Source: an uncultured Candidatus Saccharibacteria bacterium (lineage in GTDB: Bacteria > Patescibacteriota > Minisyncoccia > UBA6257 > 02-FULL-45-10c). Taken from it: a stretch of 47,337 bases of DNA. The stretch covers positions 1-47,337 of the forward strand of contig CAYHBW010000004.1 in the NCBI GenBank assembly GCA_964355085.1. Direction: 5' to 3'. The notes under the pieces are model-generated. The model saw nothing but the letters and a program-made list of their open reading frames with translations. It did not search any database and was not told the DNA's origin. Of the stretch, positions 1 through 47,337 are shown one piece after another (within the stretch, counting starts at the first letter, position 1; every line of letters begins with the position of its first letter). A program made the translations under genes and the position numbers.

Positions 1-55
1 TCGGTAATCATAGTGTTGCTATTCAGGGTATGGGATTTTCTGTATAAAGTCAATA

Positions 56-84
56 TTGACTTATAATATTATTCATGGTATTAT
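56..84 (+). promoter_or_regulatory. sigma70-like promoter (TTGACT-17 nt-TATTAT) upstream of GC-rich ORF
   Basis: TTGACT at 56-61, 17-nt spacer, TATTAT at 79-84. AGGAGG Shine-Dalgarno at 116-121, 8 nt before ATG 130. Confidence 0.35.
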
Positions 85-129
85 ATTATTCAAGCGTGAA
101 TCTTTGAAATATTTCAGGAGGTGGCTGAG

Positions 130-834
130 ATGGGCAGAAAGAAAGAGAAGGCGAAGAAGGGCGGCGGCGAGGAGGCCAAAAAGAGCTCCGGTCCGAGCGG
201 TTGCGGAGGCCGGGCTCATGTCGCTTCCCAGTGGGGAGAAGAGAAGAGCTTGAAGAACGCAGTCATCCATTGCGGATTCCTCGAAGCGTTCCTCACGGCG
301 CTTGAGGCCGAGGATGCCGGACTTTGCGGGCTGACTTTGTTCAGCAAGCTCGAGACCAGGCATTCGGCCGGTTCTCGTCTCGTGGAGCACGGCCGGGAAC
401 TGGCGAACGGCAAGAAGCAGGGTTCGCCTCACTACCGTTCCGAAACCGTCTGGGAGGACGGTCCGGCGTCCTGGATGGTGAAGGCCAAGGAGGCTTTCAT
501 CAGAAAGGCGGCGGCTGTCGGCCAGCGCGAGCTGATCTTGAATGTCGGCGAGCGCAATAGTCAGTGGGCCATGCTTCCCGGGAACGATGCTTCGGTTCCG
601 TACCGGCGCATGAAGGCGGTCGCGGAAAAGCTCGAGGGACTCGGGTTAGACGGAGCGTCCGCGATGGATACGCTTGAATCCGAGGCGATCGAGGGTAAGC
701 TTCTCTGGCTGTTCCAGTCGATGGAAGCCGAGGATAAGCGGATGAAGACCCAAGACGAGTCCCGGAAGAAAGCGGAGGCGGCGGCTGAAGCGGCCAAGAA
801 GGCGGCGGAGGCGCAAGTCAAAGTCAGGAAGTAG
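130..834 (+). CDS. hypothetical protein with Lys/Glu/Ala-rich termini; compositionally atypical GC-rich ORF
   Basis: Open frame (track ORF 121-834; ATG at 130 follows a strong SD). It is followed by a strong terminator. I recognise no family motif. Confidence 0.55.
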   Translation: MGRKKEKAKKGGGEEAKKSSGPSGCGGRAHVASQWGEEKSLKNAVIHCGFLEAFLTALEAEDAGLCGLTLFSKLETRHSAGSRLVEHGRELANGKKQGSPHYRSETVWEDGPASWMVKAKEAFIRKAAAVGQRELILNVGERNSQWAMLPGNDASVPYRRMKAVAEKLEGLGLDGASAMDTLESEAIEGKLLWLFQSMEAEDKRMKTQDESRKKAEAAAEAAKKAAEAQVKVRK

Positions 835-842
835 GAGGGAAA

Positions 843-882
843 TCCCCGTGCGCATGATGTTTATGCGCACGGGGACTTTTTT
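843..882. terminator. bidirectional rho-independent terminator shared by the GC-rich ORF and uvrB
   Basis: 13-bp stem TCCCCGTGCGCAT (843-855) / ATGCGCACGGGGA (863-875) followed by a T-tract. It lies between convergent genes. Confidence 0.7.
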
Positions 883-2662
883 ATTTATTTGAGAGGCGCG
901 AAAGCTCGTTCTCGGTTATTACTTTATTTATTGCGACTGGAATTTTTCCGGCGCGCTTATTGAATGCTTTCTGGATTTTTTGGCGGCGGGCGGTTTCGTC
1001 GATGACTTTTCGGATTGAATCGGTTATTCTGTCGGCATAAAAAATAACTTTTCCGTCGATGGATCTGGCGGCTCGTCCGGCCATCTGCATCAAGCCGCGG
1101 AAATTCCGGAGAAATCCTTCCCGGTCGGCATCCAGGATCGCCACCAGGCTGACTTCCGGCAGATCCAGTCCTTCGCGGAGAAGATTTATTCCGACTACGA
1201 CATCGACGATTCCTTTGCGGAGATCGTTCAGGATTTCCGGACGCTTCAGGGTTTTTATTTCCGAATGAAGATAGTGCGCCTTGATTCCTTTCGCCAGCAG
1301 GAATTCCGTAAGGTCTTCGGATGATCTTTTTGTCAATGTAAGCGCAAGTACTCGTTCATCGCGCGCTATCCGGATTTTGATTTCTTTCAGTAGATCTTCA
1401 ACCTGCGTATTCACCGGACGTATTTCGATATTCGGATCAAGAATTCCGGTCGGACGGACAAGCTGTTCGGCTACATTCAGTCCGGACTTTTCAAACTCAT
1501 AAGGTCCCGGAGTCGCGGAGACGTAAATAGTCTGCGCGGTGCGGGATTCGAATTCATTGAATTTCAGCGGCCGGTTATCCAAAGCGGACGGCAGGCGGAA
1601 TCCGTAATTGATGAGGTTTGATTTGCGCTGGCGGTCGCCTTCATACATCGCACCTATCTGCGGAATCGCGATATGCGATTCATCGATGAAAAGCAGGCTC
1701 GGCTTCGGAAAATAATCAAGTAACGTCGCAGGCGGTTCGCCCGGCTCGCGGAAAGCGAGATGCCGGGAATAGTTTTCAATGCCGTTCACGTACCCGTTTT
1801 TCTTAAGCATTTCCAGATCGAAAAGAGTCCGTTTTTCAATGCGGTCGGCTTCTTCGAATTTGTTCGCGGACTGGAAATCTTCCACGCGCTCTTCCATTTC
1901 AGTTTTTATGTTCTGAAGGGCGAGTTTGAGTTTCTGCTGCGGCGTGACCCAGAATTTCGCCGGGTAAACGCTTATTTCCTGCCGGGGAATCCCTCCGATC
2001 ATCAGGATTTGGGCTATCTTTCTGTCTGCGAATTCCAGAATCGCCTGTTCTCCGGTAACCAGATTTATGATCAGTCTGTTATTGGTTATTTTATATTGTC
2101 CCTGATCCGGATCTTTGGTGGTTCGTTCATATTGGAGGAAATTAAGATGGCGGGCGACATCAGCCGGATTGATTATCTGGCCGGCCTTCAGATCAAGTCG
2201 GGTCCTCATATATTCTGAAGGATCTCCGATTCCGTAAATGCAGGAAACAGATGCGATGACTATGGTATCTTTTCGGCTAAGGACGCTCTGGATGGCTGCG
2301 TGCCGGAGTTTGTCGATCTCTTTGTTGATGCGCGCGTCTTTCTGGATATAAAGATTCGTGTTTGGCAGATAAGCTTCCGGCTGGTAGTAATCATAATAAG
2401 AAACAAAATAGTGCACGGCGTTTTCCGGAAAGAAAGTCTTGAACTCCTGGTAAAGCTGGGCAGCGAGGATTTTGTTCGGAGAAATTATGAGAGCCGGAAG
2501 ATTCGATTGGGCTATTATCGAAGCCATGGTGAAGGTTTTTCCCGACCCGGTCACGCCCAGAAGAACCTGGTCTTTCTGGCCGGATTGGAGGCCGGATACG
2601 AGTTTTTCAATGGCTAATGGCTGATCGCCTTTAGGACTGAAGTTGGAGATGAGTTTAAACAT
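881..2662 (-). CDS. uvrB: excinuclease ABC subunit B (short form, no C-terminal UVR domain)
   Basis: 593 aa. Walker A GVTGSGKTFT, FIDESH box, GRAARS motif VI. The protein ends about 13 aa after the conserved KIP...INK region, so the usual C-terminal coiled-coil is absent. Confidence 0.93.
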   Translation of the reverse strand: MFKLISNFSPKGDQPLAIEKLVSGLQSGQKDQVLLGVTGSGKTFTMASIIAQSNLPALIISPNKILAAQLYQEFKTFFPENAVHYFVSYYDYYQPEAYLPNTNLYIQKDARINKEIDKLRHAAIQSVLSRKDTIVIASVSCIYGIGDPSEYMRTRLDLKAGQIINPADVARHLNFLQYERTTKDPDQGQYKITNNRLIINLVTGEQAILEFADRKIAQILMIGGIPRQEISVYPAKFWVTPQQKLKLALQNIKTEMEERVEDFQSANKFEEADRIEKRTLFDLEMLKKNGYVNGIENYSRHLAFREPGEPPATLLDYFPKPSLLFIDESHIAIPQIGAMYEGDRQRKSNLINYGFRLPSALDNRPLKFNEFESRTAQTIYVSATPGPYEFEKSGLNVAEQLVRPTGILDPNIEIRPVNTQVEDLLKEIKIRIARDERVLALTLTKRSSEDLTEFLLAKGIKAHYLHSEIKTLKRPEILNDLRKGIVDVVVGINLLREGLDLPEVSLVAILDADREGFLRNFRGLMQMAGRAARSIDGKVIFYADRITDSIRKVIDETARRQKIQKAFNKRAGKIPVAINKVITENELSRLSNK

Positions 2663-2768
2663 GGGTATACTTAAGTTATAAGTTCAAAGTTTTAAAGATT
2701 AAATCAGAATTAAGCAAAAAAAGAAATCTGACTAATCACTAGCTGCTGATCACTAACAACTAAAATTC

Positions 2769-3347
2769 ATGATCCACTCCCTTAAAGGAACCTTGCAGGA
2801 GAAAGAAGGAAATTTGTTTGTGGTTGAAATAGGCGGGATTTCATTTGCCGTGAAGTCATCGGTTAATGTTGTGAATAAATTACCACAAGTCGGACAACCA
2901 GTCAATGTTTTCACTTATCTTCATGTCCGCGAGGATGCGCTCGAGCTTTACGGATTTCTTAATAAGGAAGAGCTCGGATTTTTTCAGATGCTGATCGGCA
3001 TCTCCGGAATTGGACCGAAGTCGGCTCTGGGAATACTCGGGATAGAGAACGTGGAAAAACTGAAAGCCGCAATCAGCGAAGGGCGGGTTGAGCTTCTTAC
3101 TAAAGCTTCCGGCGTCGGCAAAAAAACCGCGGAACGCATAATTCTCGAGCTGCGAAGCAAGCTGATGCAGTCCGGATCGGAGAAGATTGTCGGAGCGATG
3201 GAGTCGGATCATGACATCATCGAGGCGCTTTCTAATCTTGGTTATTCCAAATTCCAGGCCCGTGAAGCATTGGCGAAAATGGATCCGTCCGTAGTCAGGA
3301 TGGAGGAAAGAATCAAAGGGGCGTTAAAATTACTTAAAAATGCGTAA
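2769..3347 (+). CDS. ruvA: Holliday junction DNA helicase subunit RuvA
   Basis: 192 aa. N-terminal OB-like region, two helix-hairpin-helix motifs (GIGPKSA, GVGKKTAERI) and a C-terminal domain III. Confidence 0.9.
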   Translation: MIHSLKGTLQEKEGNLFVVEIGGISFAVKSSVNVVNKLPQVGQPVNVFTYLHVREDALELYGFLNKEELGFFQMLIGISGIGPKSALGILGIENVEKLKAAISEGRVELLTKASGVGKKTAERIILELRSKLMQSGSEKIVGAMESDHDIIEALSNLGYSKFQAREALAKMDPSVVRMEERIKGALKLLKNA

Positions 3348-4575
3348 AGTCTTGAATTCAATGGAACAGATCAAGTCGATCTATCACTTCGGGCTCGCCT
3401 GGTTCGGGAACCTCTGGTTTAAAAAGCCATCCAAGAAAATATTCATCATCGGCGTCACCGGCACCAAAGGAAAATCGACGGTAACCGAGCTTATCAATGC
3501 GATTTTGGAGACCGCCGGGAAGAGGGCTGCTGTCAGCTCTTCCGTGCGGTTCAAGATGGATGGTGAAAGCCGTCCGAATTTCACCGGTATGAGCATGCCG
3601 GGAAGATTTTTCCTTCAGAAATTCCTTGCGGAGGCCGTATCCAAGGGGTGCGATTATGCGGTCATAGAAGTCACTTCGCAGGGAGTTCTTCAGCACCGCC
3701 ATCGCTTCGTGGATTTTGACGCGGCTCTTGTCACGAATCTTGAGCCGGAGCATATCGAAGCGCACGGTTCTTTTGAGAATTACCGGGATTCAAAAGTGAA
3801 GTTTTTCCGGGATGTTTCCCTTTATTCAGCCAAATCCCAGAAATTCTTTTTCATAAATTCTGAAACGCGGGATTACGAATTTTTTTCGGCCGCCGCAGCA
3901 GATTTCGGCCGCATTGTTCTTTTCAATAAAAAAGACATGATCAAGGTGAAGATAAAGACGAAGCTTATCGGAGAATTCAACATGGAAAATATCGCCGCTG
4001 CCGTCGCTTTCGCGCGCTCAAGGAATATAGATTGGGATACCATCCGGCAGGCGGTCGAAGCTTTCGACGGAGTGCCAGGAAGATTGGAATTCGTCCAGAA
4101 GACTCCTTTTTCAGTCGTCATTGATTATGCTCATACGCCGGACTCATTGGAAAAAGTCTATCAGACTCTGAAAGGAAAAGGCGGGAAAGGTGACGGGAAA
4201 AAATTGATCTGCGTTCTGGGCGCCGCCGGCGGAGGAAGAGATATGTGGAAGCGCCCGGTTATGGGAGGCATAGCTGAAAAATATTGCGATTCAATAATTC
4301 TTACGAATGAAGATCCTTTTGATGAAGATCCGCAGGAAATAATCGATGAAATAGAATCCGGAATGATCAATTCTGGTAAAAAGAAAGTCAGGAAGATAAT
4401 CGACCGTCGGGAAGCCATCCGGGCGGCGATTCGTTCCGCAAAAAAAGGAGATTCGGTGATAATCACCGGCAAGGGATCGGAGGCCTATATGAGGGTTGCG
4501 GATGGCAGGCAGATTTCCTGGAACGAAAAAGAGATAACGACGAAGATCCTGAACGGAGAAAGGATTGAGGCATAA
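3340..4575 (+). CDS. Mur ligase family protein (MurE-like, lacks the usual N-terminal domain)
   Basis: P-loop GVTGTKGKST, DYAHTPDSL, GAAGGGRD..KRP, TNEDP..EDP. Overlaps the ruvA end by 8 nt; an alternative ATG lies at 3361. Confidence 0.8.
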   Translation: MRKVLNSMEQIKSIYHFGLAWFGNLWFKKPSKKIFIIGVTGTKGKSTVTELINAILETAGKRAAVSSSVRFKMDGESRPNFTGMSMPGRFFLQKFLAEAVSKGCDYAVIEVTSQGVLQHRHRFVDFDAALVTNLEPEHIEAHGSFENYRDSKVKFFRDVSLYSAKSQKFFFINSETRDYEFFSAAAADFGRIVLFNKKDMIKVKIKTKLIGEFNMENIAAAVAFARSRNIDWDTIRQAVEAFDGVPGRLEFVQKTPFSVVIDYAHTPDSLEKVYQTLKGKGGKGDGKKLICVLGAAGGGRDMWKRPVMGGIAEKYCDSIILTNEDPFDEDPQEIIDEIESGMINSGKKKVRKIIDRREAIRAAIRSAKKGDSVIITGKGSEAYMRVADGRQISWNEKEITTKILNGERIEA

Positions 4576-4578
4576 AAA

Positions 4579-4599
4579 ATCCCGCAACGGGATTTTTTT
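4579..4599 (+). terminator. rho-independent terminator after the Mur ligase gene
   Basis: ATCCCG-CAA-CGGGAT hairpin followed by TTTTTT. Confidence 0.7.
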
Positions 4600-4614
4600 G
4601 CTATAATTCAGATA

Positions 4615-5967
4615 ATGCGGCTTACATTTTACGGTGGCGCCGGCGAGGTGACGGGCGCTAATTACATACTGGAAAGCGGAGATACGAAGATCATGATCGA
4701 TTGCGGTCTTCATCAGGGCGCGCACTTTTGCGAGAAGCATAACTGGGAGCCGTTTCCGTATGATCCGAAAACCGTGAATGCGGTTTTTCTGACGCACGCC
4801 CATATCGATCATTCCGGGCGGTTGCCGAAGCTAATGAAGGACGGTTTTCATGGAACGGTCTATTCAACTCCGCCGACAAGGGATTTCGCCAATGTCCTGC
4901 TTCTGGATTCCGAACACATGCTCATTGAAGCGGCGGAGCGCTTCAAGCTGCCTAATCTGTATGGCGTCCGGGAAATTGAGGAGCTGATGGCGCACTGGAA
5001 GGGCTTGAAATATCATGAGTCGGTTCAGATCGGTCCGTTCAAAGTGACGCTTTATAATTCCGGACACATTCTCGGTTCAACCAGCTATCTTATTGAATGC
5101 GAAGGGAAGAAGATCGTATTTTCCGGCGATCTCGGAAACAGTCCGGCTCCGATAATCGGTCCATACGAGAAATTCAAAGAAGAAGATGTCATCGATTATT
5201 GCGTGATTGAGTCCGCCTATGGCAGTCGTTTTCATGAACCGATTCCGGAAGGAGCGATCGAAGATGCCATCGAGGGGGCGGTCAGGGCCGGCGGCGTTCT
5301 GATGATTCCGGCTTTCGCCATGGAGCGTACCCAGAAACTTCTTTTTGAAATAAACGAGCTGATTGAGAACGGAAGAGTCCCGAGAATTCCGATATATCTG
5401 GACAGTCCGCTGGCTATCAAGGTGACGGAGGTGTATAAAAAATATCCTGAATATTTTGACGCGGGAACAAGGAATCTTCTCAAAAACGACAACACCCTTT
5501 TCGAATTTCCCGGTCTTCATAAGACTTTGACATCTGATGAATCAAGGATGATTAATGATGTTCCGGCTCCGAAAGTCATAATCGCCGGTTCCGGAATGTC
5601 GCAGGGCGGACGCATACTTCACCATGAGAAAAGATATCTTCCTGATCCGAAAAGCACGATTCTTTTCATCGGTTATCAGTCGAGCGGAACGCTGGGGCGC
5701 AGGATTCTGGATGGAGAAAAAAATGTCAGAATTCATCATGAAACCGTTCCCGTACGTTGCCGCAAAGTTCAGATCGAAGGTTATTCCGCCCACGCGGATC
5801 AGGGACAGTTGATGGCCTGGCTTGAGCCGATGAGATTTTCTCTTAAGAAAGTTTTTACCGTTCAAGGCGAGGAAGAGGGAAGTGAAATTTTGGCGAAGCG
5901 GATCATAAACGATCTTGCGGTCAAGGCGGAAGCCCCGGCTGTCGGTTCTGTGTATGATTTGACATAG
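4615..5967 (+). CDS. MBL-fold metallo-hydrolase, beta-CASP RNA-processing nuclease family
   Basis: 450 aa. HAHIDHSG motif, beta-CASP region, C-terminal GYSAHAD. TATAAT at 4602-4607 lies only 7 nt before the ATG. Confidence 0.85.
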   Translation: MRLTFYGGAGEVTGANYILESGDTKIMIDCGLHQGAHFCEKHNWEPFPYDPKTVNAVFLTHAHIDHSGRLPKLMKDGFHGTVYSTPPTRDFANVLLLDSEHMLIEAAERFKLPNLYGVREIEELMAHWKGLKYHESVQIGPFKVTLYNSGHILGSTSYLIECEGKKIVFSGDLGNSPAPIIGPYEKFKEEDVIDYCVIESAYGSRFHEPIPEGAIEDAIEGAVRAGGVLMIPAFAMERTQKLLFEINELIENGRVPRIPIYLDSPLAIKVTEVYKKYPEYFDAGTRNLLKNDNTLFEFPGLHKTLTSDESRMINDVPAPKVIIAGSGMSQGGRILHHEKRYLPDPKSTILFIGYQSSGTLGRRILDGEKNVRIHHETVPVRCRKVQIEGYSAHADQGQLMAWLEPMRFSLKKVFTVQGEEEGSEILAKRIINDLAVKAEAPAVGSVYDLT

Positions 5968-6096
5968 TCATTATTATATGCTATTGTATAAAACAATCGA
6001 GGATCACGAGATCCCGGTGCGTACATTAACAGCGAGCTCCGGTAGTTTTCGGAGGGAGCTGAAACCGCTGACAAGTGGAAAAGGAGGGTGATCCAA

Positions 6097-6657
6097 ATGG
6101 GGAACCTTATCAAAACGCCGTACTCGGAAGTGACCGCGACTCTGGAGATGTTGGCACAGCTCGGGGTCGAGTCGGAACATCTCGACCGCCTGCGTTCCAA
6201 GGGGCAGGAGTGGCGCGCAAAGAAAGTGGCAGAGGCGTTGATTTCTGACGAGCAAGCACTCGTCCCCGTCCCCCTGAAGCACGACAAGACCAAGGACGGC
6301 TGGAAACTTCTTGAACACGTGGAGTTCTACGGCCAACCGTTCGACTTCGACCTCGTCGAGTTCCTGAAACCCGGAGAGTCCTATGTCAACGGCGAAGAGA
6401 TGAAGCAAAGAGCCATAAAGCTCAACGCCCATCTCGGCCAAGGACACGCCGAGTATCTGGAAGCCAACCAGGATCGCATCCCCAAAGAATTCCGAGACAA
6501 GTATTACCTCGTCTTCCCGGGAACGGTCTGGCGGGGCTCTGGCGGCGATCGGTACGTCCCGTGCCTCCGCTGGGACGGTGACCGCTGGTGCTTGCACTTC
6601 GGCTGGCTCAGGGTCGGTTGGGACTCGAACGATCGCCTCGTCTGCCTCCGCAAGTAG
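6097..6657 (+). CDS. hypothetical protein; second GC-rich orphan ORF
   Basis: Track ORF 6088-6657; ATG 6097 lies 9 nt after AAGGAGGG. Trp/Cys/Gly-rich C-terminus (WRGSGGDRYVPCLRWDGDRWCLHFGWL). No family recognised. Confidence 0.55.
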   Translation: MGNLIKTPYSEVTATLEMLAQLGVESEHLDRLRSKGQEWRAKKVAEALISDEQALVPVPLKHDKTKDGWKLLEHVEFYGQPFDFDLVEFLKPGESYVNGEEMKQRAIKLNAHLGQGHAEYLEANQDRIPKEFRDKYYLVFPGTVWRGSGGDRYVPCLRWDGDRWCLHFGWLRVGWDSNDRLVCLRK

Positions 6658-6661
6658 CGGG

Positions 6662-6742
6662 TCCGCCAGCTGGCGGATTGGTCCCTTAGCCCGCCGAAGG
6701 CGGGTAAACACAACGCCCCGACTTCGGTCGGGGCGTTTTCTT
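6662..6742 (+). terminator. array of three GC-rich hairpins, the last a rho-independent terminator
   Basis: TCCGCCAGCTGGCGGA (6662-6677), CCCGCC-GAA-GGCGGG (6690-6704), ACGCCCCGAC-TTCG-GTCGGGGCGT (6713-6736) followed by a T-tract. Confidence 0.65.
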
Positions 6743-6806
6743 TTTTATAAAATTATTTATGATAAATTTAAAAAATTAATCGGTTAAATTATGTTATAAT
6801 CTGAAT

Positions 6807-7409
6807 ATGGCAATGAAATTGAGCAGGCGCGATCAGCTTAAATATAAAATCTGCATTTCCGGCGCTGCGGATACCGGTCATTGCGCTGTTGATGCTCCGG
6901 AAAAAGCGGAAGAATTGGGAAGAGAAATCGCCCGCCGGGGAATGGTTCTGGTAACCGGCGCGACAATTGGTATCCCGTATTGGGCCGCCAAAGGCGCGAA
7001 AGAAGAAGGCGGAATGGTGATTGGTCTTTCTCCGGCTGCTTCCGAAGCCGCTCACATAAAAACATACAAACTTCCGACTGACTATCATGATGTGATCGTT
7101 TATACGGGATTTGAATATTCCGGTAGAAATCTGCTTCTCACCCGATCGGCTGATGCGATCATCAATATCTGCGGAAGAATGGGAACTTTGAATGAATTCA
7201 CAATCGCTTTTGAAGACGGAAAACCTATCGGAGTTCTCGAGGGGACAGGCGGAACGGCCGACGAACTGAAGGGCATAGTCTCCAGGATGCACCGCGGTCC
7301 GGGAAGGGTTGTTTATTCCAAGGACATCAAGGAATTGCTGGATAAAATCGTTTTGGAGATTGAAAAGGATAAAAAGAATCATAACGGAAACAGATATGTG
7401 AAGGGCTAG
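6807..7409 (+). CDS. TIGR00725 / SLOG (LOG-like) Rossmann family protein
   Basis: ICISGAA...GMVLVTGATIGIPYWAAKGA...GGMVIGLSP...GRMGTLNEF pattern. Extended -10 TGTTATAAT ends 6 nt before the ATG. Confidence 0.7.
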   Translation: MAMKLSRRDQLKYKICISGAADTGHCAVDAPEKAEELGREIARRGMVLVTGATIGIPYWAAKGAKEEGGMVIGLSPAASEAAHIKTYKLPTDYHDVIVYTGFEYSGRNLLLTRSADAIINICGRMGTLNEFTIAFEDGKPIGVLEGTGGTADELKGIVSRMHRGPGRVVYSKDIKELLDKIVLEIEKDKKNHNGNRYVKG

Positions 7410-7445
7410 ATTAAAGGTGAAAGTCTATGAAGTCAAAAGTCGCAG

Positions 7446-7507
7446 ATGTCATTCTGAACGCAGTGAAGAATCTAATGAGATCCTTCGATCATACCTCAGG
7501 ATGACAT
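7446..7507. repeat. long imperfect palindrome (hairpin) in intergenic spacer
   Basis: ATGTCATTCTGA (7446-7457) pairs with TCAGGATGACAT (7496-7507). Inner stem GAAGAATCT (7465-7473) / AGATCCTTC (7478-7486), loop AATG. Confidence 0.6.
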
Positions 7508-7538
7508 AAAAAATAATAAAATTAAATTATAAAAAACC

Positions 7539-7838
7539 ATGCTTAAAAAAATATTGCAGGCGCTGGGTCTTTCAAAAAAAACTCCGAGAACCGACAAGCC
7601 GGTCGGAGAAGTCACTCATTATTACGGACATCTCGGCGTGGCGATCGTGAAATTCAATCAGGATATGCCGGTCGGAGCGAACCTGGCTTTCCAGGGAGCG
7701 ACGACTGATTTTGAACAGAATCTTGATTCCATGCAGTTCGATCATAAGCCGGTTCAGAAAGCTCCCAAGGGTAAAGAGATCGGCATCAAAGTGAAGAAAA
7801 AAGTCCGGGAAGGAGATGCGGTTTATTTGAATAAATAA
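7539..7838 (+). CDS. small EF-Tu-domain-2-like beta-barrel protein (translation elongation factor-like)
   Basis: 99 aa. The pattern VTHYYGHLGVAIVKF...G..L.F.G...F.Q...SMQ...PV..A..G.E.GIKV is recalled from the family of small EF-like proteins, from memory only. Confidence 0.5.
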   Translation: MLKKILQALGLSKKTPRTDKPVGEVTHYYGHLGVAIVKFNQDMPVGANLAFQGATTDFEQNLDSMQFDHKPVQKAPKGKEIGIKVKKKVREGDAVYLNK

Positions 7839-7839
7839 A

Positions 7840-8298
7840 ATGATGTCTGAATTTTTTCGTCCTGAAAATACGGAGCTTTTCAAACAGCTTCTCCTGGCTC
7901 TTTTTTTGGGGGCGACCATAGGTATCGAGCGGGAAGTCGCCCATAAATCCGCCGGCATGCGGACGCATGCGCTTGTCGCGCTCGGGTCGGCATTATTCAC
8001 GATAATTTCCCGGTCGCTTACCGGTCCGACTATAGATCCGACCCGTATTGCAGCCCAGATTGTGACTGGAATCGGTTTTCTCGGAGCCGGGATGATCGTA
8101 TTCGATCAGTCGAGAGTCAAAGGACTGACGACCGCTGCCGGAGTCTGGACTGCCGCCGCCATCGGAATGGCAGTCGGATTCGATATGAACGCCCTGGCAG
8201 TTTTCGCCTCGATTCTGACAATCCTGGTTTTCGTGGTCCTTTGGCCGGTTGAAAGGAGGTTTGTGAAAAGATTTTCTTCGCGCGAAGACGGAGAATGA
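7840..8298 (+). CDS. MgtC/SapB family membrane protein
   Basis: GIEREVAHKSAGMRTHALVALGSALF signature and four hydrophobic helices. Confidence 0.8.
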   Translation: MMSEFFRPENTELFKQLLLALFLGATIGIEREVAHKSAGMRTHALVALGSALFTIISRSLTGPTIDPTRIAAQIVTGIGFLGAGMIVFDQSRVKGLTTAAGVWTAAAIGMAVGFDMNALAVFASILTILVFVVLWPVERRFVKRFSSREDGE

Positions 8299-9425
8299 TC
8301 AATTTTCTTAAAAACATACTTCAGCCGGCAAGTATGCTCTCCGGAATAATCATCGGGGCGGGAGTTTTCTCCCTCCCTTATGTTTTTTTATCCGCCGGTC
8401 TTGCGACAAGCTTTTTTTATCTCGGTTTTTTCGGATTGATCTATATATTCCTCTATTTCATCTACGCCGACATCATAGTCCGTACGGCCGGCGAGCACCG
8501 CTTTGTCGGTTATGCGGATATATACCTGGGAAAAGCCGGACTTTCAATCTCCCTCCTCATCGGACTTTTACAGCTTTTTTTTGTGATGACGATTTATCTC
8601 ATTCTTGCGCCGAGTTTTTCCAAGCTTTTCATCGGCGGCGATGCCGTTTATCATCTGTTCGCATTCTGGTTGGCGGGATCGGCTCTGATTTTTCTGGACA
8701 GCAGAAAACTGGCATTTTCGGAGTTCCTCATAGTCATAGGGATCGCACTTATAATGGCGCTGATATTTTTCCTGGGATTACCGGCGTTCATTTTTTCCGG
8801 CATTTCTTTCGGTTCCCTTGATTTGTCGAAATTCCTTTCAGTCGGACCGATTCTTTTCGCCCTTTCCGGTAGTCTGGCGGTTCCGGAAATATTCGGTTAT
8901 TTCCGAGACGCTAAAATCCCTCTTTCCTATATGAAAAACTCCCTTGCGCTCGGCGGATTTGTTCCGATTTTGGCATACGGAGGTTTTGTAATGGGGATAA
9001 TCGGTCTTTCCGGAGTTGTCTCCGAAGATTCCGTTTCCGGCCTGATCGGAAATGTGCCGGATATCCTGCTTTGGCTGGTGGGGATTCTCGGAATTTTTTC
9101 GCTTGTGAGTTCCTATATAATTGTCGGTACGAATGTCAGAAAAATAATCCGGCAGGATCTGAAAATGCAGGCATTGGCAGGCGGATCAGCCGCTGTTTTT
9201 CTGCCGATTGCTCTTTATTTCGCCGGTTTCCAGAGTTTTTTGGGTGCGGTTTCGTTCGTCGGAACTTTATTTTTGCCGATGGAGAGCATTCTGCTGATTC
9301 TCATCTGGCTTCAGGTGAATAAAATATCCAAAGTTCCGCCGATGTTCGCCGGCCGATGGACCAGGATCGCTGTTCCGGTGATCTTATTCGTGTTTTTTGT
9401 CAGTCTCTTTTATGCGATACTATAA
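8295..9425 (+). CDS. polytopic membrane protein, amino-acid-transporter-like
   Basis: 376 aa, about 10-11 hydrophobic segments. N-terminal IIGAGVFSLPYVF resembles amino acid permease motifs. ATGA overlap with the mgtC-like gene. Confidence 0.55.
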   Translation: MINFLKNILQPASMLSGIIIGAGVFSLPYVFLSAGLATSFFYLGFFGLIYIFLYFIYADIIVRTAGEHRFVGYADIYLGKAGLSISLLIGLLQLFFVMTIYLILAPSFSKLFIGGDAVYHLFAFWLAGSALIFLDSRKLAFSEFLIVIGIALIMALIFFLGLPAFIFSGISFGSLDLSKFLSVGPILFALSGSLAVPEIFGYFRDAKIPLSYMKNSLALGGFVPILAYGGFVMGIIGLSGVVSEDSVSGLIGNVPDILLWLVGILGIFSLVSSYIIVGTNVRKIIRQDLKMQALAGGSAAVFLPIALYFAGFQSFLGAVSFVGTLFLPMESILLILIWLQVNKISKVPPMFAGRWTRIAVPVILFVFFVSLFYAIL

Positions 9426-9473
9426 AGGTAACCATTAAAGTCGAAAGTCCACGAAGTTAAAATAAATAAAAAT

Positions 9474-9980
9474 ATGTCCAAGAAACCAAATACAAAAGGA
9501 GGAATACTTTCCACCCCAAGAAAAACAAAAGAAGCGCATGCGAAAAAAGGCCTTGTGATCTGCGAGAGCTGCGATATCTATAATTTCAAGAAGGGCTGGC
9601 ATCATGACGCGGATTCTTTTGTGTCCAAGCGGGAAAGCAAGGATATTCCGGTCAGCTTCGCTCTTTGCCCGGCCTGCGCGATGATTAACGGCAAAAGATA
9701 CGGCGGGAAAGTCATGGTCAAAAATATTCCGCCTGCGCAGAAAAAAGATCTTATGAATATGGTAAAAGGATATTGCGACCGCGCTTTCAGCCAGGATCCG
9801 CTCGACCGTCTCATCGGAGTCGTTCAGGACGGAAATTCGCTTGTCATCACTGTCACGAAAAATCAGCTTGCCCAGCGGCTGGCCAAAAAAATAAAAGACG
9901 CCTTCAACAAGGTGAAAGTCTCCAATTTGAATATGCGCGAGCAGGGAGATGTCGCGAATATCACTGTTGAGTTTTTGTAA
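9474..9980 (+). CDS. hypothetical zinc-ribbon protein (possibly NMD3-like)
   Basis: 168 aa with two CxxC pairs (CESC, CPAC). The family assignment is uncertain. Confidence 0.5.
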   Translation: MSKKPNTKGGILSTPRKTKEAHAKKGLVICESCDIYNFKKGWHHDADSFVSKRESKDIPVSFALCPACAMINGKRYGGKVMVKNIPPAQKKDLMNMVKGYCDRAFSQDPLDRLIGVVQDGNSLVITVTKNQLAQRLAKKIKDAFNKVKVSNLNMREQGDVANITVEFL

Positions 9981-10023
9981 AATTAATATAATCTTAGGTG
10001 TACAGGCCTGCCCCTGCACCTAT

Positions 10024-10095
10024 GTCCCCATAGCTTAATGGATAAAGCGTAGCCCTCCGAAGGCTGAGATTGTGGTTCGATTCCACATGGGGACA
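10024..10095 (+). tRNA. tRNA-Arg (anticodon CCG)
   Basis: Cloverleaf folded by hand: acceptor GTCCCCA/TGGGGAC, anticodon stem TAGCC/GGCTG, loop CTCCGAA, T-arm GTGGT-TCGATTC-CACAT region. CCA is not encoded. Confidence 0.9.
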
Positions 10096-10112
10096 CAAAT
10101 TATTTAACATAG

Positions 10113-10141
10113 GTGTCGGGGTTCGATTCCTGTCGAGGACA
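10113..10141 (+). pseudogene. tRNA 3'-end fragment (T-loop plus acceptor 3' strand only)
   Basis: CGGGGTTCGATTCCTGTCGAGGACA resembles the 3' end of the Arg tRNAs in this window, but the T-stem is degenerate and there is no 5' half. Confidence 0.55.
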
Positions 10142-10182
10142 CAAAGCCCTCTCTCCGAGCCGTTGGCTCTACGAGCCGGAGG

Positions 10183-10223
10183 CCGAAGGATGAGATCGAG
10201 GTTCGATCCCTAGCTAGGATCCA
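10183..10223 (+). pseudogene. tRNA-Arg(CCG)-like 3' half fragment (anticodon loop to 3' end)
   Basis: CCGAAGGATGAGATCGAGGTTCGATCCC aligns with CCGAAGGCTGAGATTGTGGTTCGATTCC of the intact tRNA at 10024-10095. No matching 5' acceptor strand is present. Confidence 0.55.
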
Positions 10224-10299
10224 GATTTGACTTTGGCTTGATTTTCTGTTAATATATTCATCAGTAGTTGATGTTCCTTGAAAAGGAGGCGCGGCAATG
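10221..10299 (+). promoter_or_regulatory. promoter plus conserved 5' leader module, copy 1
   Basis: CCAGATTTGACT, TTGACT 10227-10232, 17-nt spacer, TAATAT 10250-10255. Then ATCAGTAGTTGATGTTCCTTGAAAAGGAG before ATG 10297. Confidence 0.65.
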
Positions 10300-10560
10300 A
10301 AAAGAGTCTTAGGTTTGGTTTTGGTCACATTAATTTTTGCTGGATGCAAACAAGACCCAGTTTCCAAATCACGAACTAATAATCCAAAGATTGATGCGGA
10401 AATTTTGTTTGATTATGATGGTTGTCGAGTTTACCGATTTGTTGACGGTGGTTATGAGCGTTATTTTGCCCGCTGCAGTTCTTCAACAAGCACTTCATGG
10501 AATGAACAGCACGGAAAACATTCATCGCCAAGAGAGATAACAACTGTAGAAGAAAAGTAA
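10297..10560 (+). CDS. small lipoprotein (hypothetical)
   Basis: 87 aa. Signal peptide with lipobox LIFAGC, strong SD, terminator downstream. Confidence 0.7.
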   Translation: MKRVLGLVLVTLIFAGCKQDPVSKSRTNNPKIDAEILFDYDGCRVYRFVDGGYERYFARCSSSTSTSWNEQHGKHSSPREITTVEEK

Positions 10561-10568
10561 TAATTACC

Positions 10569-10604
10569 GACCGTTGGTTTTCTATATACCAACGGTCTTT
10601 TTTT
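10569..10604 (+). terminator. rho-independent terminator
   Basis: GACCGTTGG (10569-10577) / CCAACGGTC (10589-10597) followed by TTTTTTT. Confidence 0.75.
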
Positions 10605-10725
10605 ATAAACTATAGTGAGTTACGGGATGGAGTAAGTTTATGCATTGGCGTATTCTCTTAAATCTGGCATATAAACATATTCATTTTCCCGTTGGATGAT
10701 GGTTCTAACGTCATTTACAATGGCA

Positions 10726-10802
10726 CCCAGATTTGACTCTAAGTAAATTTTATCGTAATGTATCAATCAGTAGTTAATGCTCATTGAAAAGGAGATGAAA
10801 TG
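10726..10802 (+). promoter_or_regulatory. promoter plus conserved 5' leader module, copy 2
   Basis: CCCAGATTTGACT, TTGACT 10732-10737, 17-nt spacer, TAATGT 10755-10760. Then ATCAGTAGTTAATGCTCATTGAAAAGGAG before ATG 10800. Confidence 0.65.
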
Positions 10803-11222
10803 AAGGATCATGAAGATTTGGATAAATTTAGAAAGAAGTTGATAGATTTAGCCGTAGAAGAAGTGCGTGCAAGAATAGAGCATTTTGGAGTTATTTCTGA
10901 TGAACGGCTAAAGTATCGTTGGAATCTATCTGATGTAGAAAGAGAGCATGTGAAGAGTTGCAATTTGTGCAGGAGCAGAATGAATTTTTTATATCACAAT
11001 TCATCATCTGAAGAGCGCAAGCTGGTGATGAGAAAGGGACTTCAAAAGAGTCGTGAATTAACTCTTGCCGAAATTGAGGAGATGCTCAATTTAATTATTG
11101 AAGATGGAGTTCATCAAGAAGATTGCCCCTGTGAGTTGTTGATTGAGATTGTCAATAAATCTTTCGGTTGGAAAGTGCTTCCTCGTAGGCCGAATTTTAT
11201 AGAAAGAATTTTCGGATTCTGA
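10800..11222 (+). CDS. hypothetical protein
   Basis: 140 aa ORF with SD AAGGAG and its own terminator. No motif recognised. Confidence 0.6.
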   Translation: MKDHEDLDKFRKKLIDLAVEEVRARIEHFGVISDERLKYRWNLSDVEREHVKSCNLCRSRMNFLYHNSSSEERKLVMRKGLQKSRELTLAEIEEMLNLIIEDGVHQEDCPCELLIEIVNKSFGWKVLPRRPNFIERIFGF

Positions 11223-11233
11223 AAATATCAATC

Positions 11234-11258
11234 AAACGCTAACCAGGCGTTTTTTTAT
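11234..11258 (+). terminator. rho-independent terminator
   Basis: AAACGC-TAACCAG-GCGTTT followed by a T-tract. Confidence 0.6.
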
Positions 11259-11281
11259 TTTTTTAATGTTAAAATTAAATC

Positions 11282-11755
11282 ATGTTAAGGTTTTTATCAA
11301 AACTATTTTTCATAAGCTTCCTGCTTAATTTCACCTGGGAGATTTCCCAGATGGGATTTTACAGCACGCTCGGCATGGGTGATATTTCCGATTATTGGAA
11401 TTTTGTCCTGATCCACTGGCAAGTTTCTCTTAAAGATGCGCTCATGGTTGTTTTAGTTTGTTTAGCCATCGGACTTATTTTCAGAGACTTACCGTGGTTT
11501 AAAAATATAAATAAAAAATGGATACTATTACTTGCGCTGCCGATTTGGCAGGCGGTCATCGAGTATTATTCCGTCTATGTGTATGGAAGATGGGGATATG
11601 CGGAATCCATGCCGTTGATATCAGGAATAGGCCTTCTTCCGATTCTGCAGATGCTGATATTGCCAAGTATTGCGATATTGCTTTCCCGTGGAGTATTCTC
11701 TGATTCCTGTCTTCGGCATGTAAGTGCGTCTGCCCCGCAACATGCGGTGGAATAG
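11282..11755 (+). CDS. hypothetical membrane protein
   Basis: 157 aa with four hydrophobic helices. Confidence 0.55.
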   Translation: MLRFLSKLFFISFLLNFTWEISQMGFYSTLGMGDISDYWNFVLIHWQVSLKDALMVVLVCLAIGLIFRDLPWFKNINKKWILLLALPIWQAVIEYYSVYVYGRWGYAESMPLISGIGLLPILQMLILPSIAILLSRGVFSDSCLRHVSASAPQHAVE

Positions 11756-11842
11756 GCGAATAAGCGTATAAATTTTTAAACTTGCTTTAACTCTGTTCAT
11801 CGGATAACGTATAGTTAGTTTTCTTGACAGTTGAAAGGAGAA

Positions 11843-13147
11843 ATGAAAATCTTGAAAAGATCGGTTTTGGCGACCCTCGCCTGCTTATCTTTGGCATTCG
11901 GATATCTTGTGTATAAGCACGGCCATGTACTGGTCTATCTTTATGATTTTCCTAAACCGACGGAAGCGCAGGCGGAATATCCCGATTATGACTTTCGAAG
12001 TTTCGGGGCTTCCATAAAGGCCGGTTATGCGAAACGGGATATAACTCCCGGTCGTTTTTCCTGGGTGGCCGGTTTCATGCCGCCACACCCGGGTCTTTCC
12101 ATAAAGGACCGTCTTTGGGTGAAGAGTCTCGCGTTACGGGATAAAAACGGCGAAATTGCGGTTTTTGTTTCCTGCGATCTGATCGGTCTTTTGCCAGATG
12201 AGCTTAAGAAGATTTTTTCACTTGTGAAAAATGTTCCGAGGGATAGGATTTTCATCACTACGACCCATACGCATTCCGGTCCGGATACAATGGGTCTTTG
12301 GATCTGGAAAAACGAGAAGTACATGAGGCGTCTCCGTTCGCAGATCGCCGAAGCCATTGATTTTTCAGTCATTAAACTCACTGATTCGAAGATGAGATTC
12401 GGAACCGGCAGGTTAGACGGGCTGGTTAACGGAAGAGACGAGAATCCGCCTGACGGAACAGTCTCCGTCATTCAGGTCTTGTCTTCTTATCGGAACCGAT
12501 ATGATTCTGAAAATGAAATCGTTACGCTGGTGAATTTCGCCTGTCATCCGGATGTGGTTCAGGGATTGCAATTCACCGCGGACTTTCCGTATTTTCTGGA
12601 AAAGCGCCTCAAGGCCAGAGTCGGCGGCGAGGTGATGTTCATTCCGGGAGCTATCGGAGGAGTTCAGCCGAATACCGACCGTCGTTCCGGACATGATTTC
12701 GTCAGGAAATTAGGGGAAATGCTCGCCGATGAGGTCGTGTCTGCGATGAGTAAGCCGGATATTCCGCGCGACGCGAGCATCCGGATCAGGAAGTTGTCCG
12801 TCAGTGCGCCGTTCGAAAATACCGGCCTTTTGAAAAAAGCCGATGATTACGGATTGATTTCAAATATCCGGGACGGAAAAGGAGATGTTTCCTCCGAAGT
12901 CAGCCGGATTGACATAGGTCCGCTGAAAATCCTTACTGTGCCTGGCGAATTATTCCCGAAAATCTGGTGGAAGGTGAAAAGAGACGGGAGTACCCTGATG
13001 TTCGGACTGGCCAACGGCGAGTTCGGATATATTCTTCTTCCGGAGGATTACCATTCAGGAAAAAATGATTATCACGCGAGTGTTTCCGTCGGCCCGACAT
13101 TCGGGACGCGGATCCTCGAAGCGCTTGAGAAGCTGATGGTGGATTGA
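11843..13147 (+). CDS. neutral/alkaline ceramidase-like hydrolase, N-terminally membrane-anchored
   Basis: ATG 11843 follows AAAGGAG (the track starts at TTG 11831). Motifs ITPGRFSWVAGF, VFVSCDLIG and TTTHTHSGPD are typical of the ceramidase N-terminal domain family. Confidence 0.7.
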   Translation: MKILKRSVLATLACLSLAFGYLVYKHGHVLVYLYDFPKPTEAQAEYPDYDFRSFGASIKAGYAKRDITPGRFSWVAGFMPPHPGLSIKDRLWVKSLALRDKNGEIAVFVSCDLIGLLPDELKKIFSLVKNVPRDRIFITTTHTHSGPDTMGLWIWKNEKYMRRLRSQIAEAIDFSVIKLTDSKMRFGTGRLDGLVNGRDENPPDGTVSVIQVLSSYRNRYDSENEIVTLVNFACHPDVVQGLQFTADFPYFLEKRLKARVGGEVMFIPGAIGGVQPNTDRRSGHDFVRKLGEMLADEVVSAMSKPDIPRDASIRIRKLSVSAPFENTGLLKKADDYGLISNIRDGKGDVSSEVSRIDIGPLKILTVPGELFPKIWWKVKRDGSTLMFGLANGEFGYILLPEDYHSGKNDYHASVSVGPTFGTRILEALEKLMVD

Positions 13148-13150
13148 GGT

Positions 13151-13177
13151 GCCCCCGATTTTGGTCGGGGGATTTTT
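13151..13177 (+). terminator. rho-independent terminator (CCCCCGA / TCGGGGG hairpin)
   Basis: Stem 13152-13158 / 13165-13171, followed by TTTTT. Confidence 0.7.
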
Positions 13178-13219
13178 ATGCTTATGGAAATTTTATCCGT
13201 AATTCTTTATCCTTAATTC

Positions 13220-14473
13220 ATGAAGTTCGCTGCCGATCTGCACATACATTCCAAATATTCCAGGGCGGTTTCCCGCAGTATGATTCCGGAAGAACTGGAC
13301 CGCTGGGCTGATGACAAGGGGATTCTTGTCATGGGAACTGGGGATTTCACCCATCCGGCCTGGATTAAGGAAATAAAGGAAAAACTGGAGCCGGCGGAAC
13401 AAGGACTTTTCCGGCTGAAGAAAAAATATAAGCTTCCTACCATGAAGGGCTCTTTCGCCGATACCCGATTCATGCTTTCGGTGGAGATTTCCTGCATATA
13501 TTCCAGAGGCGGGAAAACCCGCCGCGTTCATCATGTAGTCATGGTTCCGGATATCGATTCGGCGGAAAAAATAAACAGACAGCTTTCCTTTGTCGGAAAA
13601 CTTGCTTCCGACGGCCGGCCGATCCTCGGTCTTGATTCCGAGGAGTTGGCGAATATAGTTTTCAGCGTCAATGAAAACGCGGTCATTGTTCCGGCCCATG
13701 CCTGGACACCGTGGTTCGGCGTTCTCGGGTCAATGTCCGGGTTCGATTCTCTTGAGGAGTGTTTCGGAAAATATACGGATAAAATTTTTGCGATTGAAAC
13801 AGGACTTTCGTCCGATCCCGGGATGAATTGGCGCGTTCCTATGCTGGATAAGATAGCGTTCATTTCCAATTCAGATTCCCATAGTCTTCAGCGAATAGGC
13901 CGGGAGATGAATATTTTCAACTGCGAACTTTCTTATGACGGAATCATGGATGCGATTAAATCCAGAAATCCGAAGAAATTTTTGAATACCGTGGAATTCT
14001 TTCCGGAAGAAGGCAAATATCATTACGACGGTCATCGCGCCTGCGGAGTGATGATGATTCCCGAAGAGAGTCGGAAGCTGAATGGAATATGCCCGAAATG
14101 CGGTAAAAAAATGACTCTCGGAGTTGTTTATCGCGTCGGAGAGCTGGCGGATAAAAACAGGCCGGATGGTTACAAGGATCCGAAGAGGGTGCCTTTCATG
14201 AATTTCGTGACTCTGGATTCGATAATCGGCGAAGCGCTGGATAAAGGGAGGGCGACAAAAACCGTAATGCGGGAGTATGAAAAACTCATAAAAGCATTCG
14301 GATCCGAATTCAATCTGCTCAATGATGTTCCGATAAAAGACATCGAAGTCGAGACGAATGAAATCATTGCCGAGGGCGTGAATCGCGTCCGGAGCGGAAA
14401 ACTCTCCATTTCTCCAGGATATGACGGGGAATTCGGGACGATAAAGATTTTCAATGACAATGAGAGGGGGTAA
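13220..14473 (+). CDS. endonuclease Q family protein (PHP domain plus zinc ribbon)
   Basis: 417 aa. N-terminal DLHIHSKYSRAVS and GTGDFTHP PHP motifs. CPKCGKKMTLGVVYRV zinc ribbon. Size and layout match archaeal EndoQ / TIGR00375. Confidence 0.75.
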   Translation: MKFAADLHIHSKYSRAVSRSMIPEELDRWADDKGILVMGTGDFTHPAWIKEIKEKLEPAEQGLFRLKKKYKLPTMKGSFADTRFMLSVEISCIYSRGGKTRRVHHVVMVPDIDSAEKINRQLSFVGKLASDGRPILGLDSEELANIVFSVNENAVIVPAHAWTPWFGVLGSMSGFDSLEECFGKYTDKIFAIETGLSSDPGMNWRVPMLDKIAFISNSDSHSLQRIGREMNIFNCELSYDGIMDAIKSRNPKKFLNTVEFFPEEGKYHYDGHRACGVMMIPEESRKLNGICPKCGKKMTLGVVYRVGELADKNRPDGYKDPKRVPFMNFVTLDSIIGEALDKGRATKTVMREYEKLIKAFGSEFNLLNDVPIKDIEVETNEIIAEGVNRVRSGKLSISPGYDGEFGTIKIFNDNERG

Positions 14474-14474
14474 A

Positions 14475-14497
14475 AGCGGTCCGGCGACCGTTTTTTA
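14475..14497 (+). terminator. rho-independent terminator
   Basis: CGGTC-CGGC-GACCG followed by TTTTTT. Confidence 0.6.
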
Positions 14498-14532
14498 TTT
14501 AAAGTCCGTAAGAGGGTATAATATAAGTGAAT

Positions 14533-14910
14533 ATGGATAAGATCATAAACATGCAATTTCTGGATATATCTTTTTTATATATAGCCACCCATCTCGGCAG
14601 GAGAGCCCTGGATTTTTTCCGTCATTGGTATGTTGACGGTTTTTTGCGGTCAGTGGACTGGACTCTCGGAATTTTGGAGCGTCTGGACAAGAAATTCGCC
14701 GTTAGGATAACCGTAAAAAATTGGTTTCAGCCGCTGTTTCAGGATTACACTTTGATAGGATACATCTGGGGATTTATTTTCAGGACAATCAGGATTTTCA
14801 TCGGTCTGTCGGTCTATCTGGCGTTCATACTGTCGGCCGCCATTTTATTCGCCGGTTGGGCGGCTTTCCCGCTGTTTGTAATTTATCAGATTTTTTCTAA
14901 TTTCAGATGA
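14533..14910 (+). CDS. hypothetical membrane protein, translationally coupled to the Clp-like ATPase
   Basis: About 125 aa with two C-terminal TM helices. The stop overlaps the next start (ATGA at 14907-14910). The track start is GTG 14527. Confidence 0.6.
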   Translation: MDKIINMQFLDISFLYIATHLGRRALDFFRHWYVDGFLRSVDWTLGILERLDKKFAVRITVKNWFQPLFQDYTLIGYIWGFIFRTIRIFIGLSVYLAFILSAAILFAGWAAFPLFVIYQIFSNFR

Positions 14911-17438
14911 GTAATAACCCGATCAGATTTTATTTTCATGATTCCCGTCTGCAGATGACCCATGCCGGCAGATTGGCCGTGCGCGTGGTTTTTTACGCCA
15001 CTTACGGGATCTTCATCGCCGCCTGCCTGACATTTCTCATCTCCGATATTTCCTGGATTTTCTGGTCCGGGGTGCTTCTGTTGCTGATTCTGCTGGACAG
15101 GGTCAAGCATTTCGGACAGGCCGATCTTTCTCTTCGGAAGAGGGTTTCCGGAGACGTGAATCTCGCCGGGTATGTTTCTCCGGCCAGTTTTGCGATTTTG
15201 GAATATGCGTATGAACGGGCGCTTTTTGTCGGAGGTAATTTTTATCTTTTCGCCCTGAAGAGACTCCTTGAAAGGAAGGATATCAGCGAGGGATTGGTGA
15301 GGATGGATCTGAACCCGGAAGAGGTGTCCGGCAAGGTGGAGGAATTATTGAATCAGAGTCTCGAGGATAAAAAGTATCTTTCAGACGGACCCGACCGGAA
15401 AATCCGCCTTATCGCGGAAATAGAAAAAATTGTCGGCTTGGCTTACAAGCAGGCATTGGTTGCGGATGATCGCTTCATAGAACCGAAAGATATATTCGCG
15501 GCCTTAAGCTATTGCGAGAGTACGGCTGTTCTCCGCATTCTTCAGCTTTTCAATATCGATGCCGGAGACCTTCAAAATGCCCTCATTTTCAGCCGTTACA
15601 AGGAGACTTTCGGATTTCTCAAGAGATTGCCGTCTACAATCGGCGGTTTCGCTTATAAGCCGTATAAGGTCCGTCATCGCATAATGAACCGCGCCTGGAG
15701 CTCCCGGCCTACTCCCGTTCTGGACCAATACAGTGAAGATCTTACGGATTACGCCCGCCTTGAAAAAGTCGGATTTCTTGTCGGTCATGATCAGGAATAT
15801 GACCGCATGCTGGATGTGCTTTCCCGTCCGACGAAACCGAACGTTCTCCTGATAGGTGATCCCGGCTGTGGCAAGGAGACGCTCGTGAATCATCTTGCGC
15901 ATAAAATAACCAAAGATGAGGTGCCGTCCGAGCTTTTCGACAAGCGTCTTGTCCTTCTTCGGGTTGGCGGGTTGATGGCCGGAGCCGGCGCGGGAGGGGA
16001 GGTTCAGGCGAGGGTCGCTAAAATAATAGAAGAAATAATCCAGGCGGGAAACATCATCCTTTATATCCCGGACATGCATAATCTTATCAAGACTTCCGGC
16101 AGAACCGGAATAAATGCGGCGGACATATTCCTGCCGGCTTTTTCTTCCAGCGCTTTTTCAGTCATCGGAGCTACGCACCCGAAAGAATATAAGCAGACCA
16201 TCGAGCAGCAGATAGATTTTGCCAAAGTTTTTGAGAATATAAATATACACGAGATATCCGTGGAGGATGCGATGAAGCTTTTGGTTTATGGAAGCATCAT
16301 TCTTGAAAAGCAGTTCCGCATAAAGATAACTTTCGGAGCCATCAAGCAGGCAGTCTTCCTTTCCTCGAAATATTTTCGGGAAAAACTTCTGCCTTCGAGC
16401 GCCGAAGATCTTCTGAAAGAAGCGCTTTCGGACGCCAAAGACAAGGGCGATAAGGTTCTGAACGCGGATGATGTCATAGATATCGCCCAAAGGCGGGTGA
16501 ATATACCGTTGCGCCAGGCGAAGGAAAAAGAAGCCGAGAAGCTTTTGAATATGGAAGAGCTCATTCATCAGCGGCTTGTGGACCAGGAAGAGGCGGTGAA
16601 GGCGGTTTCACGGGCTCTGCGCGAGTATCGCAGCGGACTTTCCAGGAAGGGCGGACCTATCGCGACTTTTCTTTTCGTCGGTCCGACCGGTGTCGGTAAG
16701 ACCGAACTTTCCAAGATTCTCGCCGGAATCCAATTCGGATCAAATGATGCGATGATCCGTTTCGATATGTCCGAATATCAGGATAAGCAGAGTATTTTCC
16801 GTTTTATAGGATCTCCTGACGGAAATGTAAGCGGGGCGCTGACTGATTCGGTGCTTCAGAAGCCATACAGTCTGATCCTGCTCGATGAATTTGAGAAAGC
16901 CCATCCGGACATATTGAATCTTTTCCTTCAGGTTTTTGATGACGGCCGGCTTACCGACAATACAGGAAGAGTCGCCGATTTCCAGAATACCGTCATAATC
17001 GCGACCAGCAATGCCCACTCAAATTTCATAAAAGAATCATTGGAGTCAGGGAAGAAGATGGCGGAAGTCAGCGATGCTTTGAAGAAAAAACTCACGGAAT
17101 TCTTCAGGCCTGAACTCATAAACCGCTTTTCAAACATAATAGTCTTCAAAAGTCTTTCAAAAGAAGATACTGTTTCAATCACCAGGATACTCCTCAAGGA
17201 TCTTTCAAAAGATGTCAATGCGAATCAGGGAATCCATTTGGAATTTTCCGAGGAATCCATAAATAAGATTTCGGAGTGGGGCTATGACCCGGTTTTCGGA
17301 GCCCGTCCTTTGCGCGGGGTGATTTCCGACAAGGTCAGAAGCGTTTTGGCGGAGAAAATACTGAAGGGCGAGATAACCAGGGGCGGGAACGCCAGGATAA
17401 ACCTTGAAAACGACAATCTTAATTTTCATGTTGATTAA
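14907..17438 (+). CDS. ClpC/ClpB-like double AAA+ ATPase with N-terminal transmembrane anchor
   Basis: 843 aa. Two hydrophobic helices in the first ~70 aa, a Clp_N-like repeat region, Walker A GDPGCGKET (D1) and GPTGVGKTE (D2). Confidence 0.85.
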   Translation: MSNNPIRFYFHDSRLQMTHAGRLAVRVVFYATYGIFIAACLTFLISDISWIFWSGVLLLLILLDRVKHFGQADLSLRKRVSGDVNLAGYVSPASFAILEYAYERALFVGGNFYLFALKRLLERKDISEGLVRMDLNPEEVSGKVEELLNQSLEDKKYLSDGPDRKIRLIAEIEKIVGLAYKQALVADDRFIEPKDIFAALSYCESTAVLRILQLFNIDAGDLQNALIFSRYKETFGFLKRLPSTIGGFAYKPYKVRHRIMNRAWSSRPTPVLDQYSEDLTDYARLEKVGFLVGHDQEYDRMLDVLSRPTKPNVLLIGDPGCGKETLVNHLAHKITKDEVPSELFDKRLVLLRVGGLMAGAGAGGEVQARVAKIIEEIIQAGNIILYIPDMHNLIKTSGRTGINAADIFLPAFSSSAFSVIGATHPKEYKQTIEQQIDFAKVFENINIHEISVEDAMKLLVYGSIILEKQFRIKITFGAIKQAVFLSSKYFREKLLPSSAEDLLKEALSDAKDKGDKVLNADDVIDIAQRRVNIPLRQAKEKEAEKLLNMEELIHQRLVDQEEAVKAVSRALREYRSGLSRKGGPIATFLFVGPTGVGKTELSKILAGIQFGSNDAMIRFDMSEYQDKQSIFRFIGSPDGNVSGALTDSVLQKPYSLILLDEFEKAHPDILNLFLQVFDDGRLTDNTGRVADFQNTVIIATSNAHSNFIKESLESGKKMAEVSDALKKKLTEFFRPELINRFSNIIVFKSLSKEDTVSITRILLKDLSKDVNANQGIHLEFSEESINKISEWGYDPVFGARPLRGVISDKVRSVLAEKILKGEITRGGNARINLENDNLNFHVD

Positions 17439-18087
17439 CATCCCTTCATTCGGACTTCCGAAGATAAACCGGATAATAAAATTCTTCATAATCTGCGATC
17501 TTTTCATGTGGGCGGGATGGGGGTTCATCGATCCGCTTTTTTCCGTGTTCGTCGTGAAGAATATCGGTGGAGCGACGATCATATCCATCGGAATCCTTGC
17601 CGCCATCTATTGGGGCGTGAAGTCGATTCTGCAGATTCCGATTTCCATTTTTCTCGACCGTTATGACGGAGAGCGGGATGATTTCTACGCCTTGGTTTTC
17701 GGACTTATGATCATAGCGCTGTCTTCTTTCAGCTTTATGATAACCCAGACCATCCATCAGGTTTATTTCGTGCAGTTCATAAAAGCGCTCGGATTCGCTC
17801 TTTATATACCGGCCTGGTCCTCAATTTTTTCAAGGCATCTTGATAAGGAGCATACCGCTCTTGAGTGGGCGATAAGCAGCAGTTCCGTAGGGTTGGGTCT
17901 CGGAGCGGCCGGTTTCATCGGAAGTTCGATCGCTAATTATGCCGGATTCAATTTCGTGTTTCTGCTTACCGGCTTGATGGCCTTGATTGCCGCAGGCGTC
18001 CTTCTTTTCGTTCCGGATCTTATTTTGCCTCGTAAGACAGTCGTGAATCCGAAGATGCTCGATCATATCCAGACAGGATTAAAATAA
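17428..18087 (+). CDS. MFS-like six-helix membrane transporter (half-size)
   Basis: The in-frame ATG at 17428 minimises overlap with the upstream gene (track start 17404). About 6 TM helices. Confidence 0.55.
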   Translation: MLINIPSFGLPKINRIIKFFIICDLFMWAGWGFIDPLFSVFVVKNIGGATIISIGILAAIYWGVKSILQIPISIFLDRYDGERDDFYALVFGLMIIALSSFSFMITQTIHQVYFVQFIKALGFALYIPAWSSIFSRHLDKEHTALEWAISSSSVGLGLGAAGFIGSSIANYAGFNFVFLLTGLMALIAAGVLLFVPDLILPRKTVVNPKMLDHIQTGLK

Positions 18088-18088
18088 A

Positions 18089-18109
18089 ATCCCCGCATAT
18101 GGCGGGGAT
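18089..18109. terminator. bidirectional terminator between convergent genes
   Basis: ATCCCCGC / GCGGGGAT 8-bp stem flanked by A and T runs. Confidence 0.65.
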
Positions 18110-18114
18110 TACTT

Positions 18115-18729
18115 TCATTTCTGTTTGGGAATAAGCGGCTTTACTTCGTCGGCGCTGGATTTTACTCCGGCGACTTCTTTCAGGAGATCGAACAGTCCGA
18201 GAAGGAATGTCTCTTCAGTTGAAGATTCTTTGACCTCAAGAAGGCTTTTGCTCCGGTAGACTACCTTGTCGTCTTTGAAAGCAATGTAGATTTGGTAGTT
18301 TTTACCGTCCCTCGTGGTGTCTTTCCGGTTTATGTAGAACCGGTCGGAAACAGTAGTTATATCTTGGTATGGAATCGTATAGAGCTGATATGGCGCGAAT
18401 TCCGCCAAGGCCTTTTTCAGGCTTTCCGGATTCTGCATGATGTTGGTCATGGCGCTCTGGAAAACATTGTCTCCCAGCAGCATTTTGATCGCGTTGATTC
18501 CGAGCGCGTGATTGATGTTCGGGGAATCGAGCTTGAATCCGAGCTGCGAGACTTCCTCGATAGTCTGCCCGTCCTTGACCTGTTCGAAAGCCGCCAGAAG
18601 CTTCTGCGGATCATTATTGAACAATCCGTTCCTGACATGGTCTTTCTTCGTTGTTTTTATGATCGAGCCGCACCCGGTCGAAAACAGCAACAGCAGCGAA
18701 AGCGCCGATATTTTCTTCATTATCTCCAT
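18115..18729 (-). CDS. lipoprotein (hypothetical)
   Basis: 204 aa. Signal peptide with lipobox LFSTGC. Confidence 0.65.
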   Translation of the reverse strand: MEIMKKISALSLLLLFSTGCGSIIKTTKKDHVRNGLFNNDPQKLLAAFEQVKDGQTIEEVSQLGFKLDSPNINHALGINAIKMLLGDNVFQSAMTNIMQNPESLKKALAEFAPYQLYTIPYQDITTVSDRFYINRKDTTRDGKNYQIYIAFKDDKVVYRSKSLLEVKESSTEETFLLGLFDLLKEVAGVKSSADEVKPLIPKQK

Positions 18730-18800
18730 TTCCCTGTCGAAGTGTCTGCGTGTATATTAGCTCCCTTCTCCGGCAGTGTCAATTGAGTAATAATATAGGT

Positions 18801-20525
18801 ATGACGAATGAATCAATCGCCGGATTGCTGCAGGAAATAGCCGTTTATCTGGAAATGGAGGATGTTCCGTTCCGTCCCCGTGCCTATGAGAAGGCCGGTG
18901 AGGGAGTGTTAAGTCTGGATCGGGATGTGTCGGAGATATATAAGGAAGGAGGACTTCCGGCTTTGGAGAAGATTCCGAATGTCGGAAAATCCATTGCGGA
19001 AAAAATCGAGGAATTTCTGAAGACAGGAAAAATAAAAGATCACGAGATATTGAAAAAGAAAATCCCGGTGAATCTCGGGGAATTGCGGATGGTTGAAGGA
19101 ATCGGACCGAAAAAAATAAAGATTCTCTATAAAAAACTTAAGATAAAGGATATCAAGGATTTGGAGAAGGCGGTCAAGGCCGGAAAGATAAGGAAGCTTG
19201 AAGGTTTCGGAGAAAAAAGCGAGGAAAATATTTCCAAAGGTCTGGAATTCATCAGGAAATCCGGCGGCCGGTTCGTTCTTGGATTTATCGATCCGCAGAT
19301 AGAAGAAATCAGGTCCGGACTTGGAAAAATCAAAGGCGTGAGCAAGGCGATCGTGGCCGGATCGATCCGCCGCCGCAAAGACAACATAGGCGATGCGGAT
19401 ATTCTGGTCATTTCAGATAACTCCAAAGAAGTCATGGATTATTTTGTTTCCATGCCTGGCGTGGTAAGGGTTTTCGCTCACGGAGAAACAAAATCTGCGG
19501 TCAAATTAGGCAACGGCCTCGACGTTGATTTGCGGGTTGTTCCGAAAGAATCTTACGGCGCGGCGCTTAATTATTTCACCGGCTCCAAGGATCATAATGT
19601 GGCGCTTCGCGAATTGGCGATTAAAAAAGGTTGGAAATTGAATGAATACGGTCTATTCGATGGTAAGAAGCAGATAGCCGGAAAAACAGAAGAGGAAATT
19701 TATAAAAAACTCGGGCTTGATTATATAGAGCCGGAATTTAGGGAGATGACCGGGGAATTGGAAGCTTCGCGCGCAGGCAAGCTTCCTGATCTTATTGGTT
19801 ACGGAGATTTAGTCGGGGATTTGCAGGTGCAGACTAATTGGACCGATGGCGCGCAATCCATAGAGGAAATGGCCAGAGAGGCGGCAAATGCCGGACTTGA
19901 ATATATCGTAATAACCGATCATACGAAGAGGCTGGCGATGACTCGCGGACTGGATGAAAAGAGAATTCAGATGCAGTGGAAAGAGATAGACGAAATAAAT
20001 AAAAAGTTCAAAATTAAAAATTTAAATTTTAAAATCCTCAAAGGAACAGAATGCGATATTTTGAAGGACGGTTCGATGGATTTACCGGATGAAATCCTTT
20101 CCAAATGCGATGTCGTCGGCGCATCAGTGCATTCGCTTTTTAATCTTCCGAAGACCGATCAGACCGCCAGAATAATGCGCGCGATGAGTAATCCGAATGT
20201 GGATATTTTATTCCATCCGACCGGAAGAGTTTTGAATAAGCGCGATGCATATGAAGTGGATATGGATGCGATCATTGCGCATGCGAAAAAAACAAAAACA
20301 GTTCTGGAAATCGATGCCTTCCCTGATCGGGCGGATCTCAAGGCCGAACATATCCGCAGATGCGTTGAAGCCGGAGTGAAGATGTCCATTGATTCTGACG
20401 CGCATCATTCAAGTCATTTCCAGTATCTGAAATACGGCATTGCGCAGGGGCGTAGGGGGTGGTGCGAGAAAAAGGACATCATTAATGCCTGGCCGGCGGA
20501 TAAGATGCTGAAAATGCTCAAATAA
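18801..20525 (+). CDS. polX: DNA polymerase X family protein with C-terminal PHP domain
   Basis: The N-terminus MTNESIAGLLQEIAVYLE is typical of PolX. HhH motifs, nucleotidyltransferase GSIRRRKDNIGDADILV, PHP ITDH... region. Track start is GTG 18750. Confidence 0.88.
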   Translation: MTNESIAGLLQEIAVYLEMEDVPFRPRAYEKAGEGVLSLDRDVSEIYKEGGLPALEKIPNVGKSIAEKIEEFLKTGKIKDHEILKKKIPVNLGELRMVEGIGPKKIKILYKKLKIKDIKDLEKAVKAGKIRKLEGFGEKSEENISKGLEFIRKSGGRFVLGFIDPQIEEIRSGLGKIKGVSKAIVAGSIRRRKDNIGDADILVISDNSKEVMDYFVSMPGVVRVFAHGETKSAVKLGNGLDVDLRVVPKESYGAALNYFTGSKDHNVALRELAIKKGWKLNEYGLFDGKKQIAGKTEEEIYKKLGLDYIEPEFREMTGELEASRAGKLPDLIGYGDLVGDLQVQTNWTDGAQSIEEMAREAANAGLEYIVITDHTKRLAMTRGLDEKRIQMQWKEIDEINKKFKIKNLNFKILKGTECDILKDGSMDLPDEILSKCDVVGASVHSLFNLPKTDQTARIMRAMSNPNVDILFHPTGRVLNKRDAYEVDMDAIIAHAKKTKTVLEIDAFPDRADLKAEHIRRCVEAGVKMSIDSDAHHSSHFQYLKYGIAQGRRGWCEKKDIINAWPADKMLKMLK

Positions 20526-20609
20526 AATAACCCTTGAGAAAATGGTTATTTTATTGAAATTCCTTAATTTTTCAGATATAATGTTTTTGTTAGGGTAAAT
20601 ACCCTTTTT

Positions 20610-21092
20610 ATGAATCCTGCAGCAAAGCGTGAAATATCCGCCGGCATTATTCTCTATAAGCGGGAAAAAGACCGCGACGGGAAAATAGACACTAAATATC
20701 TTCTTCTTTATCACGGTAGGGGTTATTGGAATTTCGCAAAAGGAAAACTGGAGCAGGGCGAGCAGAGTTATCAGGCGGCTTTCCGGGAAGTGGCTGAAGA
20801 AACCGGAATTCCTTCCCGATCTGTTCGTTTGGAAAAGAATTTCAAGATGACGGATAAATACGTTTATCAGAGAGATGGGCAGAAATATTTCAAGATAGTC
20901 ATTTTTTTCCTGGCGCAGGCGGAAAAGCCGGAGATCAAACTTTCTTATGAGCATGAAGGATACGGATGGTTCTTGCATAAAGACGCGCAGAGACTGTTGA
21001 AGCATCACAATAGTAAAGAAATTTTACGCAAGGCAAATCAGCATCTGTCCCAAAAAAACTCCGCAAACGCGTTGCCGGCTAAAATAATTTAG
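20610..21092 (+). CDS. NUDIX hydrolase
   Basis: Nudix box GKLEQGEQSYQAAFREVAEETGI. Confidence 0.85.
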   Translation: MNPAAKREISAGIILYKREKDRDGKIDTKYLLLYHGRGYWNFAKGKLEQGEQSYQAAFREVAEETGIPSRSVRLEKNFKMTDKYVYQRDGQKYFKIVIFFLAQAEKPEIKLSYEHEGYGWFLHKDAQRLLKHHNSKEILRKANQHLSQKNSANALPAKII

Positions 21093-21227
21093 CTTAAGAA
21101 GCGACGACGAAGCCATGGTTGAAGGCCGTGATAAGAAAGCAGAATTTTTAAAAAACGAATCGTTTGCTTTTTTAAAGCAAACCTGCTACAATATTTAATA
21201 TTGTTTTTTGATAGGCGGAGAGCAGAA

Positions 21228-21476
21228 ATGCAGAGATTGGTGCTACAGTTCAAAAGTCCGATACTTCAAAAAGTTAACGGATACTCATCTGGTTCGGGAG
21301 CAATTTTCCCCCTTGAAATTGTCAGTGTCGTTGATTATGAAAATAAAGCTCTTTGGGTGCGGCCGCCGTTAAGGATATTTGAAAAAAAAGGAGTGGTGTA
21401 TCTAGGTTATTCTTTCGGAATGATCTTCGTGCATAAATCAAATTTACTGAAGAAAGAAATTAAAAACAGCCCTTAG
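21228..21476 (+). CDS. hypothetical small protein
   Basis: 82 aa from the ATG after GGAG (track start TTG 21201). No motif recognised. Confidence 0.4.
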   Translation: MQRLVLQFKSPILQKVNGYSSGSGAIFPLEIVSVVDYENKALWVRPPLRIFEKKGVVYLGYSFGMIFVHKSNLLKKEIKNSP

Positions 21477-21491
21477 GGCTGTTTTCTTTTT
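21466..21491. terminator. bidirectional terminator
   Basis: ACAGCCC-TTA-GGGCTGT with flanking A and T tracts, between convergent genes. Confidence 0.65.
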
Positions 21492-21493
21492 AT

Positions 21494-21838
21494 CTATTTG
21501 ACCCTCTCCAGAACTTTCAGAAAGACAGCGGATTCGTTGCGGGCGAGATCGGCGAGGATTTTCCTGTCCAGTTTCACATTCGCAACTTTGAGCTTATTGA
21601 TGAACTGGCTATAGGTCATTCCGTTCGCTCTGGTAGCTGCATTGATGCGGACATTCCAGAGGGTGCGGTAATCGCGCTTTTTCTGTTTGCGTCCTGCAAA
21701 AGCGTGAGTCCAGGCGTGAAGAAGCGCTTCTTTTGCGGCGCGTTCCTTTGATTTGCGTCCCCAGCGGAATCCTTTGGTGTGCTTAAGGAGTTCGCGGCGC
21801 TTTTTTGTTGCAATTTTACCTCTTTTTACTCTGGACAT
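21494..21838 (-). CDS. rplT: 50S ribosomal protein L20
   Basis: MSRVKRGKIATKKRRELLKHTKGFRWGRK... is a canonical L20 N-terminus. Confidence 0.95.
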   Translation of the reverse strand: MSRVKRGKIATKKRRELLKHTKGFRWGRKSKERAAKEALLHAWTHAFAGRKQKKRDYRTLWNVRINAATRANGMTYSQFINKLKVANVKLDRKILADLARNESAVFLKVLERVK

Positions 21839-21841
21839 ATT

Positions 21842-22015
21842 TTATAGATATTTTTTGAATACTTTTACATCAGCAGTCCCCAAGGCCAACCCTTTGCGCT
21901 TATTGCGGGTCTGTTTGCCGGTGCGCTTTGCGCGAAAATGATCCTGCGCCATCCGTCGACGCATCATTTTCCCGGTCCTGGTGACTCGGAATCTCTTTTT
22001 GAAACTTTTTCTCAT
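21842..22015 (-). CDS. rpmI: 50S ribosomal protein L35 (57 aa, below the ORF-track cutoff)
   Basis: Hand translation: MRKSFKKRFRVTRTGKMMRRRMAQDHFRAKRTGKQTRNKRKGLALGTADVKVFKKYL. The stop lies 3 nt before the rplT start, in the classic infC-rpmI-rplT order. Confidence 0.9.
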   Translation of the reverse strand: MRKSFKKRFRVTRTGKMMRRRMAQDHFRAKRTGKQTRNKRKGLALGTADVKVFKKYL

Positions 22016-22160
22016 ACCAGTTAGTGAATCTGCGGTGCTTATCCGCAGAATCTGACTTGTTTGTTAATTATGTATATTGTTTTTTACTTACTATCTCTTT
22101 AAATGCCGGTCAGCAGAGCGGATAAGGTCAGATTCTAACCGCAGATCTACTACCTAGCAT
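22016..22160 (-). promoter_or_regulatory. structured 5' leader of rpmI-rplT, copy A of a two-copy element
   Basis: The reverse complement aligns end to end with 28958-29099. Helices 22021-22035/22139-22153 and 22047-22056/22127-22136. It ends at the rpmI ATG. Confidence 0.7.
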
Positions 22161-22179
22161 GGATTTATCGTATTGGGAT

Positions 22180-22208
22180 ATATTACACCGTCTTCAGGAA
22201 TTTTACAA
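22180..22208 (-). promoter_or_regulatory. promoter TTGTAA-17-TAATAT for the rpmI leader
   Basis: On the minus strand, TTGTAA is at 22208-22203 and TAATAT at 22185-22180, with a 17-nt spacer. It lies directly after the infC stop. Confidence 0.5.
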
Positions 22209-22211
22209 GGT

Positions 22212-22715
22212 CTATTTCTTGACTATCTTCATATTGAAACCGCGTCCTCCGAACTTTGCTTCAGCTATGACTTTATGCTCCGGATCGATCATTGTCTTGA
22301 CGAATTCCAGAAGTTTCTGCCTGCCCCAGTCTTTATTGGCTTTTTCGCGTCCGCGCATGGCAAGCATGATTTCCACCATGTGCCCCTCTTTCAGGAATTC
22401 ATTGGCTTTTTTGGCTTTTATTTGGAGATCGTGTTCAGCCGCTCTTCCGCTGATGCGCACCTGTTTGAGTTCCTGGGTTTTTTCGCTGGCGCGCTGTTTT
22501 TTCATTTTTTTCTCTTCCTGGTATCGGTATTTGTCATAGCTCATTATTTTACCAACCGGCGGCTTGGCCAGCGGGGCAACTTCAATCAGATCCAATCCTT
22601 TTTCATTAGCTAGCTTCAATGCGTCGGACAAAGACATTACGCCGACATATTCTCCGGCTTCATCGATGATGCGGAGTTCCGGCGCGCTTATTTGGTGGTT
22701 TATCTTATTTATCAT
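22212..22715 (-). CDS. infC: translation initiation factor IF-3
   Basis: 167 aa. INHQISAPELRIIDEAGE..GVMSLSDALKLANEKGLDLIEV and a C-terminal domain. ATG start. Confidence 0.95.
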   Translation of the reverse strand: MINKINHQISAPELRIIDEAGEYVGVMSLSDALKLANEKGLDLIEVAPLAKPPVGKIMSYDKYRYQEEKKMKKQRASEKTQELKQVRISGRAAEHDLQIKAKKANEFLKEGHMVEIMLAMRGREKANKDWGRQKLLEFVKTMIDPEHKVIAEAKFGGRGFNMKIVKK

Positions 22716-22787
22716 AATGTAGTATGAATTTTAGCAAATTAAATCGGATTTGAATAGGGAGGCCGTTGACATGTTATTATTGGATTA

Positions 22788-23414
22788 ATGGATGATATGA
22801 AAATAATTTATGTCGCCGGACTACATGGTAATGAGCGGGCTCCGGTTGAAGCGCTTCGAGAAGGTGGAGTTGATTTCATATTGGGAAATCCTTTGGCGTT
22901 TGAAAAAAATGCCAGATATACAGAATGCGATCTCAATGCTTCTTTCAGATTGGCGGGTAAAAAATATGAAGAGGTGAGGGCGGCGGAGATTCTGGATGAC
23001 ATCCCCGAAGATAATTTTGTTGTTGATTTTCATACTACGACCTCCGGGTCGACGCCTTTTGCGATTATTACAGATAAGGGCATGATTCCTCTTGCTGAAA
23101 GAGCCGGGCTTGGCATAGTAGTTCTGATGACTCATAACATTAAAGACGGACATGCGCTTATAAATCTTCGGAATGGAATATCAGTTGAAGCCGGTCAACA
23201 CGGCACCAAGGAAAGTAAGGAGATGACTTTGCGGGTGGTTGAAAATATAAAATCCGGAGAAAAATTTCCTGTAAAAATATACGAAGTGTACGATCGTATA
23301 ACCGAACCTGGAGAGTATATAAATTTTGAGATGCATCCGGGCGGATTCATACCGGTTCTTTCCGGAGAAAATGCTTATGATTTCTATGGACTCAAAGCGC
23401 GGGAAATGAAATAA
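22788..23414 (+). CDS. succinylglutamate desuccinylase/aspartoacylase (AstE/AspA) family zinc hydrolase
   Basis: IYVAGLHGNERAP motif near the N-terminus. About 205 aa. Confidence 0.6.
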   Translation: MDDMKIIYVAGLHGNERAPVEALREGGVDFILGNPLAFEKNARYTECDLNASFRLAGKKYEEVRAAEILDDIPEDNFVVDFHTTTSGSTPFAIITDKGMIPLAERAGLGIVVLMTHNIKDGHALINLRNGISVEAGQHGTKESKEMTLRVVENIKSGEKFPVKIYEVYDRITEPGEYINFEMHPGGFIPVLSGENAYDFYGLKAREMK

Positions 23415-23421
23415 TTCATAT

Positions 23422-23805
23422 ATGAACACGACTGATCAATATCAAAAAGAAGCCGAGACGAGATGGGGAAATACCGAGGCCTACCGGCAATCAACGGAAC
23501 GGGTCAAAAAAATGACCAAGGAAGATTTTGCACGCATCGGGAAAGAAGGGGACGATCTTATGCGCGAGATTGCATCAAGTATGGATAAAGGCGCGGAAAG
23601 TCCGGAAATTCAAAAGCTAATCGGCCGGCATTACGATAATCTTCGGAATTTTTATGATCCGAATCTTGAAATGTATCGCGGTCTTGCGGATATGTATGTC
23701 GCCGACAACCGCTTCACCGCTTATTTTGAAAAGTATCGAAAAGGACTTGCGGAATTCATGCGCGATGCGATGCATGTTTATTGCGACAATGGAGGATTCA
23801 AATAA
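23422..23805 (+). CDS. TipAS antibiotic-recognition domain protein (stand-alone)
   Basis: YQKEAETRWGNTEAY..S......K.....I..EG......I...M......PE.Q.LI..H pattern of TipAS. No MerR N-terminal domain. Confidence 0.7.
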   Translation: MNTTDQYQKEAETRWGNTEAYRQSTERVKKMTKEDFARIGKEGDDLMREIASSMDKGAESPEIQKLIGRHYDNLRNFYDPNLEMYRGLADMYVADNRFTAYFEKYRKGLAEFMRDAMHVYCDNGGFK

Positions 23806-23808
23806 AAA

Positions 23809-23833
23809 CTCCCCCTTGCGGGGAGCTTTTATT
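23809..23833 (+). terminator. rho-independent terminator
   Basis: CTCCCC-CTTGC-GGGGAG followed by CTTTTATTT. Confidence 0.65.
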
Positions 23834-23841
23834 TAATCTAG

Positions 23842-24215
23842 TGGAGATGGTGGGAGTTGAACCCACATCCGAAAATGTATCTGCCTCAAATCTACGCGCG
23901 TAGCTTGGTCTTGGTTTGTGAAAATGAGCTATAGATCAAGCAAAACGCATCATTTCCATTGTCAGTGAATTTCTCCGCAGTTAGTAGACTTCTGCTACGG
24001 AAGAGTCTGATTAATTACACCGAAGTTCGGCCTACCAGACATGAGCCGTTCGATGGTCCCGCGGCATATAGCGGCGGAACAAGCCAGTTATGCGAAAGCA
24101 AAATCTGGCATTCTGTTGGATAAGTTTGCACTTATTCAGTTTCCCAGTTTAACAAGTTATGGAAGCTTGGCGCGCATTGAAACAGAAAAAATTCCCGTCA
24201 AAGCCCGGCATCCCC
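23842..24215 (-). ncRNA. ssrA: tmRNA (SsrA)
   Basis: 5' GGGGATGCCGGGCTTTGACGGGA..., 3' GGGTTCAACTCCCACCATCTCCA tRNA-like end. Candidate tag ORF from GCA at 24129 to TAA at 24090-24088. Adjacent to smpB. Confidence 0.88.
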
Positions 24216-24262
24216 TTGGTTTAGAATCTAGAATTCAGTATCTAGTATCTAAAATATGAAAT

Positions 24263-24706
24263 TTAATATTTCAATGTTCTGCGAACTTCCCTATCGGTTT
24301 CGCGGCGCTTGATTGTTTCGCGCTTATCCCGCGCTTTCTTGTGGCGGGCGAGTCCGATAGCAAGTTTCATTCTTCGGCCCTTATCATATATCGATAGAGG
24401 CACGATGGTCAATCCTCCTTCTTTGGCTTTGTTCAATAGGTAATTTATCTCCTTTTTATTGAGAAGAAGCCGGCGCGTGCGATCGGGTTTGTATCCGGGG
24501 TCAGTATTATTCGGCTGGTATGGAGGAATCTGGGCATTGAGAAGCTGGGCGCCGTCCGGCTTCACCAATACGAAAGATCCGGTCAGCTGCGCCCCGCCTT
24601 TGCGGACGGATTTTACCTCCTGGCCGGTCAAAGAAATTCCGGCCTCGAAGGTTTCCAATATTTCATAATCAAATCTCGCTTTGCGATTTTCCGACAGTTG
24701 TTTCAT
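24263..24706 (-). CDS. smpB: SsrA-binding protein SmpB
   Basis: 147 aa. NRKARFDYEILETFEAGI.L.G.EVKS.R and a basic C-terminal tail. Confidence 0.95.
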   Translation of the reverse strand: MKQLSENRKARFDYEILETFEAGISLTGQEVKSVRKGGAQLTGSFVLVKPDGAQLLNAQIPPYQPNNTDPGYKPDRTRRLLLNKKEINYLLNKAKEGGLTIVPLSIYDKGRRMKLAIGLARHKKARDKRETIKRRETDREVRRTLKY

Positions 24707-24783
24707 GTCTACATTATATAGGATATCTTGACGCTGACGAATTTTATCAATATATTATTCGTAGTTCATCGGAGGAGCATAAT

Positions 24784-25275
24784 ATGGAAATCTGGCATAA
24801 AGGCAGTCTCGATGATCCCAGTGTTCTCGAGCAGGAGATCGCCCTGAAAGAATATCTTGGTGTTCTGATTCCGGTTTGTTCCGCGGAGACCAGTTCCGAC
24901 CCGGTTAATTGGACTCCGGAAAATCCGTTGCACGGGCATTGCGCCGTCGTGGCGGTTCTGGTGCAGGAAAATTTCGGCGGCGAAATACTGCGCGCTTCTC
25001 TTCTTGGCGTCAAAGGATATGAGCAGATGCAAAGCCATTATTGGAATCGATCGAAGAACGGATCCGAGGTCGATCTCACTGCCGGTCAATTCCGGGGTAA
25101 TGACCGCGATCTGGTGCCGGAAGGAAAAAATACAAAGAGGGACGGTCAAACCGGGGAAGAAGTTTTGATCACCAGAGAGAGTCTTCTGGCATATGAACCG
25201 ACCAGAAGGAGATACGAGCTCCTTAAGAAAAAGGTTAATGATGAATGGAGTCGGGTATATGAAGGACGCGATTGA
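24784..25275 (+). CDS. YunG-like hypothetical protein
   Basis: W.PENP..G.C.V.A...QE.FGGEI...........HYWN....G...DLT..QF pattern recalled from YunG family proteins. Confidence 0.45.
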   Translation: MEIWHKGSLDDPSVLEQEIALKEYLGVLIPVCSAETSSDPVNWTPENPLHGHCAVVAVLVQENFGGEILRASLLGVKGYEQMQSHYWNRSKNGSEVDLTAGQFRGNDRDLVPEGKNTKRDGQTGEEVLITRESLLAYEPTRRRYELLKKKVNDEWSRVYEGRD

Positions 25276-25297
25276 AGGGGCATGCGCCCCTTTTTTA
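25275..25297 (+). terminator. rho-independent terminator
   Basis: GGGGC-ATGC-GCCCC followed by TTTTTT. Confidence 0.7.
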
Positions 25298-25365
25298 TTT
25301 CATTGCTGTGTTTATTCGGTCAACTGATGCGGATAAGTCTGGTCATGTATAAAATAAAAAGCCGC

Positions 25366-25650
25366 TCAATGAGCGGCAGAACTGATAATCCTTATCCAAT
25401 ATGCATCGTATATTTCCACAACTACGGATTGTTTAGGCGACCATTTCATACATTCACCGCGGCCCATAGTTCCGGTATTTTTGAACCCGTAATTATCCGT
25501 GATGACCTCTATTCTGCAGTTTCCATCTCCTACTCTGCGCAGGACAGTTCCTGTATCTTTATAGATTTTATCCGGATCAAGCTTTGGAAGAGTTTTACAG
25601 GCAGATAAGCTGATTACGAAGGTAAGGAGCAGGGTTGTCTGAATATTCAT
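25366..25650 (-). CDS. small lipoprotein (hypothetical)
   Basis: 94 aa. Signal peptide with lipobox ISLSAC. Confidence 0.6.
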   Translation of the reverse strand: MNIQTTLLLTFVISLSACKTLPKLDPDKIYKDTGTVLRRVGDGNCRIEVITDNYGFKNTGTMGRGECMKWSPKQSVVVEIYDAYWIRIISSAAH

Positions 25651-25729
25651 TATTATTCCAAATCTTTAGCGCTGCTTATAAGTTACACCATTATTTAATT
25701 TTAAGTCAATTAGTGATAAAATCTTATTA

Positions 25730-27529
25730 ATGATCGCGGACATAAAAAAACTCATAAAACAGACCGCTTCGGCGGAAATAGACATTGAAGTCAGCGCTTC
25801 GGACAAGCCGGAGTTCGGTCATTATTCCACTAATGCGGCTTTTAAATTGGCGCCGATAGTCAGGAAATCTCCTCTTGAAATCGCTAAGGACTTAAGTCAA
25901 AAATTGGGCGAAGAAAAGATTTTTTCAAAAGTCGAAGCAGTTGCGCCCGGATTCATCAATTTTTGGATTTCATCGGCGGCTTTGCAAGGGAGTGTTGCAG
26001 AAATTTTAAAAGAAAATAAAAATTTCGGAAAGTTGAGCGGAGCGAAATCCGCCTCTGGCGGATTAAAAGTTAACCTAGAGTTCGTTTCCGCTAATCCGAC
26101 CGGGCCATTGACCATGGCTAACGGCCGAGGGGGATTTTACGGAACTGCGCTTGCGAATGTTCTGGAAAAAACCGGTCATAAAGTTACACGGGAATATTAC
26201 GTGAATGACGCCGGGAATCAGGTCCGGAAGTTGGCATTAAGTATATTGGCAGAAAAAGGATTCGTGCCTAAGTTTTCCGAGCATTATCAGGGTGGTTATA
26301 TTAAAGAATGGGCAATGTTAGTTAAATTATCAAAAGAATTAGAAAAAAAATTAAAGTTAAATTATAAATTAGGTAAGTCAGAATTTGAAAAAGGAGAAAA
26401 ATATCAAGATGAAAATGCAGAAATTGCACGTTTCTATAATTCGATAGTTAAGCCAATTTATAGAAATCATCTCAAGGATCTCGAATCTATCGGTAAAAAA
26501 ACTACACTGATTGCATTAAAAAGTATAAAAAAATCTCTTCAAAAAGCGGGGATCAGGCATGACAATTGGTTTTCCGAGGATGCGAATCTTCATAAAAAAG
26601 GAGAGCTAAAGAAAGCTTTAGAATTTTTAAAAAATCGAAAAGTAGTTGAAGAAAAAGACGGAGCAACGTGGCTAAAACACCATGAGGCGAAGCCTCAGGA
26701 GTTCGCCCGACCGAATTTACACGGCAAATTCAGTTTAGGGTTGGGCGAAGGGGTTCTTATAAAGTCTGACGGCTTGCCTACTTATTTTCTGGCCGATCTT
26801 GCTTATCACTACAACAAGCTGATAAAGCGGAAATTCGATCTCGCCATCGATATCTGGGGCGCGGATCATCATGGCTATGCGCAAAGGATGAAAAAAGGCG
26901 TGGAAGCGCTCGGATTGAATTCGGAAAGATTGAAAATTCTTATCACGCAGCTGGTCCGGTTGGTCAGCGGCGGGAAAGAAGTCCGCATGTCCAAGCGGAA
27001 AGGGGAATTCATCACCATGGACGATCTTTTGGAAGAAGTCGGGGCGGATGCGGCCAAGTTTTTCTTTTTGATGCATTCATTGGATACGCATATGGATTTT
27101 GATATGGATCTGGCGAAAGAGAAATCCAATAAGAATCCAGTATTCTATGCGCAATATGCGCTCGTAAGATGCAGTAACATCTTACGGAAGTCTAAAGCCC
27201 CGACCAAAGTCGGGGAGCCGACTCTGGTCGGCTTTAAAAATTTAAAATTAGAGTTTTTGACTTCCGAGTCGGAGGTCAGATTGATGCTAGAATTGATGAA
27301 ATTCCCTGATCTGATTACGCAGACAGCGGAAGATTATCAGGTCCATCATCTGACAAAATATGCCGGCGATGTCGCCCGGGCTTTGCACAATTTTTATGAA
27401 AAAGAGAGGGTTGTCGGGCTGGAAGATAAAAAACTTGAGCGGGCCCGATTGGCGCTGGTTTCCGCGACAAAGATTGTTTTGGAAAATCTGTTCGATATTT
27501 TAGGAATCTCAAAACCAAAGAAAATGTAA
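25730..27529 (+). CDS. argS: arginine--tRNA ligase
   Basis: 599 aa. SANPTGPLTMANGRG (HIGH region), HHGY, MSKRKG, C-terminal DALR anticodon-binding region ending in M. Confidence 0.95.
   Translation: MIADIKKLIKQTASAEIDIEVSASDKPEFGHYSTNAAFKLAPIVRKSPLEIAKDLSQKLGEEKIFSKVEAVAPGFINFWISSAALQGSVAEILKENKNFGKLSGAKSASGGLKVNLEFVSANPTGPLTMANGRGGFYGTALANVLEKTGHKVTREYYVNDAGNQVRKLALSILAEKGFVPKFSEHYQGGYIKEWAMLVKLSKELEKKLKLNYKLGKSEFEKGEKYQDENAEIARFYNSIVKPIYRNHLKDLESIGKKTTLIALKSIKKSLQKAGIRHDNWFSEDANLHKKGELKKALEFLKNRKVVEEKDGATWLKHHEAKPQEFARPNLHGKFSLGLGEGVLIKSDGLPTYFLADLAYHYNKLIKRKFDLAIDIWGADHHGYAQRMKKGVEALGLNSERLKILITQLVRLVSGGKEVRMSKRKGEFITMDDLLEEVGADAAKFFFLMHSLDTHMDFDMDLAKEKSNKNPVFYAQYALVRCSNILRKSKAPTKVGEPTLVGFKNLKLEFLTSESEVRLMLELMKFPDLITQTAEDYQVHHLTKYAGDVARALHNFYEKERVVGLEDKKLERARLALVSATKIVLENLFDILGISKPKKM
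27194..27234. repeat. 41-nt double-hairpin palindromic element inside argS (copy 1)
   Basis: CCCCGAC-CAAA-GTCGGGG (27198-27215) and AGCCGAC-TCTG-GTCGGCT (27216-27233). 36/41 identical to 31744-31784. Confidence 0.8.
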
Positions 27530-27551
27530 GATTCTTATCTTGTCAGAATTT

Positions 27552-27584
27552 TACCCGATTACGACGGGTATTGCTTTACTTTTT
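27552..27584 (+). terminator. probable terminator after argS
   Basis: TACCCG-ATTACGA-CGGGTA followed by a T-rich tract. Confidence 0.5.
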
Positions 27585-27622
27585 ATCTTCTATTTGTTTT
27601 AATCATTAGCGGTTCTTAGAAT

Positions 27623-28009
27623 ATGAATATAGGTAATGACATGGCCGACACGGTTCGCGGAGTTACGGCGGAAATTGAGAATTCCCTTATTTCAACGCAG
27701 GGCACTTCACAGCAGGAGACGCAGAGACGCTTAAGCGAAGCTGTTTCCGTCCTTCTGGGGTTTTGGTCTCACAGGAGAACTGTTTCCTGGATGCTTAAAA
27801 AGAATTCCGCATTGCGAAACGAAGCCCCGATAGACCTTGTCGCTTCTGCGTATGCCGCGAAAGATCTTATGAGTGCAATCAGGGCGATAAAACAAAAGCA
27901 TCTTGCGAGAAAAAATAGACTCGCAAGATTACGGCGCTTGCTTCGGACTCCGTCTGTCCTGGAGTATGGGGATTCGTGCGGCGTCGGTATTCCGGTCGAA
28001 CTGTTGTAA
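27623..28009 (+). CDS. hypothetical protein (weak resemblance to DUF2384 antitoxin-type domain)
   Basis: 128 aa. The segment W.LKKNSALRNEAPIDLV.S...A.DL...I..I is reminiscent of Xre/MbcA/ParS toxin-binding domains. Weak call. Confidence 0.4.
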   Translation: MNIGNDMADTVRGVTAEIENSLISTQGTSQQETQRRLSEAVSVLLGFWSHRRTVSWMLKKNSALRNEAPIDLVASAYAAKDLMSAIRAIKQKHLARKNRLARLRRLLRTPSVLEYGDSCGVGIPVELL

Positions 28010-28029
28010 CCGCCTGATGGCGGTTTTTT
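28009..28029 (+). terminator. rho-independent terminator
   Basis: ACCGCC-TGAT-GGCGGT followed by TTTTT. Confidence 0.7.
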
Positions 28030-28099
28030 AATTTTCAGATTTGAAAAAATAAAAATATCAGTGTATTCTTTTTGAAGAACTTATCAGCGCGGAGACTCA

Positions 28100-28519
28100 T
28101 TGGGGGATTTGAAAAAGATTTCCGTCGGATTGATTTTCACATACGTCGCCTACCTTCTGATCTGCCACTCTTCTTTTTATGCCGTCTGTGAAATATTGTA
28201 TGTCGATAAGGCATTTCATATCGCCGGCGGATATCTCATCGCCGCGCTTGCATATCGTCTTTCCGGATCAAGTAATCCATTGATATTATTCAGCGCCGTT
28301 ATTGCAATGGGCGTCGCTTGGGAATTTTTGGAGGTTTTCTTTCTGAATCCTTGGACTTTCCCCGCTCTTTCCGAAATCGGGCGGGCATTCGTCTCTTACG
28401 GGGATATCGCAGCGGATGTAGCCGGTTTTTTTCTGTATATGATATCGGGTAGAGAAAAGATTAATCATGCGCCTGCTTATATTCCCGGCGCACCTGATGA
28501 CCGCAATCGCCTTATTTAA
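28100..28519 (+). CDS. hypothetical membrane protein
   Basis: 139 aa, four hydrophobic helices. TTG start in the track, so the start is uncertain. Confidence 0.45.
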   Translation: MGDLKKISVGLIFTYVAYLLICHSSFYAVCEILYVDKAFHIAGGYLIAALAYRLSGSSNPLILFSAVIAMGVAWEFLEVFFLNPWTFPALSEIGRAFVSYGDIAADVAGFFLYMISGREKINHAPAYIPGAPDDRNRLI

Positions 28520-28610
28520 GGCGATTTTTGTTTATTTTTCACTCTTGCATTGTCGTATCTTGGGGTGATATATTCTCTGTAGTCATTTGCTAAATCAATT
28601 CGAGGTTGCC

Positions 28611-28907
28611 ATGTTGCTGATTCCACGTGATACGGCGCGTAGAGATCATTATGTGAAACACAAAGTGCGTTTTTCAAGATTACAGATTTACATAGCCCAT
28701 AGATTGGCGAGAAGCGGTTTAAGGGAGATATTGAAGGAACGAAAACCAAAAGGGATCGCCGCTCTTTGTAAGGAAATCAGGCTATTATCGCATTATATTC
28801 ATTTATTGAAAAAATCCGAAGGATATTACAAATATCTACGCTCAATACACAAGCATTCCGATTACGAAAGACATTTGAAGGAAAGAACTAATCGCCGCTC
28901 CCGATGA
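28611..28907 (+). CDS. hypothetical basic protein
   Basis: ATG at 28611 (track start TTG 28587). Arg/Lys/His-rich. The terminator hairpin overlaps its 3' end. Confidence 0.4.
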   Translation: MLLIPRDTARRDHYVKHKVRFSRLQIYIAHRLARSGLREILKERKPKGIAALCKEIRLLSHYIHLLKKSEGYYKYLRSIHKHSDYERHLKERTNRRSR

Positions 28908-28917
28908 GCGGTTTTTT
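28895..28917 (+). terminator. rho-independent terminator
   Basis: CCGCTC-CCGAT-GAGCGG followed by TTTTTT. Confidence 0.65.
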
Positions 28918-28919
28918 GT

Positions 28920-28948
28920 TTGAAAATGAACGATTTTTCGCTTAATAT
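28920..28948 (+). promoter_or_regulatory. promoter TTGAAA-17-TAATAT for the ileS leader
   Basis: TTGAAA 28920-28925, 17-nt spacer, TAATAT 28943-28948. Confidence 0.5.
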
Positions 28949-28957
28949 ATAAGAATA

Positions 28958-29099
28958 TGCCAGGTAGTAGATCTGCGGCTAGAATCTCATTTATCCGCGT
29001 TTACTATATGGAATTTAAGTAAAATAGTAATTGTAATTATAAATAGATAATCAATAAATTGAGATTCTGCGGATAAACACCGCAGGCTCACTACATGGT
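28958..29099 (+). promoter_or_regulatory. structured 5' leader of ileS, copy B of a two-copy element
   Basis: Aligns with the reverse complement of 22016-22160. Helices 28964-28978/29080-29094 and 28981-28989/29060-29068. Alternative hairpin 29067-29072/29080-29085. Ends at ATG 29100. Confidence 0.7.
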
Positions 29100-32000
29100 A
29101 TGCTTAGAGGCCTTAAGGAATTCAAATTGCCGGAAATAGAGGAGAGAGTGCTCAAATTCTGGAAAGAAAACAGGATTTTTGAGAAGTCTTTGAAGCTTCG
29201 CGAGAATGCGAAGCCCTTCCGATTTTTTGAAGGTCCGCCGACTGCTAACGGCCGTCCCGGAATTCACCATGTTCTTGGTCGGGCATTTAAAGATGTCATT
29301 CCGCGCTATAAGACAATGCAGGGATATTTGGTCAATCGAAAAGCCGGCTGGGATACTCATGGTTTGCCGGTGGAAATTGAAGTTGAAAAAGAACTCGGCC
29401 TGAAAAATAAACAGGAAATCGAGAAATTCGGAATCGCGGAATTCAATGAAAAAGCCAAATCTTCCGTCTGGAGATATCAGGAAGAATGGGAAAAGCTGAC
29501 TGACCGTATCGGATTCTGGTTGGATATGAAAAATCCGTATGTCACCTATAAGCCGGATTACGTGGAAAGTCTTTGGTGGGTTTTGAAGCAGATTGCAGAC
29601 AGGGATCTTCTCGCTCAGTCATTTAAGATTGTTCCTTATTGCCCTCGCTGTCAGACTCCGCTTTCCAGTCATGAAATGGGACAGCCGGGAGTTTATAAAA
29701 AAGTTAAAGATCCATCCGTATACGTAAAGTTCACCCTTCGACAAGCTAAGGGTAAAAAAAATAAAGCAAAAGAATACCTCTTGGTCTGGACCACCACTCC
29801 GTGGACTTTGCCGTCCAATGTGGCTGTCGCAGTCAATCCGGAATTAAGCTATACGAAATATAAAGTCGGAAAAGATTTTGTCTGGTCATATAATCCTCCG
29901 CCTTCGCCAGAGGCTACGGCGGACAAGTCCTCCGAAAATATTGAGGTGGTGGAAAAGATTTCCGGGAAGAAAATGATCGGTTGGGAATATGAGCCGATGT
30001 TCAAGGTAAAAGGCCCGTGGCTGAAAAACAAGAAGTTTTTTAAAGTTTACGGCGCCGGTTTTGTATCCACTACGGACGGAACAGGATTGGTTCATATTGC
30101 TCCGGCTTTTGGCGAGGATGATATGCAGCTTATTAAAAAAGAGCAGAAAGAATTGGTCGGACAGATCCCAATCACTATTGATGCGCGTGGCATAGTTCAG
30201 GCAGGACTGCCGGGCGCAGGGAGATTTGCCAAGCAGGCGGATAAAGATATCATCGCTCATCTTTTGGATAAAAAAATACTGCTTAAATATGAAGAAATAG
30301 AGCACGATTATCCGTTTTGTTGGAGATGCGGAACGCCTATTTTATACTTCTCCCGCTTTTCCTGGTTCATAGAAATGAGCGGGCTTCGCGACCAGCTTCT
30401 GAAAAATAATGAAAAGATAAATTGGGTTCCGGATCACATTAAAGAGGGGAGATTCGGTGAGTGGCTTCGTGAAATAAAAGATTGGGCGATTTCTCGTGAT
30501 CGCTATTGGGGAACGCCGCTACCGATTTGGCGATGTGGGGATTGTGAGGCGACTAAGGTCGTCGGAAGCTTAAAAGAATTGGACGATAGCCGTTTTTCGG
30601 AAAATAATTTTTATTTTCTCCGTCATGGAGAGTCAGATCATAATTTGACTGATATTATAGCAGCCGGGCCGGAGCGCGGAAAAAATATTTCCAAGCTGAC
30701 CAAGAAAGGCCTTGCGCAAGCGGAAGAAGCCGGAAAAAATATAAAGAAAATGCTCGGGAAAAATAAACTCGATTTCATTTTCGCTTCGCCTTATCAGCGT
30801 ACAAAGCAGACGGCAAAGGCGGTCGCTAAGCAGACGAAAGCGAAATTGATTTTTGATAAAAGGTTGGTTGAAATCGATGCGGGAATTTTTAATTGGAGAG
30901 TGGTCGGAGAGTTCCATAAATTTTTTGAGAATTCTTTGGAGCGCTTCACTAAATCTCCGGCTGGTGGAGAAAATCTGAATGATGTTAAAAAAAGGATGTT
31001 CGGCGCAATTCTGGATATCAATTCCAAATATTCCGGTAAAAATATTCTCATTGTCAGCCATGGCGATCCACTTTGGGTTTTGGAAGGAGCAATGAAGGGA
31101 TTGGATAACGAAGAAATTTTGAATTTGGATTACATTAAAACTGACGGCAAGCCGCGGAAAGTTGAGTTGCATAATTGGCCGTATAATATGAATTGTGAGC
31201 TCGATATTCATCGCCCGTATGTCGATGATCTGCATCTTAAGTGCGGGAAGTGTGATGGCAAAATGACCCGCGTGAAGGAGGTCGCCGATTCTTGGTTTGA
31301 TTCCGGAGCAATGCCGTTTGCGCAATTTCATTATCCATTCGCGCAAGATCTGAAAAATCCTTTGGATATGAATTCGATTGAAAAAACGATTGAATTTCCG
31401 GCTGATTACATCAGCGAGGGAATTGATCAGACCAGGGGATGGTTTTATACTCTTCTAGCCGTGGCCACTGCTTTGGGCTTGGAAAATCCTTACAAAAACG
31501 TGATTACGCTTGGATTAGTTTTAGATAAAAACGGCCAAAAGATGTCCAAGTCAAAGGGAAACGTGGTCAGTCCGTGGGATATGATTCAGAAATACGGCTC
31601 TGATGTTGTCCGCTGGTATTACTACACCATCAATCCGCCGTCTGAATCCAAAAAATTTGACGAGCTGGATCTCGGCAAGATGCTCCGAAAGTTCATAATG
31701 ATAATTTATAACTCTTTCGTTTTTCTGGAGACTTATGGGGATAAAAGCCCCGACCATAGTCGGGGAGTCGACTTGGGTCGACTTCAGAATGTTTTAGATA
31801 GATGGATCTCAGCTAGATTGAATCAGACAATCGAGCAGGCGACGGAAGGATTGGAAAAATACGATGTCGGTTCCGCCGGAAAGGCGCTGGAATCTTTTGC
31901 AGACGATCTTTCCCGATGGTATATCCGCCGTTCCCGTCCGCGCCTGCAGAAGCCGGATGATATGAAGGATTATGCGTCCGCCTCCGCCACTTTGCGGTTC

Positions 32001-32642
32001 TGCCTTTCTGAATTGAGCCGGATGATGGCCCCGTTCACGCCTTTTTTTGCCGATGCTCTTTATCTTTCAGTTTCCGCCGTCAAGGAATCCGTCCATCTTG
32101 AGGATTGGCCGGAAGCGGACAAGAAAGCGGTTGATTTTTCTTTACTCGAAAAAATGGAAGAAGTCCGAAGATTATCCAGCTTGGCTCTGGCGATCCGCGC
32201 TGAAAAAGGAATGAAGGTCAGGCAACCGCTTCAGGCGTTGGAAATAAAATCCAAGGCAATTGATGTTCGCGATGAAGAGCTTTTGGCGATTCTTCGCGAT
32301 GAAGTGAATGTAAAGGAAGTCCGATGGAATTATGAAATGAAAGAAGAATTGGCTTTTGATCTTGTAATAACGCCTGAACTCAAAGAAGAGGGTATTCTCC
32401 GGGAAGTTGTTCGCATGGTTCAAGGACTTCGCCATGATGCAGGTTATGTTCCTTCAGATGCCATCGAGCTTAGGATTGAGGGCCCTAAAGAGCTGGAAAA
32501 CGCCTTAAATGCGCATATGGCGCGTCTTAAGCGGGATGTGGGGGCGAAGTCGGTTGAGCTCAAAAAGAGCGATAAATATGACGCTGAATTGAGCACTAAA
32601 TTTGAAGACCAGCCGCTTTGGGTCGGGGTAAGAAAAATCTGA
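29100..32642 (+). CDS. ileS: isoleucine--tRNA ligase carrying an inserted histidine phosphatase domain
   Basis: 1180 aa. PTANGRPGIHH (HIGH), WTTTPWTLP editing domain, WAISRDRYWGTPLPIW, KMSKSKGN, C-terminal anticodon-binding region. Confidence 0.95.
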   Translation: MLRGLKEFKLPEIEERVLKFWKENRIFEKSLKLRENAKPFRFFEGPPTANGRPGIHHVLGRAFKDVIPRYKTMQGYLVNRKAGWDTHGLPVEIEVEKELGLKNKQEIEKFGIAEFNEKAKSSVWRYQEEWEKLTDRIGFWLDMKNPYVTYKPDYVESLWWVLKQIADRDLLAQSFKIVPYCPRCQTPLSSHEMGQPGVYKKVKDPSVYVKFTLRQAKGKKNKAKEYLLVWTTTPWTLPSNVAVAVNPELSYTKYKVGKDFVWSYNPPPSPEATADKSSENIEVVEKISGKKMIGWEYEPMFKVKGPWLKNKKFFKVYGAGFVSTTDGTGLVHIAPAFGEDDMQLIKKEQKELVGQIPITIDARGIVQAGLPGAGRFAKQADKDIIAHLLDKKILLKYEEIEHDYPFCWRCGTPILYFSRFSWFIEMSGLRDQLLKNNEKINWVPDHIKEGRFGEWLREIKDWAISRDRYWGTPLPIWRCGDCEATKVVGSLKELDDSRFSENNFYFLRHGESDHNLTDIIAAGPERGKNISKLTKKGLAQAEEAGKNIKKMLGKNKLDFIFASPYQRTKQTAKAVAKQTKAKLIFDKRLVEIDAGIFNWRVVGEFHKFFENSLERFTKSPAGGENLNDVKKRMFGAILDINSKYSGKNILIVSHGDPLWVLEGAMKGLDNEEILNLDYIKTDGKPRKVELHNWPYNMNCELDIHRPYVDDLHLKCGKCDGKMTRVKEVADSWFDSGAMPFAQFHYPFAQDLKNPLDMNSIEKTIEFPADYISEGIDQTRGWFYTLLAVATALGLENPYKNVITLGLVLDKNGQKMSKSKGNVVSPWDMIQKYGSDVVRWYYYTINPPSESKKFDELDLGKMLRKFIMIIYNSFVFLETYGDKSPDHSRGVDLGRLQNVLDRWISARLNQTIEQATEGLEKYDVGSAGKALESFADDLSRWYIRRSRPRLQKPDDMKDYASASATLRFCLSELSRMMAPFTPFFADALYLSVSAVKESVHLEDWPEADKKAVDFSLLEKMEEVRRLSSLALAIRAEKGMKVRQPLQALEIKSKAIDVRDEELLAILRDEVNVKEVRWNYEMKEELAFDLVITPELKEEGILREVVRMVQGLRHDAGYVPSDAIELRIEGPKELENALNAHMARLKRDVGAKSVELKKSDKYDAELSTKFEDQPLWVGVRKI
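30585..31200 (+). other. histidine phosphatase (PGAM-like) domain inserted in the IleRS catalytic core
   Basis: FYFLRHGESDHN (RHG), SPYQRTKQTA, EIDAGIF, IVSHGDPLW. It sits between ...VVGSLKELD and DIHRPYVDD, which are only about 13 aa apart in the Thermus IleRS sequence as I recall it. Confidence 0.75.
31744..31784. repeat. 41-nt double-hairpin palindromic element inside ileS (copy 2)
   Basis: CCCCGAC-CATA-GTCGGGG (31748-31765) and AGTCGAC-TTGG-GTCGACT (31766-31783). Confidence 0.8.
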
Positions 32643-32673
32643 TTGATAAATTATTGAATAATAAAGATAAATA

Positions 32674-32700
32674 AAAAAACAGCCGATAGGCTGTTTTTTA
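32674..32700. terminator. bidirectional terminator between ileS and trpS
   Basis: ACAGCC-GATA-GGCTGT flanked by A7 and T6 tracts. Confidence 0.75.
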
Positions 32701-32702
32701 TT

Positions 32703-33671
32703 TTATAGCAATCCGAGTTTTTTCTTAATTTCTTTCATTTTTGCGAAAGCGAGTTTTTTTGCTTTTTTGTCCCCAGCACTCAGAATAGTTTTAAGTTTCA
32801 AGTCAGAAGTTTTAAGTTCGCGGAACGGAGTAAGGGCTTTGACCGCAACGTCGGCAAGGTCGGATTTGAATTGTCCGTAACCTTTGCCGGCATATTTCTT
32901 TTCCAGATCAGATACGGATTCTCCAGTCAGGGCTTCATAGATGAGAAGGAGATTGGAAACGCCGGTTTTATTTTGGAGATCAAATTTCACTTCAGATCCG
33001 GAGTCCGTTACTGCGCGCTTTATCTTTGATTCGATATCTTTCGGAGAATCGTCCAGGAAAAGACATCCTTCCGGTTGAGACTTAGACATCTTTTTCATCG
33101 GATCGTTCAAGCTCATTACGCGCGGAGTTTTTGTCATAAGCGCCTGCGGCTCTGCAAATGTATTACCAAAACGATTATTGAATTTGCGGGCAAGAGTCCG
33201 CGCTAGTTCCAAGTGTTGAAGCTGGTCATCTCCGACTGGGACAGTTTTCGCGTCATACAGTAGTATATCCGCAGTCATGAGGAGCGGGTAGGTAAGTAAG
33301 CCCACATTCACTGATTCCTGCAGTGCTGACTTATCTTTGTATTGCGTCATTCTTTCCAGTTCTCCGATAGGAGCAATGGTATTGAATATCCAGGCGAGTT
33401 CTGTTGATTCAGGAATATGCGATTGGATAAACACAGAAGATTTTTTCGGATCAATGCCGGCGGCAAGATAGGCCTTGGCAACGCCAAGGACTTCTTCTGA
33501 TTTTTTAGCCGGATCAAAATCAATCGTCAGAGAGTGATAGTCCGCGATGAAAAACAGGCACTGATACTTTCCGGAATTCTGAAGTTCCACAAAGTTTTTT
33601 AGAGCGCCTAAATAATTACCGAGATGTAATCGGCCTGTCGGCTGGATTCCGCTGATTAAGATTGGCTTCAT
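32703..33671 (-). CDS. trpS: tryptophan--tRNA ligase
   Basis: 322 aa. GIQPTGRLHLGNYLG (HIGH) and KMSKS. Confidence 0.95.
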   Translation of the reverse strand: MKPILISGIQPTGRLHLGNYLGALKNFVELQNSGKYQCLFFIADYHSLTIDFDPAKKSEEVLGVAKAYLAAGIDPKKSSVFIQSHIPESTELAWIFNTIAPIGELERMTQYKDKSALQESVNVGLLTYPLLMTADILLYDAKTVPVGDDQLQHLELARTLARKFNNRFGNTFAEPQALMTKTPRVMSLNDPMKKMSKSQPEGCLFLDDSPKDIESKIKRAVTDSGSEVKFDLQNKTGVSNLLLIYEALTGESVSDLEKKYAGKGYGQFKSDLADVAVKALTPFRELKTSDLKLKTILSAGDKKAKKLAFAKMKEIKKKLGLL

Positions 33672-33748
33672 TTTGGTTGATTAGTTTATTAGTTAATTGG
33701 TTAGTTGGTTTAGTTTCTAATTTACCGACTAACTAATTAACTATTTAC

Positions 33749-35527
33749 CTACAGCTCTATCAGCACCGGAAGAACCATTGGTCTTCGCTTAGTCTTATTA
33801 TACAAGAGTTGGCCGATCTGGTCTCTGATGAGTCCCTTCACGTAGTCCGGTTCCGGCTGGTTGTTGCGCGGGATTTTTCCGAGGACATTTTTCAGTTTCA
33901 GGCGTATATCATCAAGCATCTGCTTATTTTCTTTGAGATAGATGAATCCGCGGGAAATGATGTCCGGAGTTTTCAGCATCCGGCCAGTCCGGCGGTCCAA
34001 AGTGGCGATGATGACAATCATGCCTTCTTCAGCAAGAAGCAGGCGGTCGCGCAAAACAACTTCCTGGACATCTCCGACTCCAAGTCCGTCAACCATGACG
34101 TAGTCAGTCGGGATTCTTTCTTCGGTTACTGTGAAGGATTCTGCGGTAAGGTTCGCAACCTGGCCGTTATCCATAAGAATCGCATTTTCTTTCGGCATTC
34201 CGATTTCCTGCGCGACTTTTGCAGCCGCCGATCTCTTGAAGTAATAACCGTGAATCGGAACCACATATTTCGGTTTGACTAATTTCAAGACAACACGGAG
34301 GTCGTCTTTAAGGCAGTGTCCGCTGGAGTGGATATCCAAAAGTTTGGAGTTGTAGACTTCATCAACTTGACGGGCGATATTATCCTGAAGCGCCTGAACG
34401 CTGCGTTCATTTCCAGGAACAACGGAAGAGGAGAAGATGACTGTGTCAGATCTTTTCAGACGGAGAACTTTGTGTTCGCCGTTGGTGATTTTAGTCAGTC
34501 CGGCATTTGGCTCACCTTGTCCTCCGGTGGAAAGAATCATTATCTTGTCATCTTTGTGTCGGCTGACTTCTTCAACTGCGATGACATTTTCTTTCTTGAA
34601 TTTCATATACCCGAGATTTTTTGCAATCTCGACGTTGTCTTTCATGGAGCGGCCGTTGATGGCGACTTTTTTCCCGAGTTTTTCCGCGATCTTGATGATT
34701 TCCGCAAGACGGGTCAACAGGGAAGAAAAAGTTGCGACGATGATGCGTCCTTTGGCGTTCTTGAAGAGCATTTCCAGATTTTTTTCCACGATTTTTTCCG
34801 GAACAGATTGTCCTTCGATGTCGGCGTTCGTGCTGTCCAGGAGAAGGGTGTGGATTCCGGCTTTCCCGAGTTTTTCGAATATTTCCAGCCCTTCCGGATT
34901 TCCTTCTATATCGCGTTCAACGCGGAAGTCTCCGAAAGTAGCCATTTTTCCGACCGGAGTTTCCAGGATGAATCCGATGGAATCCGGAATGGTGTGGTCG
35001 ATGGAGAAGAAATCTCCGGTGAAGTGCGTTGATATCCTCAAGCGGTCACCGTCATTGACGACGATGATTTTCGGCTTCGGGACATTCGGAAATTCCTGGA
35101 ATCTTTTTTCAACCAGCGCTTTGGTGAGGGCGGCGGTATAGATGACAGGATTGCCGAGCTTTTCAATCAGGTACGGAAGGGCGTGGATGTGATCGTAGTG
35201 GCCGTGGGTCAAAACAATCGCCTTTACGTTTTTCTTTTTCGGCTCGATGTAGCTGATGTTCGGAATTATGTAGTCGACTCCCGGAGTTTCCTCTTCGGGG
35301 AATTGGATGCCGACATCGATGACGACGATTTCATCCTTGTATTCGAAGAACGAGCAGTTTTGCCCGATCTGTTCCATTCCTCCGACAGGAACGAACCGCA
35401 GCGGAACCAGACCGGATTTTTCCGGTTGTTCCGTATGCGTTTTTTGCTCCCTGTGATGGGTGGCAGTTTCTTTATGTTCTTTTTTATGTGGCGCGAAAGT
35501 TCTTTTCGGCGCGCTAACTCTAATCAT
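33749..35527 (-). CDS. rnj: ribonuclease J
   Basis: Metallo-beta-lactamase HGHYDH, beta-CASP and a C-terminal domain. I placed the start at ATG 35527 because the longer track ORF (to 35704) runs through tRNA-Leu. Confidence 0.88.
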   Translation of the reverse strand: MIRVSAPKRTFAPHKKEHKETATHHREQKTHTEQPEKSGLVPLRFVPVGGMEQIGQNCSFFEYKDEIVVIDVGIQFPEEETPGVDYIIPNISYIEPKKKNVKAIVLTHGHYDHIHALPYLIEKLGNPVIYTAALTKALVEKRFQEFPNVPKPKIIVVNDGDRLRISTHFTGDFFSIDHTIPDSIGFILETPVGKMATFGDFRVERDIEGNPEGLEIFEKLGKAGIHTLLLDSTNADIEGQSVPEKIVEKNLEMLFKNAKGRIIVATFSSLLTRLAEIIKIAEKLGKKVAINGRSMKDNVEIAKNLGYMKFKKENVIAVEEVSRHKDDKIMILSTGGQGEPNAGLTKITNGEHKVLRLKRSDTVIFSSSVVPGNERSVQALQDNIARQVDEVYNSKLLDIHSSGHCLKDDLRVVLKLVKPKYVVPIHGYYFKRSAAAKVAQEIGMPKENAILMDNGQVANLTAESFTVTEERIPTDYVMVDGLGVGDVQEVVLRDRLLLAEEGMIVIIATLDRRTGRMLKTPDIISRGFIYLKENKQMLDDIRLKLKNVLGKIPRNNQPEPDYVKGLIRDQIGQLLYNKTKRRPMVLPVLIEL

Positions 35528-35598
35528 ATTTGTTTTGTTATTTTTAATTATTAATTTTTTTATTTTATTTTTTTTCCTATTAATTTGCCCCGTATTCC

Positions 35599-35617
35599 AT
35601 ACAAAGTGCCGAAGTGA
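35599..35617. repeat. left arm of a 19-bp inverted repeat flanking tRNA-Leu
   Basis: ATACAAAGTGCCGAAGTGA. The reverse complement of 35839-35857 is ATACAAAGTGCCGCAGTGA (18/19). Confidence 0.7.
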
Positions 35618-35627
35618 GGACTTTCTG

Positions 35628-35710
35628 TGCCCCCGAGAGGATTTGAACCTCCACGACCTTGCGGTCACACGCACCTGAAGCGTGCGCGTCTGCCGTTTCG
35701 CCACAGGGGC
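35628..35710 (-). tRNA. tRNA-Leu (anticodon CAG), long variable arm
   Basis: Acceptor GCCCCTG/CGGGGGC, anticodon stem CACGC/GCGTG with loop TTCAGGT, 16-nt variable arm, T-arm GGAGG-TTCAAAT-CCTCT. Confidence 0.9.
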
Positions 35711-35807
35711 ATTTTTATCGTTTTGCTTTGTATTTTATTATTTCCTCAATCCGGCACTATAAAGAGAAGAGTCTGCCTCCGCACATCCGCCAACTGGCGG
35801 GGGCGGA

Positions 35808-35825
35808 TCGCCACAGGGGCATTTT
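35808..35825 (-). repeat. duplicate of the tRNA-Leu 5' end plus upstream 5 nt
   Basis: TCGCCACAGGGGCATTTT is identical at 35698-35715 and 35808-35825. Confidence 0.75.
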
Positions 35826-35838
35826 CTCGATCAGTCAG

Positions 35839-35857
35839 TCACTGCGGCACTTTGTAT
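35839..35857. repeat. right arm of the 19-bp inverted repeat flanking tRNA-Leu
   Basis: TCACTGCGGCACTTTGTAT. Confidence 0.7.
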
Positions 35858-35915
35858 AGAATCCCGTTATCCTTAATCCATTTTCGGCAGGATACGGGGC
35901 GTTTTTGCCATTACT

Positions 35916-37571
35916 TTACTGGAATACTCTTGTGGTTTCCAGATACCACTTGTTCACATTCCGGAATCTGTCCGATGGAACCGAAATTATCGGCTCTTCG
36001 AATCCTCCGAAATGGCTCGGCGCGGCGTAAAGATATTTCGGCGAATATAGGAATATCGCCGGCATATCTTCGGAAATGATCCGCTGTATCTGGGAAAGCG
36101 CGATTGCGCGTTCTCCGGAGTCAGACCCTTTCCTTACCTGCTCGAGCAAGCCATCGACCTTTTTATTTTCATACAGGGACAGATTGAGTCCCGGGTAGAA
36201 TCTTTCGGATGAATGCCAGAAGGAGAAAAGATCGGGATTCTGCTTCAGGATGTTTCCGAAGAGAATCATCTGGTAATTTCTCGTCTTTATTATTTCATTG
36301 GCGATATCGGTCGGGTTCAGGGTTATGATGTTGATTCTAATGCCTACCTCCTCCAGATTTTTCCGGATAAGATCGGCGGCTTCAATCAGCGGACGGGATT
36401 GCGGGACTATCATTGAGAATTCCAGCGCATTCACCTGTTTGCCGGATTTTTTTTCGCGCATATTATCTGCGTTGAGTTTCCAGCCGGCTTTATCCAGCGT
36501 TTCCGCCGATTTTTCCGGAGAAAATCCGATAACCTGGTCGTTCTCCTTGTCATATCCATCAAGGATTGGAAGCACCGGCTGATTCACTTCGAGCGCTTTT
36601 CCGTTGAAAACATTTTCGATCATCACTTTTTTGTTTATGGCGTAATTCATCGCCATCACTACATTCCTGTCGTCCAATCCGGGAATGTTTTTATTGAGGA
36701 AAATCGCGTAATAGCGTGGCATGGATTTTTCCAGCACGGTGTTTCCGAGCTTGAGTTCCCCGATATTTTTCGGATTAAGTCCGCTGAAACCGTCGATTTC
36801 CCGCGAGTTGAAAGAGCTGATCAGTTCGGCCGGATTCTGATAGAATTTCACGACGAATTTTTCTATGAACGCCGGATCTCCGGAAAATTCCGGATTTGCG
36901 GAAAAATTGTAGGTTTCTATGAAGCCGTCCTTCCTTTTTTCGAATGAAGAGAATTTATACGGTCCGCTTCCCACCGGTTCCAGATTGTATTCTGAAAGGC
37001 GGAAATTTGCTAACGGAACCGCGCCCCAGATATGTTTCGGAATGAGTATCAGCTCTTTGAGGTTGTCCGCAAAGAATGCATAAGGAGTGCGGAGGGTGAA
37101 TTCAACTTCCAGTTCGCTGATCCGGTTCACGACGACTCCCTGCCAGCTGACTGAAAGCGGTGAACGGCTTTCCGCGCCTTGAATGGCGTCGAGCGTGAAA
37201 ATGACGTCATCGGCGGTCAGGGGCTTCCCGTCGCTCCAGCGAAGATCATCTTTCAAAATCACGTTCCACGTCCGGTTTTCATTTGATGATTTGTATTCTT
37301 TCGACAAGGATGCGAGGTCGATGAAAACAAGGCGGATAAGGTCCCGGTCCGCGTCATTCGCGCCAGCAAGCACAGGATTTATCGCAACCGGCTGTCCGAC
37401 TATCCCTTCTATATATAGCGGGGAAGCGGTCGGCTGTTCGACTGTGGCGGCTCGGAAAATAAGAATTCCCAATATTCCTCCGGAAATGATGGTCACGACA
37501 GTCAGTCCGAAAAATACCAATCGCTCATTGCGGTTGAATGTCCGGAATATATTAATAAGAAGAGTTAACAT
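35916..37571 (-). CDS. ABC transporter substrate-binding protein, family 5 (peptide/nickel type), membrane-anchored
   Basis: About 551 aa from ATG 37571 (track start 37649). N-terminal TM helix, then an SBP_bac_5-like sequence (RWSDGKPLTADDV...). Confidence 0.8.
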   Translation of the reverse strand: MLTLLINIFRTFNRNERLVFFGLTVVTIISGGILGILIFRAATVEQPTASPLYIEGIVGQPVAINPVLAGANDADRDLIRLVFIDLASLSKEYKSSNENRTWNVILKDDLRWSDGKPLTADDVIFTLDAIQGAESRSPLSVSWQGVVVNRISELEVEFTLRTPYAFFADNLKELILIPKHIWGAVPLANFRLSEYNLEPVGSGPYKFSSFEKRKDGFIETYNFSANPEFSGDPAFIEKFVVKFYQNPAELISSFNSREIDGFSGLNPKNIGELKLGNTVLEKSMPRYYAIFLNKNIPGLDDRNVVMAMNYAINKKVMIENVFNGKALEVNQPVLPILDGYDKENDQVIGFSPEKSAETLDKAGWKLNADNMREKKSGKQVNALEFSMIVPQSRPLIEAADLIRKNLEEVGIRINIITLNPTDIANEIIKTRNYQMILFGNILKQNPDLFSFWHSSERFYPGLNLSLYENKKVDGLLEQVRKGSDSGERAIALSQIQRIISEDMPAIFLYSPKYLYAAPSHFGGFEEPIISVPSDRFRNVNKWYLETTRVFQ

Positions 37572-37608
37572 TCTCTGCGAGAACCGCGTAAATAATGCGG
37601 TTTTTGGA

Positions 37609-37748
37609 CCAGGAAGTGAAAATTTGACTGGTCCCGCGAAGCGGGACAAACTTCAATCAAATTCTCAAGATATTACCCGGCGATAAATAGTAAATTAAAT
37701 ATAAATAATTTTCGATTGTTCCAATAAGGTCAAATTCCTACTTCCTGG
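37609..37748. repeat. 20-bp imperfect inverted repeat enclosing an intergenic hairpin
   Basis: CCAGGAAGTGAAAATTTGAC (37609-37628) versus the reverse complement of 37729-37748, CCAGGAAGTAGGAATTTGAC. Internal hairpin GTCCCGC-GAA-GCGGGAC 37631-37647. Confidence 0.55.
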
Positions 37749-37782
37749 CTAGATTAAATTTCAAATGTAATGCAGGATAAGT

Positions 37783-37998
37783 CTAGAGAACCAGACCGGC
37801 CAGAGCCAAAGCTGCGAATGCGATTGCCAAAACGATTGTTCCTCCGAAGATGAACTTTTCCAGTCCGCGGCGGGTCTGATAAAATCCTCCTTCGCCTCCG
37901 CCAAGAAGACCGGAGAGTCCGGATGAGCGCTCCTGAAGCAAAATAAAAACAATCAGCAGTACGGTTACAATTATCTGTGATATAGGAAGCCAATTCAT
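37783..37998 (-). CDS. secG: preprotein translocase subunit SecG
   Basis: 71 aa, two TM helices, central LLQ..SSGLSG..GG motif. Confidence 0.85.
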   Translation of the reverse strand: MNWLPISQIIVTVLLIVFILLQERSSGLSGLLGGGEGGFYQTRRGLEKFIFGGTIVLAIAFAALALAGLVL

Positions 37999-38007
37999 AA
38001 GTTGAGA

Positions 38008-38379
38008 CTAATCCTTTTTAAACAGGATCTTTGCGGAAAAATGAAGTAAGATATTCACTCCGGTAATAAGCAAAGTTCCGTATATAAGAGACTCAGTTCC
38101 ACTAATATTAACATTTACACTCAAAATGTCAAGAAGGTAGAGCATTCCGGCATTTATGACGAGGGTGAACAATCCTAGGGTCAGGAATATGATCGGCGAC
38201 AATATCATCTTCAAAAGAGGCCGGATGAACCAGTTTATGACAGTGAAGGTGGCGGCTGCGAGCAGGAGATTTTCAAAAGGAGAGGAAACGACTTCGAAAC
38301 CGGCGATAAACTGACCCGCCAGGATGATGGCGATCAGGTTGGAGAAGTATGAGAAGACTAAATTGGCAAACCATTTCAT
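38008..38379 (-). CDS. four-helix membrane protein of the phage holin family 4 / YvlD type
   Basis: 123 aa. NWFIRPLLKMILSPIIFLTLGLF..VINA..L motif. Confidence 0.5.
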   Translation of the reverse strand: MKWFANLVFSYFSNLIAIILAGQFIAGFEVVSSPFENLLLAAATFTVINWFIRPLLKMILSPIIFLTLGLFTLVINAGMLYLLDILSVNVNISGTESLIYGTLLITGVNILLHFSAKILFKKD

Positions 38380-38429
38380 ATACTCATTATAGCTTTTATT
38401 GCCCGCAAATAAAAAACCCCTAAAAGGGG

Positions 38430-38663
38430 TTATTTTAGAGGAGCGTATTTCATAGCTGCCCAGAGTGCAGCTACTATAAGAATAATAATGCCACTCTCTC
38501 CGCCGGCTTCGTTCTTTCGGATTCCGGAGACGGCCAAGGCGATAATTCCGATCATCGCAGCAACTTCTGGCTGGGCCAAGGCATTAATTGTGTTGGCGAG
38601 ATCCATTTGTTTTCCGAAAAGAAGATCCGAGAATAGTATTGCAAATTTATTTTTCAGTGTCAA
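38430..38663 (-). CDS. small hypothetical membrane protein
   Basis: 77 aa (possibly 58 aa from an internal Met), two TM helices. Terminator AACCCCT-TTT-AGGGGTT downstream. Confidence 0.45.
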   Translation of the reverse strand: MTLKNKFAILFSDLLFGKQMDLANTINALAQPEVAAMIGIIALAVSGIRKNEAGGESGIIILIVAALWAAMKYAPLK

Positions 38664-38710
38664 TTTTTCGGTTAAAAATAAAAACCGCCGGAAGCGGCGG
38701 CGTGCTATGT

Positions 38711-39115
38711 TTAAATGTCTACCCCATACGCGAGTTTATTGAGAAATTTCCTCATCAGGTCATTACTCTGTTTATCGTTTTTTCCCAGGACAAGAATTGC
38801 GGCCCGCATGCCAAGTTTGATCATCGTATTTCGGTTTGCCTTAGGTCCGAATCGTATTACGACTTGCCCGCTACTTTGTTTTTTAAGCCACTCTCTTAGC
38901 TGACGGAGTTTCATTACTGCTTTCAGCTTAAGTCGCTCTCTTTCAGGACAATTTTTGCAACAATTGCAGTGATGTTCGAAATTATACATCAGCATGCGCT
39001 CTCCATAGCAAAGATTTTTTACCGGCAGCCAACCTATATGCAAACGGGCTCCAAGAAGCGGCCCCTTAGGCATCTGTTGCGGGGAAATTCTGACTGATGG
39101 TCTGGGATTACTCAT
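38711..39115 (-). CDS. hypothetical Cys-rich protein
   Basis: 134 aa with an HHCNCCKNC cluster. Own TTGACA-17-TAAATA promoter at 39140-39168 (minus strand) and terminator CCGCCG-CTTC-CGGCGG. Confidence 0.5.
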   Translation of the reverse strand: MSNPRPSVRISPQQMPKGPLLGARLHIGWLPVKNLCYGERMLMYNFEHHCNCCKNCPERERLKLKAVMKLRQLREWLKKQSSGQVVIRFGPKANRNTMIKLGMRAAILVLGKNDKQSNDLMRKFLNKLAYGVDI

Positions 39116-39179
39116 GCGTCCTCAATTATTTAATGATCCGTTTTGAGTATGTCAAAAAATTTTCAGGAGGTCAAGAAAT

Positions 39180-40511
39180 TTAATATTGCGGCGGCAAAAA
39201 TTTCTTTCGGCGGACAGAGCGGTGATAGCGCAAGACGAAATTGTGCGTATTTTGGATCGCCATGCGGATGATTTTCTGAAAATCTTCCGGAAGCTCTGTA
39301 ATCGGAACCGGCAAGGGTTTCAGGCCGTAGACTTCCTGATTTGGTTTGGCAAATGAAATTATTTTAGGTAATTGGTAATTAGTAATTGGTAACTTAGAAA
39401 GAGCGCGCTTCGCGGCATTAAACTGCGTTATTCCTCCGTCAATAATAAGCAGATCCGGATATGGCCATTCCGGATGGTTAAGCCGGCGGGAAACCATTTC
39501 TTCCATCATGCGCGGATCGTCTTCAATTATTTGTGTGGGCGCATCCGTATTTCTCGGAGCTTCAGCGAAGTGAGCGCTATTCGTATGCTTGAATTTCCGC
39601 CACATGTTTTTATCCGCAGTCCACTCGTTTGATACGTGATACCTGATACCGGATTCCGCGCGTTGCCAGCGCGTCATCGCCCCGACCGCTTCTTTTCCGG
39701 AAAGATGGGAGTTGTCGTAACATTCAATGCTTCGGATAGAATCTAGTATCTGGTAGCTAGAATCTGAAAGAACATTCTTATTCCTACTAGATTCCAGATT
39801 CTTAATTCCAGATTCTAAATAAGGTTTATGCGCCCAGATTTTTTCCAATACCAGAAGTTCATATGGATCTTTCAATGATCGCAGGAATTTCTTGTTTTCT
39901 CCCGTCAGAATATCCTTTATCCTTTTTATATTTTTCTGATATTTCCGGATTTCTTTTATTTGCGGTGTTAGTGTTGAATCCGCGTCATTCGCATTATATT
40001 TACGGCAGCAATACCAGGGACAATTATTTATCTGGGCATCAAGACAGATGCGCAAATGAGGTTTATGGGCGCAGTAGGGAATCGTACGTCTGATGAGCCG
40101 GAGGATTGATTTAAGCGGTGCGCCGTCAGTGAAGGGGCCGATGTATTCCTGGTTTTTATCATGTAATTGATGGGTGATAAAAATTCGCGGAAAAGCTTCC
40201 TTTGAAATGGCCACATAGAAATAATTCTTGTCGTCTTTGAAAAGAACGTTGTATTTCGGCTTCAGTTCTTTTATCAATTTTGATTCCACGATCAGCGCTT
40301 CGATATTTGAGCGCAAAGCAACGGTTTTCAGCGAGGTGGCTTCTTCATGCAAGGACTTAGTTTTGATGTCAGTTATTTTCAGATAGTTCTTCAGGCGGTT
40401 CCGCAGATTGGACGCTTTGCCGACATAAAGAACTTCTTTTTTATGGAAAAAAATATATACGCCGGGTTCTTTAGGGGAATATTTGATTTTCTGGATAATG
40501 TCGGATAGCAT
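39180..40511 (-). CDS. uvrC: excinuclease ABC subunit C, short form (no recognisable UVR or C-terminal HhH domains)
   Basis: 443 aa. GIY-YIG (GVYIFF...VLYVGKASNLRNRLKNY), the IECYDNSH endonuclease domain, DLLIIDGGITQ, and an ending in a ..RYHRSVRRK-type motif. Confidence 0.85.
   Translation of the reverse strand: MLSDIIQKIKYSPKEPGVYIFFHKKEVLYVGKASNLRNRLKNYLKITDIKTKSLHEEATSLKTVALRSNIEALIVESKLIKELKPKYNVLFKDDKNYFYVAISKEAFPRIFITHQLHDKNQEYIGPFTDGAPLKSILRLIRRTIPYCAHKPHLRICLDAQINNCPWYCCRKYNANDADSTLTPQIKEIRKYQKNIKRIKDILTGENKKFLRSLKDPYELLVLEKIWAHKPYLESGIKNLESSRNKNVLSDSSYQILDSIRSIECYDNSHLSGKEAVGAMTRWQRAESGIRYHVSNEWTADKNMWRKFKHTNSAHFAEAPRNTDAPTQIIEDDPRMMEEMVSRRLNHPEWPYPDLLIIDGGITQFNAAKRALSKLPITNYQLPKIISFAKPNQEVYGLKPLPVPITELPEDFQKIIRMAIQNTHNFVLRYHRSVRRKKFLPPQY
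39739..39816. repeat. palindrome and tandem 11-mer inside uvrC
   Basis: GAATCTAGTA (39739-39748) / TACTAGATTC (39785-39794). TTCCAGATTCT occurs twice (39792-39802 and 39806-39816). Confidence 0.65.
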
Positions 40512-40544
40512 TATGTAAGTTATTCATAGATTGGACAGGATGAG

Positions 40545-40826
40545 ATGTCAAGGAAATATTTTTCCGATTTTTCCCTTGAAGTCCGAGCGGGAAATATAAT
40601 CGCGAAGAAATTTAAAAAAGCCGGAGTTGTGCCATTTCCGGAAGTTGATCTGGAGAGAGCTGCTTTTGCTTCCGGAATTCCGGAAAAGAGGATTTTACAT
40701 GCATCGAGAAGGAGGGAGCTTGCTGGCCGTCGAGTCGGCGATAAGCATATGATCAGAGCAGCCGATCTTTGGTACTTCGCCGTTTCTTTAGAAAAAGAAA
40801 AGATTGGAAGGAAAAACCGCCGTTAA
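40545..40826 (+). CDS. hypothetical protein
   Basis: 93 aa ORF, divergent from uvrC. No motif recognised. Confidence 0.4.
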   Translation: MSRKYFSDFSLEVRAGNIIAKKFKKAGVVPFPEVDLERAAFASGIPEKRILHASRRRELAGRRVGDKHMIRAADLWYFAVSLEKEKIGRKNRR

Positions 40827-40841
40827 ATTCGGCGGATTTTT
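40812..40841. terminator. bidirectional terminator
   Basis: CCGCCG-TTAAATT-CGGCGG flanked by A5 and T5. Confidence 0.65.
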
Positions 40842-42390
40842 ATTGCAGCAGCTTCAGCAGGCTCTGACCTGTTATTTCTGCGGGTTTCGGTATGTCCAAT
40901 AATTCCAGAACTGTCGGGGCGATGTCGGAAAGGATCCCGGAAATTTCACCTTCAGCGAGATTTATTTCCGCCTGGTTTTTCGGACGAGTGAATTCATTGC
41001 CGACCAGATAAATCGGAACAGGGGACGGGTCGTGCGTATTTGTATATTCTCCTGTGCGCGGATTCATCATTGATTCGGCATTTCCGTGATCGGCTGTGAT
41101 TATCAGCGCGGCATCATTTTCCAGCGCGGCCCTTACCAGCGCTCCGACGGATTCATCCACTGTTTTCACTGCGATTTTAGTGGCTTCGTAATTGCCGGTG
41201 TGGGCTACCATGTCGCCGTTTGCGAAATTGACCAGGATGAAATCGAAGGATTTTTCCCGGATCGCCTGGGTGACGCGCGCGGTTATTTCCAGCGCCTGCA
41301 TTTTCGGTTTTTCGGCGTGGCTGGAAACTTTTTCAGACGGCACAAGAATGCGGAACTCGTTTTCAAAGGGCTTTTCCCTGTATCCGTTGAAAAAATAAGT
41401 GACGTGGGCGTATTTTTCCGTTTCGGCGATGCGAAGCTGGGTTTTACCGTTTTCCGCAATAATCCGCCCGAGCGGCATTTCCACCGATTCGGACGGGAAA
41501 GCGATCGGCGCCTTGAAAATATCCAGATATTTGGTGAAGGTGGCGATATAGAGATTAGGAAGGGGCTTGGTCGGGAATTCCGAGAATTCAGGATCAATAA
41601 AGGCGCCGGCGATCTGGCGGATTCCGTCTTCCCGGAAATCGAAGAAAATTATCGCATCATTGCTTTCCACGCAGTTTCCCGGATTTATCGTGTGCGGCTC
41701 GATATGCTGATCTGTGAGATTCCTGGAATAAGCTTCCTGTGCGGTTTCTTCCGGAGATTTTCCGATTGGTCCGGTTCCGGTAATCGCTTCATAGGCGAGC
41801 CGGGTGCGCTCCCAGTGATTATCGCGCTCCAGTCCGTAGAATCTTCCGGCGATGCTTCCGATTGTCCATCCGTCGGGAATATCCAGGCGAAGTTTCCCGA
41901 GGATCTCCGTAAATGATTTCGGTCCGCTGTCTTTTCCGTCCGTAAACAGATGAAGATTTATTTTCGACACCCCGTTCTGTTTGGAGAGGTTTATCAGGGC
42001 GATCAGGTGTTCGTAAGAGGCATGGATGTTTCCCTGCGTGAGAAGTCCGATAAGATTCAGCGCGCTGCTGTTATTTTTTACGTGCGCAAAAGCATCCAGC
42101 AGAGCCTGATTTTTTGAGAAACTTCCGTCCCGGATTGCCAAAGTGATGCGGGGATAGTGCTGATAGAGGATTTTCCCGGCGCCGATGGTCAGGTGGCCGA
42201 CTTCGCTGTTGCCTTCTTCATTCCAGGGGAGGCCGATGGAAATGCTGGAGGCCTGAAGCGAGCCCATCAGAAAATTTTCCTTTATGTAATCCAGATTCGG
42301 AGTTCCCTGGATATGAATGGGGTTCGTGTCGTTCTTCGCGCCGACGCCCCAGCCATCCAAAATTGCTAGAATTACTTGACGCTTGGTCAT
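40840..42390 (-). CDS. gpmI: 2,3-bisphosphoglycerate-independent phosphoglycerate mutase
   Basis: 516 aa. VILAILDGWG, NSEVGHLTIGAG, ITADHGNAE. Confidence 0.93.
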   Translation of the reverse strand: MTKRQVILAILDGWGVGAKNDTNPIHIQGTPNLDYIKENFLMGSLQASSISIGLPWNEEGNSEVGHLTIGAGKILYQHYPRITLAIRDGSFSKNQALLDAFAHVKNNSSALNLIGLLTQGNIHASYEHLIALINLSKQNGVSKINLHLFTDGKDSGPKSFTEILGKLRLDIPDGWTIGSIAGRFYGLERDNHWERTRLAYEAITGTGPIGKSPEETAQEAYSRNLTDQHIEPHTINPGNCVESNDAIIFFDFREDGIRQIAGAFIDPEFSEFPTKPLPNLYIATFTKYLDIFKAPIAFPSESVEMPLGRIIAENGKTQLRIAETEKYAHVTYFFNGYREKPFENEFRILVPSEKVSSHAEKPKMQALEITARVTQAIREKSFDFILVNFANGDMVAHTGNYEATKIAVKTVDESVGALVRAALENDAALIITADHGNAESMMNPRTGEYTNTHDPSPVPIYLVGNEFTRPKNQAEINLAEGEISGILSDIAPTVLELLDIPKPAEITGQSLLKLLQ

Positions 42391-42515
42391 ACAATAAAGT
42401 ATAATATAGAAATTAGTTTAGTAATAATATCAAATAATTAATCAGTTACTGAAAATATAAGAGGGGCGACCCTCTTGTGTCCTAAACATGAATCGTTTAA
42501 GTAACAAACAAATAT

Positions 42516-44036
42516 ATGCTGACAAATCCATTTGTGTGGGTAGCTTTGATTTTAGGTATCGCAGCGGGGTATTTTCTCCGACAGTCGATAGTATCTAAGC
42601 AGGCGGACTCGGTAGAACAAAAAATAAAAATCTGGATGGACGAAGCGCAATCCAAGTCAAAGGAGGTGATTTTGGATGCGAAAGAGCGAGCTGCGAAATT
42701 ATTGGAGGAGGTCAAGGGAGAAGAGAGGACCCGGAAGGTCCAATTGGACAAGCTGGAAGAGAGGATAATGAAAAAAGAGGAGACTCTGGAAAAGCAGTAT
42801 GCCGACATGACTTCCCAGAAAATGAATCTCGAGGAAGAAGCAAAGCGGGTCAATACGACTCGCGCGGAAATGGACGCGTTGAAGTCGAAGATTCTCGGAG
42901 AGTTGGAAAAAGTCGCGAATCTCTCGGTTGATGACGCGAAAAAGCAGGTTTTGAAAAAAGTGACCGAAGAGCACCGCGTAGAATTGGCGGTGGCTTTGAA
43001 TAAATTGGAAACCGAGCGTCGGGAGGAAATCGAGAAAAAGAGCATGGGTATCATAACCACAGCCATCCAGCGTTATGCCCGTTCCCATGTTTCTGATGTC
43101 ACCACTAGCTCATTCCAGCTTCCGAGCGAGGATATGAAAGGGAAGATCATCGGCCGCGAAGGACGCAACATTAAGACGCTTGAAAGAATGACCGGAGTAG
43201 AAATCATCGTTGACGAAACTCCGGACACGATAATTTTCTCTTCTTATGATCCGCTCCGCCGGGAAGTGGCGCGCATGACCATGGAAAAGTTGCTTAAGGA
43301 CGGACGCATCCAACCGGCGAAGATCGAAGAAAAAGTCGCCGAATCCCAGGGTGAACTCAACCGCAGAATGGTGGAAATCGGCGAGAACGCCGCGCTTGAA
43401 GTCGGCGTTGTCGGCCTGCCTAAGGAAATCATCCAGCTCTTGGGCAGATTGTATTTCCGCACTAGCTTTGGACAGAATGTGCTCGTGCATTCGATTGAAA
43501 TGGCGCATATTTCCGCGATGATCGCCGCCGAACTTGGTGTGAATATCGAAGTCGCCAAGAAAGGCGCGCTTTTACACGATATCGGAAAAGCGATCGACCA
43601 TGAAGTTCAGGGAACGCACGTCGAGCTCGGACGGAAAATCCTGCAGAAATACGGAATTGATGAGGAAGTCGTCAAGGCCATGCAATCGCACCATGATGAA
43701 TATCCATATTCCAATCCGGAATCCTATATCGTCACGACTGCGGATATTTTGTCCGCCGCCCGTCCGGGAGCCCGTAGGGGAACAGTTGAAAACTACATCA
43801 AGCGCTTGGAAGATTTGGAAAAGATTGCCACAAGCTTTGATGGCGTGAAGAGCGCGTATGCTTTGTCCGCAGGCCGTGAAATCCGCGTGTTCGTCATTCC
43901 GGAGAAAGTTGACGACTTCGGCGCTTTGCAGATGGCTCGTAACATTGCCAATAAGATTCAGACTGATATGAAATATCCGGGTGAAATAAAAGTGAATGTC
44001 ATCAGGGAGATGCGCGCAGTGGAAGTTGCTCGCTAA
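42516..44036 (+). CDS. rny: ribonuclease Y
   Basis: 506 aa. N-terminal TM helix, coiled coil, KH domain (GKIIGREGRNIK), HD domain (LLHDIGK). Confidence 0.93.
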   Translation: MLTNPFVWVALILGIAAGYFLRQSIVSKQADSVEQKIKIWMDEAQSKSKEVILDAKERAAKLLEEVKGEERTRKVQLDKLEERIMKKEETLEKQYADMTSQKMNLEEEAKRVNTTRAEMDALKSKILGELEKVANLSVDDAKKQVLKKVTEEHRVELAVALNKLETERREEIEKKSMGIITTAIQRYARSHVSDVTTSSFQLPSEDMKGKIIGREGRNIKTLERMTGVEIIVDETPDTIIFSSYDPLRREVARMTMEKLLKDGRIQPAKIEEKVAESQGELNRRMVEIGENAALEVGVVGLPKEIIQLLGRLYFRTSFGQNVLVHSIEMAHISAMIAAELGVNIEVAKKGALLHDIGKAIDHEVQGTHVELGRKILQKYGIDEEVVKAMQSHHDEYPYSNPESYIVTTADILSAARPGARRGTVENYIKRLEDLEKIATSFDGVKSAYALSAGREIRVFVIPEKVDDFGALQMARNIANKIQTDMKYPGEIKVNVIREMRAVEVAR

Positions 44037-44048
44037 TTTTTTCTGATC

Positions 44049-44114
44049 AAGCCGGTTGCTTCCGCGAGAGACGCCCAGTTACGCAGTTTCCCCGCAAAGC
44101 GAGCCGGCTTTTTA
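44049..44114 (+). terminator. long-stem terminator after rny
   Basis: AAGCCGGTTGCTT (44049-44061) pairs with AAGCGAGCCGGCTT (44097-44110), followed by TTTT. Confidence 0.5.
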
Positions 44115-44226
44115 TAGTTTGATAAAAATTAACTTTGCTTAACGGGTTACAGTATATTTTTTATTTGATTTTTAGTTTTCATTGTCTTATCATTAAAGAG
44201 GTTTTTTGATAACTGGGTGGCAGAAA

Positions 44227-44508
44227 ATGGCGCTGGATGATGAGTTGAAGAAGGTTAAGGAAAGTTCGCGTCATCACCCGCTTTTGACTAGAGAGAGTCT
44301 CGAAGAGGCCAAGGCATTCTACAGAGAGAAGATTGGCGCTGATGCGTATAAGCAATTAGAAAAAGATACGGATCTCTCTGATCCGAACAGCTCAATCAGC
44401 CAGTGGTTTAATTTTTTGGATGATTTGAAAAAAAAGAATATCGAGCTTTGTGAAGCTTGCCTGATCAAGCTTTCCAGAAAATTTCTTGATAAATCAGTAA
44501 GTTCATAA
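44227..44508 (+). CDS. hypothetical protein
   Basis: 93 aa from ATG 44227 (track start TTG 44206). Terminator CTCCG...CGGAG plus a T-tract at 44517-44546. Confidence 0.45.
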   Translation: MALDDELKKVKESSRHHPLLTRESLEEAKAFYREKIGADAYKQLEKDTDLSDPNSSISQWFNFLDDLKKKNIELCEACLIKLSRKFLDKSVSS

Positions 44509-44678
44509 ATTTCATACTCCGGCACAAGTCGGAGATTTTGTTTTTTAAATGCAGATTTTGTATAATTGATATTACATTATAAATAACGGTCGAAAATAAA
44601 ATAAATAGTATTTAGAATTTAGTAGTTAGTATCTGAAATCGGAAACTAACACCTAAAAACTAAAACCTAAATAAATTT

Positions 44679-44954
44679 ATGACAAAAGAAGGACTCATAC
44701 AGGCGGTGATGAAGGCGACAAAGATGGAAACTAAGAAAGCCGCTCAAGCGGCGACTGAAGCTGTTTTTGAAGTTATCACCAAGACTCTTGCTCGTGGCGA
44801 AGAAGTTGCGGTCACCGGTTTCGGAACTTTCCGCGCCGTCAAAGTCGCCGCCCGCCAAGGTGTCAATCCGAAGACGGGGGAGAAGATCCAGATCGCAGCG
44901 GCCATCCGTCCCAAGTTCAAGGCAGGAAAGGCGCTTAAGGATGCAGTGGCGTAG
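44679..44954 (+). CDS. hup: HU family DNA-binding protein
   Basis: 91 aa. GFGTFRAVKVAARQGVNPKTGEKIQI arm motif. Confidence 0.93.
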   Translation: MTKEGLIQAVMKATKMETKKAAQAATEAVFEVITKTLARGEEVAVTGFGTFRAVKVAARQGVNPKTGEKIQIAAAIRPKFKAGKALKDAVA

Positions 44955-45005
44955 GATTAGTAGCTAGTAGTTAGAAGTTAGTATTTAGTAACTAGTAACA
45001 AAAAA

Positions 45006-45032
45006 ACAGCCCTGTATTGCTGGGCTGTTTTT
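45006..45032 (+). terminator. rho-independent terminator after hup
   Basis: ACAGCCC / GGGCTGT stem followed by TTTT. Confidence 0.7.
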
Positions 45033-45065
45033 ATTATTCGCATATCATCTGCTTATATCCGCGGA

Positions 45066-45911
45066 TCAATTCGCGTAATCGATTATTTCTCCAAGCTCAA
45101 GGAATTTCCCATAGGCGTTCCGGATGTGCTGCATGGCTTTTTCCGTGAATGCTTTTGAGTCGGCTATATCCCGGGCGATTTCTTTTTCCGCGGCCTTGAT
45201 TCCTTTTGCCGGGTTGAGGGCGTTGTTCAGGGCGATCATTATCAGATTTCTCGCCTGCGTATTCAATTCTTCCGCTTCTTTGATTTCTGATTCAGCTTTT
45301 TTGAATATGATTTCCGCGTCCTCATTTTTTTCGGTCAAGGCGTCCTGATGTTCGGAAAGGTCGGTTCTGACATTCGCCAGTCGTTCTTCGGCGACCGAGA
45401 GGATGTTTTTTCCCTGGAATACGAAAGTGAAGGCAACCACTTTTTCAGTTTTCGGATTGTAGACCAATGTGCGCCAATCTTTGAAATCTGAAGCCAGTTT
45501 TTTGATATCCTCAAGTCTGTCGGTATTTTCAAGGCGCGATTGGATCTCCTTAAGGCCGTTGTTATTTTCCTTCACGAATTCCGTAAGCGTGATCCGCATT
45601 TTTTTCTGCTGGTCATTGAGATCCTTCAAACCGGAAAGACGATTAAGAAGATCGGCCTGCTCCAGCTTCGTCAGATCGAATATCTTTTCCACCGCCTCTC
45701 TTCTGGTCCTGATTTCCTGGCCAGTCTTATCTTCCGGAGAAACCTCCGGTTTTCTGAAGGTCAGGAAAGTGCTGATCTTGCCGGCGATTCCCCGGAGGGA
45801 GGACTGGAAGGATTCCTGCGCATAGCTTTGCGAGGCGGGTAAAAAAAGACCCGCTACGATAAGGGCCGGAATGACCGACTTATTCAGATTTATCTTAGAG
45901 ATTATAATCAT
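45066..45911 (-). CDS. secreted or anchored coiled-coil protein (hypothetical), last gene of the ECF sigma cluster
   Basis: 281 aa. N-terminal hydrophobic signal or anchor, Glu/Lys-rich helical remainder. Overlaps the upstream ORF by 17 nt. Confidence 0.55.
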   Translation of the reverse strand: MIIISKINLNKSVIPALIVAGLFLPASQSYAQESFQSSLRGIAGKISTFLTFRKPEVSPEDKTGQEIRTRREAVEKIFDLTKLEQADLLNRLSGLKDLNDQQKKMRITLTEFVKENNNGLKEIQSRLENTDRLEDIKKLASDFKDWRTLVYNPKTEKVVAFTFVFQGKNILSVAEERLANVRTDLSEHQDALTEKNEDAEIIFKKAESEIKEAEELNTQARNLIMIALNNALNPAKGIKAAEKEIARDIADSKAFTEKAMQHIRNAYGKFLELGEIIDYAN

Positions 45912-46323
45912 TTAACAGCGCGCGTAAATTTTCGTCCGTGGAATTTTCGAAGATATCTCCGGAGGTTTCATTCAACGCCACCTCCACTTTCTTGGCTGAT
46001 GCTTCATAGTATTTCACCTGGGCGATTTGGATCTGGATATCCATCCCTTCAATCTCATTTTTGAGACTGTTGGCATCAAGGGCGGAAAGGACTTTAGGAG
46101 AGACGAACTTCTGGTTGAAGAGCGACAAGCCGCCGACCATCATGAAAATCATGAGCGCGGAAAGGCCGAAAGCGAAACTGGACCGCATGATTTCCGGGAA
46201 AAGATCGGCCAAGGCGAACGGCTTCGGCTGATTCTGCTGGGAACTCAAAATAAGCATCTTGGATCGTGCCTGAAATTCAGCGCTTGGCCGTATATTTTTA
46301 AGCTTCGTGAATGTCTGTTCCAT
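45895..46323 (-). CDS. single-pass membrane protein, candidate anti-sigma factor
   Basis: 142 aa with a central TM helix. The start overlaps the sigma factor gene by 26 nt. Confidence 0.5.
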   Translation of the reverse strand: MEQTFTKLKNIRPSAEFQARSKMLILSSQQNQPKPFALADLFPEIMRSSFAFGLSALMIFMMVGGLSLFNQKFVSPKVLSALDANSLKNEIEGMDIQIQIAQVKYYEASAKKVEVALNETSGDIFENSTDENLRALLNDYNL

Positions 46324-46861
46324 TGTTTTGATTGTATATGTCCTTGAGATCTTTCAGCGCCCTGTGTTGCATCAACCGGATGGCGCCTTCGCTCTTGTTC
46401 AGGGCGGCGGCGATTTCCGAGTTTTCCATTTCTTCAATGAACCGCATGATTATCAGGTCCTGATAGTCCGGGCGGATCCTGGAAAGGCACTTCCTCACCA
46501 TTTCCATTTCCAGAGTCGTATCTAATTCCTTTTGGGACGACTGGACGAGCTGGATGGAATTTTCATCCACTAGTTCTATTTGGACATTGTTTTTGGAAGT
46601 CCGGTAGAAATCTATGACCGCGTTTCTTGCAATCTGGTAAAGCCAGCTGGAAAAGGGGAATCCTCTGTGTTTGTAGCCGGGCATATTCTTCCAGGCGCTA
46701 AGGAAAACTTCATGGCATAAGTCTTCGGCCTCGGCTTTCCGGCTTACCTTGAAAAGTATGAACCGGTAAATCTGGGGAAGATAATGGTCATAAAGAGCGC
46801 CAAAGGCGGCCTTATCGCCCCTCTTAGCTTCTTTGATATATTGTTTTTCAGCTTCTAACAT
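46298..46861 (-). CDS. RNA polymerase sigma factor, ECF (sigma-70 group 4)
   Basis: 187 aa. Region 2 (YDHYLPQIYRFILFKV...AEDLCHEVFLSAW) and region 4 (MENSEIAAALNKSEGAIRLMQHRALKDL). Confidence 0.88.
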   Translation of the reverse strand: MLEAEKQYIKEAKRGDKAAFGALYDHYLPQIYRFILFKVSRKAEAEDLCHEVFLSAWKNMPGYKHRGFPFSSWLYQIARNAVIDFYRTSKNNVQIELVDENSIQLVQSSQKELDTTLEMEMVRKCLSRIRPDYQDLIIMRFIEEMENSEIAAALNKSEGAIRLMQHRALKDLKDIYNQNNGTDIHEA

Positions 46862-47008
46862 AGATAACGAATGAAGGGGGGTTCGGTTACGAGCCGTTTT
46901 TCAGCCCCACACTATCATTATATACCCCTTAAAAATTAAAAAGTCCTACTCTGGGAGTGGGACGACATGAAATTATTATCAGATATTTTTAATTAGGATT
47001 CAAGTTTG

Positions 47009-47079
47009 TCGGAGTGCTGGGAATCGAACCCAGGCTTCCTGCTCCCAAAGCAGGTATACTACCATTATACTACACTCCG
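47009..47079 (-). tRNA. tRNA-Pro (anticodon TGG)
   Basis: Acceptor CGGAGTG/CACTCCG, anticodon stem CCTGC/GCAGG with loop TTTGGGA, T-arm CTGGG-TTCGATT-CCCAG. Confidence 0.88.
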
Positions 47080-47197
47080 AAATCGGTTCTTCCATATACT
47101 AACCGCTTTCCCGGGAAAATAAAAGGTTTACTTTCAATCCGATCGGTGAAGATTGCGGGTGGCGGATTTTCCTGTTATATATTAATTAAAGTCTATT

Positions 47198-47269
47198 GCC
47201 CTCGTAGCTTAATGGATAAAGCAGGACTCTTCTAAGGTCTTGATGGGGGTTCGATTCCCTCCGAGGGCA
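47198..47269 (+). tRNA. tRNA-Arg (anticodon TCT)
   Basis: Acceptor GCCCTCG/CGAGGGC, anticodon loop CTTCTAA, T-arm GGGGG-TTCGATT-CCCTC. Confidence 0.88.
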
Positions 47270-47337
47270 CATTACCGTGTTCTACGTATAAAGTTCAATA
47301 GCTTGGAATAGATTTAATGATATCCATCGGGGTTTTC

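Follow-up and report, generated by a model that had tools for sequence, protein, structure and literature searches.

A probable MITE-type mobile element at the start codons of rpmI, ileS and other genes in Candidate Phyla Radiation bacteria

The window, that is, the whole 47,337-nt stretch of DNA analyzed here, holds two copies of an element of about 147 nt, one on the minus strand at rpmI and one on the plus strand at ileS. At both genes the element lies precisely between an ATG (ATG#1) and the second codon and ends in another ATG (ATG#2), and both copies fold end to end. The element is bounded by CCAGGTAGTAGATCTGCGG...CCGCAGATTCACTACCTGG, and its terminal inverted repeats, each 19 nt long, read CCAGGTAGTAGATCTGCGG and CCGCAG(A/G)(T/C)TCACTACCTGG. 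Counting both ATGs, copies measure 146-149 nt; the two ATGs are separated by 143-146 nt, out of frame and with many intervening stops. The coding capacity is limited to an upstream open reading frame (uORF) of 10-21 codons, the presence of which follows from the inverted-repeat sequence, and the last 36 nt are stop-free, reading LRI(N/S)TA(D/G/E)SL(P/T/H)(G/R)M. A 16-mer from the 5' arm and a 24-mer from the 3' arm are each found at only two sites in the window, which are the two copies (0.13 and 0.00 sites expected, respectively). A preliminary description had extended the rpmI feature over 22016-22208; its true span is 22013-22160, and positions 22161-22211 belong to the native spacer. The features of the two loci are listed below.

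22013-22160, minus strand: element copy at rpmI, 148 nt with its two terminal ATGs
22158-22160, minus strand: ATG#1, the ancestral rpmI start codon, up to which the upstream flank of relatives aligns
22139-22157, minus strand: 5' terminal inverted repeat CTAGGTAGTAGATCTGCGG, pairing with 22017-22035
22127-22137, minus strand: X, inner-helix strand on the 5' side, which varies and covaries
22118-22126, minus strand: Y box CTTATCCGC, complementary to Y' and forming an alternative helix that excludes X:X'
22057-22117, minus strand: central loop, AT-rich and variable
22046-22056, minus strand: X' GTCAGATTCTG, the 3' strand of the inner helix, its last G common to Y'
22038-22046, minus strand: Y' box GCGGATAAG, which doubles as the 5' half and loop of a local 3' hairpin
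22017-22035, minus strand: 3' terminal inverted repeat CCGCAGATTCACTAACTGG
22013-22015, minus strand: ATG#2, the present rpmI start codon
22161-22211, minus strand: native infC-rpmI spacer, outside the repeat, aligning with the 51-57-nt spacers of relatives
28894-28948, plus strand: native signals preceding ileS, with a terminator-like hairpin at 28894-28912 and a promoter-like TTGAAA-17-TAATAT at 28920-28948
28957-29102, plus strand: element copy at ileS, 146 nt when both ATGs are counted
28957-28959, plus strand: ATG#1 of the ileS copy
28960-28978, plus strand: 5' terminal inverted repeat of the ileS copy
28980-28989 and 28990-28998, plus strand: X and Y, respectively, of the ileS copy
29059-29069 and 29069-29077, plus strand: X' and Y', respectively, of the ileS copy
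29080-29098, plus strand: 3' terminal inverted repeat of the ileS copy
29100-29102, plus strand: ATG#2 of the ileS copy, the ileS start

Several lines of evidence suggest that the fold of the element is under selection. The two window copies have fold z-scores of -4.6 and -3.6. The inner-helix strands described previously are present in the sequence at the positions given for them, with AGAATCTGAC at 22127-22136 (minus strand) and its complement at 22047-22056; the ileS counterparts are AGAATCTCA at 28981-28989 and TGAGATTCT at 29060-29068. The compensatory exchange reported between the copies is real, alignment columns 32/110 holding G-C at rpmI and C-G at ileS, and the outer helix is indeed the better paired at rpmI, where columns 15/136 and 16/135 form A-U and U-A as opposed to A/C and U-G at ileS. 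The local hairpin claimed for the rpmI copy also exists, as CTGCGG-ATAAGCA-CCGCAG, with a length of 19 nt; one C had been counted twice. Pairing is maintained when further homologs are included: in an alignment of four copies 93.9% of the cells are paired and five pairs show double changes, values that only 2-3 of 500 shuffles match, and slid registers yield zero double changes. Across the four copies, pairing reaches 93% in the 22-pair terminal helix, to which the A and U of the adjoining ATGs contribute along with the repeats. At the base of the rpmI hairpin the two ATGs pair with each other, A and U of ATG#2 with U and A, respectively, of ATG#1.

Inside the terminal helix, X:X' has four covarying pairs, and Y:Y' covaries as well (C-G vs. 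U-A, and C-G to U-A). The two helices are mutually exclusive and, in each of the three copies tested, lie close in energy (-47.6/-46.2, -42.1/-41.4, and -55.6/-57.8 kcal/mol). A pseudoknot combining them was ruled out by geometry, as zero nucleotides are left for the linker on either side, and we therefore treat X:X' and Y:Y' as alternatives. Hairpins of like stem stand near both ends of the element, a weak one at the 5' end (CTGCGG...CCGC, 4-5 bp with a 16-17-nt loop) and CTGCGG-ATAARCA-CCGCAG at the 3' end. In the copy of another species (L049), CTGCGG has become CTGCGA twice and CCGC has become TCGC twice, and four different pairings stay intact. Since this four-way concerted change preserves several alternative pairings, the comparison of copies points to selection on the fold itself, although the same change could alternatively reflect four binding sites co-evolving with a protein. 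The sense and antisense strands fold alike in three copies (-45.7/-41.3, -40.3/-38.5, and -54.0/-55.3 kcal/mol), and a strand-specific structure was accordingly rejected; by the same token the folds are equally compatible with a role at the RNA level and one at the DNA level.

The element is not confined to these two genes, and the genomes that carry it belong to a few groundwater Patescibacteria. We know four full copies and one half copy. The window's own population carries an additional copy at a gene for a small membrane protein of 119 aa (first seen in contig L043), which brings its total to at least three sites; L049 has a copy at the ortholog of this gene, and the Patescibacteria MAG REEB16 (L005) has one at the start codon of a cysteine desulfurase gene. 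A pattern scan of GTDB species representatives returned one true copy besides those of the window, the corresponding scan of JGI metagenomes none, and motif scans of viral contigs no genuine copy; a 21-mer from the 5' arm matched only unrelated GC-rich coding sequences in the JGI metagenomes.

Empty sites were found in relatives for all four loci, and there (T)ATG is read once. The rpmI site is empty in five of five relatives examined (L040, L048, L011, L012, and L013; IF3 identity 96, 95, 92, 82, and 82%), in which the infC-rpmI spacer is only 51-57 nt long and the flank is conserved up to the ATG and picks up again at codon 2, with nothing in between. The ileS site is empty in three relatives (L040, L013, and L012), with the upstream flank conserved in L040. 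The cysteine desulfurase site is empty in L047, and the site at the 119-aa membrane-protein gene in L046 and L050. All four full copies have an ATG on both sides, as part of TATG/TATG in three and of CATG/TATG at rpmI. A duplicated target site and an element that carries its own terminal ATG would fit this arrangement equally well.

Based on these comparisons, it seems likely that the feature is a copy of a nonautonomous mobile element of the MITE type, of about 142-145 bp. Terminal inverted repeats, small size, lack of coding capacity, several copies per genome, and empty orthologous sites are all traits of MITEs, and the element combines low copy number and the lack of an ORF with flanking (T)ATG direct repeats, imperfect at rpmI. 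Mobility is deduced from the pattern of presence and absence, given that neither the window nor some 450 kb of fetched loci yielded an autonomous partner IS sharing these ends, and that testing 25 window ORFs turned up no Pfam transposase. Among copies, the inverted repeats differ at their tips (CCAGG/CTAGG; CCTGG/CATGG/ACTGG/CCTAG), which is unusual for transposase substrates. We propose that in the window's Parcubacteria-like genome the element inserted precisely at start codons, namely those of rpmI, ileS, and one or more further genes, and that insertion would leave the old ATG in front as ATG#1 and supply or duplicate ATG#2, which would now be the start of the gene. The preliminary description had considered that a whole module of promoter and untranslated region might be copied between genes. 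Of its three suggestions this comes nearest, with a correction: it is only the hairpin of about 145 nt that is copied, and the promoter and upstream flank are native to each gene, as shown by the alignment of the flank, up to the ATG, with that of element-free relatives. Because the element lies downstream of each gene's own promoter, it would be transcribed as a 5' untranslated region that folds end to end, placing ATG#2 at the foot of the hairpin and adjoining the former place of ATG#1. Such self-folding may allow leaderless, short-leader, or translationally coupled initiation to continue, and a need for it at initiation would explain why compensatory changes keep the pairing. The same hairpins may also serve transposition as single-stranded or cruciform DNA.

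Among known elements, Correia elements of Neisseria and ERIC are bacterial MITEs that act within mRNA (review PMC10969869). Like these, the element is of roughly 100-160 bp, has terminal inverted repeats, short flanking direct repeats and no ORF, varies in presence between close strains, and would be transcribed together with its neighbors into a long hairpin capable of influencing the transcript. In contrast to Correia elements, which duplicate TA, number in the hundreds, and are scattered over various intergenic positions in both orientations, it is low-copy (at least three per genome), has its junctions at start-codon ATGs, is found in the sense orientation only, and leaves a second ATG; the text of the review nowhere mentions the term "start codon." Rickettsia palindromic elements (RPEs) offer a second parallel as small palindromic selfish elements in essential genes of a reduced genome (PMC10969869), and both they and the present element survive in essential genes because insertion spares the gene product. 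RPEs, however, are translated in frame as an extra peptide, whereas the element is stop-rich, out of frame, and placed before codon 2 and is thus tolerated at initiation rather than at protein folding. A further candidate, an integron attC site, was rejected because conserved GTTRRRY/RYYYAAC cores are lacking and housekeeping genes in synteny flank the element.

All junctions seen fall on ATG start codons, with the element in the sense orientation. The window contains 342 TATG sites, 32 of them intergenic and 14 serving as start codons; under a crude model in which these two classes are tolerated, the probability of hitting a start codon is 14/46 = 0.30 per site, or about 0.002 for five independent sites. 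An extended target motif, ATAANNATATG, occurs three times in the window and is occupied once, and the other flanks fit it poorly; we therefore retain only (T)ATG as the target. Most window genes lack a Shine-Dalgarno sequence (SD), and many show TATAAT-N6-ATG. The 51-nt native infC-rpmI spacer carries a -10-like box, TGTAATAT, and the promoter-like sequence of ileS ends 8 nt short of ATG#1, which suggests that the ancestral ileS mRNA was leaderless or nearly so. We found no SD or -10 box before ATG#2 in either window copy, and the equilibrium fold is predicted to pair the A and U of each AUG (probability unpaired 0.04-0.2). The MITE model leaves the expression of these essential genes, with paired AUGs and neither an SD nor a -10 box before ATG#2, unexplained. 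An internal outward promoter restoring a leaderless mRNA was rejected, since the two window copies contain no consensus promoter and no -10 box 6-8 nt before ATG#2; the sole promoter-like match inside them (9/12) is at the extreme 5' end of the ileS copy. An in-frame N-terminal extension was likewise rejected: the window copies have an upstream stop and lack a start, and the feature is not conserved, an in-frame ATG within the 3' end of the element being present in L005. The exact L35 protein is absent from protein records, probably because gene callers miss the gene behind the element.

More tentatively, the element may belong to a class of selfish elements specialized for start codons in streamlined genomes that are poor in SD sequences and rich in leaderless mRNAs, and may be skipped at initiation. 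Such an element would target, or survive only at, (T)ATG start codons and regenerate the ATG, and an initiating or terminating-reinitiating ribosome might be handed from the old AUG to the new one across the foot of the 145-nt hairpin. On this view the four-way covariation would record a refolding that the element needs, with the local hairpins forming during uORF translation and the long-range helix otherwise, and lodging in essential start codons would shield the element from deletion. Hairpins shorten the effective distance within the translation initiation region of T4 genes 38 and 25, and ribosomes shunt past or bypass structures in the CaMV leader and in T4 gene 60. The element resembles these cases in having a stable stem-loop between the site of ribosome entry and the start or landing codon and identical triplets at the two feet of the structure. 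In those systems, however, the hairpin lies between SD and AUG, or the coding gap is at most 50 nt with a stop after take-off; here a 145-nt predicted hairpin of about -45 kcal/mol lies between two AUGs, without an SD and without an adjacent stop. Measured against bypassing in T4 gene 60 and the mitochondrial byps, the element has an AUG/AUG match with CCA or CUA as the next codon and a gap of 143-146 nt, which departs from both. A literature search returned nothing specific on start-codon-targeting MITEs or on leaderless translation in Patescibacteria.

Less probable, in our judgment, is a single-strand DNA element of the HUH/Y1 type, akin to IS200/IS605 palindrome-associated elements or REPINs, which would insert 3' of TATG without duplication, carry its own terminal TATG, and use the CTGCGG...CCGC hairpins near each end as transposase recognition hairpins. 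Oriented insertion beside a short specific sequence, same-stem hairpins near both ends, and compensatory or concerted stem evolution are features of these families. Consistent with this, all junctions share one orientation relative to the asymmetric (T)ATG, the right end is invariably NATG, precise restoration of the gene upon excision would fit the empty sites, and the joint change of all four hairpin strands in L049 (G to A twice, C to T twice) is what would be expected if one protein reads both hairpins. IS200/IS605 and REPIN families are, however, characterized by the absence of terminal inverted repeats and by replication-strand bias, whereas the 19-nt repeats of the element reach its tips. 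In addition, though with n = 2 this is weak evidence, the copies at rpmI and ileS occupy different strands within a single replichore (GC skew is positive throughout the window), contrary to a lagging-strand bias. Furthermore, the 5' hairpin is weak, and no Y1 transposase was seen.

We regard as improbable that the element is a mobile cis-regulatory RNA switch whose bistable fold tunes downstream translation, perhaps via the short uORF. This proposal draws on the near-isoenergetic, mutually exclusive inner helices, both of which covary, on a four-way change that preserves an attenuator-like logic of 1:2/3:4 versus 1:4/2:3, on the uniform sense orientation, and on a uORF from ATG#1 that stops at codon 11 in three of the four copies (at rpmI, MLGSRSAVRI and a stop). 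However, the uORF runs to 21 codons at ileS, so that its length is not conserved; the downstream genes (L35/L20, IleRS, cysteine desulfurase, and a small membrane protein) have no common function; close relatives manage without the element; and the antisense strand folds about as well. Although alternative pairings exist, the state of the terminal helix, and hence of the AUGs, is unaffected by which inner helix forms. The 3' hairpin lacks a following U-tract, and this, together with the lack of an SD and of any Rfam match, also led us to reject a T-box, which ileS had brought into consideration, and a riboswitch, attenuator, or tRNA-like RNA. A general sensor of translational status, put forward in the preliminary description, may be considered alongside the switch; the bistable fold is the one observation that points to it.

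L20-dependent leaders upstream of rpmI-rplT are known in other bacteria, and the element lies directly upstream of rpmI-rplT, in the same position. It had accordingly been suggested that an L20-binding leader mimicking 23S rRNA autoregulates rpmI-rplT and that this feedback was extended to ileS. The window itself contains no 23S rRNA, the molecule whose helices 40/41 hold the L20 site. We now consider this highly improbable and conclude that the element has no specific connection with L20. It is missing from the orthologous rpmI leaders of all five close relatives, precedes unrelated genes in three genomes, including those for cysteine desulfurase and the small membrane protein, and has boundaries that correspond to insertion at an ATG. 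Lack of conservation in orthologous rpmI leaders was part of the refuting outcome named in the preliminary description. It also has no sequence or structure match to L20_leader (Rfam RF00558): a search with both window copies and L049 at E<=10 gave no L20_leader match and nothing else relevant, only sub-threshold generic long-hairpin and snoRNA matches, and Rfam at gathering score found nothing in the whole window.

An ancient leader precisely lost in relatives, or an assembly artefact, is scarcely credible. The former would require that the element was deleted precisely at rpmI five independent times, with exactly one ATG left on each occasion. As to the latter, L043 fuses the 5' half of the rpmI copy to the 3' end of another copy, and the L049 contig may be chimeric or rearranged there; yet assemblies made independently in different projects contain the element (the window, ENA Hainich contigs, an NCBI MAG, and an ENA ANAN16 scaffold). 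The junction in L043 and the breaks of other contigs, the low-coverage L042 and L044 terminating and L045 starting within the element, are the behavior of a repeat and count in favor of the MITE reading.

These findings remove a false lead, in that there is no co-regulation of L20 and IleRS here, and they have a practical side, since the element breaks or chimerizes metagenome assemblies at gene starts (L042-L045, possibly L049). We favor the hypothesis of a MITE-type element with, on our best reading, an unusual start-codon niche, a mobile element in Candidate Phyla Radiation bacteria occupying the start codons of essential genes (ileS, rpmI-rplT). Neither an SD, nor a -10 box, nor in-frame read-through accounts for the expression of these genes. 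Either ribosomes initiate efficiently at an AUG half-buried in the foot of a hairpin of -40 to -55 kcal/mol, or the RNA is processed or refolded, a question that bears on leaderless or SD-less initiation in unculturable organisms. The start-codon niche and the four-way substitution together provide a compact natural data set on the constraints that act on alternative nucleic-acid folds.

The ~145-nt hairpin repeat lies twice in the window, once between infC and rpmI and once 5' of ileS:

22212-22715, minus strand: infC, in the operon infC-rpmI-rplT
22013-22160, minus strand: rpmI copy of the element
21842-22015, minus strand: rpmI, same operon
21494-21838, minus strand: rplT, same operon
28957-29102, plus strand: ileS copy of the element
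29100-32642, plus strand: ileS ORF, 1180 aa

Over ~147 aligned nt the two copies have a mean column identity of 80%, with conserved ends and a variable AT-rich middle. Neither a 16-mer taken from the 5' arm nor a 24-mer from the 3' arm is found elsewhere in the window (chance expectation 0.13 and 0.00, respectively), and both copies are predicted to form hairpins that close end to end (-45.7 kcal/mol, z -4.6, at rpmI; -40.3 kcal/mol, z -3.6, at ileS). The preliminary description, which reported a leader fold common to rpmI-rplT and ileS, observed correctly overall but drew the boundaries too wide on the infC side. The inner-helix strands lie where it placed them (AGAATCTGAC at 22127-22136 on the minus strand, its complement at 22047-22056), the alignment confirms the compensatory G-C/C-G swap in this helix, and the outer helix is indeed better paired in the rpmI copy than in the ileS copy. 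The local hairpin it noted exists, with one C miscounted.

By its IF3 homologues the organism belongs to Patescibacteria/Parcubacteria, and those matches at ~70% identity that carry a name are Harrisonbacteria. The infC-rpmI spacer is 196 nt in the window and just 51-57 nt in all five relatives whose loci were fetched (IF3 identity to the window 96% for L040, 95% for L048, 92% for L011, and 82% for both L012 and L013). At rpmI, the empty site of L040 reads ...ataatatatcccaatacgataaacatATGcaaaaaagtttcaaaaagag and the filled site of the window ...gtaatatatcccaatacgataaatccATG[ctaggtagtag...cactaactggtATG]agaaaaagtttcaaaaagag. At ileS, where L013 and L012 are also empty, L040 has cgcttaatatataagaatATGttgaag and the window cgcttaatatataagaatATG[ccaggtag...ctacatggtATG]cttagag. 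Comparison of filled with empty sites thus places ~145 nt precisely after the start codon and before codon 2, in an insert that terminates in a second ATG. Judged by these alignments, the element is an insertion rather than an ancestral leader.

GTDB representatives and JGI metagenomes were scanned with exact motifs, and Logan/ENA contigs were reached via proteins. The JGI scan, with a 21-mer of the 5' arm, yielded no true copy, its matches being unrelated GC-rich coding sequences. The 3'-hairpin motif gave a sole true match among GTDB species representatives, in the Patescibacteria MAG REEB16 (L005), where the copy lies 5' of a cysteine desulfurase gene (...ttacaatatatatATG[ccagg...cctggtATG]aagcgc); this site is empty in the nearest orthologue (L047, 67%). 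Contigs L041-L045, recovered from Hainich groundwater, belong to the window's own population. Of these, L041 matches the window exactly, L042 and L044 end mid-element, and L045 starts mid-element. In L043, another 3' end (...GCGGATAAACACCGCAGAATCACTACCTAGAATG) is joined to infC plus the 5' half of the rpmI copy, and the gene of a 119-aa membrane protein comes next; L045 has the same 3' end and gene. Such breaks and joins are typical of a repeat in a low-coverage assembly, and they reveal a third element site in the population. At the orthologous site L046 (87% identical) and L050 (75%) lack the element, and L049 (83%, from another project) carries it: ...caatagttATG[ccaggtag...gcctggtATG]gaaactgac. 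In L049 a 174-aa gene ends in the left flank, and in L050 three genes separate that gene from the 119-aa orthologue; given this difference in gene order, L049 combines two copies, either by recombination or through chimeric assembly. Judged by position, the left junction in L049 falls on the start codon of the gene that follows, a 67-aa ORF. Public contigs of the lineage break or misjoin at the element (L043 whole, the 3' ends of L042 and L044, the 5' end of L045, and L049 at 1837-1984). L043 connects infC with an unrelated membrane-protein gene, and L049 is without the three genes, one a sigma factor, present in L050 between the same flanks, through either a true deletion between two copies or a chimera.

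Across this sample of four full copies and one half copy, all junctions seen are ATG start codons and all copies are oriented as their gene. There are 342 TATG sites in the window, 32 of them intergenic and 14 at start codons. Under a crude null in which only intergenic and start sites are tolerated, P(start) is 0.30, which gives ~0.002 for five independent sites, with orientation uncounted.

From 5' to 3', the element is composed as follows:

ATG#1, the old start codon
5' terminal inverted repeat, 19 nt, C(C/T)AGGTAGTAGATCTGCGG
X, 10-11 nt, variable
Y, (C/T)TTATCCGC
central loop, ~60 nt, AT-rich, free to vary
X', complement of X
Y', GCGGATAA(A/G), then CA
3' terminal inverted repeat, CCGCAG..TCACTA..TGG, then T
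ATG#2, the present start codon

The lack of a linker on both sides makes X:X' and Y:Y' mutually exclusive, and they are nearly isoenergetic in the three copies tested (-47.6/-46.2, -42.1/-41.4, and -55.6/-57.8 kcal/mol). CTGCGG and CCGC(AG) each occur twice, so that long-range (1:4, 2:3) and local hairpin (1:2, 3:4) pairings are all possible. A distance of 143-146 nt separates the two ATGs, which are not in frame with each other; ATG#1 opens a short upstream ORF (uORF), the only ORF in the element, with 21 codons at ileS and 10 in the other three copies. Rfam returned no family match at either the gathering score or E<=10, none of the 25 window ORFs tested contains a transposase domain, and no autonomous partner was found in the window or in the ~450 kb of fetched loci.

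The fold itself appears to be under selection. With the terminal-plus-X structure, 93.9% of cells are paired in the four full copies and five pairs show double changes; just 2-3 of 500 shuffles reach the observed values, and slid registers contain no double changes. In L005, X:X' (TAGCATTTAA / TTAAATGCTG) is almost wholly different in sequence and still fully paired, and the outer pair of Y:Y' covaries, being C-G at rpmI and U-A in the other copies. The strongest sign comes from L049: CTGCGA replaces CTGCGG at both positions and TCGC replaces CCGC at both, with the result that the terminal helix, Y:Y', and the 3' and 5' hairpins all remain paired. Unless several of the alternative pairings are important, or a single protein recognizes all four sites, it is difficult to account for four substitutions made in concert. 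Since the sense and antisense strands have about equal folding energy, energy alone cannot assign the constraint to RNA as opposed to single-stranded DNA.

We consider the element most likely to be a non-autonomous mobile element of the MITE type, based on its terminal inverted repeats, short flanking repeat, lack of an ORF, multiple copies, empty sites, and the associated assembly breaks and rearrangements. A single-strand HUH-type element resembling IS200/IS605 would neatly account for an orientation that does not vary, a terminal NATG that is constant, and the joint change of all four strands in two hairpins of like stem. The IS200/IS605 family, however, is without the terminal inverted repeats seen here, and the window's two copies lie on opposite strands of one replichore, which makes this origin unlikely. 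Still less probable is a mobile regulatory switch. The bistable, covarying fold and the uORF would suit one, but the target genes have nothing in common, the element is absent from close relatives, and the AUGs are in the same state under both inner conformers. The L20-type feedback suggested initially is wrong: it fails on conservation, as the element is absent from the rpmI leader in five of five relatives, on family match, and on gene context. An ancient leader later lost, or an assembly artefact, is very unlikely.

The unusual feature of this putative MITE is its niche, which host context explains in part. Most window genes are without a Shine-Dalgarno (SD) sequence and many show TATAAT-N6-ATG, the architecture of leaderless mRNAs; the ileS promoter-like TTGAAA-17-TAATAT stops 8 nt 5' of ATG#1. 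Leaderless mRNAs may be widespread in the organism, with TATAAT, 6-7 nt, and ATG at, for example, 4600-4614, 6792-6806, 24707-24721, and 38380-38394. If an insertion at such a site duplicates an ATG or brings one along, the ORF stays intact and the element serves as its 5' UTR. The predicted fold pairs ATG#1 with the UAU overlapping ATG#2, so that the new start would sit at the hairpin foot in the old start's place; both AUGs are predicted to be mostly paired (P unpaired 0.04-0.2). We infer that this self-folding makes insertion tolerable. Tolerance would extend to genes that are leaderless (ileS, cysteine desulfurase), to those with a short leader (rpmI), and to coupled ones such as that for the 119-aa membrane protein, which in L046 starts 4 nt past the upstream stop.

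Other repeats and insertions occur in the window and its relatives. A 59-nt double palindrome (GCCCCGAC-nnnn-GTCGGGG then GCCGAC-nnnn-GTCGGC) lies within argS (27194-27252) and ileS (31744-31802); the copies are 78% identical, occupy different reading frames, and fall at linker positions where the relatives' sequence differs or is shorter. It looks like a second small palindromic element, apparently inserted in frame in the style of Rickettsia palindromic elements. ArgRS (25730-27529) has 599 aa versus 527 aa in the closest relative, L040, with two additional segments (~45 and ~23 residues) in the catalytic region. IleRS carries a histidine-phosphatase domain (His_Phos_1, E 7e-31) at residues 504-676, within the class I catalytic domain, a match also recorded for L012 and L013. 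Intergenic TAG-containing heptad runs (TAGTATCTAGAATTTAGTAG..., CTAA repeats on the other strand) at 24215-24254, 44599-44638, 44951-45004, and 33672-33716 adjoin tmRNA, hup (HU), and a Trp/Tyr-tRNA synthetase gene, and may act as stop "punctuation" in several frames or as a recurrent binding motif. The tmRNA gene (23839-24215, minus strand, 131.5 bits) is directly 3' of smpB (24263-24706). A 68-nt direct repeat ending in AAAAGGAG (10221-10288 and 10727-10794, 78% identical) lies 3' of a tRNA cluster; its second copy supplies one of the window's few clear SDs, for the ORF at 10800. In L011, a mobile-looking island at 1-8556, which the window lacks, adjoins the infC operon and encodes a serine recombinase, Prim-Pol/AAA_25, a BglII-like endonuclease with an N6/N4 methylase, and HTH and M78 peptidase proteins.

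The element works in like manner to Correia and ERIC, which are transcribed hairpin MITEs, and shares its evolutionary logic with the Rickettsia palindromic elements, which persist within essential genes. Its position at the start codon sets it apart from all three. Start codons are nowhere mentioned in a 2024 review of prokaryotic MITEs (PMC10969869), and we found no precedent in the literature for start-codon-targeting MITEs or for leaderless translation in Patescibacteria. In place of the L20 account there is now a small, well-defined puzzle concerning translation initiation in uncultured minimal-genome bacteria.

Follow-up and report, generated by a model that had tools for sequence, protein, structure and literature searches.

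Why do two aminoacyl-tRNA synthetase genes carry almost the same short palindromic sequence, if each of them reads it in a different frame? A sequence-only reading of the window, that is, of the whole 47-kb stretch of metagenome-derived DNA analysed here, had reported such a pair in argS and ileS and had left two alternatives: a selfish palindromic element that tolerates translation, analogous to the Rickettsia palindromic elements (RPEs), or a functional structure in the mRNA, such as a ribosome pause or an RNase site. We aimed to distinguish between these alternatives, and to weigh them against several others that arose from the distribution of the element and from its genomic neighbourhood.

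Two copies of a double-hairpin element

The host genes, the two copies (identified by pattern match, folding and translation) and two related single hairpins are listed below by position in the window.

6712..6737, + strand: single hairpin AACGCCCCGAC-TTCG-GTCGGGGCGTT followed by a T-run, stem as in hairpin 1
13153..13170, + strand: single hairpin CCCCGAT-TTTG-GTCGGGG followed by a T-run, directly after a stop codon
25730..27529, + strand: argS, arginine-tRNA ligase, 599 aa, host of copy 1
27198..27233, + strand: element copy 1, 36 nt, in argS
27198-27215: hairpin 1 of copy 1, CCCCGAC-CAAA-GTCGGGG
27216-27233: hairpin 2 of copy 1, AGCCGAC-TCTG-GTCGGCT
29100..32642, + strand: ileS, isoleucine-tRNA ligase, 1180 aa, with an inserted His_Phos_1 domain, host of copy 2
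31748..31783, + strand: element copy 2, 36 nt, in ileS
31748-31765: hairpin 1 of copy 2, CCCCGAC-CATA-GTCGGGG
31766-31783: hairpin 2 of copy 2, AGTCGAC-TTGG-GTCGACT

The argS and ileS sequences are present as they had been quoted and are identical at 36 of 41 positions; by a count of positions, three of the five differences fall in the loops, and the other two form a compensatory pair (C27218-G27231 in argS, T31768-A31781 in ileS). The two adjacent 7-bp hairpins reported for each copy were found in both, but the reported length of 41 nt was not: comparison of element-bearing tRNA fragments (see below) with their intact tRNAs shows that the unit comprises the hairpins only, 36 nt, the surrounding AAAG and T being host sequence. 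Translation of the two genes confirmed the different frames. Copy 1 encodes PTKVGEPTLVG, preceded by (A), within aa 487-498 of ArgRS, and copy 2, whose frame is shifted by 1 nt relative to copy 1, encodes PDHSRGVDLGR, flanked by (S) and (L), at aa ~884-895 of IleRS.

The ileS copy folds into two adjacent 7-bp hairpins (-22.9 kcal/mol). The minimum-energy fold of the argS copy is a single long hairpin (-26.7 kcal/mol), as the whole unit is a nested palindrome; the folding z-scores of the window copies are -2.9 to -4.2. At the Rfam gathering thresholds, only tRNAs and tmRNA were recognised in the window, and the element matched no family.

A degenerate pattern for the element has two matches in the window, compared with 0.00 expected from 100 dinucleotide shuffles, and hairpins built on the CGAC..GTCG core with stems of 6 bp or more are likewise in excess (5 observed, 0.07 expected). 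The window contains only two full copies, plus the two single-hairpin terminators. The hairpin at 6712..6737 has the appearance of an intrinsic terminator, and it possibly represents a lone hairpin of the element family; a pattern for single hairpins of this type yielded 4 matches vs 0.08 expected. The hairpin at 13153..13170 is also terminator-like and has the stem of the family.

Location of the copies in the host proteins

When mapped onto the proteins, both window sites proved to be inter-domain loops. In argS it is the variable linker where the DALR anticodon-binding domain starts; in ileS, the loop between the catalytic core, which ends near aa 857, and Anticodon_1, which starts at aa 900. 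The two loops are equivalent, both lying at the junction of the class I catalytic core with the anticodon-binding domain, and this junction appears to be a hot-spot, with other short repeats found there in close relatives.

If orthologues carried the same peptide, insertion would be refuted. Instead, close relatives have unrelated fillers at both window sites, in IleRS (85-89% identity) between conserved flanks, and in this respect the inference of a selfish element was borne out. A net insertion of 12-14 aa was not upheld for ileS, as there a pre-existing loop was replaced. Without the element, the ArgRS linker has the length of its orthologues. The IleRS linker is 15 aa long vs 12-13 aa in the relatives of 85-89% identity; here the element replaced a linker of about ten codons rather than cleanly adding 12 residues, and therefore the event was not a simple insertion. 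In the closest relatives, L200 and L201 (IleRS identity 89% and 85%, respectively), we did not see an empty site for either ileS or argS. Both have different fillers of similar length, and therefore the exact insertion junctions in argS and ileS cannot be defined.

Architecture of the family and possible DNA-level function

Throughout the family, the element is 36-40 nt long and consists of two directly abutting hairpins with an invariant core stem, CCGAC...GTCGG, two or three co-varying outer base pairs per hairpin and free loops. Of 50 copies collected independently of the pattern, 44-49 have a Watson-Crick pair at any given outer stem position, where as many as four types of pair occur. Mismatched stem pairs are too few for a comparison of G-U and A-C, whose asymmetry would distinguish selection at the RNA level from that at the DNA level, and the perfect complementarity of the stems could stem from the way the hairpins are generated rather than from structural selection. 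Additional CCGAC..GTCGG hairpins are nested in the loops of four loci (L122, L138, L186 and L193), and whole hairpin units differ between close relatives (L120 vs L082). AG often precedes the element and is not duplicated after it; when the tRNA fragments are set against the intact tRNAs, the junctions prove to lack a duplicated target site.

The stem is conserved across very deep lineages of the ultra-small bacteria of the candidate phyla radiation (CPR, Patescibacteria), over very divergent classes, while the loops drift, and this could indicate a host function. The element would then be a beneficial DNA-level signal kept by selection wherever it is tolerated, for example a site bound by a conserved CPR protein, or a signal for DNA uptake, recombination or replication. 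The terminator-like hairpins of the same type at 6712 and 13153 are consistent with this explanation: uptake sequences of Neisseria likewise serve as terminator-like structures. However, the stem 7-mer CCCCGAC occurs 4 times in the window vs 1.2 expected, far below the density of an uptake signal, and as it is not broadly over-represented, the uptake variant was rejected. Moreover, there are just two full copies in 47 kb, close relatives lack the element at the argS and ileS sites, its copy number varies widely among genomes, and its linkage to a nuclease gene (see below) is typical of selfish DNA. Uniform density and syntenic conservation of copies have not been seen so far, and we consider a host signal quite improbable.

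Distribution and coding constraint

An exact-pattern scan over one genome per species yielded at least 119 loci, of which at least 115 come from MAGs of Patescibacteria/CPR. Among the matches listed, eight loci had no CPR label, the rest of the at least 119 being labelled CPR; four of these eight are GC-rich chance matches, and the other four are canonical elements with CPR-like GC. The absence of further copies would have weakened the mobile-element alternative, and the scan found many of them, both genic and intergenic and in six frames, mostly in other genomes of the phylum. The number of copies per genome differs widely; one Taylorbacteria MAG has 17 near-identical copies, pointing to recent amplification. 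There were no matches of the pattern in the viral contigs of IMG/VR, and a phage origin was rejected on these grounds.

About half of the copies, among the matches listed, are situated inside long ORFs. The 29 clearly coding copies are oriented both along the host gene (n = 13) and against it (n = 16), and all three reading frames are used on both strands. The element length is a multiple of three in 23 of these 29 copies vs 18 of 46 non-coding ones (Fisher p=0.0008); because of this bias, we conclude that the element is translated, not removed. Excision of the element from mRNA, considered separately, was rejected for the same reason and also because, in the four cases where its deletion gave a longer ORF, the element lies in the 5' leader directly upstream of the start codon and does not split a gene. 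In-frame copies were found in about 20 identified housekeeping proteins. The host genes include secA, fusA, uvrC, murB, prfA and rplC, and the host proteins, SecA, EF-G, UvrC, a class II aminoacyl-tRNA synthetase, MnmA, MurB, RF1/2, L3, KsgA and RNase-J-like proteins. Other contexts are non-coding DNA, tRNA-gene fragments and 5' leaders.

These data bear directly on both initial alternatives. If the element were a functional mRNA structure in argS and ileS (a regulatory hairpin, or a site of ribosome pausing or RNase entry), it would be readily understood that both window copies occupy the sense strand of aminoacyl-tRNA synthetase genes at an equivalent domain junction, that the hairpins are stable (-23 to -27 kcal/mol) and that a compensatory pair preserves hairpin 2. 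However, such a compensatory change is equally expected of a DNA palindrome, the orientation is antisense in 16 of the 29 coding cases, the element also resides in unrelated genes, intergenic DNA, tRNA-gene fragments and 5' leaders, IleRS orthologues of 85-89% identity do without it, and it has no counterpart in Rfam. We therefore give an mRNA-level function very little credence. The other alternative, a selfish palindrome of the RPE kind whose translation is tolerated, is supported by the further copies, the orthologue fillers and the loop sites.

One could also suspect an assembly chimera, the window being metagenome-derived, or that two GC-rich hairpins arose independently in situ, both sites being hypervariable loops where relatives have other low-complexity fillers. 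Yet no chance matches are expected (0.00), MAGs from many studies and assemblers repeatedly contain the element with an identical core, it obeys the in-frame constraint, and it has a conserved architecture beside one specific protein family. Artefact and coincidence are effectively refuted.

Association with a GIY-YIG nuclease and tRNA genes

In the first set of loci, all eight genes for close GIY-YIG homologues (8/8) were at a distance of 10-91 nt from an element. The linkage was then characterised in 80 loci selected by protein only. In approximately 80% of them, a tRNA starts between -10 and +30 nt from the stop codon of the nuclease gene; overlaps of 9-10 nt between the nuclease ORF and the tRNA are frequent, and incomplete tRNA copies are abundant. 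In 53 of 77 loci, a double hairpin is located directly upstream of the nuclease ORF, within a duplicate of the tRNA 5' part whose D-loop contains the element; a count-based proxy for the double hairpin was positive in 51 of 77 upstream windows vs 26 of 1742 control windows. A strict regular expression detected the element upstream of the nuclease in only about 13% of loci, a false-negative result caused by long or nested loops, and tolerant detectors were used instead. The hairpins are found on the 5' side of the gene only, and the tRNA, on the 3' side. In the pattern-independent set, the element follows TAG in 31 of 50 copies and precedes CTCAG or CTCAA in 25 of 50, which places it between tRNA positions 10 and 11.

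Flanks such as TAGCTCAG-element-TTGGTAGA suggested a tRNA intron or another intervening sequence. This candidate was rejected: when the element was deleted, with boundary shifts of +/-3 nt, ARAGORN never predicted a tRNA spanning the junction, and the flanks are partial duplicates of the 5' end of the adjacent intact tRNA.

The nuclease gene is chromosomal, and its product, 86-88 aa, is the catalytic domain alone, without a recognisable DNA-binding module. It matches PF01541 (E=2e-14), has the conserved residues Y..Y.G.T, R, H and E, and is nearest to uncharacterised UPF0213 proteins. The subfamily, with more than 3,700 clusters, is named almost only from Patescibacteria lineages, matching the range of the element. 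In 33 of 60 cases vs 7.4 expected, a nuclease and its nearest neighbour are located at tRNAs of the same amino-acid identity; this tracking of tRNA identity fits homing to a specific site, or vertical inheritance of the cassette, better than promiscuous activity in trans. Of the properties of free-standing GIY-YIG homing genes, the cassette (as distinct from the element itself) has the catalytic motifs and a conserved site, the tRNA 5' end, tracked by the nuclease lineages, but not a separate DNA-binding domain for site specificity. No such cassette is encoded in the 47-kb window.

Comparison with known systems

RPEs are palindromic repeats found in frame in unrelated housekeeping genes and in RNA genes, at permissive parts of proteins (PMC10969869). 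Like RPEs, the element has no transposase of its own and is present in repeated in-frame copies at permissive sites in bacteria with reduced genomes. In contrast, RPEs are ~100-150 bp long and confined to Rickettsia, whereas the element is 36-40 bp long, occurs across a superphylum and has no sequence similarity to them; each RPE family encodes one conserved peptide in one frame, whereas the element is read in six frames and has a GIY-YIG nuclease gene as a linked partner. Hence the in-frame palindromic insertion at permissive sites corresponds to the definition of RPEs, and the length, family, Rickettsia host and single-frame peptide do not.

Short GC-rich palindromes of 26-79 bp are known from AT-richer mitochondrial genomes: the GC clusters, one of which, GC42 of yeast, has 42 nt (PMC4478555), and the double-hairpin elements (DHEs) of Allomyces (Paquin et al. 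2000, as cited in PMC3787672). Like the element, yeast GC42 and Allomyces DHEs have conserved stems, variable loops, AG at the insertion point and units that merge or nest, and GC clusters and DHEs have occasional genic copies and, within the limits of these accounts, no known dedicated transposase. The defining fold of DHEs, two stem-loops, is also that of the element. However, they are organellar and eukaryotic and show no sequence similarity to the bacterial element, and yeast GC clusters have flanking AG/ACT direct repeats, while no duplication accompanies the element. Unlike them, the element is abundant in essential protein genes under the multiple-of-three constraint and has a consistent partner gene and tRNA-gene context. 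It thus qualifies as a GC-rich unit of two stem-loops, but not by organellar residence or AG/ACT repeats.

A third group comprises the REP/BIME sequences with their RAYT and the palindromes derived from IS200/IS605, imperfect palindromes of 20-40 nt, often paired. Repeats of the REP/BIME type flank a single small nuclease gene and insert 3' of a short motif without target duplication. They share with the element the short palindromes tied to one small nuclease gene and this mode of insertion. REPs, however, are extragenic by definition, have a conserved 5' GTAG and are associated with a Y1 (HUH) transposase, whereas about half of the element copies are intragenic and the partner is a GIY-YIG protein (PF01541). 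Nor does the element, with two hairpins and no duplication, have the terminal inverted repeats and target-site duplication of a MITE; it shares sequence with the 5' end of the GIY-YIG/tRNA cassette, which is not a recognised IS and whose mobilisation has not been demonstrated.

The closest counterpart of the nuclease locus is SegB of phages T4/T6, a GIY-YIG nuclease gene at tRNA loci (PMC2330249), which drives duplications of the tRNA locus via microhomology that the 5' end of the tRNA shares with the 3' end of segB (PMC13096335). These duplications provide a precedent for the duplicated tRNA fragments in CPR. Both genes are situated at tRNA loci, and the 3' end of both shows overlap or microhomology with the tRNA 5' end. 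The differences are that SegB, encoded by phages, is ~220 aa long and includes a DNA-binding region, while the CPR protein is chromosomally encoded, has ~87 aa and contains the catalytic domain only; no hairpin module is described for SegB, and no viral contig in IMG/VR carries the element.

In another explanation, the element is not a transposable unit but a repair scar or a footprint of abortive integration. The cassette or another nuclease would break the DNA, and repair would copy the hairpin module from the cassette via microhomology or template switching, sometimes deleting neighbouring codons. Consistent with this, about ten ileS codons were replaced rather than 12 added, the junctions have no target-site duplication, the linkers of relatives contain other short fillers, as expected of spots prone to breakage and repair, partial tRNA duplications surround the cassette copies, and breaks of the SegB type are known to produce local duplications (PMC13096335). 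On the other hand, the 17 near-identical copies in one MAG look as if a discrete unit had been amplified, the gain, loss and nesting of entire hairpins look modular, and the window contains no template cassette. We regard a repair scar as unlikely, but in practice it differs from the preferred explanation in mechanism only.

Proposed origin of the argS and ileS copies

We conclude, with a probability of roughly 0.7, that the 36-nt sequences in argS and ileS are solo copies of a Patescibacteria-wide mobile or selfish family of double-hairpin elements, the role of the nuclease in it being inferred. This conclusion rests on the observed family membership, distribution, in-frame constraint, covariation, loop location and linkage to the nuclease.

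According to this model, the element would behave as selfish, mobile or gene-converting DNA, inserting in both orientations, as a rule directly 3' of G or AG, and leaving no duplication of the target site. The copies surviving in coding regions would be those that have a multiple of three bases, lack a stop in the frame used and occupy permissive surface or inter-domain loops; they would be transcribed and translated as a loop of 12-13 residues rich in P/T/V/G/S/R/D. That the element is spread by the GIY-YIG nuclease, or by break repair that the nuclease triggers, is an inference only, without cleavage or homing data, and by a similar inference the solo copies may be MITE-like non-autonomous derivatives of the nuclease/tRNA cassette. 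No event of transposition or homing of the element was observed, and no two near-identical genomes were found whose sole difference was the presence or absence of a solo copy.

A more specific scenario can be proposed only tentatively, and it may well prove wrong: the element could be the cis-acting hairpin module of an unrecognised class of CPR mobile elements which have a domain-only GIY-YIG nuclease and shed solo hairpins. In this scenario, the nuclease would recognise or cut the DNA of the double hairpin or of the tRNA D-arm (there are no enzyme data); the cassette would integrate at position ~10-15 of tRNA genes, regenerating an intact tRNA and borrowing the tRNA promoter; and the MITE-like solo hairpins that it sheds would become loops of 12-13 residues in essential proteins across the phylum. 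If this is true, the lineage-specific insertions that characterise CPR proteins would owe much to the element, which would still be generating them.

Full-text literature searches did not find an earlier description of the element, although this does not prove novelty. In-frame palindromic elements have so far been known mainly from Rickettsia and organelles; the present family extends them to a bacterial superphylum and to smaller units. The candidate enzyme, a domain-only GIY-YIG protein encoded at tRNA genes, opens the movement of hairpin elements to experiment. In practical terms, the element can confound marker-gene calling, alignment trimming and phylogenomics of CPR, and it could be used as a phylum-specific sequence marker. 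Lineage-specific insertions in CPR proteins and RNAs are known but unexplained, and the element is a traceable source for one class of them, adding loops of 12-13 residues to SecA, EF-G, a release factor, L3, aminoacyl-tRNA synthetases and other proteins.

Copies of the element in the window

The element consists of two abutting hairpins (hairpin 1 and hairpin 2) with the stem cores CCGAC..GTCGG, and occurs in the genes of two aminoacyl-tRNA synthetases, ArgRS and IleRS.

Features of the window
25730-27529, + strand: argS ORF, ArgRS, 599 aa
27198-27233, + strand: copy of the element in argS, encoding PTKVGEPTLVG
29100-32642, + strand: ileS ORF, IleRS, 1180 aa
31748-31783, + strand: copy of the element in ileS, encoding PDHSRGVDLGR
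30609-31127: His_Phos_1 insert in ileS (IleRS aa 504-676), with RHG...H and SHG motifs
6712-6737: terminator-like single hairpin with the hairpin 1 stem, at a gene end, followed by a T-run
13153-13170: terminator-like single hairpin with the hairpin 1 stem, at a gene end, followed by a T-run

The sequence-only reading had described near-identical 41-nt stretches in argS (27194-27234) and ileS (31744-31784), read in different frames. Both are indeed present, are identical at 36 of 41 positions and encode the two different peptides; three of the differences fall in loops, and the other two form the compensatory pair that had been reported (C27218-G27231 versus T31768-A31781). The element is thus real, but the unit is smaller than proposed, being 36 nt in the window. 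The suggested fold of two 7-bp hairpins per copy holds for ileS, where they abut, while the argS copy may alternatively form a single long hairpin, as the 5' arm of its hairpin 1 complements the 3' arm of hairpin 2. A degenerate pattern of the element has two matches in the window, with 0.00 expected.

The two further single hairpins share the hairpin 1 stem, CCCCGA(C/T)...GTCGGGG, and may be single units of the family co-opted as terminators.

Distribution and exact unit

A scan of 185,579 species, each represented by one genome, with the pattern CCCCGAC-N3-6-GTCGGGG-NNN-CGAC-N3-6-GTCG gave at least 119 matching loci. Among the matches listed, all but eight are labelled as MAGs of the candidate phyla radiation (CPR, Patescibacteria), coming from many classes and studies (Nomura-, Taylor-, Kaiser-, Wolfe-, Adler-, Yanofsky-, Doudna-, Komeili-, Moraniibacteria and Saccharibacteria). 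Four of these eight are irregular matches in genomes of 67-76% GC, which we take as chance; the other four, canonical elements at a CPR-like GC content of 40-48%, are probably mis-binned. No match was found in the viral contigs of IMG/VR, and an Rfam scan of the window yielded no family corresponding to the element. The element is a discrete, structured repeat restricted to the CPR phylum.

In nearly all copies the three hairpin 2 positions left free by the pattern form base pairs with the three nucleotides following the stem, the main types being TCC/GGA, CTC/GAG, AGC/GCT and CCC/GGG. Several copies sit inside an incomplete repeat of a tRNA gene's 5' end, next to the intact gene; comparison of fragment and intact tRNA delimits the element as the two hairpins alone (36-40 nt, no spacer) and reveals no target-site duplication. 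One Taylorbacteria MAG carries 17 near-identical copies, one of them with paired changes in both loops, in a conserved context slightly larger than the element.

Translation inside host genes

About half of the copies among the matches listed lie within long ORFs. The 29 clearly coding copies use all frames, on the same strand (n = 13) or the opposite one (n = 16), and their length is a multiple of three in 23 cases, versus 18 of 46 clearly non-coding copies (Fisher p = 0.0008). The host proteins include SecA, EF-G, UvrC, a class II aminoacyl-tRNA synthetase, MnmA, MurB, RF1/2, ribosomal protein L3, KsgA, a ComM-like ATPase, a beta-CASP RNase and several glycosyltransferases. The further copies for which the sequence-only reading had proposed a search are numerous and occur, in whichever orientation, both within and outside coding DNA. 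The coding ones are translated, not removed; they are located in loops and constrained to leave reading frames open. Apparent cases of split ORFs turned out to be elements in 5' leaders, and ARAGORN found no tRNA gene interrupted by the element.

The sites in argS and ileS

The sequence-only reading took both copies for lineage-specific insertions of 12-14 aa, possibly in surface loops. The ArgRS of the window has 599 aa versus 505-540 aa in relatives at 57-70% identity. The encoded residues follow NILRKSK in a variable linker where the DALR anticodon-binding domain starts; without them the linker is as short as in two homologues (P0008 and P0009). In IleRS, the net gain is only 2-3 residues (three codons relative to the nearest relatives), the segment from ETYG.K to NVLDRW comprising 15 aa versus 12-13 aa in close relatives (89%, 85% and 82% identity). 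T. thermophilus IleRS also has a loop of comparable length here, so that the element in ileS replaced a pre-existing inter-helix loop and did not add 12 residues. Both sites are the equivalent junction, where the class I catalytic core meets the anticodon-binding domain.

At the ileS site the flanking DNA is conserved, but each genome has a filler of its own, unrelated to the others: the element in the window, four AGTCCAA 7-mers in one relative (locus L200) and GAATTC/AGATCT-rich sequence in another (L201). Near relatives hence lack the peptide of the window here, and the element is not conserved at orthologous positions in them. The argS site of L201 holds another GC palindrome, CCTGGCCGGGCAGG.

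Other short repeats are thus found in these linkers in L200 (ileS) and L201 (both genes), and a peptide repeat, NPKPSTLNPK, recurs in ArgRS (P0005) and IleRS (P0124, P0132) homologues; in-frame fillers of several families seem to be present in CPR genomes. The ArgRS of the window has two further lineage-specific inserts absent from the relatives at 57-70% identity (about 45 aa after KLSKE, and about 21 aa, KHHEAKPQEFARPNLHGKFS), and other CPR ArgRS carry their own P/G/S/R-rich micro-insertions at differing sites.

A His_Phos_1 domain (PF00300, PGAM-like histidine phosphatase) interrupts the class I catalytic domain of IleRS. It is present in 120 of the 120 best homologues, all from CPR bacteria, and therefore represents a clade-wide fusion, not a local oddity.

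The nuclease/tRNA cassette

In six loci of the first scan we observed a common order: tRNA positions 1-10/15, the element, the rest of the D-loop, a short spacer, an ORF of about 87 aa and an intact tRNA (Arg, Lys, Asn, Pro or Phe) with the same 5' end as the fragment. The ORF encodes a bare GIY-YIG catalytic domain (PF01541), the nearest structures being the uncharacterised UPF0213 proteins 1zg2 and 1ywl. In the first locus set an HMM finds eight close homologues, all with the element 10-91 nt away; more distant GIY-YIG genes show no such proximity.

An independent set of 80 metagenome loci was chosen by the nuclease protein only. In about 80% of them a tRNA starts -10 to +30 nt from the nuclease stop codon, frequently with a 9-10 nt overlap, and eleven amino-acid identities are represented. 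A tolerant detector finds the double hairpin upstream of the start codon in 53 of 77 loci; a count-based proxy (at least two CCGAC and at least two GTCGG motifs in 130 nt) is met by 51 of 77 upstream windows versus 26 of 1742 control windows. An exact 8-16 nt duplicate of the tRNA 5' end precedes the double hairpin in 29 of 57 loci, approximate duplicates occur in many more, and tRNA fragments downstream often carry additional copies of the element. The 5' module of the cassette has the sequence of the element.

Of the 50 distinct copies in this set, which was not chosen by the pattern, 44-49 have Watson-Crick pairs at the outer stem positions, with up to four pair types per position; TAG precedes the element in 31 of 50 copies and CTCAG/CTCAA follows in 25 of 50. 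The loops span 5-30 nt, some containing complete nested CCGAC..GTCGG hairpins (L122, L138, L186, L193), and whole hairpin units differ between close relatives (L120 and L082).

Over 3,700 clusters (86-88 aa) make up the nuclease subfamily, almost all from Patescibacteria lineages where the source is named. In 33 of 60 cases the nearest-neighbour nuclease adjoins a tRNA of the same amino-acid identity (permutation mean 7.4, maximum 16), so that nuclease lineages track tRNA identity, although not exclusively.

Two loci (L081, 1411-1524; L181, 2812-3065) contain tandem truncated tRNA copies, each with the element in its D-loop, adjoining an intact tRNA, which suggests repeated rounds of duplication.

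The 47-kb window itself contains no GIY-YIG cassette, a result limited to this stretch of the genome. Its region 10024-10800 resembles attachment-site debris of integrative elements, with tRNA-Arg(CCG) followed by two tRNA 3'-end-like fragments (10118-10143 and 10198-10223), and a 68-nt direct repeat (10221 and 10727). An intergenic repeat of TAG(A/T)ATCTAG-like 7-mers is dispersed over 24215-24254, 39730-39769, 44599-44638 and 44951-45004, one copy lying directly against the tmRNA gene at its 5' edge; other CPR loci contain similar 7-mer arrays, e.g. downstream of a tRNA in L084. In the syntenic relative L201 (1511-5177), a Prim-Pol/AAA_25 gene and a large serine recombinase adjoin smpB, an arrangement suggestive of a small integrated element that the window lacks at the corresponding place.

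Comparison with known elements and interpretation

Like Rickettsia palindromic elements, the element is palindromic, in frame and tolerated, but it differs from them in size, taxon and the lack of a peptide conserved in one frame (PMC10969869). The closest anatomy is that of mitochondrial GC clusters (PMC4478555) and Allomyces double-hairpin elements (Paquin et al. 2000, as cited in PMC3787672): two GC-rich stem-loops with conserved stems and variable loops, an AG where insertion takes place, and units that merge or nest. Unlike these, our element is bacterial, unrelated in sequence and without flanking direct repeats. As in REP/RAYT systems, the hairpins are paired with a single small nuclease gene, but the element is intragenic, and its partner enzyme is a GIY-YIG domain; that of REP/RAYT is an HUH transposase. 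We found no prior description of the element or cassette in CPR bacteria in the searchable full-text literature, including a 2024 review of prokaryotic MITEs.

The nuclease SegB, also of the GIY-YIG type and located at tRNA genes, is required in active form for segmental duplications, which arise through microhomology of the tRNA 5' end with the 3' end of segB (PMC13096335). Because of this precedent, the partial tRNA duplications at the cassettes could plausibly be by-products of nuclease activity.

The initial view of a selfish, translation-tolerant palindromic element akin to those of Rickettsia holds, and the element is far more widespread, and better connected, than was first seen. We infer that it spreads as selfish DNA, the likely motor being the GIY-YIG nuclease or the break repair provoked by it, and solo copies of the argS/ileS type would then be non-autonomous derivatives or repair footprints.

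Follow-up and report, generated by a model that had tools for sequence, protein, structure and literature searches.

What could lead the isoleucyl-tRNA synthetase gene ileS and the ribosomal protein operon rpmI-rplT to share a structured leader of about 145 nt that ends exactly at the start codon? The original prediction for this locus was a cis-regulatory RNA, gating the synthetase gene and the ribosomal protein operon through a common signal. Our analysis of the window (the whole stretch of DNA studied, 47,337 nt, whose encoded proteins match Patescibacteria) and of other genomes does not support that prediction, and the element is not a dedicated regulator of ileS and rpmI. The two sequences are probably (we would put this at roughly 0.65) copies of a non-coding, MITE-like mobile repeat of ~143-147 bp that targets start codons and is carried by a few groundwater Patescibacteria (Paceibacteria-type) genomes. 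The features on which the comparison was built are the following:

28957..29099, + strand: element copy 1, 143 nt, from the ileS promoter to the ileS start codon; covariance-model score 149 bits
22016..22160, - strand: element copy 2, 145 nt, in the infC/rpmI gap, up to the rpmI start codon; 149 bits
29100..32642, + strand: ileS, host gene of copy 1
21494..22015, - strand: rpmI (22015-21842) and rplT (21838-21494), host genes of copy 2
28920..28948, + strand: host promoter of ileS, TTGAAA-17-TAATAT, present in relatives that lack the element
22167..22208, - strand: host promoter region of rpmI, with TTGTAA (22208-22203) and TAATAT (22185-22180), conserved in relatives with an empty site
28894..28912, + strand: intrinsic-terminator-like hairpin of the gene upstream of ileS

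The covariance model recovered both copies where they had been predicted, in sense orientation to the downstream genes, with matches bounded by the element's 5' ATG and the ATG of the gene, both included (28957-29102 on the + strand and 22013-22160 on the - strand). Copy 1 adjoins the start codon of ileS at 29100 and copy 2 that of rpmI (22015-22013), as anticipated, but the element starts one base earlier than had been thought, each copy opening with an ATG of its own (28957-28959 and 22160-22158). Pattern counts and the covariance model found no copy beyond these two in the window. Neither the 5' block AGGTAGTAGATCTGCGG nor the 3' block AGATTCTGCGGATAANCACCGCAG is found in the window outside these two places, against a chance expectation of 0.00-0.01; a third match to the 5' block, with 3 mismatches, is the opposite arm of the rpmI copy. 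Overall identity between the copies is only 74%. In the rpmI copy the centre is no random sequence, being similar to those of copies from other genomes.

L20 leaders (RF00558) and T-box leaders (RF00230) occupy the same niche, that of a structured 5' region of rpmI-rplT or of a synthetase gene. Neither model matched, even at E values up to 10, which agrees with the earlier view that the element belongs to neither class; the element is also absent from the same genes in close relatives. Rfam yielded no family for either copy, whether the whole window was searched at gathering scores or positions 21900-29300 at E up to 10.

Both promoters of the original prediction, TTGAAA-17-TAATAT upstream of ileS and TTGTAA-17-TAATAT upstream of rpmI, are present, and no Shine-Dalgarno sequence precedes either gene, as it had stated. 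A second -10-like box, TACGAT (22172-22167), lies 6 nt before the ATG of the rpmI copy. The ileS gene appears to be a separate transcription unit, as the terminator-like hairpin at 28894..28912 ends the upstream gene, and its promoter is not part of the element, since element-free relatives have the same one. The proposal that the element forms the 5' UTR holds up to this extent: the mRNAs of ileS and rpmI very probably both carry it as their 5' leader. A promoter inside the element was considered, either ATGCCA-17-TAGAAT (ileS copy) or TTAACA-17/18-GATAAR (four copies), and rejected, neither being present in all copies. Neither L35 nor the 106-aa protein encoded upstream of ileS gave a record in an exact look-up.

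The comparison with relatives bears on the nature of the two copies. The ileS site lacks the element in L001, L003 and L004, three lineages whose IleRS proteins are 82-89% identical and where the ATG follows the -10 box by 7 nt. The rpmI site is empty in L026, L027, L028 and L033, which represent three lineages with IF3 92-96% identical, and it carries a diverged copy in L029-L031. A third site, at ligA, is filled in L034 and empty in L037. Empty sites read promoter-ATG-gene and filled sites promoter-ATG-element-ATG-gene, so that the window has ~143-145 additional bases with the ATG repeated at both flanks. Each copy is shown to be an insertion exactly at the ATG of the host gene, in the orientation of that gene. 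The flanking ATG may be a target duplication or may be borne by the element, both of which fit. Likewise, the rpmI site, filled in two lineages with arms 78-91% and centre 60% identical, may have received one old insertion or repeated ones.

About 10 copies are known in all, at 8 distinct insertion sites in non-homologous loci. Outside the window they precede genes encoding RecO, LigA, an AI-2E transporter, a CDP-alcohol phosphatidyltransferase, a cysteine desulfurase-like protein (class-V aminotransferase) and a 119-aa membrane protein. Three different loci, in L009, L010+L007 and L034, carry 99-100% identical copies; no synteny was found between the element-bearing loci and the window. The element lies at a start codon and in sense at 8/8 sites. 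Under a simple null of random landing on ATG/CAT among the window's tolerated sites (0.237 per site), the chance of this outcome is ~1e-5, with 116 intergenic ATG/CAT sites on offer per 47 kb. The original prediction had named scattered copies in either orientation with target-site duplications as the mark of a MITE-like repeat; the copies largely bear that mark, except that they do not lie in either orientation: every one is in sense at a start codon. The copies are single, never tandem, and measure 143-147 bp, and their sole ORF of 10-21 codons leaves no capacity for a transposase. No transposase, and no autonomous partner or insertion sequence with the same ends, was found in the window or in ~450 kb of loci.

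The first pattern applied to the genome collection, GTAGATCTGCGGNTAGAATCT, gave no match, as the other copies differ in that block. The second gave 1 true match and 9 chance matches that the covariance model rejected, and metagenomes gave six matches, one of which (L008) was due to chance. The 3' arm was partly set by the search pattern, which biases its apparent conservation. Among viral contigs the 3' pattern had no match, and the 12 matches to the 5' pattern were all chance occurrences within phage genes. We also considered longer LigA homologs as possible read-through products of the element; these were rejected, their extra length consisting of internal inserts.

Correia/NEMIS and other MITEs (ERIC, RUP, bcr1) are non-coding repeats of ~100-160 bp with inverted repeats of ~20-26 bp, a short direct repeat at the flanks, many copies and empty/filled polymorphism; with adjacent genes, they are co-transcribed as long hairpins that are possible RNase III substrates (PMC2649163). 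The element belongs to the same size class and is likewise multi-copy, with terminal inverted repeats (22 bp, imperfect, with the ends ATGCCAGGYAGYAGATCTGCGG; 19/22 positions match in the L016 copy), a flanking repeat and empty as well as filled sites. It departs from Correia repeats in its ATG flanks and its restriction to sense start codons, whereas they duplicate TA and occupy varied intergenic positions in both orientations. Read by eye, the copies show no resemblance to the Correia repeat. As in the element, the stem pairing of REPINs, the hairpin repeat pairs moved by RAYT transposases, is kept by compensatory changes, but REPINs lie outside genes, as a rule on their downstream side, number in the hundreds and lack a flanking repeat, and no RAYT was seen here. 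The searchable literature gave us no account of such mobile repeats from Patescibacteria.

The element is also predicted to fold as RNA. Its pairing segments, given for copy 1, are:

28957..28978, + strand: 5' terminal inverted repeat, also the 5' strand of the outer helix, ATGCCAGGTAGTAGATCTGCGG
29080..29101, + strand: 3' terminal inverted repeat, also the 3' strand of the outer helix, covering the first two bases of the ileS AUG
28981..28989, + strand: 5' strand of the inner helix P2, AGAATCTCA
29060..29068, + strand: 3' strand of P2, TGAGATTCT
28991..28998, + strand: segment 2, TTATCCGC, which pairs with segment 3 (29069-29076) or, via CCGC, with segment 1 (GCGG, 28975-28978)
29067..29085, + strand: segments 3 and 4, local hairpin CTGCGG-ATAAACA-CCGCAG, the alternative to the long hairpin

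All the pairings of the original prediction are present, namely the outer helix, the inner helix (28981-28989 with 29060-29068), the local hairpin at 29067-29085 and the complementarity of 28991-28998 with GCGGATAA (29069-29076). The hairpin contains a near-continuous duplex of ~30 bp, and its stability exceeds that of shuffled sequences, with z-scores of -2.9 and -5.1 for the window copies and -2.9 to -6.2 over the copies folded. Pairing in the outer helix reaches 86% across 7 copies. Covariation, which had been suggested as a check, was found in P2, where three of the 9 bp covary with both sides changed (score 0.129 against 0.063 +/- 0.012 when shuffled; 0/500 shuffles as high). Two alternative sets of pairings are available to four GCGG/CCGC segments: 1:4 plus 2:3, or 1:2 plus 3:4. 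In L029 each segment has one G-to-A or C-to-U change, and 1:4, 2:3, 1:2 and 3:4 are all kept; this four-way change supports the idea that the pairings are mutually exclusive alternatives. The minimum-energy fold varies among copies. Such patterns have to be read with care, as covariation in a DNA palindrome can arise without selection through template-switch 'palindrome correction'. The mismatches of the outer helix (16 G.U and 17 A.C) show no strand bias, which suggests that the outer arms may be conserved as DNA ends and not as an RNA helix.

How a gene could tolerate such a hairpin before its start codon is suggested by a short reading frame that begins at the element's 5' ATG:

28957..29022, + strand: mini-ORF of copy 1, MPGSRSAARISFIRVYYMEFK and a stop, 21 codons, the usual stop at codon 11 being lost (TCA)
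22128..22160, - strand: mini-ORF of copy 2, MLGSRSAVRI and a stop, 10 codons plus TGA

The mini-ORF has 10 codons in 7/8 copies, and its stop is kept as TGA or TAA while P2 covaries. It covers segment 1 and the 5' strand of P2, and its conservation is not separable from that of the helices. The window also appears rich in leaderless starts: a -10 hexamer lies 5-8 nt before the start in 16/49 ORFs, against 9% of control ATGs, and only 8/49 have an SD-like motif. A -10-like box is found 6-8 nt before the element's ATG in seven of the eight copies whose 5' flank is known. The host genes would thus mostly be leaderless, with the -10 box 6-8 nt before the ATG, and if so, RNA made from the host promoter after insertion should begin at the element's own AUG. 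The ligA copy in L034 lies inside an operon, 3 nt past the upstream stop codon, which indicates that a leaderless start is not required.

From these observations we infer a possible route by which the host gene would still be translated behind the insertion. Genes that were mostly leaderless would gain a structured leader, in which the outer helix hides the region of the real start codon. A ribosome starting at the element's AUG would read the 10-codon mini-ORF, melt the outer helix and expose that start codon. In this manner the gene would receive the native initiation signal by way of the element, which would be tolerated before essential genes. In its full form, the model is of a transposable translational relay that homes to start codons, brings its own initiation codon, mini-ORF and four-segment switch, and makes host translation depend on ribosome traffic from the 5' end. 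We put it forward tentatively, as a minority possibility. Constraint folding in which the 5' part was masked, mimicking a ribosome on the mini-ORF, raised the predicted accessibility of the start codon only modestly and not in every copy.

The logic is that proposed for mycobacterial MIRUs, by way of structure instead of an overlapping stop and start. MIRUs are short mobile repeats at start codons, oriented with the gene, whose internal ORF is thought to pass translation on, so that insertion would do little harm (PMC12548453; PMC3184786). Insertion at the start codon, co-oriented with the gene, is shared with the element (8/8 sites), and mycobacteria use many leaderless mRNAs, as the element's host appears to. 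The host phylum differs, being Patescibacteria. MIRUs are 40-100 bp and often tandem, whereas the element is 143-147 bp, single and folded into a long hairpin. The MIRU ORF runs the whole length of the repeat and shares 4 nt with the start of the gene, whereas in the element no frame stays open as far as the gene's ATG. The mini-ORF stops ~110 nt upstream after 10 codons, and any coupling must therefore use RNA structure. In this respect the element recalls attenuators of the ermC/cat type and trp-type leaders, which likewise have a short leader ORF over segment 1 of four pairing segments (1:2 with 3:4, or 2:3) and a gene start region that is base-paired in the resting fold; in both, the fold would be chosen by where the ribosome stands on the leader ORF. 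Attenuators are, however, fixed, gene-specific and vertically inherited, whereas the element is mobile and precedes unrelated genes. Its start codon is buried by the outermost helix, joining 5' and 3' ends, and not by 3:4, and no Shine-Dalgarno sequence is involved.

The element offers a second, independent case after MIRUs of repeats settling exactly on start codons, and with both hosts apparently rich in leaderless mRNAs, how such elements find start codons becomes testable. The same is true of how expression persists when a 145-nt hairpin, and no Shine-Dalgarno sequence, precedes the gene. If the relay is true, a mobile element would be spreading a ready-made module of post-transcriptional control over essential genes in a reduced-genome lineage of Patescibacteria, by some means of recognising start codons.

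In a much less likely account, the element is a purely selfish MITE that plays no part in expression and prefers ATG beside AT-rich promoter DNA. The gene would then be expressed despite the element, for instance after RNase III cut the long hairpin, for which the near-continuous duplex is a plausible substrate, or from the weak internal promoter TTAACA-17/18-GATAAR. The inverted repeats, the occurrence of empty as well as filled sites, and the identical copies would all be expected of it, Correia elements provide a precedent (PMC2649163), and the unbiased mismatches of the outer helix and the weak gain in accessibility on masking are consistent with it. Target preference alone does not give eight of eight sense start-codon sites with so many intergenic ATG/CAT on offer, though, the TTAACA -35-like box is not conserved in the ileS and L016 copies, and the concerted four-way change keeps both alternative folds.

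Less likely again is a domesticated, beneficial module, either a 5'-terminal hairpin shielding leaderless mRNAs from decay by RNase J or RNase Y, or a translation-dependent switch. The window carries genes for RNase J, RNase Y and a beta-CASP RNase, and the helix begins at the first base of the predicted transcript. The greater identity of arms than of centre at the rpmI site would, if these copies are orthologous, suggest constraint in place; gene conversion between copies could also keep the arms alike, and the same genes lack the element in close relatives.

That ileS and rpmI-rplT are co-regulated by a dedicated leader, riboswitch-like or protein-binding, which answers to one shared signal, for example tRNA charging or L20, has become very improbable. 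Such a leader would explain a structured sense element finishing at the start codon, alternative pairings with covariation support and the lack of an Rfam family. It is largely refuted by the empty sites at both loci in the closest relatives, by copies before unrelated genes (those for RecO, LigA, a transporter, a lipid-synthesis enzyme and a desulfurase), by 99-100% identical copies at non-homologous loci, and by the terminal inverted repeats with the flanking 3-base direct repeat, ATG. An inverton, whose central segment would be turned round by an invertase as an on/off switch for the gene, can practically be dismissed: 22-bp inverted repeats do enclose a segment of ~100 bp between promoter and gene, but all 10 sequenced copies, from several independent assemblies, have a single orientation relative to the gene, relatives differ by the whole unit and not by orientation alone, and no recombinase gene was seen nearby in the window.

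The mobile repeat that we favour also calls for caution in riboswitch hunting in metagenomes, where a seemingly conserved leader common to two genes can be a transposed repeat. It leaves a mark on the assemblies themselves: contigs stop inside the element in L023, L025, L035 and L036, and two copies are joined in L024, which we read as a further sign of a repeat since assemblers act in this way at repeats. By interrupting metagenome assemblies at essential genes, the element also has a bearing on genome binning.

Both copies of the element in the window lie in sense orientation and abut an ATG, as the original prediction had it, and can be aligned end to end with an overall identity of only 74%.

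28957-29099, + strand: element copy 1, ending at the ileS ATG (29100)
22160-22016, - strand: element copy 2, ending at the rpmI ATG (22015)

The copies were placed correctly in that prediction except for their start, as the element opens one base earlier, with its own ATG. The conserved 5' and 3' blocks occur at just these two places in the window, against a chance expectation of almost nil. The long hairpin of either copy is more stable than the folds of shuffled sequence (z-scores -2.9 and -5.1). The copies match no Rfam family, even when the cutoff is relaxed from gathering scores to E = 10. As anticipated, the element is neither a T-box nor an L20 leader.

Comparison with relatives separated the element from its host sites. 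In three relatives whose IleRS proteins are 82-89% identical, ileS directly follows its promoter, for example at the L003 locus, which reads TTGAAA-17-TAAAAT-ATATTCAT-ATG-TTGAAAGGCCTTAAGGAATTC. The window shares this promoter and coding sequence, but the two are set apart by 143 additional bases flanked on each side by an ATG. The rpmI site is likewise empty in relatives with IF3 proteins 96%, 95% and 92% identical (...TACGATAAACAT-ATG-CAAAAAAGTTTC), whereas the window reads ...TACGATAAATCC-ATG-[element]-ATG-AGAAAAAGTTTC, and the ligA site is empty in one relative. Insertion of the element at ileS and rpmI is therefore well supported. The promoters predicted before both copies do exist, but they belong to the host and not to the element, because element-free relatives carry them too. 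At the 5' end of rpmI (window 22013-22015 region), the two filled-site lineages have ATG-AGA and a CGA codon in common and the three empty-site lineages (L026, L027, L033) ATG-CAA and CGC, the distances among all five being otherwise much the same; the filled allele may have spread along with short flanks.

Metagenome and genome collections were scanned with an internal 3' motif that leaves out the ATG. True copies were recovered on four other contigs and in one MAG, and additional ones through protein-guided look-ups. The genes downstream of these copies encode:

RecO
a CDP-alcohol phosphatidyltransferase
an AI-2E family transporter
a class-V aminotransferase (cysteine desulfurase-like)
an NAD-dependent DNA ligase (ligA)
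a 119-aa membrane protein
the rpmI product again, in a second lineage

Every copy opens with an ATG, is in sense orientation and has its 3' end exactly at the start codon. The element is a mobile repeat targeting start codons; standing also before unrelated genes, it is not the regulon-specific RNA linking an aminoacyl-tRNA synthetase gene to a ribosomal protein operon that had been proposed. The ligA, recO and phosphatidyltransferase-gene copies are 99-100% identical, which indicates a recent spread inside one genome. A covariance model built from six copies turned down all chance matches of the pattern scans and found no more copies across ~450 kb of examined sequence. Several short contigs (L023, L025, L035, L036) stop inside the element, and at L024 676-823 the rpmI copy runs straight into the 3' end of another. 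Contig breaks and joins of this kind are usual for assemblers at repeats, and at essential genes the element leaves metagenome assemblies broken or mis-joined.

In the window, 116 ATG/CAT triplets are intergenic and 36 ATGs serve as start codons. Under a rough null of random landing on ATG, with survival only of intergenic or start-codon insertions, the chance of hitting a start codon in sense is 0.237 per site and ~1e-5 for eight sites, so even with so rough a null a preference for ATG alone is insufficient for the pattern. A -10-like box lies 6-8 nt before the element's ATG in seven of the eight copies with known 5' flank, which is what leaderless genes would give. The ligA copy lies instead 3 nt past the stop of the preceding gene, a placement which argues that the element targets start codons as such rather than transcript 5' ends. 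Start-codon specificity, like insertion, is well supported. No transposase is encoded in the window.

By its IleRS and IF3 proteins, the window belongs to Patescibacteria, near the Harrisonbacteria-like Paceibacteria of groundwater. A -10-like hexamer was found 5-8 nt upstream of the start in 16/49 window ORFs, compared with 9% of control ATGs, and a Shine-Dalgarno-like motif in only 8/49. Leaderless mRNAs therefore appear common in this genome, in which it is normal that, as correctly noted earlier, no Shine-Dalgarno sequence precedes ileS or rpmI. IleRS itself (29100-32642, +) has a complete histidine-phosphatase domain (PF00300, E = 7e-31; residues 504-676) inserted into its class I catalytic domain, one part of which lies on either side, and this phosphatase domain is listed for 120/120 of the best Patescibacteria homologs.

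The ends of the element are 22-bp imperfect inverted repeats; in the element-bearing locus L016, 19 of the 22 positions agree between ATGCCAGGTAGTAGATCTGCGG and the reverse-complemented 3' end. When paired as the outer helix, they engage the first two bases of the element AUG with the first two of the gene AUG. The inner helix, P2, pairs AGAAUCUGA with UCAGAUUCU perfectly in all copies, with three pairs altered on both strands and a covariation score of 0.129 versus 0.063 +/- 0.012 in shuffles. Segments 1 (CUGCGG), 2 (UUAUCCGC), 3 (CUGCGGAUAA) and 4 (CCGCAG) can pair as 1:4 and 2:3 or as 1:2 and 3:4, with P2 in competition with 2:3. All the pairings listed in the original prediction are present. 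The minimum-energy fold is predicted to vary between copies, which accords with this competition. In the diverged rpmI copy of L029, one concerted change in each segment (GCGG to GCGA, CCGC to UCGC) keeps all four pairings. The element is a structured leader with alternative pairings; P2 covariation and the L029 change uphold this much of the regulatory-RNA reading. Template switching in replication can also produce compensatory changes in DNA palindromes. Mismatches in the outer helix have no strand bias (G.U 16, A.C 17), and the outer arms may therefore owe their conservation to a role as DNA ends. A BglII site, AGATCT, is conserved in the 5' arm of every copy. L027 5902-7473, from a relative that is element-free at rpmI and ileS, encodes a restriction endonuclease of BglII type (PF09195) together with an N6/N4 methyltransferase; this may be coincidence.

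In seven of eight copies an ORF of 10 codons (MPGSRSAARI and variants) starts at the 5' ATG, its stop codon lying within the 5' strand of P2. The stop is kept as TGA or TAA in three copies with altered P2 and is gone only in the ileS copy, where the ORF extends to 21 codons. The sample is too small and too tangled with the helices to prove selection on the peptide or its length. The reading frames of the copies contain no ORF that spans the element and overlaps the gene start.

The element inserts at the start codon, forms a hairpin with alternative folds and substitutes a 5' AUG of its own for the native start. We hypothesize a translation relay, in which the host initiation signal (a leaderless 5' end or coupling to the upstream gene) would now be used by the element's AUG. 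A ribosome at the first codons would hold the outer helix open, releasing the otherwise paired gene AUG, and gene expression would then be proportional to the original signal. Constraint folding supports this relay only weakly. The 5'-terminal hairpin may instead stabilise the transcript against RNase J or RNase Y, which the window encodes, or the ~30-bp duplex may be cleaved by RNase III, as has been reported for the Correia elements of Neisseria (PMC2649163). Three RNA-decay nucleases in one 47-kb window bear on the effect of a 5'-terminal hairpin on mRNA stability.

4615-5967, + strand: beta-CASP RNase
33749-35704, - strand: RNase J
42516-44036, + strand: RNase Y

The nearest analogue is the mycobacterial MIRU, which has target (the start codon) and orientation in common with the element but differs in size, sequence and host phylum, in its overlapping ORF and in its tandem habit. 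The element fits the structural definition of a MITE, bar a known autonomous partner, and would work like leader-peptide attenuators, yet is not a member of that class. No description of repeats of this kind in Patescibacteria was found in the searchable literature.

Next to smpB, a relative (L001 1511-5177 / L027 1-3571) carries a large serine recombinase and a Prim-Pol/AAA_25 gene, which look like an integrated mobile element and are absent from beside smpB in the window, where tmRNA and smpB lie at:

23839-24215, - strand: tmRNA
24263-24706, - strand: smpB

LigA homologs P0251, P0263, P0274 and P0293 have a ~40-residue in-frame insert after LENYLG (...SPKPPQPRG...RRGLSESRAG.TKRVEE...), at the same place in several Patescibacteria LigA, which may be a different repeat inserting in frame. 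The cysteine desulfurase-like protein downstream of the element in L016 has its aminotransferase domain broken by two to three in-frame repeat copies, the full unit VRNVQNVLTDKNKR.(A/V)SDR occurring twice beside one partial copy.

Follow-up and report, generated by a model that had tools for sequence, protein, structure and literature searches.

A histidine phosphatase domain nested within the isoleucyl-tRNA synthetase of Parcubacteria

Results

Overview

The ileS gene described here, from a Parcubacteria/Paceibacteria (CPR) bacterium, encodes a type-2 isoleucyl-tRNA synthetase (IleRS) in which a phosphatase domain takes the place of a loop of about 10 residues in the zinc knuckle of connective peptide CP3. 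This nested protein unites in one chain what sister lineages encode by two separate genes, and hundreds of ultra-small CPR/Parcubacteria bacteria carry either the nested phosphatase or a separate phosphatase gene directly upstream of ileS. Conservation and gene order suggest that the domain is probably an active phosphatase functionally coupled to IleRS. As its substrate we tentatively favour the inorganic pyrophosphate (PPi) released by amino-acid activation, which is our leading hypothesis.

The ileS gene and its type-2 IleRS product

The window, by which we mean the whole 47,337-nucleotide stretch of DNA that was analysed, carries ileS as one continuous reading frame, as a sequence-only reading of this DNA had proposed. 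Its parts are as follows, with CP subdomains named after PMC7191050.

29100..32642, + strand: ileS, type-2 IleRS with nested phosphatase; uninterrupted ORF of 1180 aa (Pfam, NCBIfam, 1ILE alignment)
29100..30584, + strand: N-terminal part of IleRS, aa 1-495, comprising the first Rossmann half, CP core, CP1 editing domain, CP2 and first half of CP3 (aligned to 1ILE 5-477)
29259..29270, + strand: class I signature in the swapped GXHH form, G-I-H-H, aa 54-57 (1ILE alignment, sequence inspection)
30534..30545, + strand: first CxxC of the CP3 zinc knuckle, C479 and C482 (aligned with C-Q-A-C, the first such pair in Thermus IleRS)
31200..32642, + strand: C-terminal part of IleRS, comprising the second half of CP3, second Rossmann half, PF08264 and DUF5915 (Pfam, 1ILE alignment)
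31242..31253, + strand: second CxxC of the CP3 zinc knuckle, C715 and C718 (sequence, alignment)
31539..31553, + strand: KMSKS loop, aa 814-818 (sequence, alignment)

The whole protein belongs to the NCBIfam ileS equivalog TIGR00392 (891.9 bits against a cut-off of 621.4) and matches over its full length the sequences of the Thermus thermophilus 1ILE (782 bits) and Priestia megaterium 8C8V (781 bits) structures. Assignment to type 2 follows from the best matches, 1ILE and 8C8W, which are IleRS2 structures, with IleRS1 structures scoring only about 310-330 bits; a Foldseek comparison of the predicted model with IleRS2 structures gave E = 1e-87 and TMt 0.81. The anticodon-binding domain PF08264 (Pfam, aa 900-1046) is followed by the type-2 C-terminal domain DUF5915 (Pfam, aa 1046-1179), which stands in place of the type-1 C-terminal zinc-binding domain. 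The NCBIfam models for MupA and MupB score 756-777 bits, under their exception cut-offs. Residues 199-405 align to the isolated IleRS editing-domain structures 1WK8 and 1UE0.

The characteristic IleRS motifs had been described as intact. This holds for the KMSKS loop, for the editing-domain motif TTTPWTLP and for the CxxC pairs (181/184, 407/410, 479/482 and 715/718), but not for HIGH, which is non-canonical and appears as the swapped GIHH. The swapped GXHH signature is a natural, documented functional variant of some type-2 enzymes (IleRS evolution literature).

A branch-1 histidine phosphatase in the CP3 zinc knuckle

In alignment with Thermus IleRS (1ILE), query residues 5-495 correspond to 5-477 and 701-1037 to 488-820. 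The 205 residues of the insert thus stand where Thermus has about 10, close to the dozen given for that enzyme in the sequence-only reading. The insert had been assigned to 30585-31200 and to the catalytic core. Its start and its length of about 205 aa were right and its end was one base too far; it is internal as claimed, but its site is the zinc knuckle of CP3, outside the Rossmann core proper. The CP3 subdomain varies in structure and tolerates insertions (PMC7191050).

30585..31199, + strand: insert, 205 aa, aa 496-700 (1ILE alignment)
30609..31127, + strand: His_Phos_1 (PF00300) core, aa 504-676 (Pfam E = 7.2e-31; fold model)
31173..31205, + strand: C-terminal linker N-W-P-Y-N-x-x-x-E-L-D, aa 692-702 (conserved, in embedded forms only; pLDDT 94-95 in the full-length model)

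The identification as a complete branch-1 histidine phosphatase was borne out by the Pfam match, the catalytic residues and the modelled fold. PF00300 scores 107.8 bits on the full protein (gathering cut-off 21.7; E = 7.2e-31) and 112.7 bits on the insert alone (E = 2.3e-32). All four phosphatase motifs quoted earlier are located in the insert: FYFLRHGESDHN at aa 504-515, SPYQRTKQTA at 563-572, EIDAGIF at 591-597 and IVSHGDPLW at 651-659. The GC content of the insert is 40.3%, and that of the remainder of ileS 45.7%.

The insert scores well under every NCBIfam equivalog cut-off. Its substrate specificity is not readable from sequence. For cofactor-dependent phosphoglycerate mutases the scores are 79.9 against 225 (dPGM_arch), 41.5 against 81.7 (TIGR01258) and 23-46 against 305-421 (PRK dPGM models); for PspA-type phosphoserine phosphatase NF045917, 74.5 against 350; for CobC alpha-ribazole phosphatase TIGR03162, 67.1 against 162.9; and for SixA TIGR00249, 32.7 against 74.5.

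Predicted active site and conservation

Conservation was measured on 213 embedded phosphatase regions recovered from IleRS relatives. The predicted catalytic residues are these.

30621..30629, + strand: RHG motif, R508, H509 (predicted phospho-accepting nucleophile) and G510 (R and H 100% conserved, n = 213)
30798..30800, + strand: R567, second phosphate-pocket arginine (100% conserved, n = 213)
30870..30872, + strand: E591, predicted general acid (93% E and 6% D, n = 213)
31059..31061, + strand: H654, second catalytic histidine, in SHGD (100% conserved, n = 213)

The branch-1 catalytic core, consisting of the RHG histidine, two arginines, the second histidine and an acidic donor, is thus complete, each element being 93-100% conserved among these copies, and E624 (100%), R632 (99%) and G595 (95%) are conserved in the same set. 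With a conservation score of 0.54-0.56, the insert is on a par with two established IleRS domains, editing (0.59) and anticodon-binding (0.54). The embedded architecture is clade-wide and, as judged from these sequences, under purifying selection, and we infer that the insert is a working phosphohydrolase. The proposal of a probably active module, internal and not terminal, accords with the HMM matches, the catalytic conservation (n = 213), the AlphaFold2 models and the clade-wide presence of the domain.

Structure models and covariation

The full-length AlphaFold2 model of IleRS has a pLDDT of 91.5 and a pTM of 0.86, with the insert and both linkers at pLDDT 94-97. Modelled alone, the insert reaches a pLDDT of 89.8 and adopts the alpha/beta fold of the superfamily, with Foldseek TM scores of 0.69-0.77 to PspA, PhoE, GpgP and dPGM folds, PspA being the nearest solved one. 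The models suggest that the phosphatase domain is rigidly docked on CP3. In an MI/APC covariation analysis of 186 non-redundant embedded sequences, the junction residues 495 and 691 form the top pair (z = 11.8). Pairs between phosphatase and IleRS reach at best z = 6.9 (rank 46) in this set and look phylogenetic.

Embedded and split forms

A survey of IleRS orthologues in CPR genomes had been suggested, and it revealed the insert throughout the clade. PF00300 and PF00133 occur together in all 120 of the nearest 90%-identity IleRS clusters (54-100% identity), and about 100 of the best 150 representatives at 50% identity give a single alignment running from one flank through the insert to the other. 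Among 80 GTDB species loci the phosphatase is embedded in 60, adjacent to ileS in 15 (at 11-122 nt), one gene apart in three and unlinked in two. Independent assemblies from NCBI, JGI, ENA and Logan contain the embedded architecture. Of the related loci, L001 is disrupted by frameshifts and L002 by an N-gap.

In the split form, found in sister Parcubacteria, a free-standing phosphatase gene of about 190 codons directly precedes, in the same orientation, an ileS that lacks the insert. These proteins are the nearest free-standing homologues of the insert (35-47% identity), and their domain boundaries are exactly those of the insert; in L005 the two genes overlap by 8 nt. Neighbour-joining trees, which are distance trees only, require at least six changes between split and embedded states in all 60 bootstraps, and a single origin of the embedded state is unsupported by them. 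The two forms appear to have been interconverted several times, and linkage to ileS has been kept despite these changes and despite horizontal exchange of the phosphatase. The split-gene form is the strongest evidence for a functional link between phosphatase and IleRS; together with the rarity of unlinked loci (2/80), it indicates what is probably an obligate partnership.

Relatives of the phosphatase outside ileS

Fusions to proteins other than IleRS are rare (3/294 retrieved proteins). One, to ATP sulfurylase (P0242/P0297), occurs in at least three assemblies and has the phosphatase where close relatives carry an APS-kinase domain. The others join a phosphatase relative to Sua5/TsaC (P0268) and to ArgRS (P0273); the ArgRS fusion may reflect an ArgRS-phosphatase-IleRS gene order. 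Distant free-standing paralogues (E ~1e-10) have no linkage to ileS and lie in unrelated contexts, from which we conclude that the linkage is specific to the close phosphatase subfamily. One more distant paralogue lies 11 nt downstream of a gene for an AMP-binding adenylating enzyme.

Discussion

A possible role in pyrophosphate removal

If the domain works as its active site predicts, the phosphoryl group, bound by R508, R567 and H654, would pass to H509 while E591 donates a proton to the leaving group, and the domain would act as an obligate IleRS partner rigidly docked on CP3. The PPi hypothesis, to which we give limited credence, rests on the rare relatives fused to PPi-releasing adenylate-forming enzymes (ATP sulfurylase, Sua5/TsaC and ArgRS), and the more distant paralogue beside an AMP-binding adenylating enzyme is in line with it. 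Local hydrolysis of PPi to two Pi would pull formation of Ile-AMP forward and suppress pyrophosphorolysis, and the same logic could apply to the other enzymes of this kind that are occasionally fused to phosphatase relatives. A superfamily review (PMC13573052) describes phosphoanhydride hydrolysis elsewhere among histidine phosphatases. The ileS product has no Pfam match to known pyrophosphatase families (family I PF00719, family II DHH/DHHA2 or membrane H+-PPase); what is proposed is a mode of action, not membership of one of these families. We know of no branch-1 histidine phosphatase established as an inorganic pyrophosphatase; the domain, if it proved to be one, would be the first on this fold, dedicated to adenylate-forming enzymes. 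PPi is released by all 20 aminoacyl-tRNA synthetases (aaRS), so that its removal alone leaves the choice of IleRS as partner unexplained.

Other explanations

A rival candidate for the substrate is the acceptor end of tRNA-Ile, a reading that we rate below PPi and consider doubtful. The domain would then be an adenosine 3'(2')-phosphate phosphatase, stripping a 3'- or 2'-phosphate, or a (pyro)phosphate added by a toxin or defence system, from A76 before charging, and would give the synthetase a third catalytic site for repair or licensing. Most partners have to do with tRNA: IleRS and ArgRS act on it themselves, and Sua5/TsaC belongs to the t6A tRNA-modification pathway; APS kinase, replaced in the ATP sulfurylase fusion, binds 3'-phospho-adenosine nucleotides, which makes a common adenosine-3'-phosphate specificity conceivable; and the apparently rigid docking on IleRS in the models would fit. 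Yet the Foldseek neighbours are all small-molecule phosphatases or mutases, the RNA-repair genes RtcB, Pnkp and Hen1 are not conserved beside the locus in the neighbourhoods examined, there is no reason why tRNA-Ile alone should need repair, and no branch-1 histidine phosphatase is known to us to act on RNA ends.

The generic character of the best sequence and structure matches, which are PhoE/PspA/CobC/GpgP-type enzymes, would suit an ordinary small-molecule phosphatase (for example for sugar phosphates, phosphoserine or AMP) that is mechanistically unrelated to aminoacylation, was retained with ileS in a reduced genome only because this aids co-expression or stability, and became nested by neutral rearrangement, as would the unrelated contexts of the distant paralogues and the tolerance of CP3 for insertions. 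We think this unlikely. In 78 of the 80 loci the phosphatase remains linked to ileS even where IleRS identity has fallen to about 35-45%, and the docked linkers show conservation. A link that outlasts repeated split/embedded changes, and even horizontal replacement of the phosphatase, would hardly be expected unless selection maintained the pairing. A glycolytic mutase role would moreover be needless, because the window encodes an iPGM.

40840..42390: iPGM, within the window

We accordingly rejected glycolytic dPGM activity as the main role, and the mutase or metabolic moonlighting raised in the sequence-only reading is unlikely: the dPGM, PspA and CobC models all remain far below threshold and an iPGM is at hand. 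The superfamily also includes the protein phosphatases SixA, PGAM5 and Sts-1, and the insert has a weak match to SixA, so one could imagine a module that dephosphorylates IleRS or another translation factor (for example countering a HipA/Doc-type kinase toxin), or that senses a phosphorylated metabolite and tunes IleRS allosterically. This is most improbable, as the SixA score is far under its cut-off, no kinase is conserved among the neighbouring genes, and the ATP sulfurylase and Sua5 fusions do not fit. As for an artefact, such as chimerism in the assembly, an undetected frameshift or a mobile insertion of the intein kind, the somewhat lower GC content of the insert and the broken state of L001 and L002 count in its favour, but we give it virtually no weight. 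Misassembly, chimera and frameshift, which it had been thought necessary to exclude, are ruled out by the continuous ORF and by an identical architecture in hundreds of independent assemblies, with junctions that are conserved and covary. An intein or mobile element was also rejected, because the boundaries are those of the free-standing enzyme and Pfam gives no Hint, intein, LAGLIDADG or endonuclease match.

Novelty and significance

It had been suggested that no IleRS of this architecture had been described. This is so for the full-text literature that we searched, papers on IleRS evolution included, in which the nested phosphatase-IleRS goes undescribed and unmentioned. Databases, however, contain hundreds of proteins with both Pfam domains, mostly named 'class I tRNA ligase family protein', and the architecture is implicitly catalogued but uncharacterised.

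Few enzymes have been studied as thoroughly as aaRS, and to our knowledge their catalytic additions in bacteria amount essentially to editing domains. In the present case an entire bacterial class ties a second, unrelated hydrolase chemistry to IleRS, nested or operonic, through rearrangement and gene replacement, and the persistence of the pairing implies that the IleRS reaction, or tRNA-Ile, has a need in these ultra-small symbionts that has so far been overlooked. Should the substrate be PPi, the domain would define a new family of pyrophosphatases and give an example of an aaRS that clears away its own product; should it be tRNA, tRNA quality control would gain a new mechanism. Each of the two forms, split and embedded, is a natural control for the other, and CP3 offers an insertion-tolerant site for IleRS engineering.

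Comparison with known systems

The protein resembles type-2 IleRS (1ILE, 8C8V) in full-length homology, editing domain, KMSKS loop, zinc CxxC pairs, DUF5915 and the GXHH variant, and differs in having a 205-aa enzymatic domain in the CP3 zinc-knuckle loop, which spans about 10 residues there. None of the solved IleRS structures matched by sequence or by Foldseek has anything at this site. With the PhoE/PspA-type branch-1 phosphatases (PhoE 1H2E of B. stearothermophilus and PspA 4IJ5/4IJ6 of Hydrogenobacter) the insert shares the fold (TM 0.69-0.75), the RHG/Arg/Glu/His set and a length of about 190 aa that lacks the dPGM C-terminal tail; identity is only 22-27%, and the insert, unlike them, is nested in or operonic with IleRS.

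A second catalytic module within IleRS has a counterpart in the CP1 editing domain of class Ia aaRS, which is universal and hydrolyses mischarged tRNA, and an extra one in ileS_w_GNAT (NF040702), for which the present protein scores 275.7 against an exception cut-off of 1999. A histidine phosphatase in CP3 differs from both in the nature of the module and in its position. In the Rv2228c-type RNase H/acid phosphatase (NF005567), the third-best NCBIfam match of the insert (74 bits against a cut-off of 326), a CobC/PhoE-like His_Phos_1 domain is likewise fused to a nucleic-acid enzyme, but the fusion is terminal, to RNase HI, and involves no aaRS.

ATP sulfurylase-APS kinase (PAPSS-like) proteins offer an analogy, and an analogy only, for a helper domain whose removal of a product draws an unfavourable adenylate-forming reaction forward. 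Patron et al. are said to have described, in 2008, ATP sulfurylase fused to inorganic pyrophosphatase in some eukaryotic algae. The helper in such fusions is a kinase or a family I pyrophosphatase, whereas here it is a histidine phosphatase with a putative pyrophosphatase role; in the Paceibacteria proteins P0242/P0297 the phosphatase stands at the position of the APS-kinase domain.

A histidine phosphatase domain nested in an intact IleRS

The protein encoded by ileS in the window is a bona fide type 2 isoleucyl-tRNA synthetase (IleRS), and the insert that it carries is a bona fide member of branch 1 of the histidine phosphatase superfamily.

29100-32642 (+), ileS, unbroken single ORF of 1180 aa
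30585-31199 (+), insert of 205 aa (aa 496-700)

The NCBIfam model TIGR00392 identifies the protein as IleRS (891.9 bits, cut-off 621.4), and Pfam profiles match tRNA-synt_1 (E = 4e-116), Anticodon_1 and DUF5915. Between two tRNA-synt_1 stretches lies a His_Phos_1 domain (PF00300, aa 504-676; E = 7e-31, 107.8 bits, gathering score 21.7); the insert searched alone gives E = 2e-32. In an alignment with Thermus IleRS (1ILE), window residues 5-495 correspond to 5-477 and residues 701-1037 to 488-820, and therefore about 10 Thermus residues are replaced by 205. The sequence-only reading had described some 205 extra residues in one ORF where Thermus has about a dozen, and these proportions hold, as do all four phosphatase motifs that it had located in the insert. 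The GC content of the insert is 40.3%, versus 45.7% for the remainder of ileS and for the window, a modest difference that fits a Lys/Asn-rich composition.

Judged from conservation and modelling, the nested domain looks catalytically alive. R508, H509, R567, E624 and H654 are invariant among the 213 embedded regions extracted from all retrieved proteins, and R632 (99%), G595 (95%), E591 (93% Glu and 6% Asp) and N515 (80%) are also conserved. Across 120 full-length homologues, mean identity to the window protein is 0.54-0.56 for the insert, 0.59 for the editing domain, 0.54 for the anticodon-binding domain and 0.50 for the C-terminal domain. A full-length AlphaFold2 model based on a 120-sequence alignment (mean pLDDT 91.5, pTM 0.86) gives pLDDT of 94-97 across the insert and its two linkers. 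In a model of the insert by itself, the values for the same terminal residues fall to 46-75, which suggests that these residues pack against IleRS. The strongest covarying pair of the 330,891 tested is formed by junction residues 495 and 691 (z = 11.8).

The insert-only model resembles the small phosphatase class and dPGMs (TM 0.69-0.77), including PspA (4IJ5/4IJ6), PhoE (1H2E), GpgP (4QIH/6S2Q) and the riboflavin-pathway enzyme HFP (9MMH). Scores with the NCBIfam equivalog models for dPGM, PspA, CobC, GpmB and SixA are all far below cut-off, and the insert is outside every characterised branch 1 subfamily.

The insertion site is the CP3 zinc knuckle

The insert separates the CxxC halves of one zinc knuckle (C479/C482 and C715/C718), which align with two Cys pairs flanking the same loop in 1ILE. 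By the account given with the Candida IleRS structure (PMC7191050), this region is the CP3 subdomain, which contains a zinc motif in Thermus IleRS and whose topology differs between IleRS lineages. The phosphatase has thus entered a variable surface module inserted into the Rossmann fold, and not the catalytic core itself. Structure comparison found nothing at this site in any solved IleRS.

The observation is confirmed and its original interpretation supported with refinements. The domain is internal to IleRS as claimed, although its site is CP3 and not the core, and the motif listed as an intact HIGH is present as the swapped GXHH variant G-I-H-H (29259-29270). Because P-G-I-H-H is the consensus among 120 homologues, this variant appears to be clade-wide; natural GXHH forms are known in some type 2 IleRS and are tied to mupirocin hyper-resistance (PMC10485003). 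From the proposal of a phosphatase or mutase, the phosphatase is supported. A glycolytic mutase or moonlighting role is unlikely given the equivalog scores, and is also unnecessary since the window encodes a dedicated enzyme.

40840-42390 (-), cofactor-independent PGM (iPGM_N + Metalloenzyme, E = 5e-68)

The embedded architecture is clade-wide

With the full-length protein as query, PF00300 and PF00133 occur together in 120 of the 120 best-scoring 90%-identity clusters (54-100% identity, 1113-1219 aa). These come from NCBI, JGI, ENA and Logan assemblies, and the named clusters are Parcubacteria/Patescibacteria (Harrisonbacteria, Zambryskibacteria, Liptonbacteria, Minisyncoccota and Paceibacterota). 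The insert with its 20-aa flanks, used as query in an exhaustive HMMER search, found 88 representatives at E < 1e-30, and flank, insert and flank were matched as one stretch in about 100 of the top 150. When one genome was scanned for each GTDB species, at least 533 carried a relative. The fragmentary loci L001 (frameshifts) and L002 (N-gap) share this architecture, with identity of only 40-50%. The embedded architecture is clade-wide and no artefact.

Through insert-bearing proteins, usually named 'class I tRNA ligase family protein' by NCBI, the architecture is already implicit in sequence databases: an aminoacyl-tRNA synthetase (aaRS) with a further catalytic domain nested inside. As the sequence-only reading had supposed, full-text searches turned up no description of it; neither a 2023 paper on the motifs of IleRS2 nor a 2026 preprint that surveys how IleRS domains evolved mentions a phosphatase, CPR enzymes or a CP3 insertion. 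Analogous systems are the CP1 editing domain, also an extra catalytic module in aaRS, the Rv2228c RNase H/acid-phosphatase fusion, and the NCBIfam family 'ileS_w_GNAT', although this last does not match the window IleRS.

Some members are irregular. The embedded-type ileS of L001 (4375-7104) has several frameshifts, two of which compensate each other and bracket the CP3 knuckle and RHG motif; these could be long-read error or pseudogenisation. In one IleRS (P0206) the phosphatase insert is accompanied by an IS200-like Y1 transposase domain within the CP1 region and by a GNAT domain at the C-terminus; this may be a chimera or degraded gene. The title 'uncultured Candidatus Saccharibacteria bacterium' is attached to many module-bearing MAGs (L008-L087) whose IleRS nevertheless groups with that of Parcubacteria-named MAGs; such titles are probably generic Patescibacteria labels that do not denote presence in Saccharibacteria proper.

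A split form precedes ileS in related genomes

The nearest free-standing relatives of the insert are proteins of about 190 aa (35-47% identity). In each of three independent genomes this gene has the same direction as an insert-less type 2 ileS (959-987 aa) and lies directly upstream of it, with an overlap of 8 nt at L005. Among 80 GTDB loci, 60 are embedded, a share inflated by ranking on similarity to an embedded query; 15 have the gene directly upstream (gap 11-122 nt), three have one intervening gene, and two are unlinked. Free-standing proteins and insert have identical domain boundaries, embedded forms adding a conserved C-terminal linker of about 12 aa (N-x-P-Y-N-x-x-G-E-L-D). Split forms have a CP3 loop of 8-16 aa, embedded forms one of 192-212 aa. 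This Rosetta-stone relationship indicates, from gene arrangement, that the partnership of phosphatase and IleRS is functional and selected.

Gene order at the split locus L003 is ArgRS, phosphatase, IleRS, and ArgRS also precedes the embedded IleRS in L002 and in the window.

23839-24215 (-), tmRNA, tag peptide ANLSNRMPDFAFA
25730-27529 (+), ArgRS, class I aaRS cluster
27623-28009, 28100-28519 and 28587-28907, small ORFs, function unassigned, ArgRS-IleRS interval
32703-33671 (-), TrpRS, class I aaRS cluster with ArgRS and IleRS

The three small ORFs occupy the interval (27530-29099) where split-form genomes have the phosphatase gene; the ORF at 27623-28009 has a weak, sub-threshold match to the Xre/MbcA/ParS antitoxin C-terminal domain. 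The order SmpB or tmRNA, ArgRS, IleRS recurs in L002 and L003. Further downstream, the mechanically called RNase J ORF (33749-35704, -) runs at its 5′ end into tRNA-Leu(CAG) (35627-35710, -); translation of RNase J therefore probably begins at an internal Met beyond the listed GTG.

In neighbour-joining trees, split and embedded forms are intermingled, and all 60 bootstraps of the IleRS tree show at least six changes of state, a provisional count from distance trees of a limited sample. Divergence of IleRS and phosphatase correlates weakly (r = 0.35). Between the split loci L071 and L041, the phosphatases are 76% identical but the IleRS only 46%; the IleRS nearest to that of L071 belongs to the embedded locus L042 (69%), yet the L042 insert and the L071 phosphatase are only 47% identical. 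In at least one embedded-to-split change, then, it looks as if a free-standing copy was gained from a foreign source and the insert was lost afterwards. The robust point is that linkage persists through this turnover. The split-operon equivalent and the apparent repeated interconversion are new findings, and they open the partnership to direct testing.

Candidate substrates

Close relatives that score 107-120 bits against the insert are in rare cases fused to other enzymes, which offers a clue to the substrate. P0242 and P0297, from at least three assemblies with contigs of up to 114 kb, join an N-terminal His_Phos_1 to PUA_2 and ATP-sulfurylase; the phosphatase sits where the closest Paceibacteria relatives have an APS-kinase domain, which looks like a kinase-to-phosphatase swap. 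His_Phos_1 is C-terminal to Sua5/TsaC in P0268 and to ArgRS in P0273, each a single cluster. All four partner enzymes (IleRS, ArgRS, ATP sulfurylase and TsaC) use ATP as the donor of AMP and release PPi, which is the only product they share. For this reason local PPi hydrolysis is our leading, if tentative, hypothesis, in which H509 would take the terminal phosphoryl group of PPi and E591 would protonate the leaving phosphate.

Against PPi, the fusions are rare, that with ArgRS is possibly a by-product of gene order, and PPi removal gives no reason for a preference for IleRS; moreover, we know of no branch 1 enzyme that is an established PPase. An adenosine-3′-phosphate or tRNA-end phosphatase seems rather unlikely, and we hold a small-molecule phosphatase mechanistically unrelated to aminoacylation to be unlikely as well. 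A protein-phosphatase or sensor role is very improbable.

A more distant paralogue occurs in a non-IleRS context at L088 (953-3350), where a His_Phos_1 gene lies 11 nt downstream of a gene for an AMP-binding adenylate-forming enzyme; one more gene of each of these two kinds is nearby.
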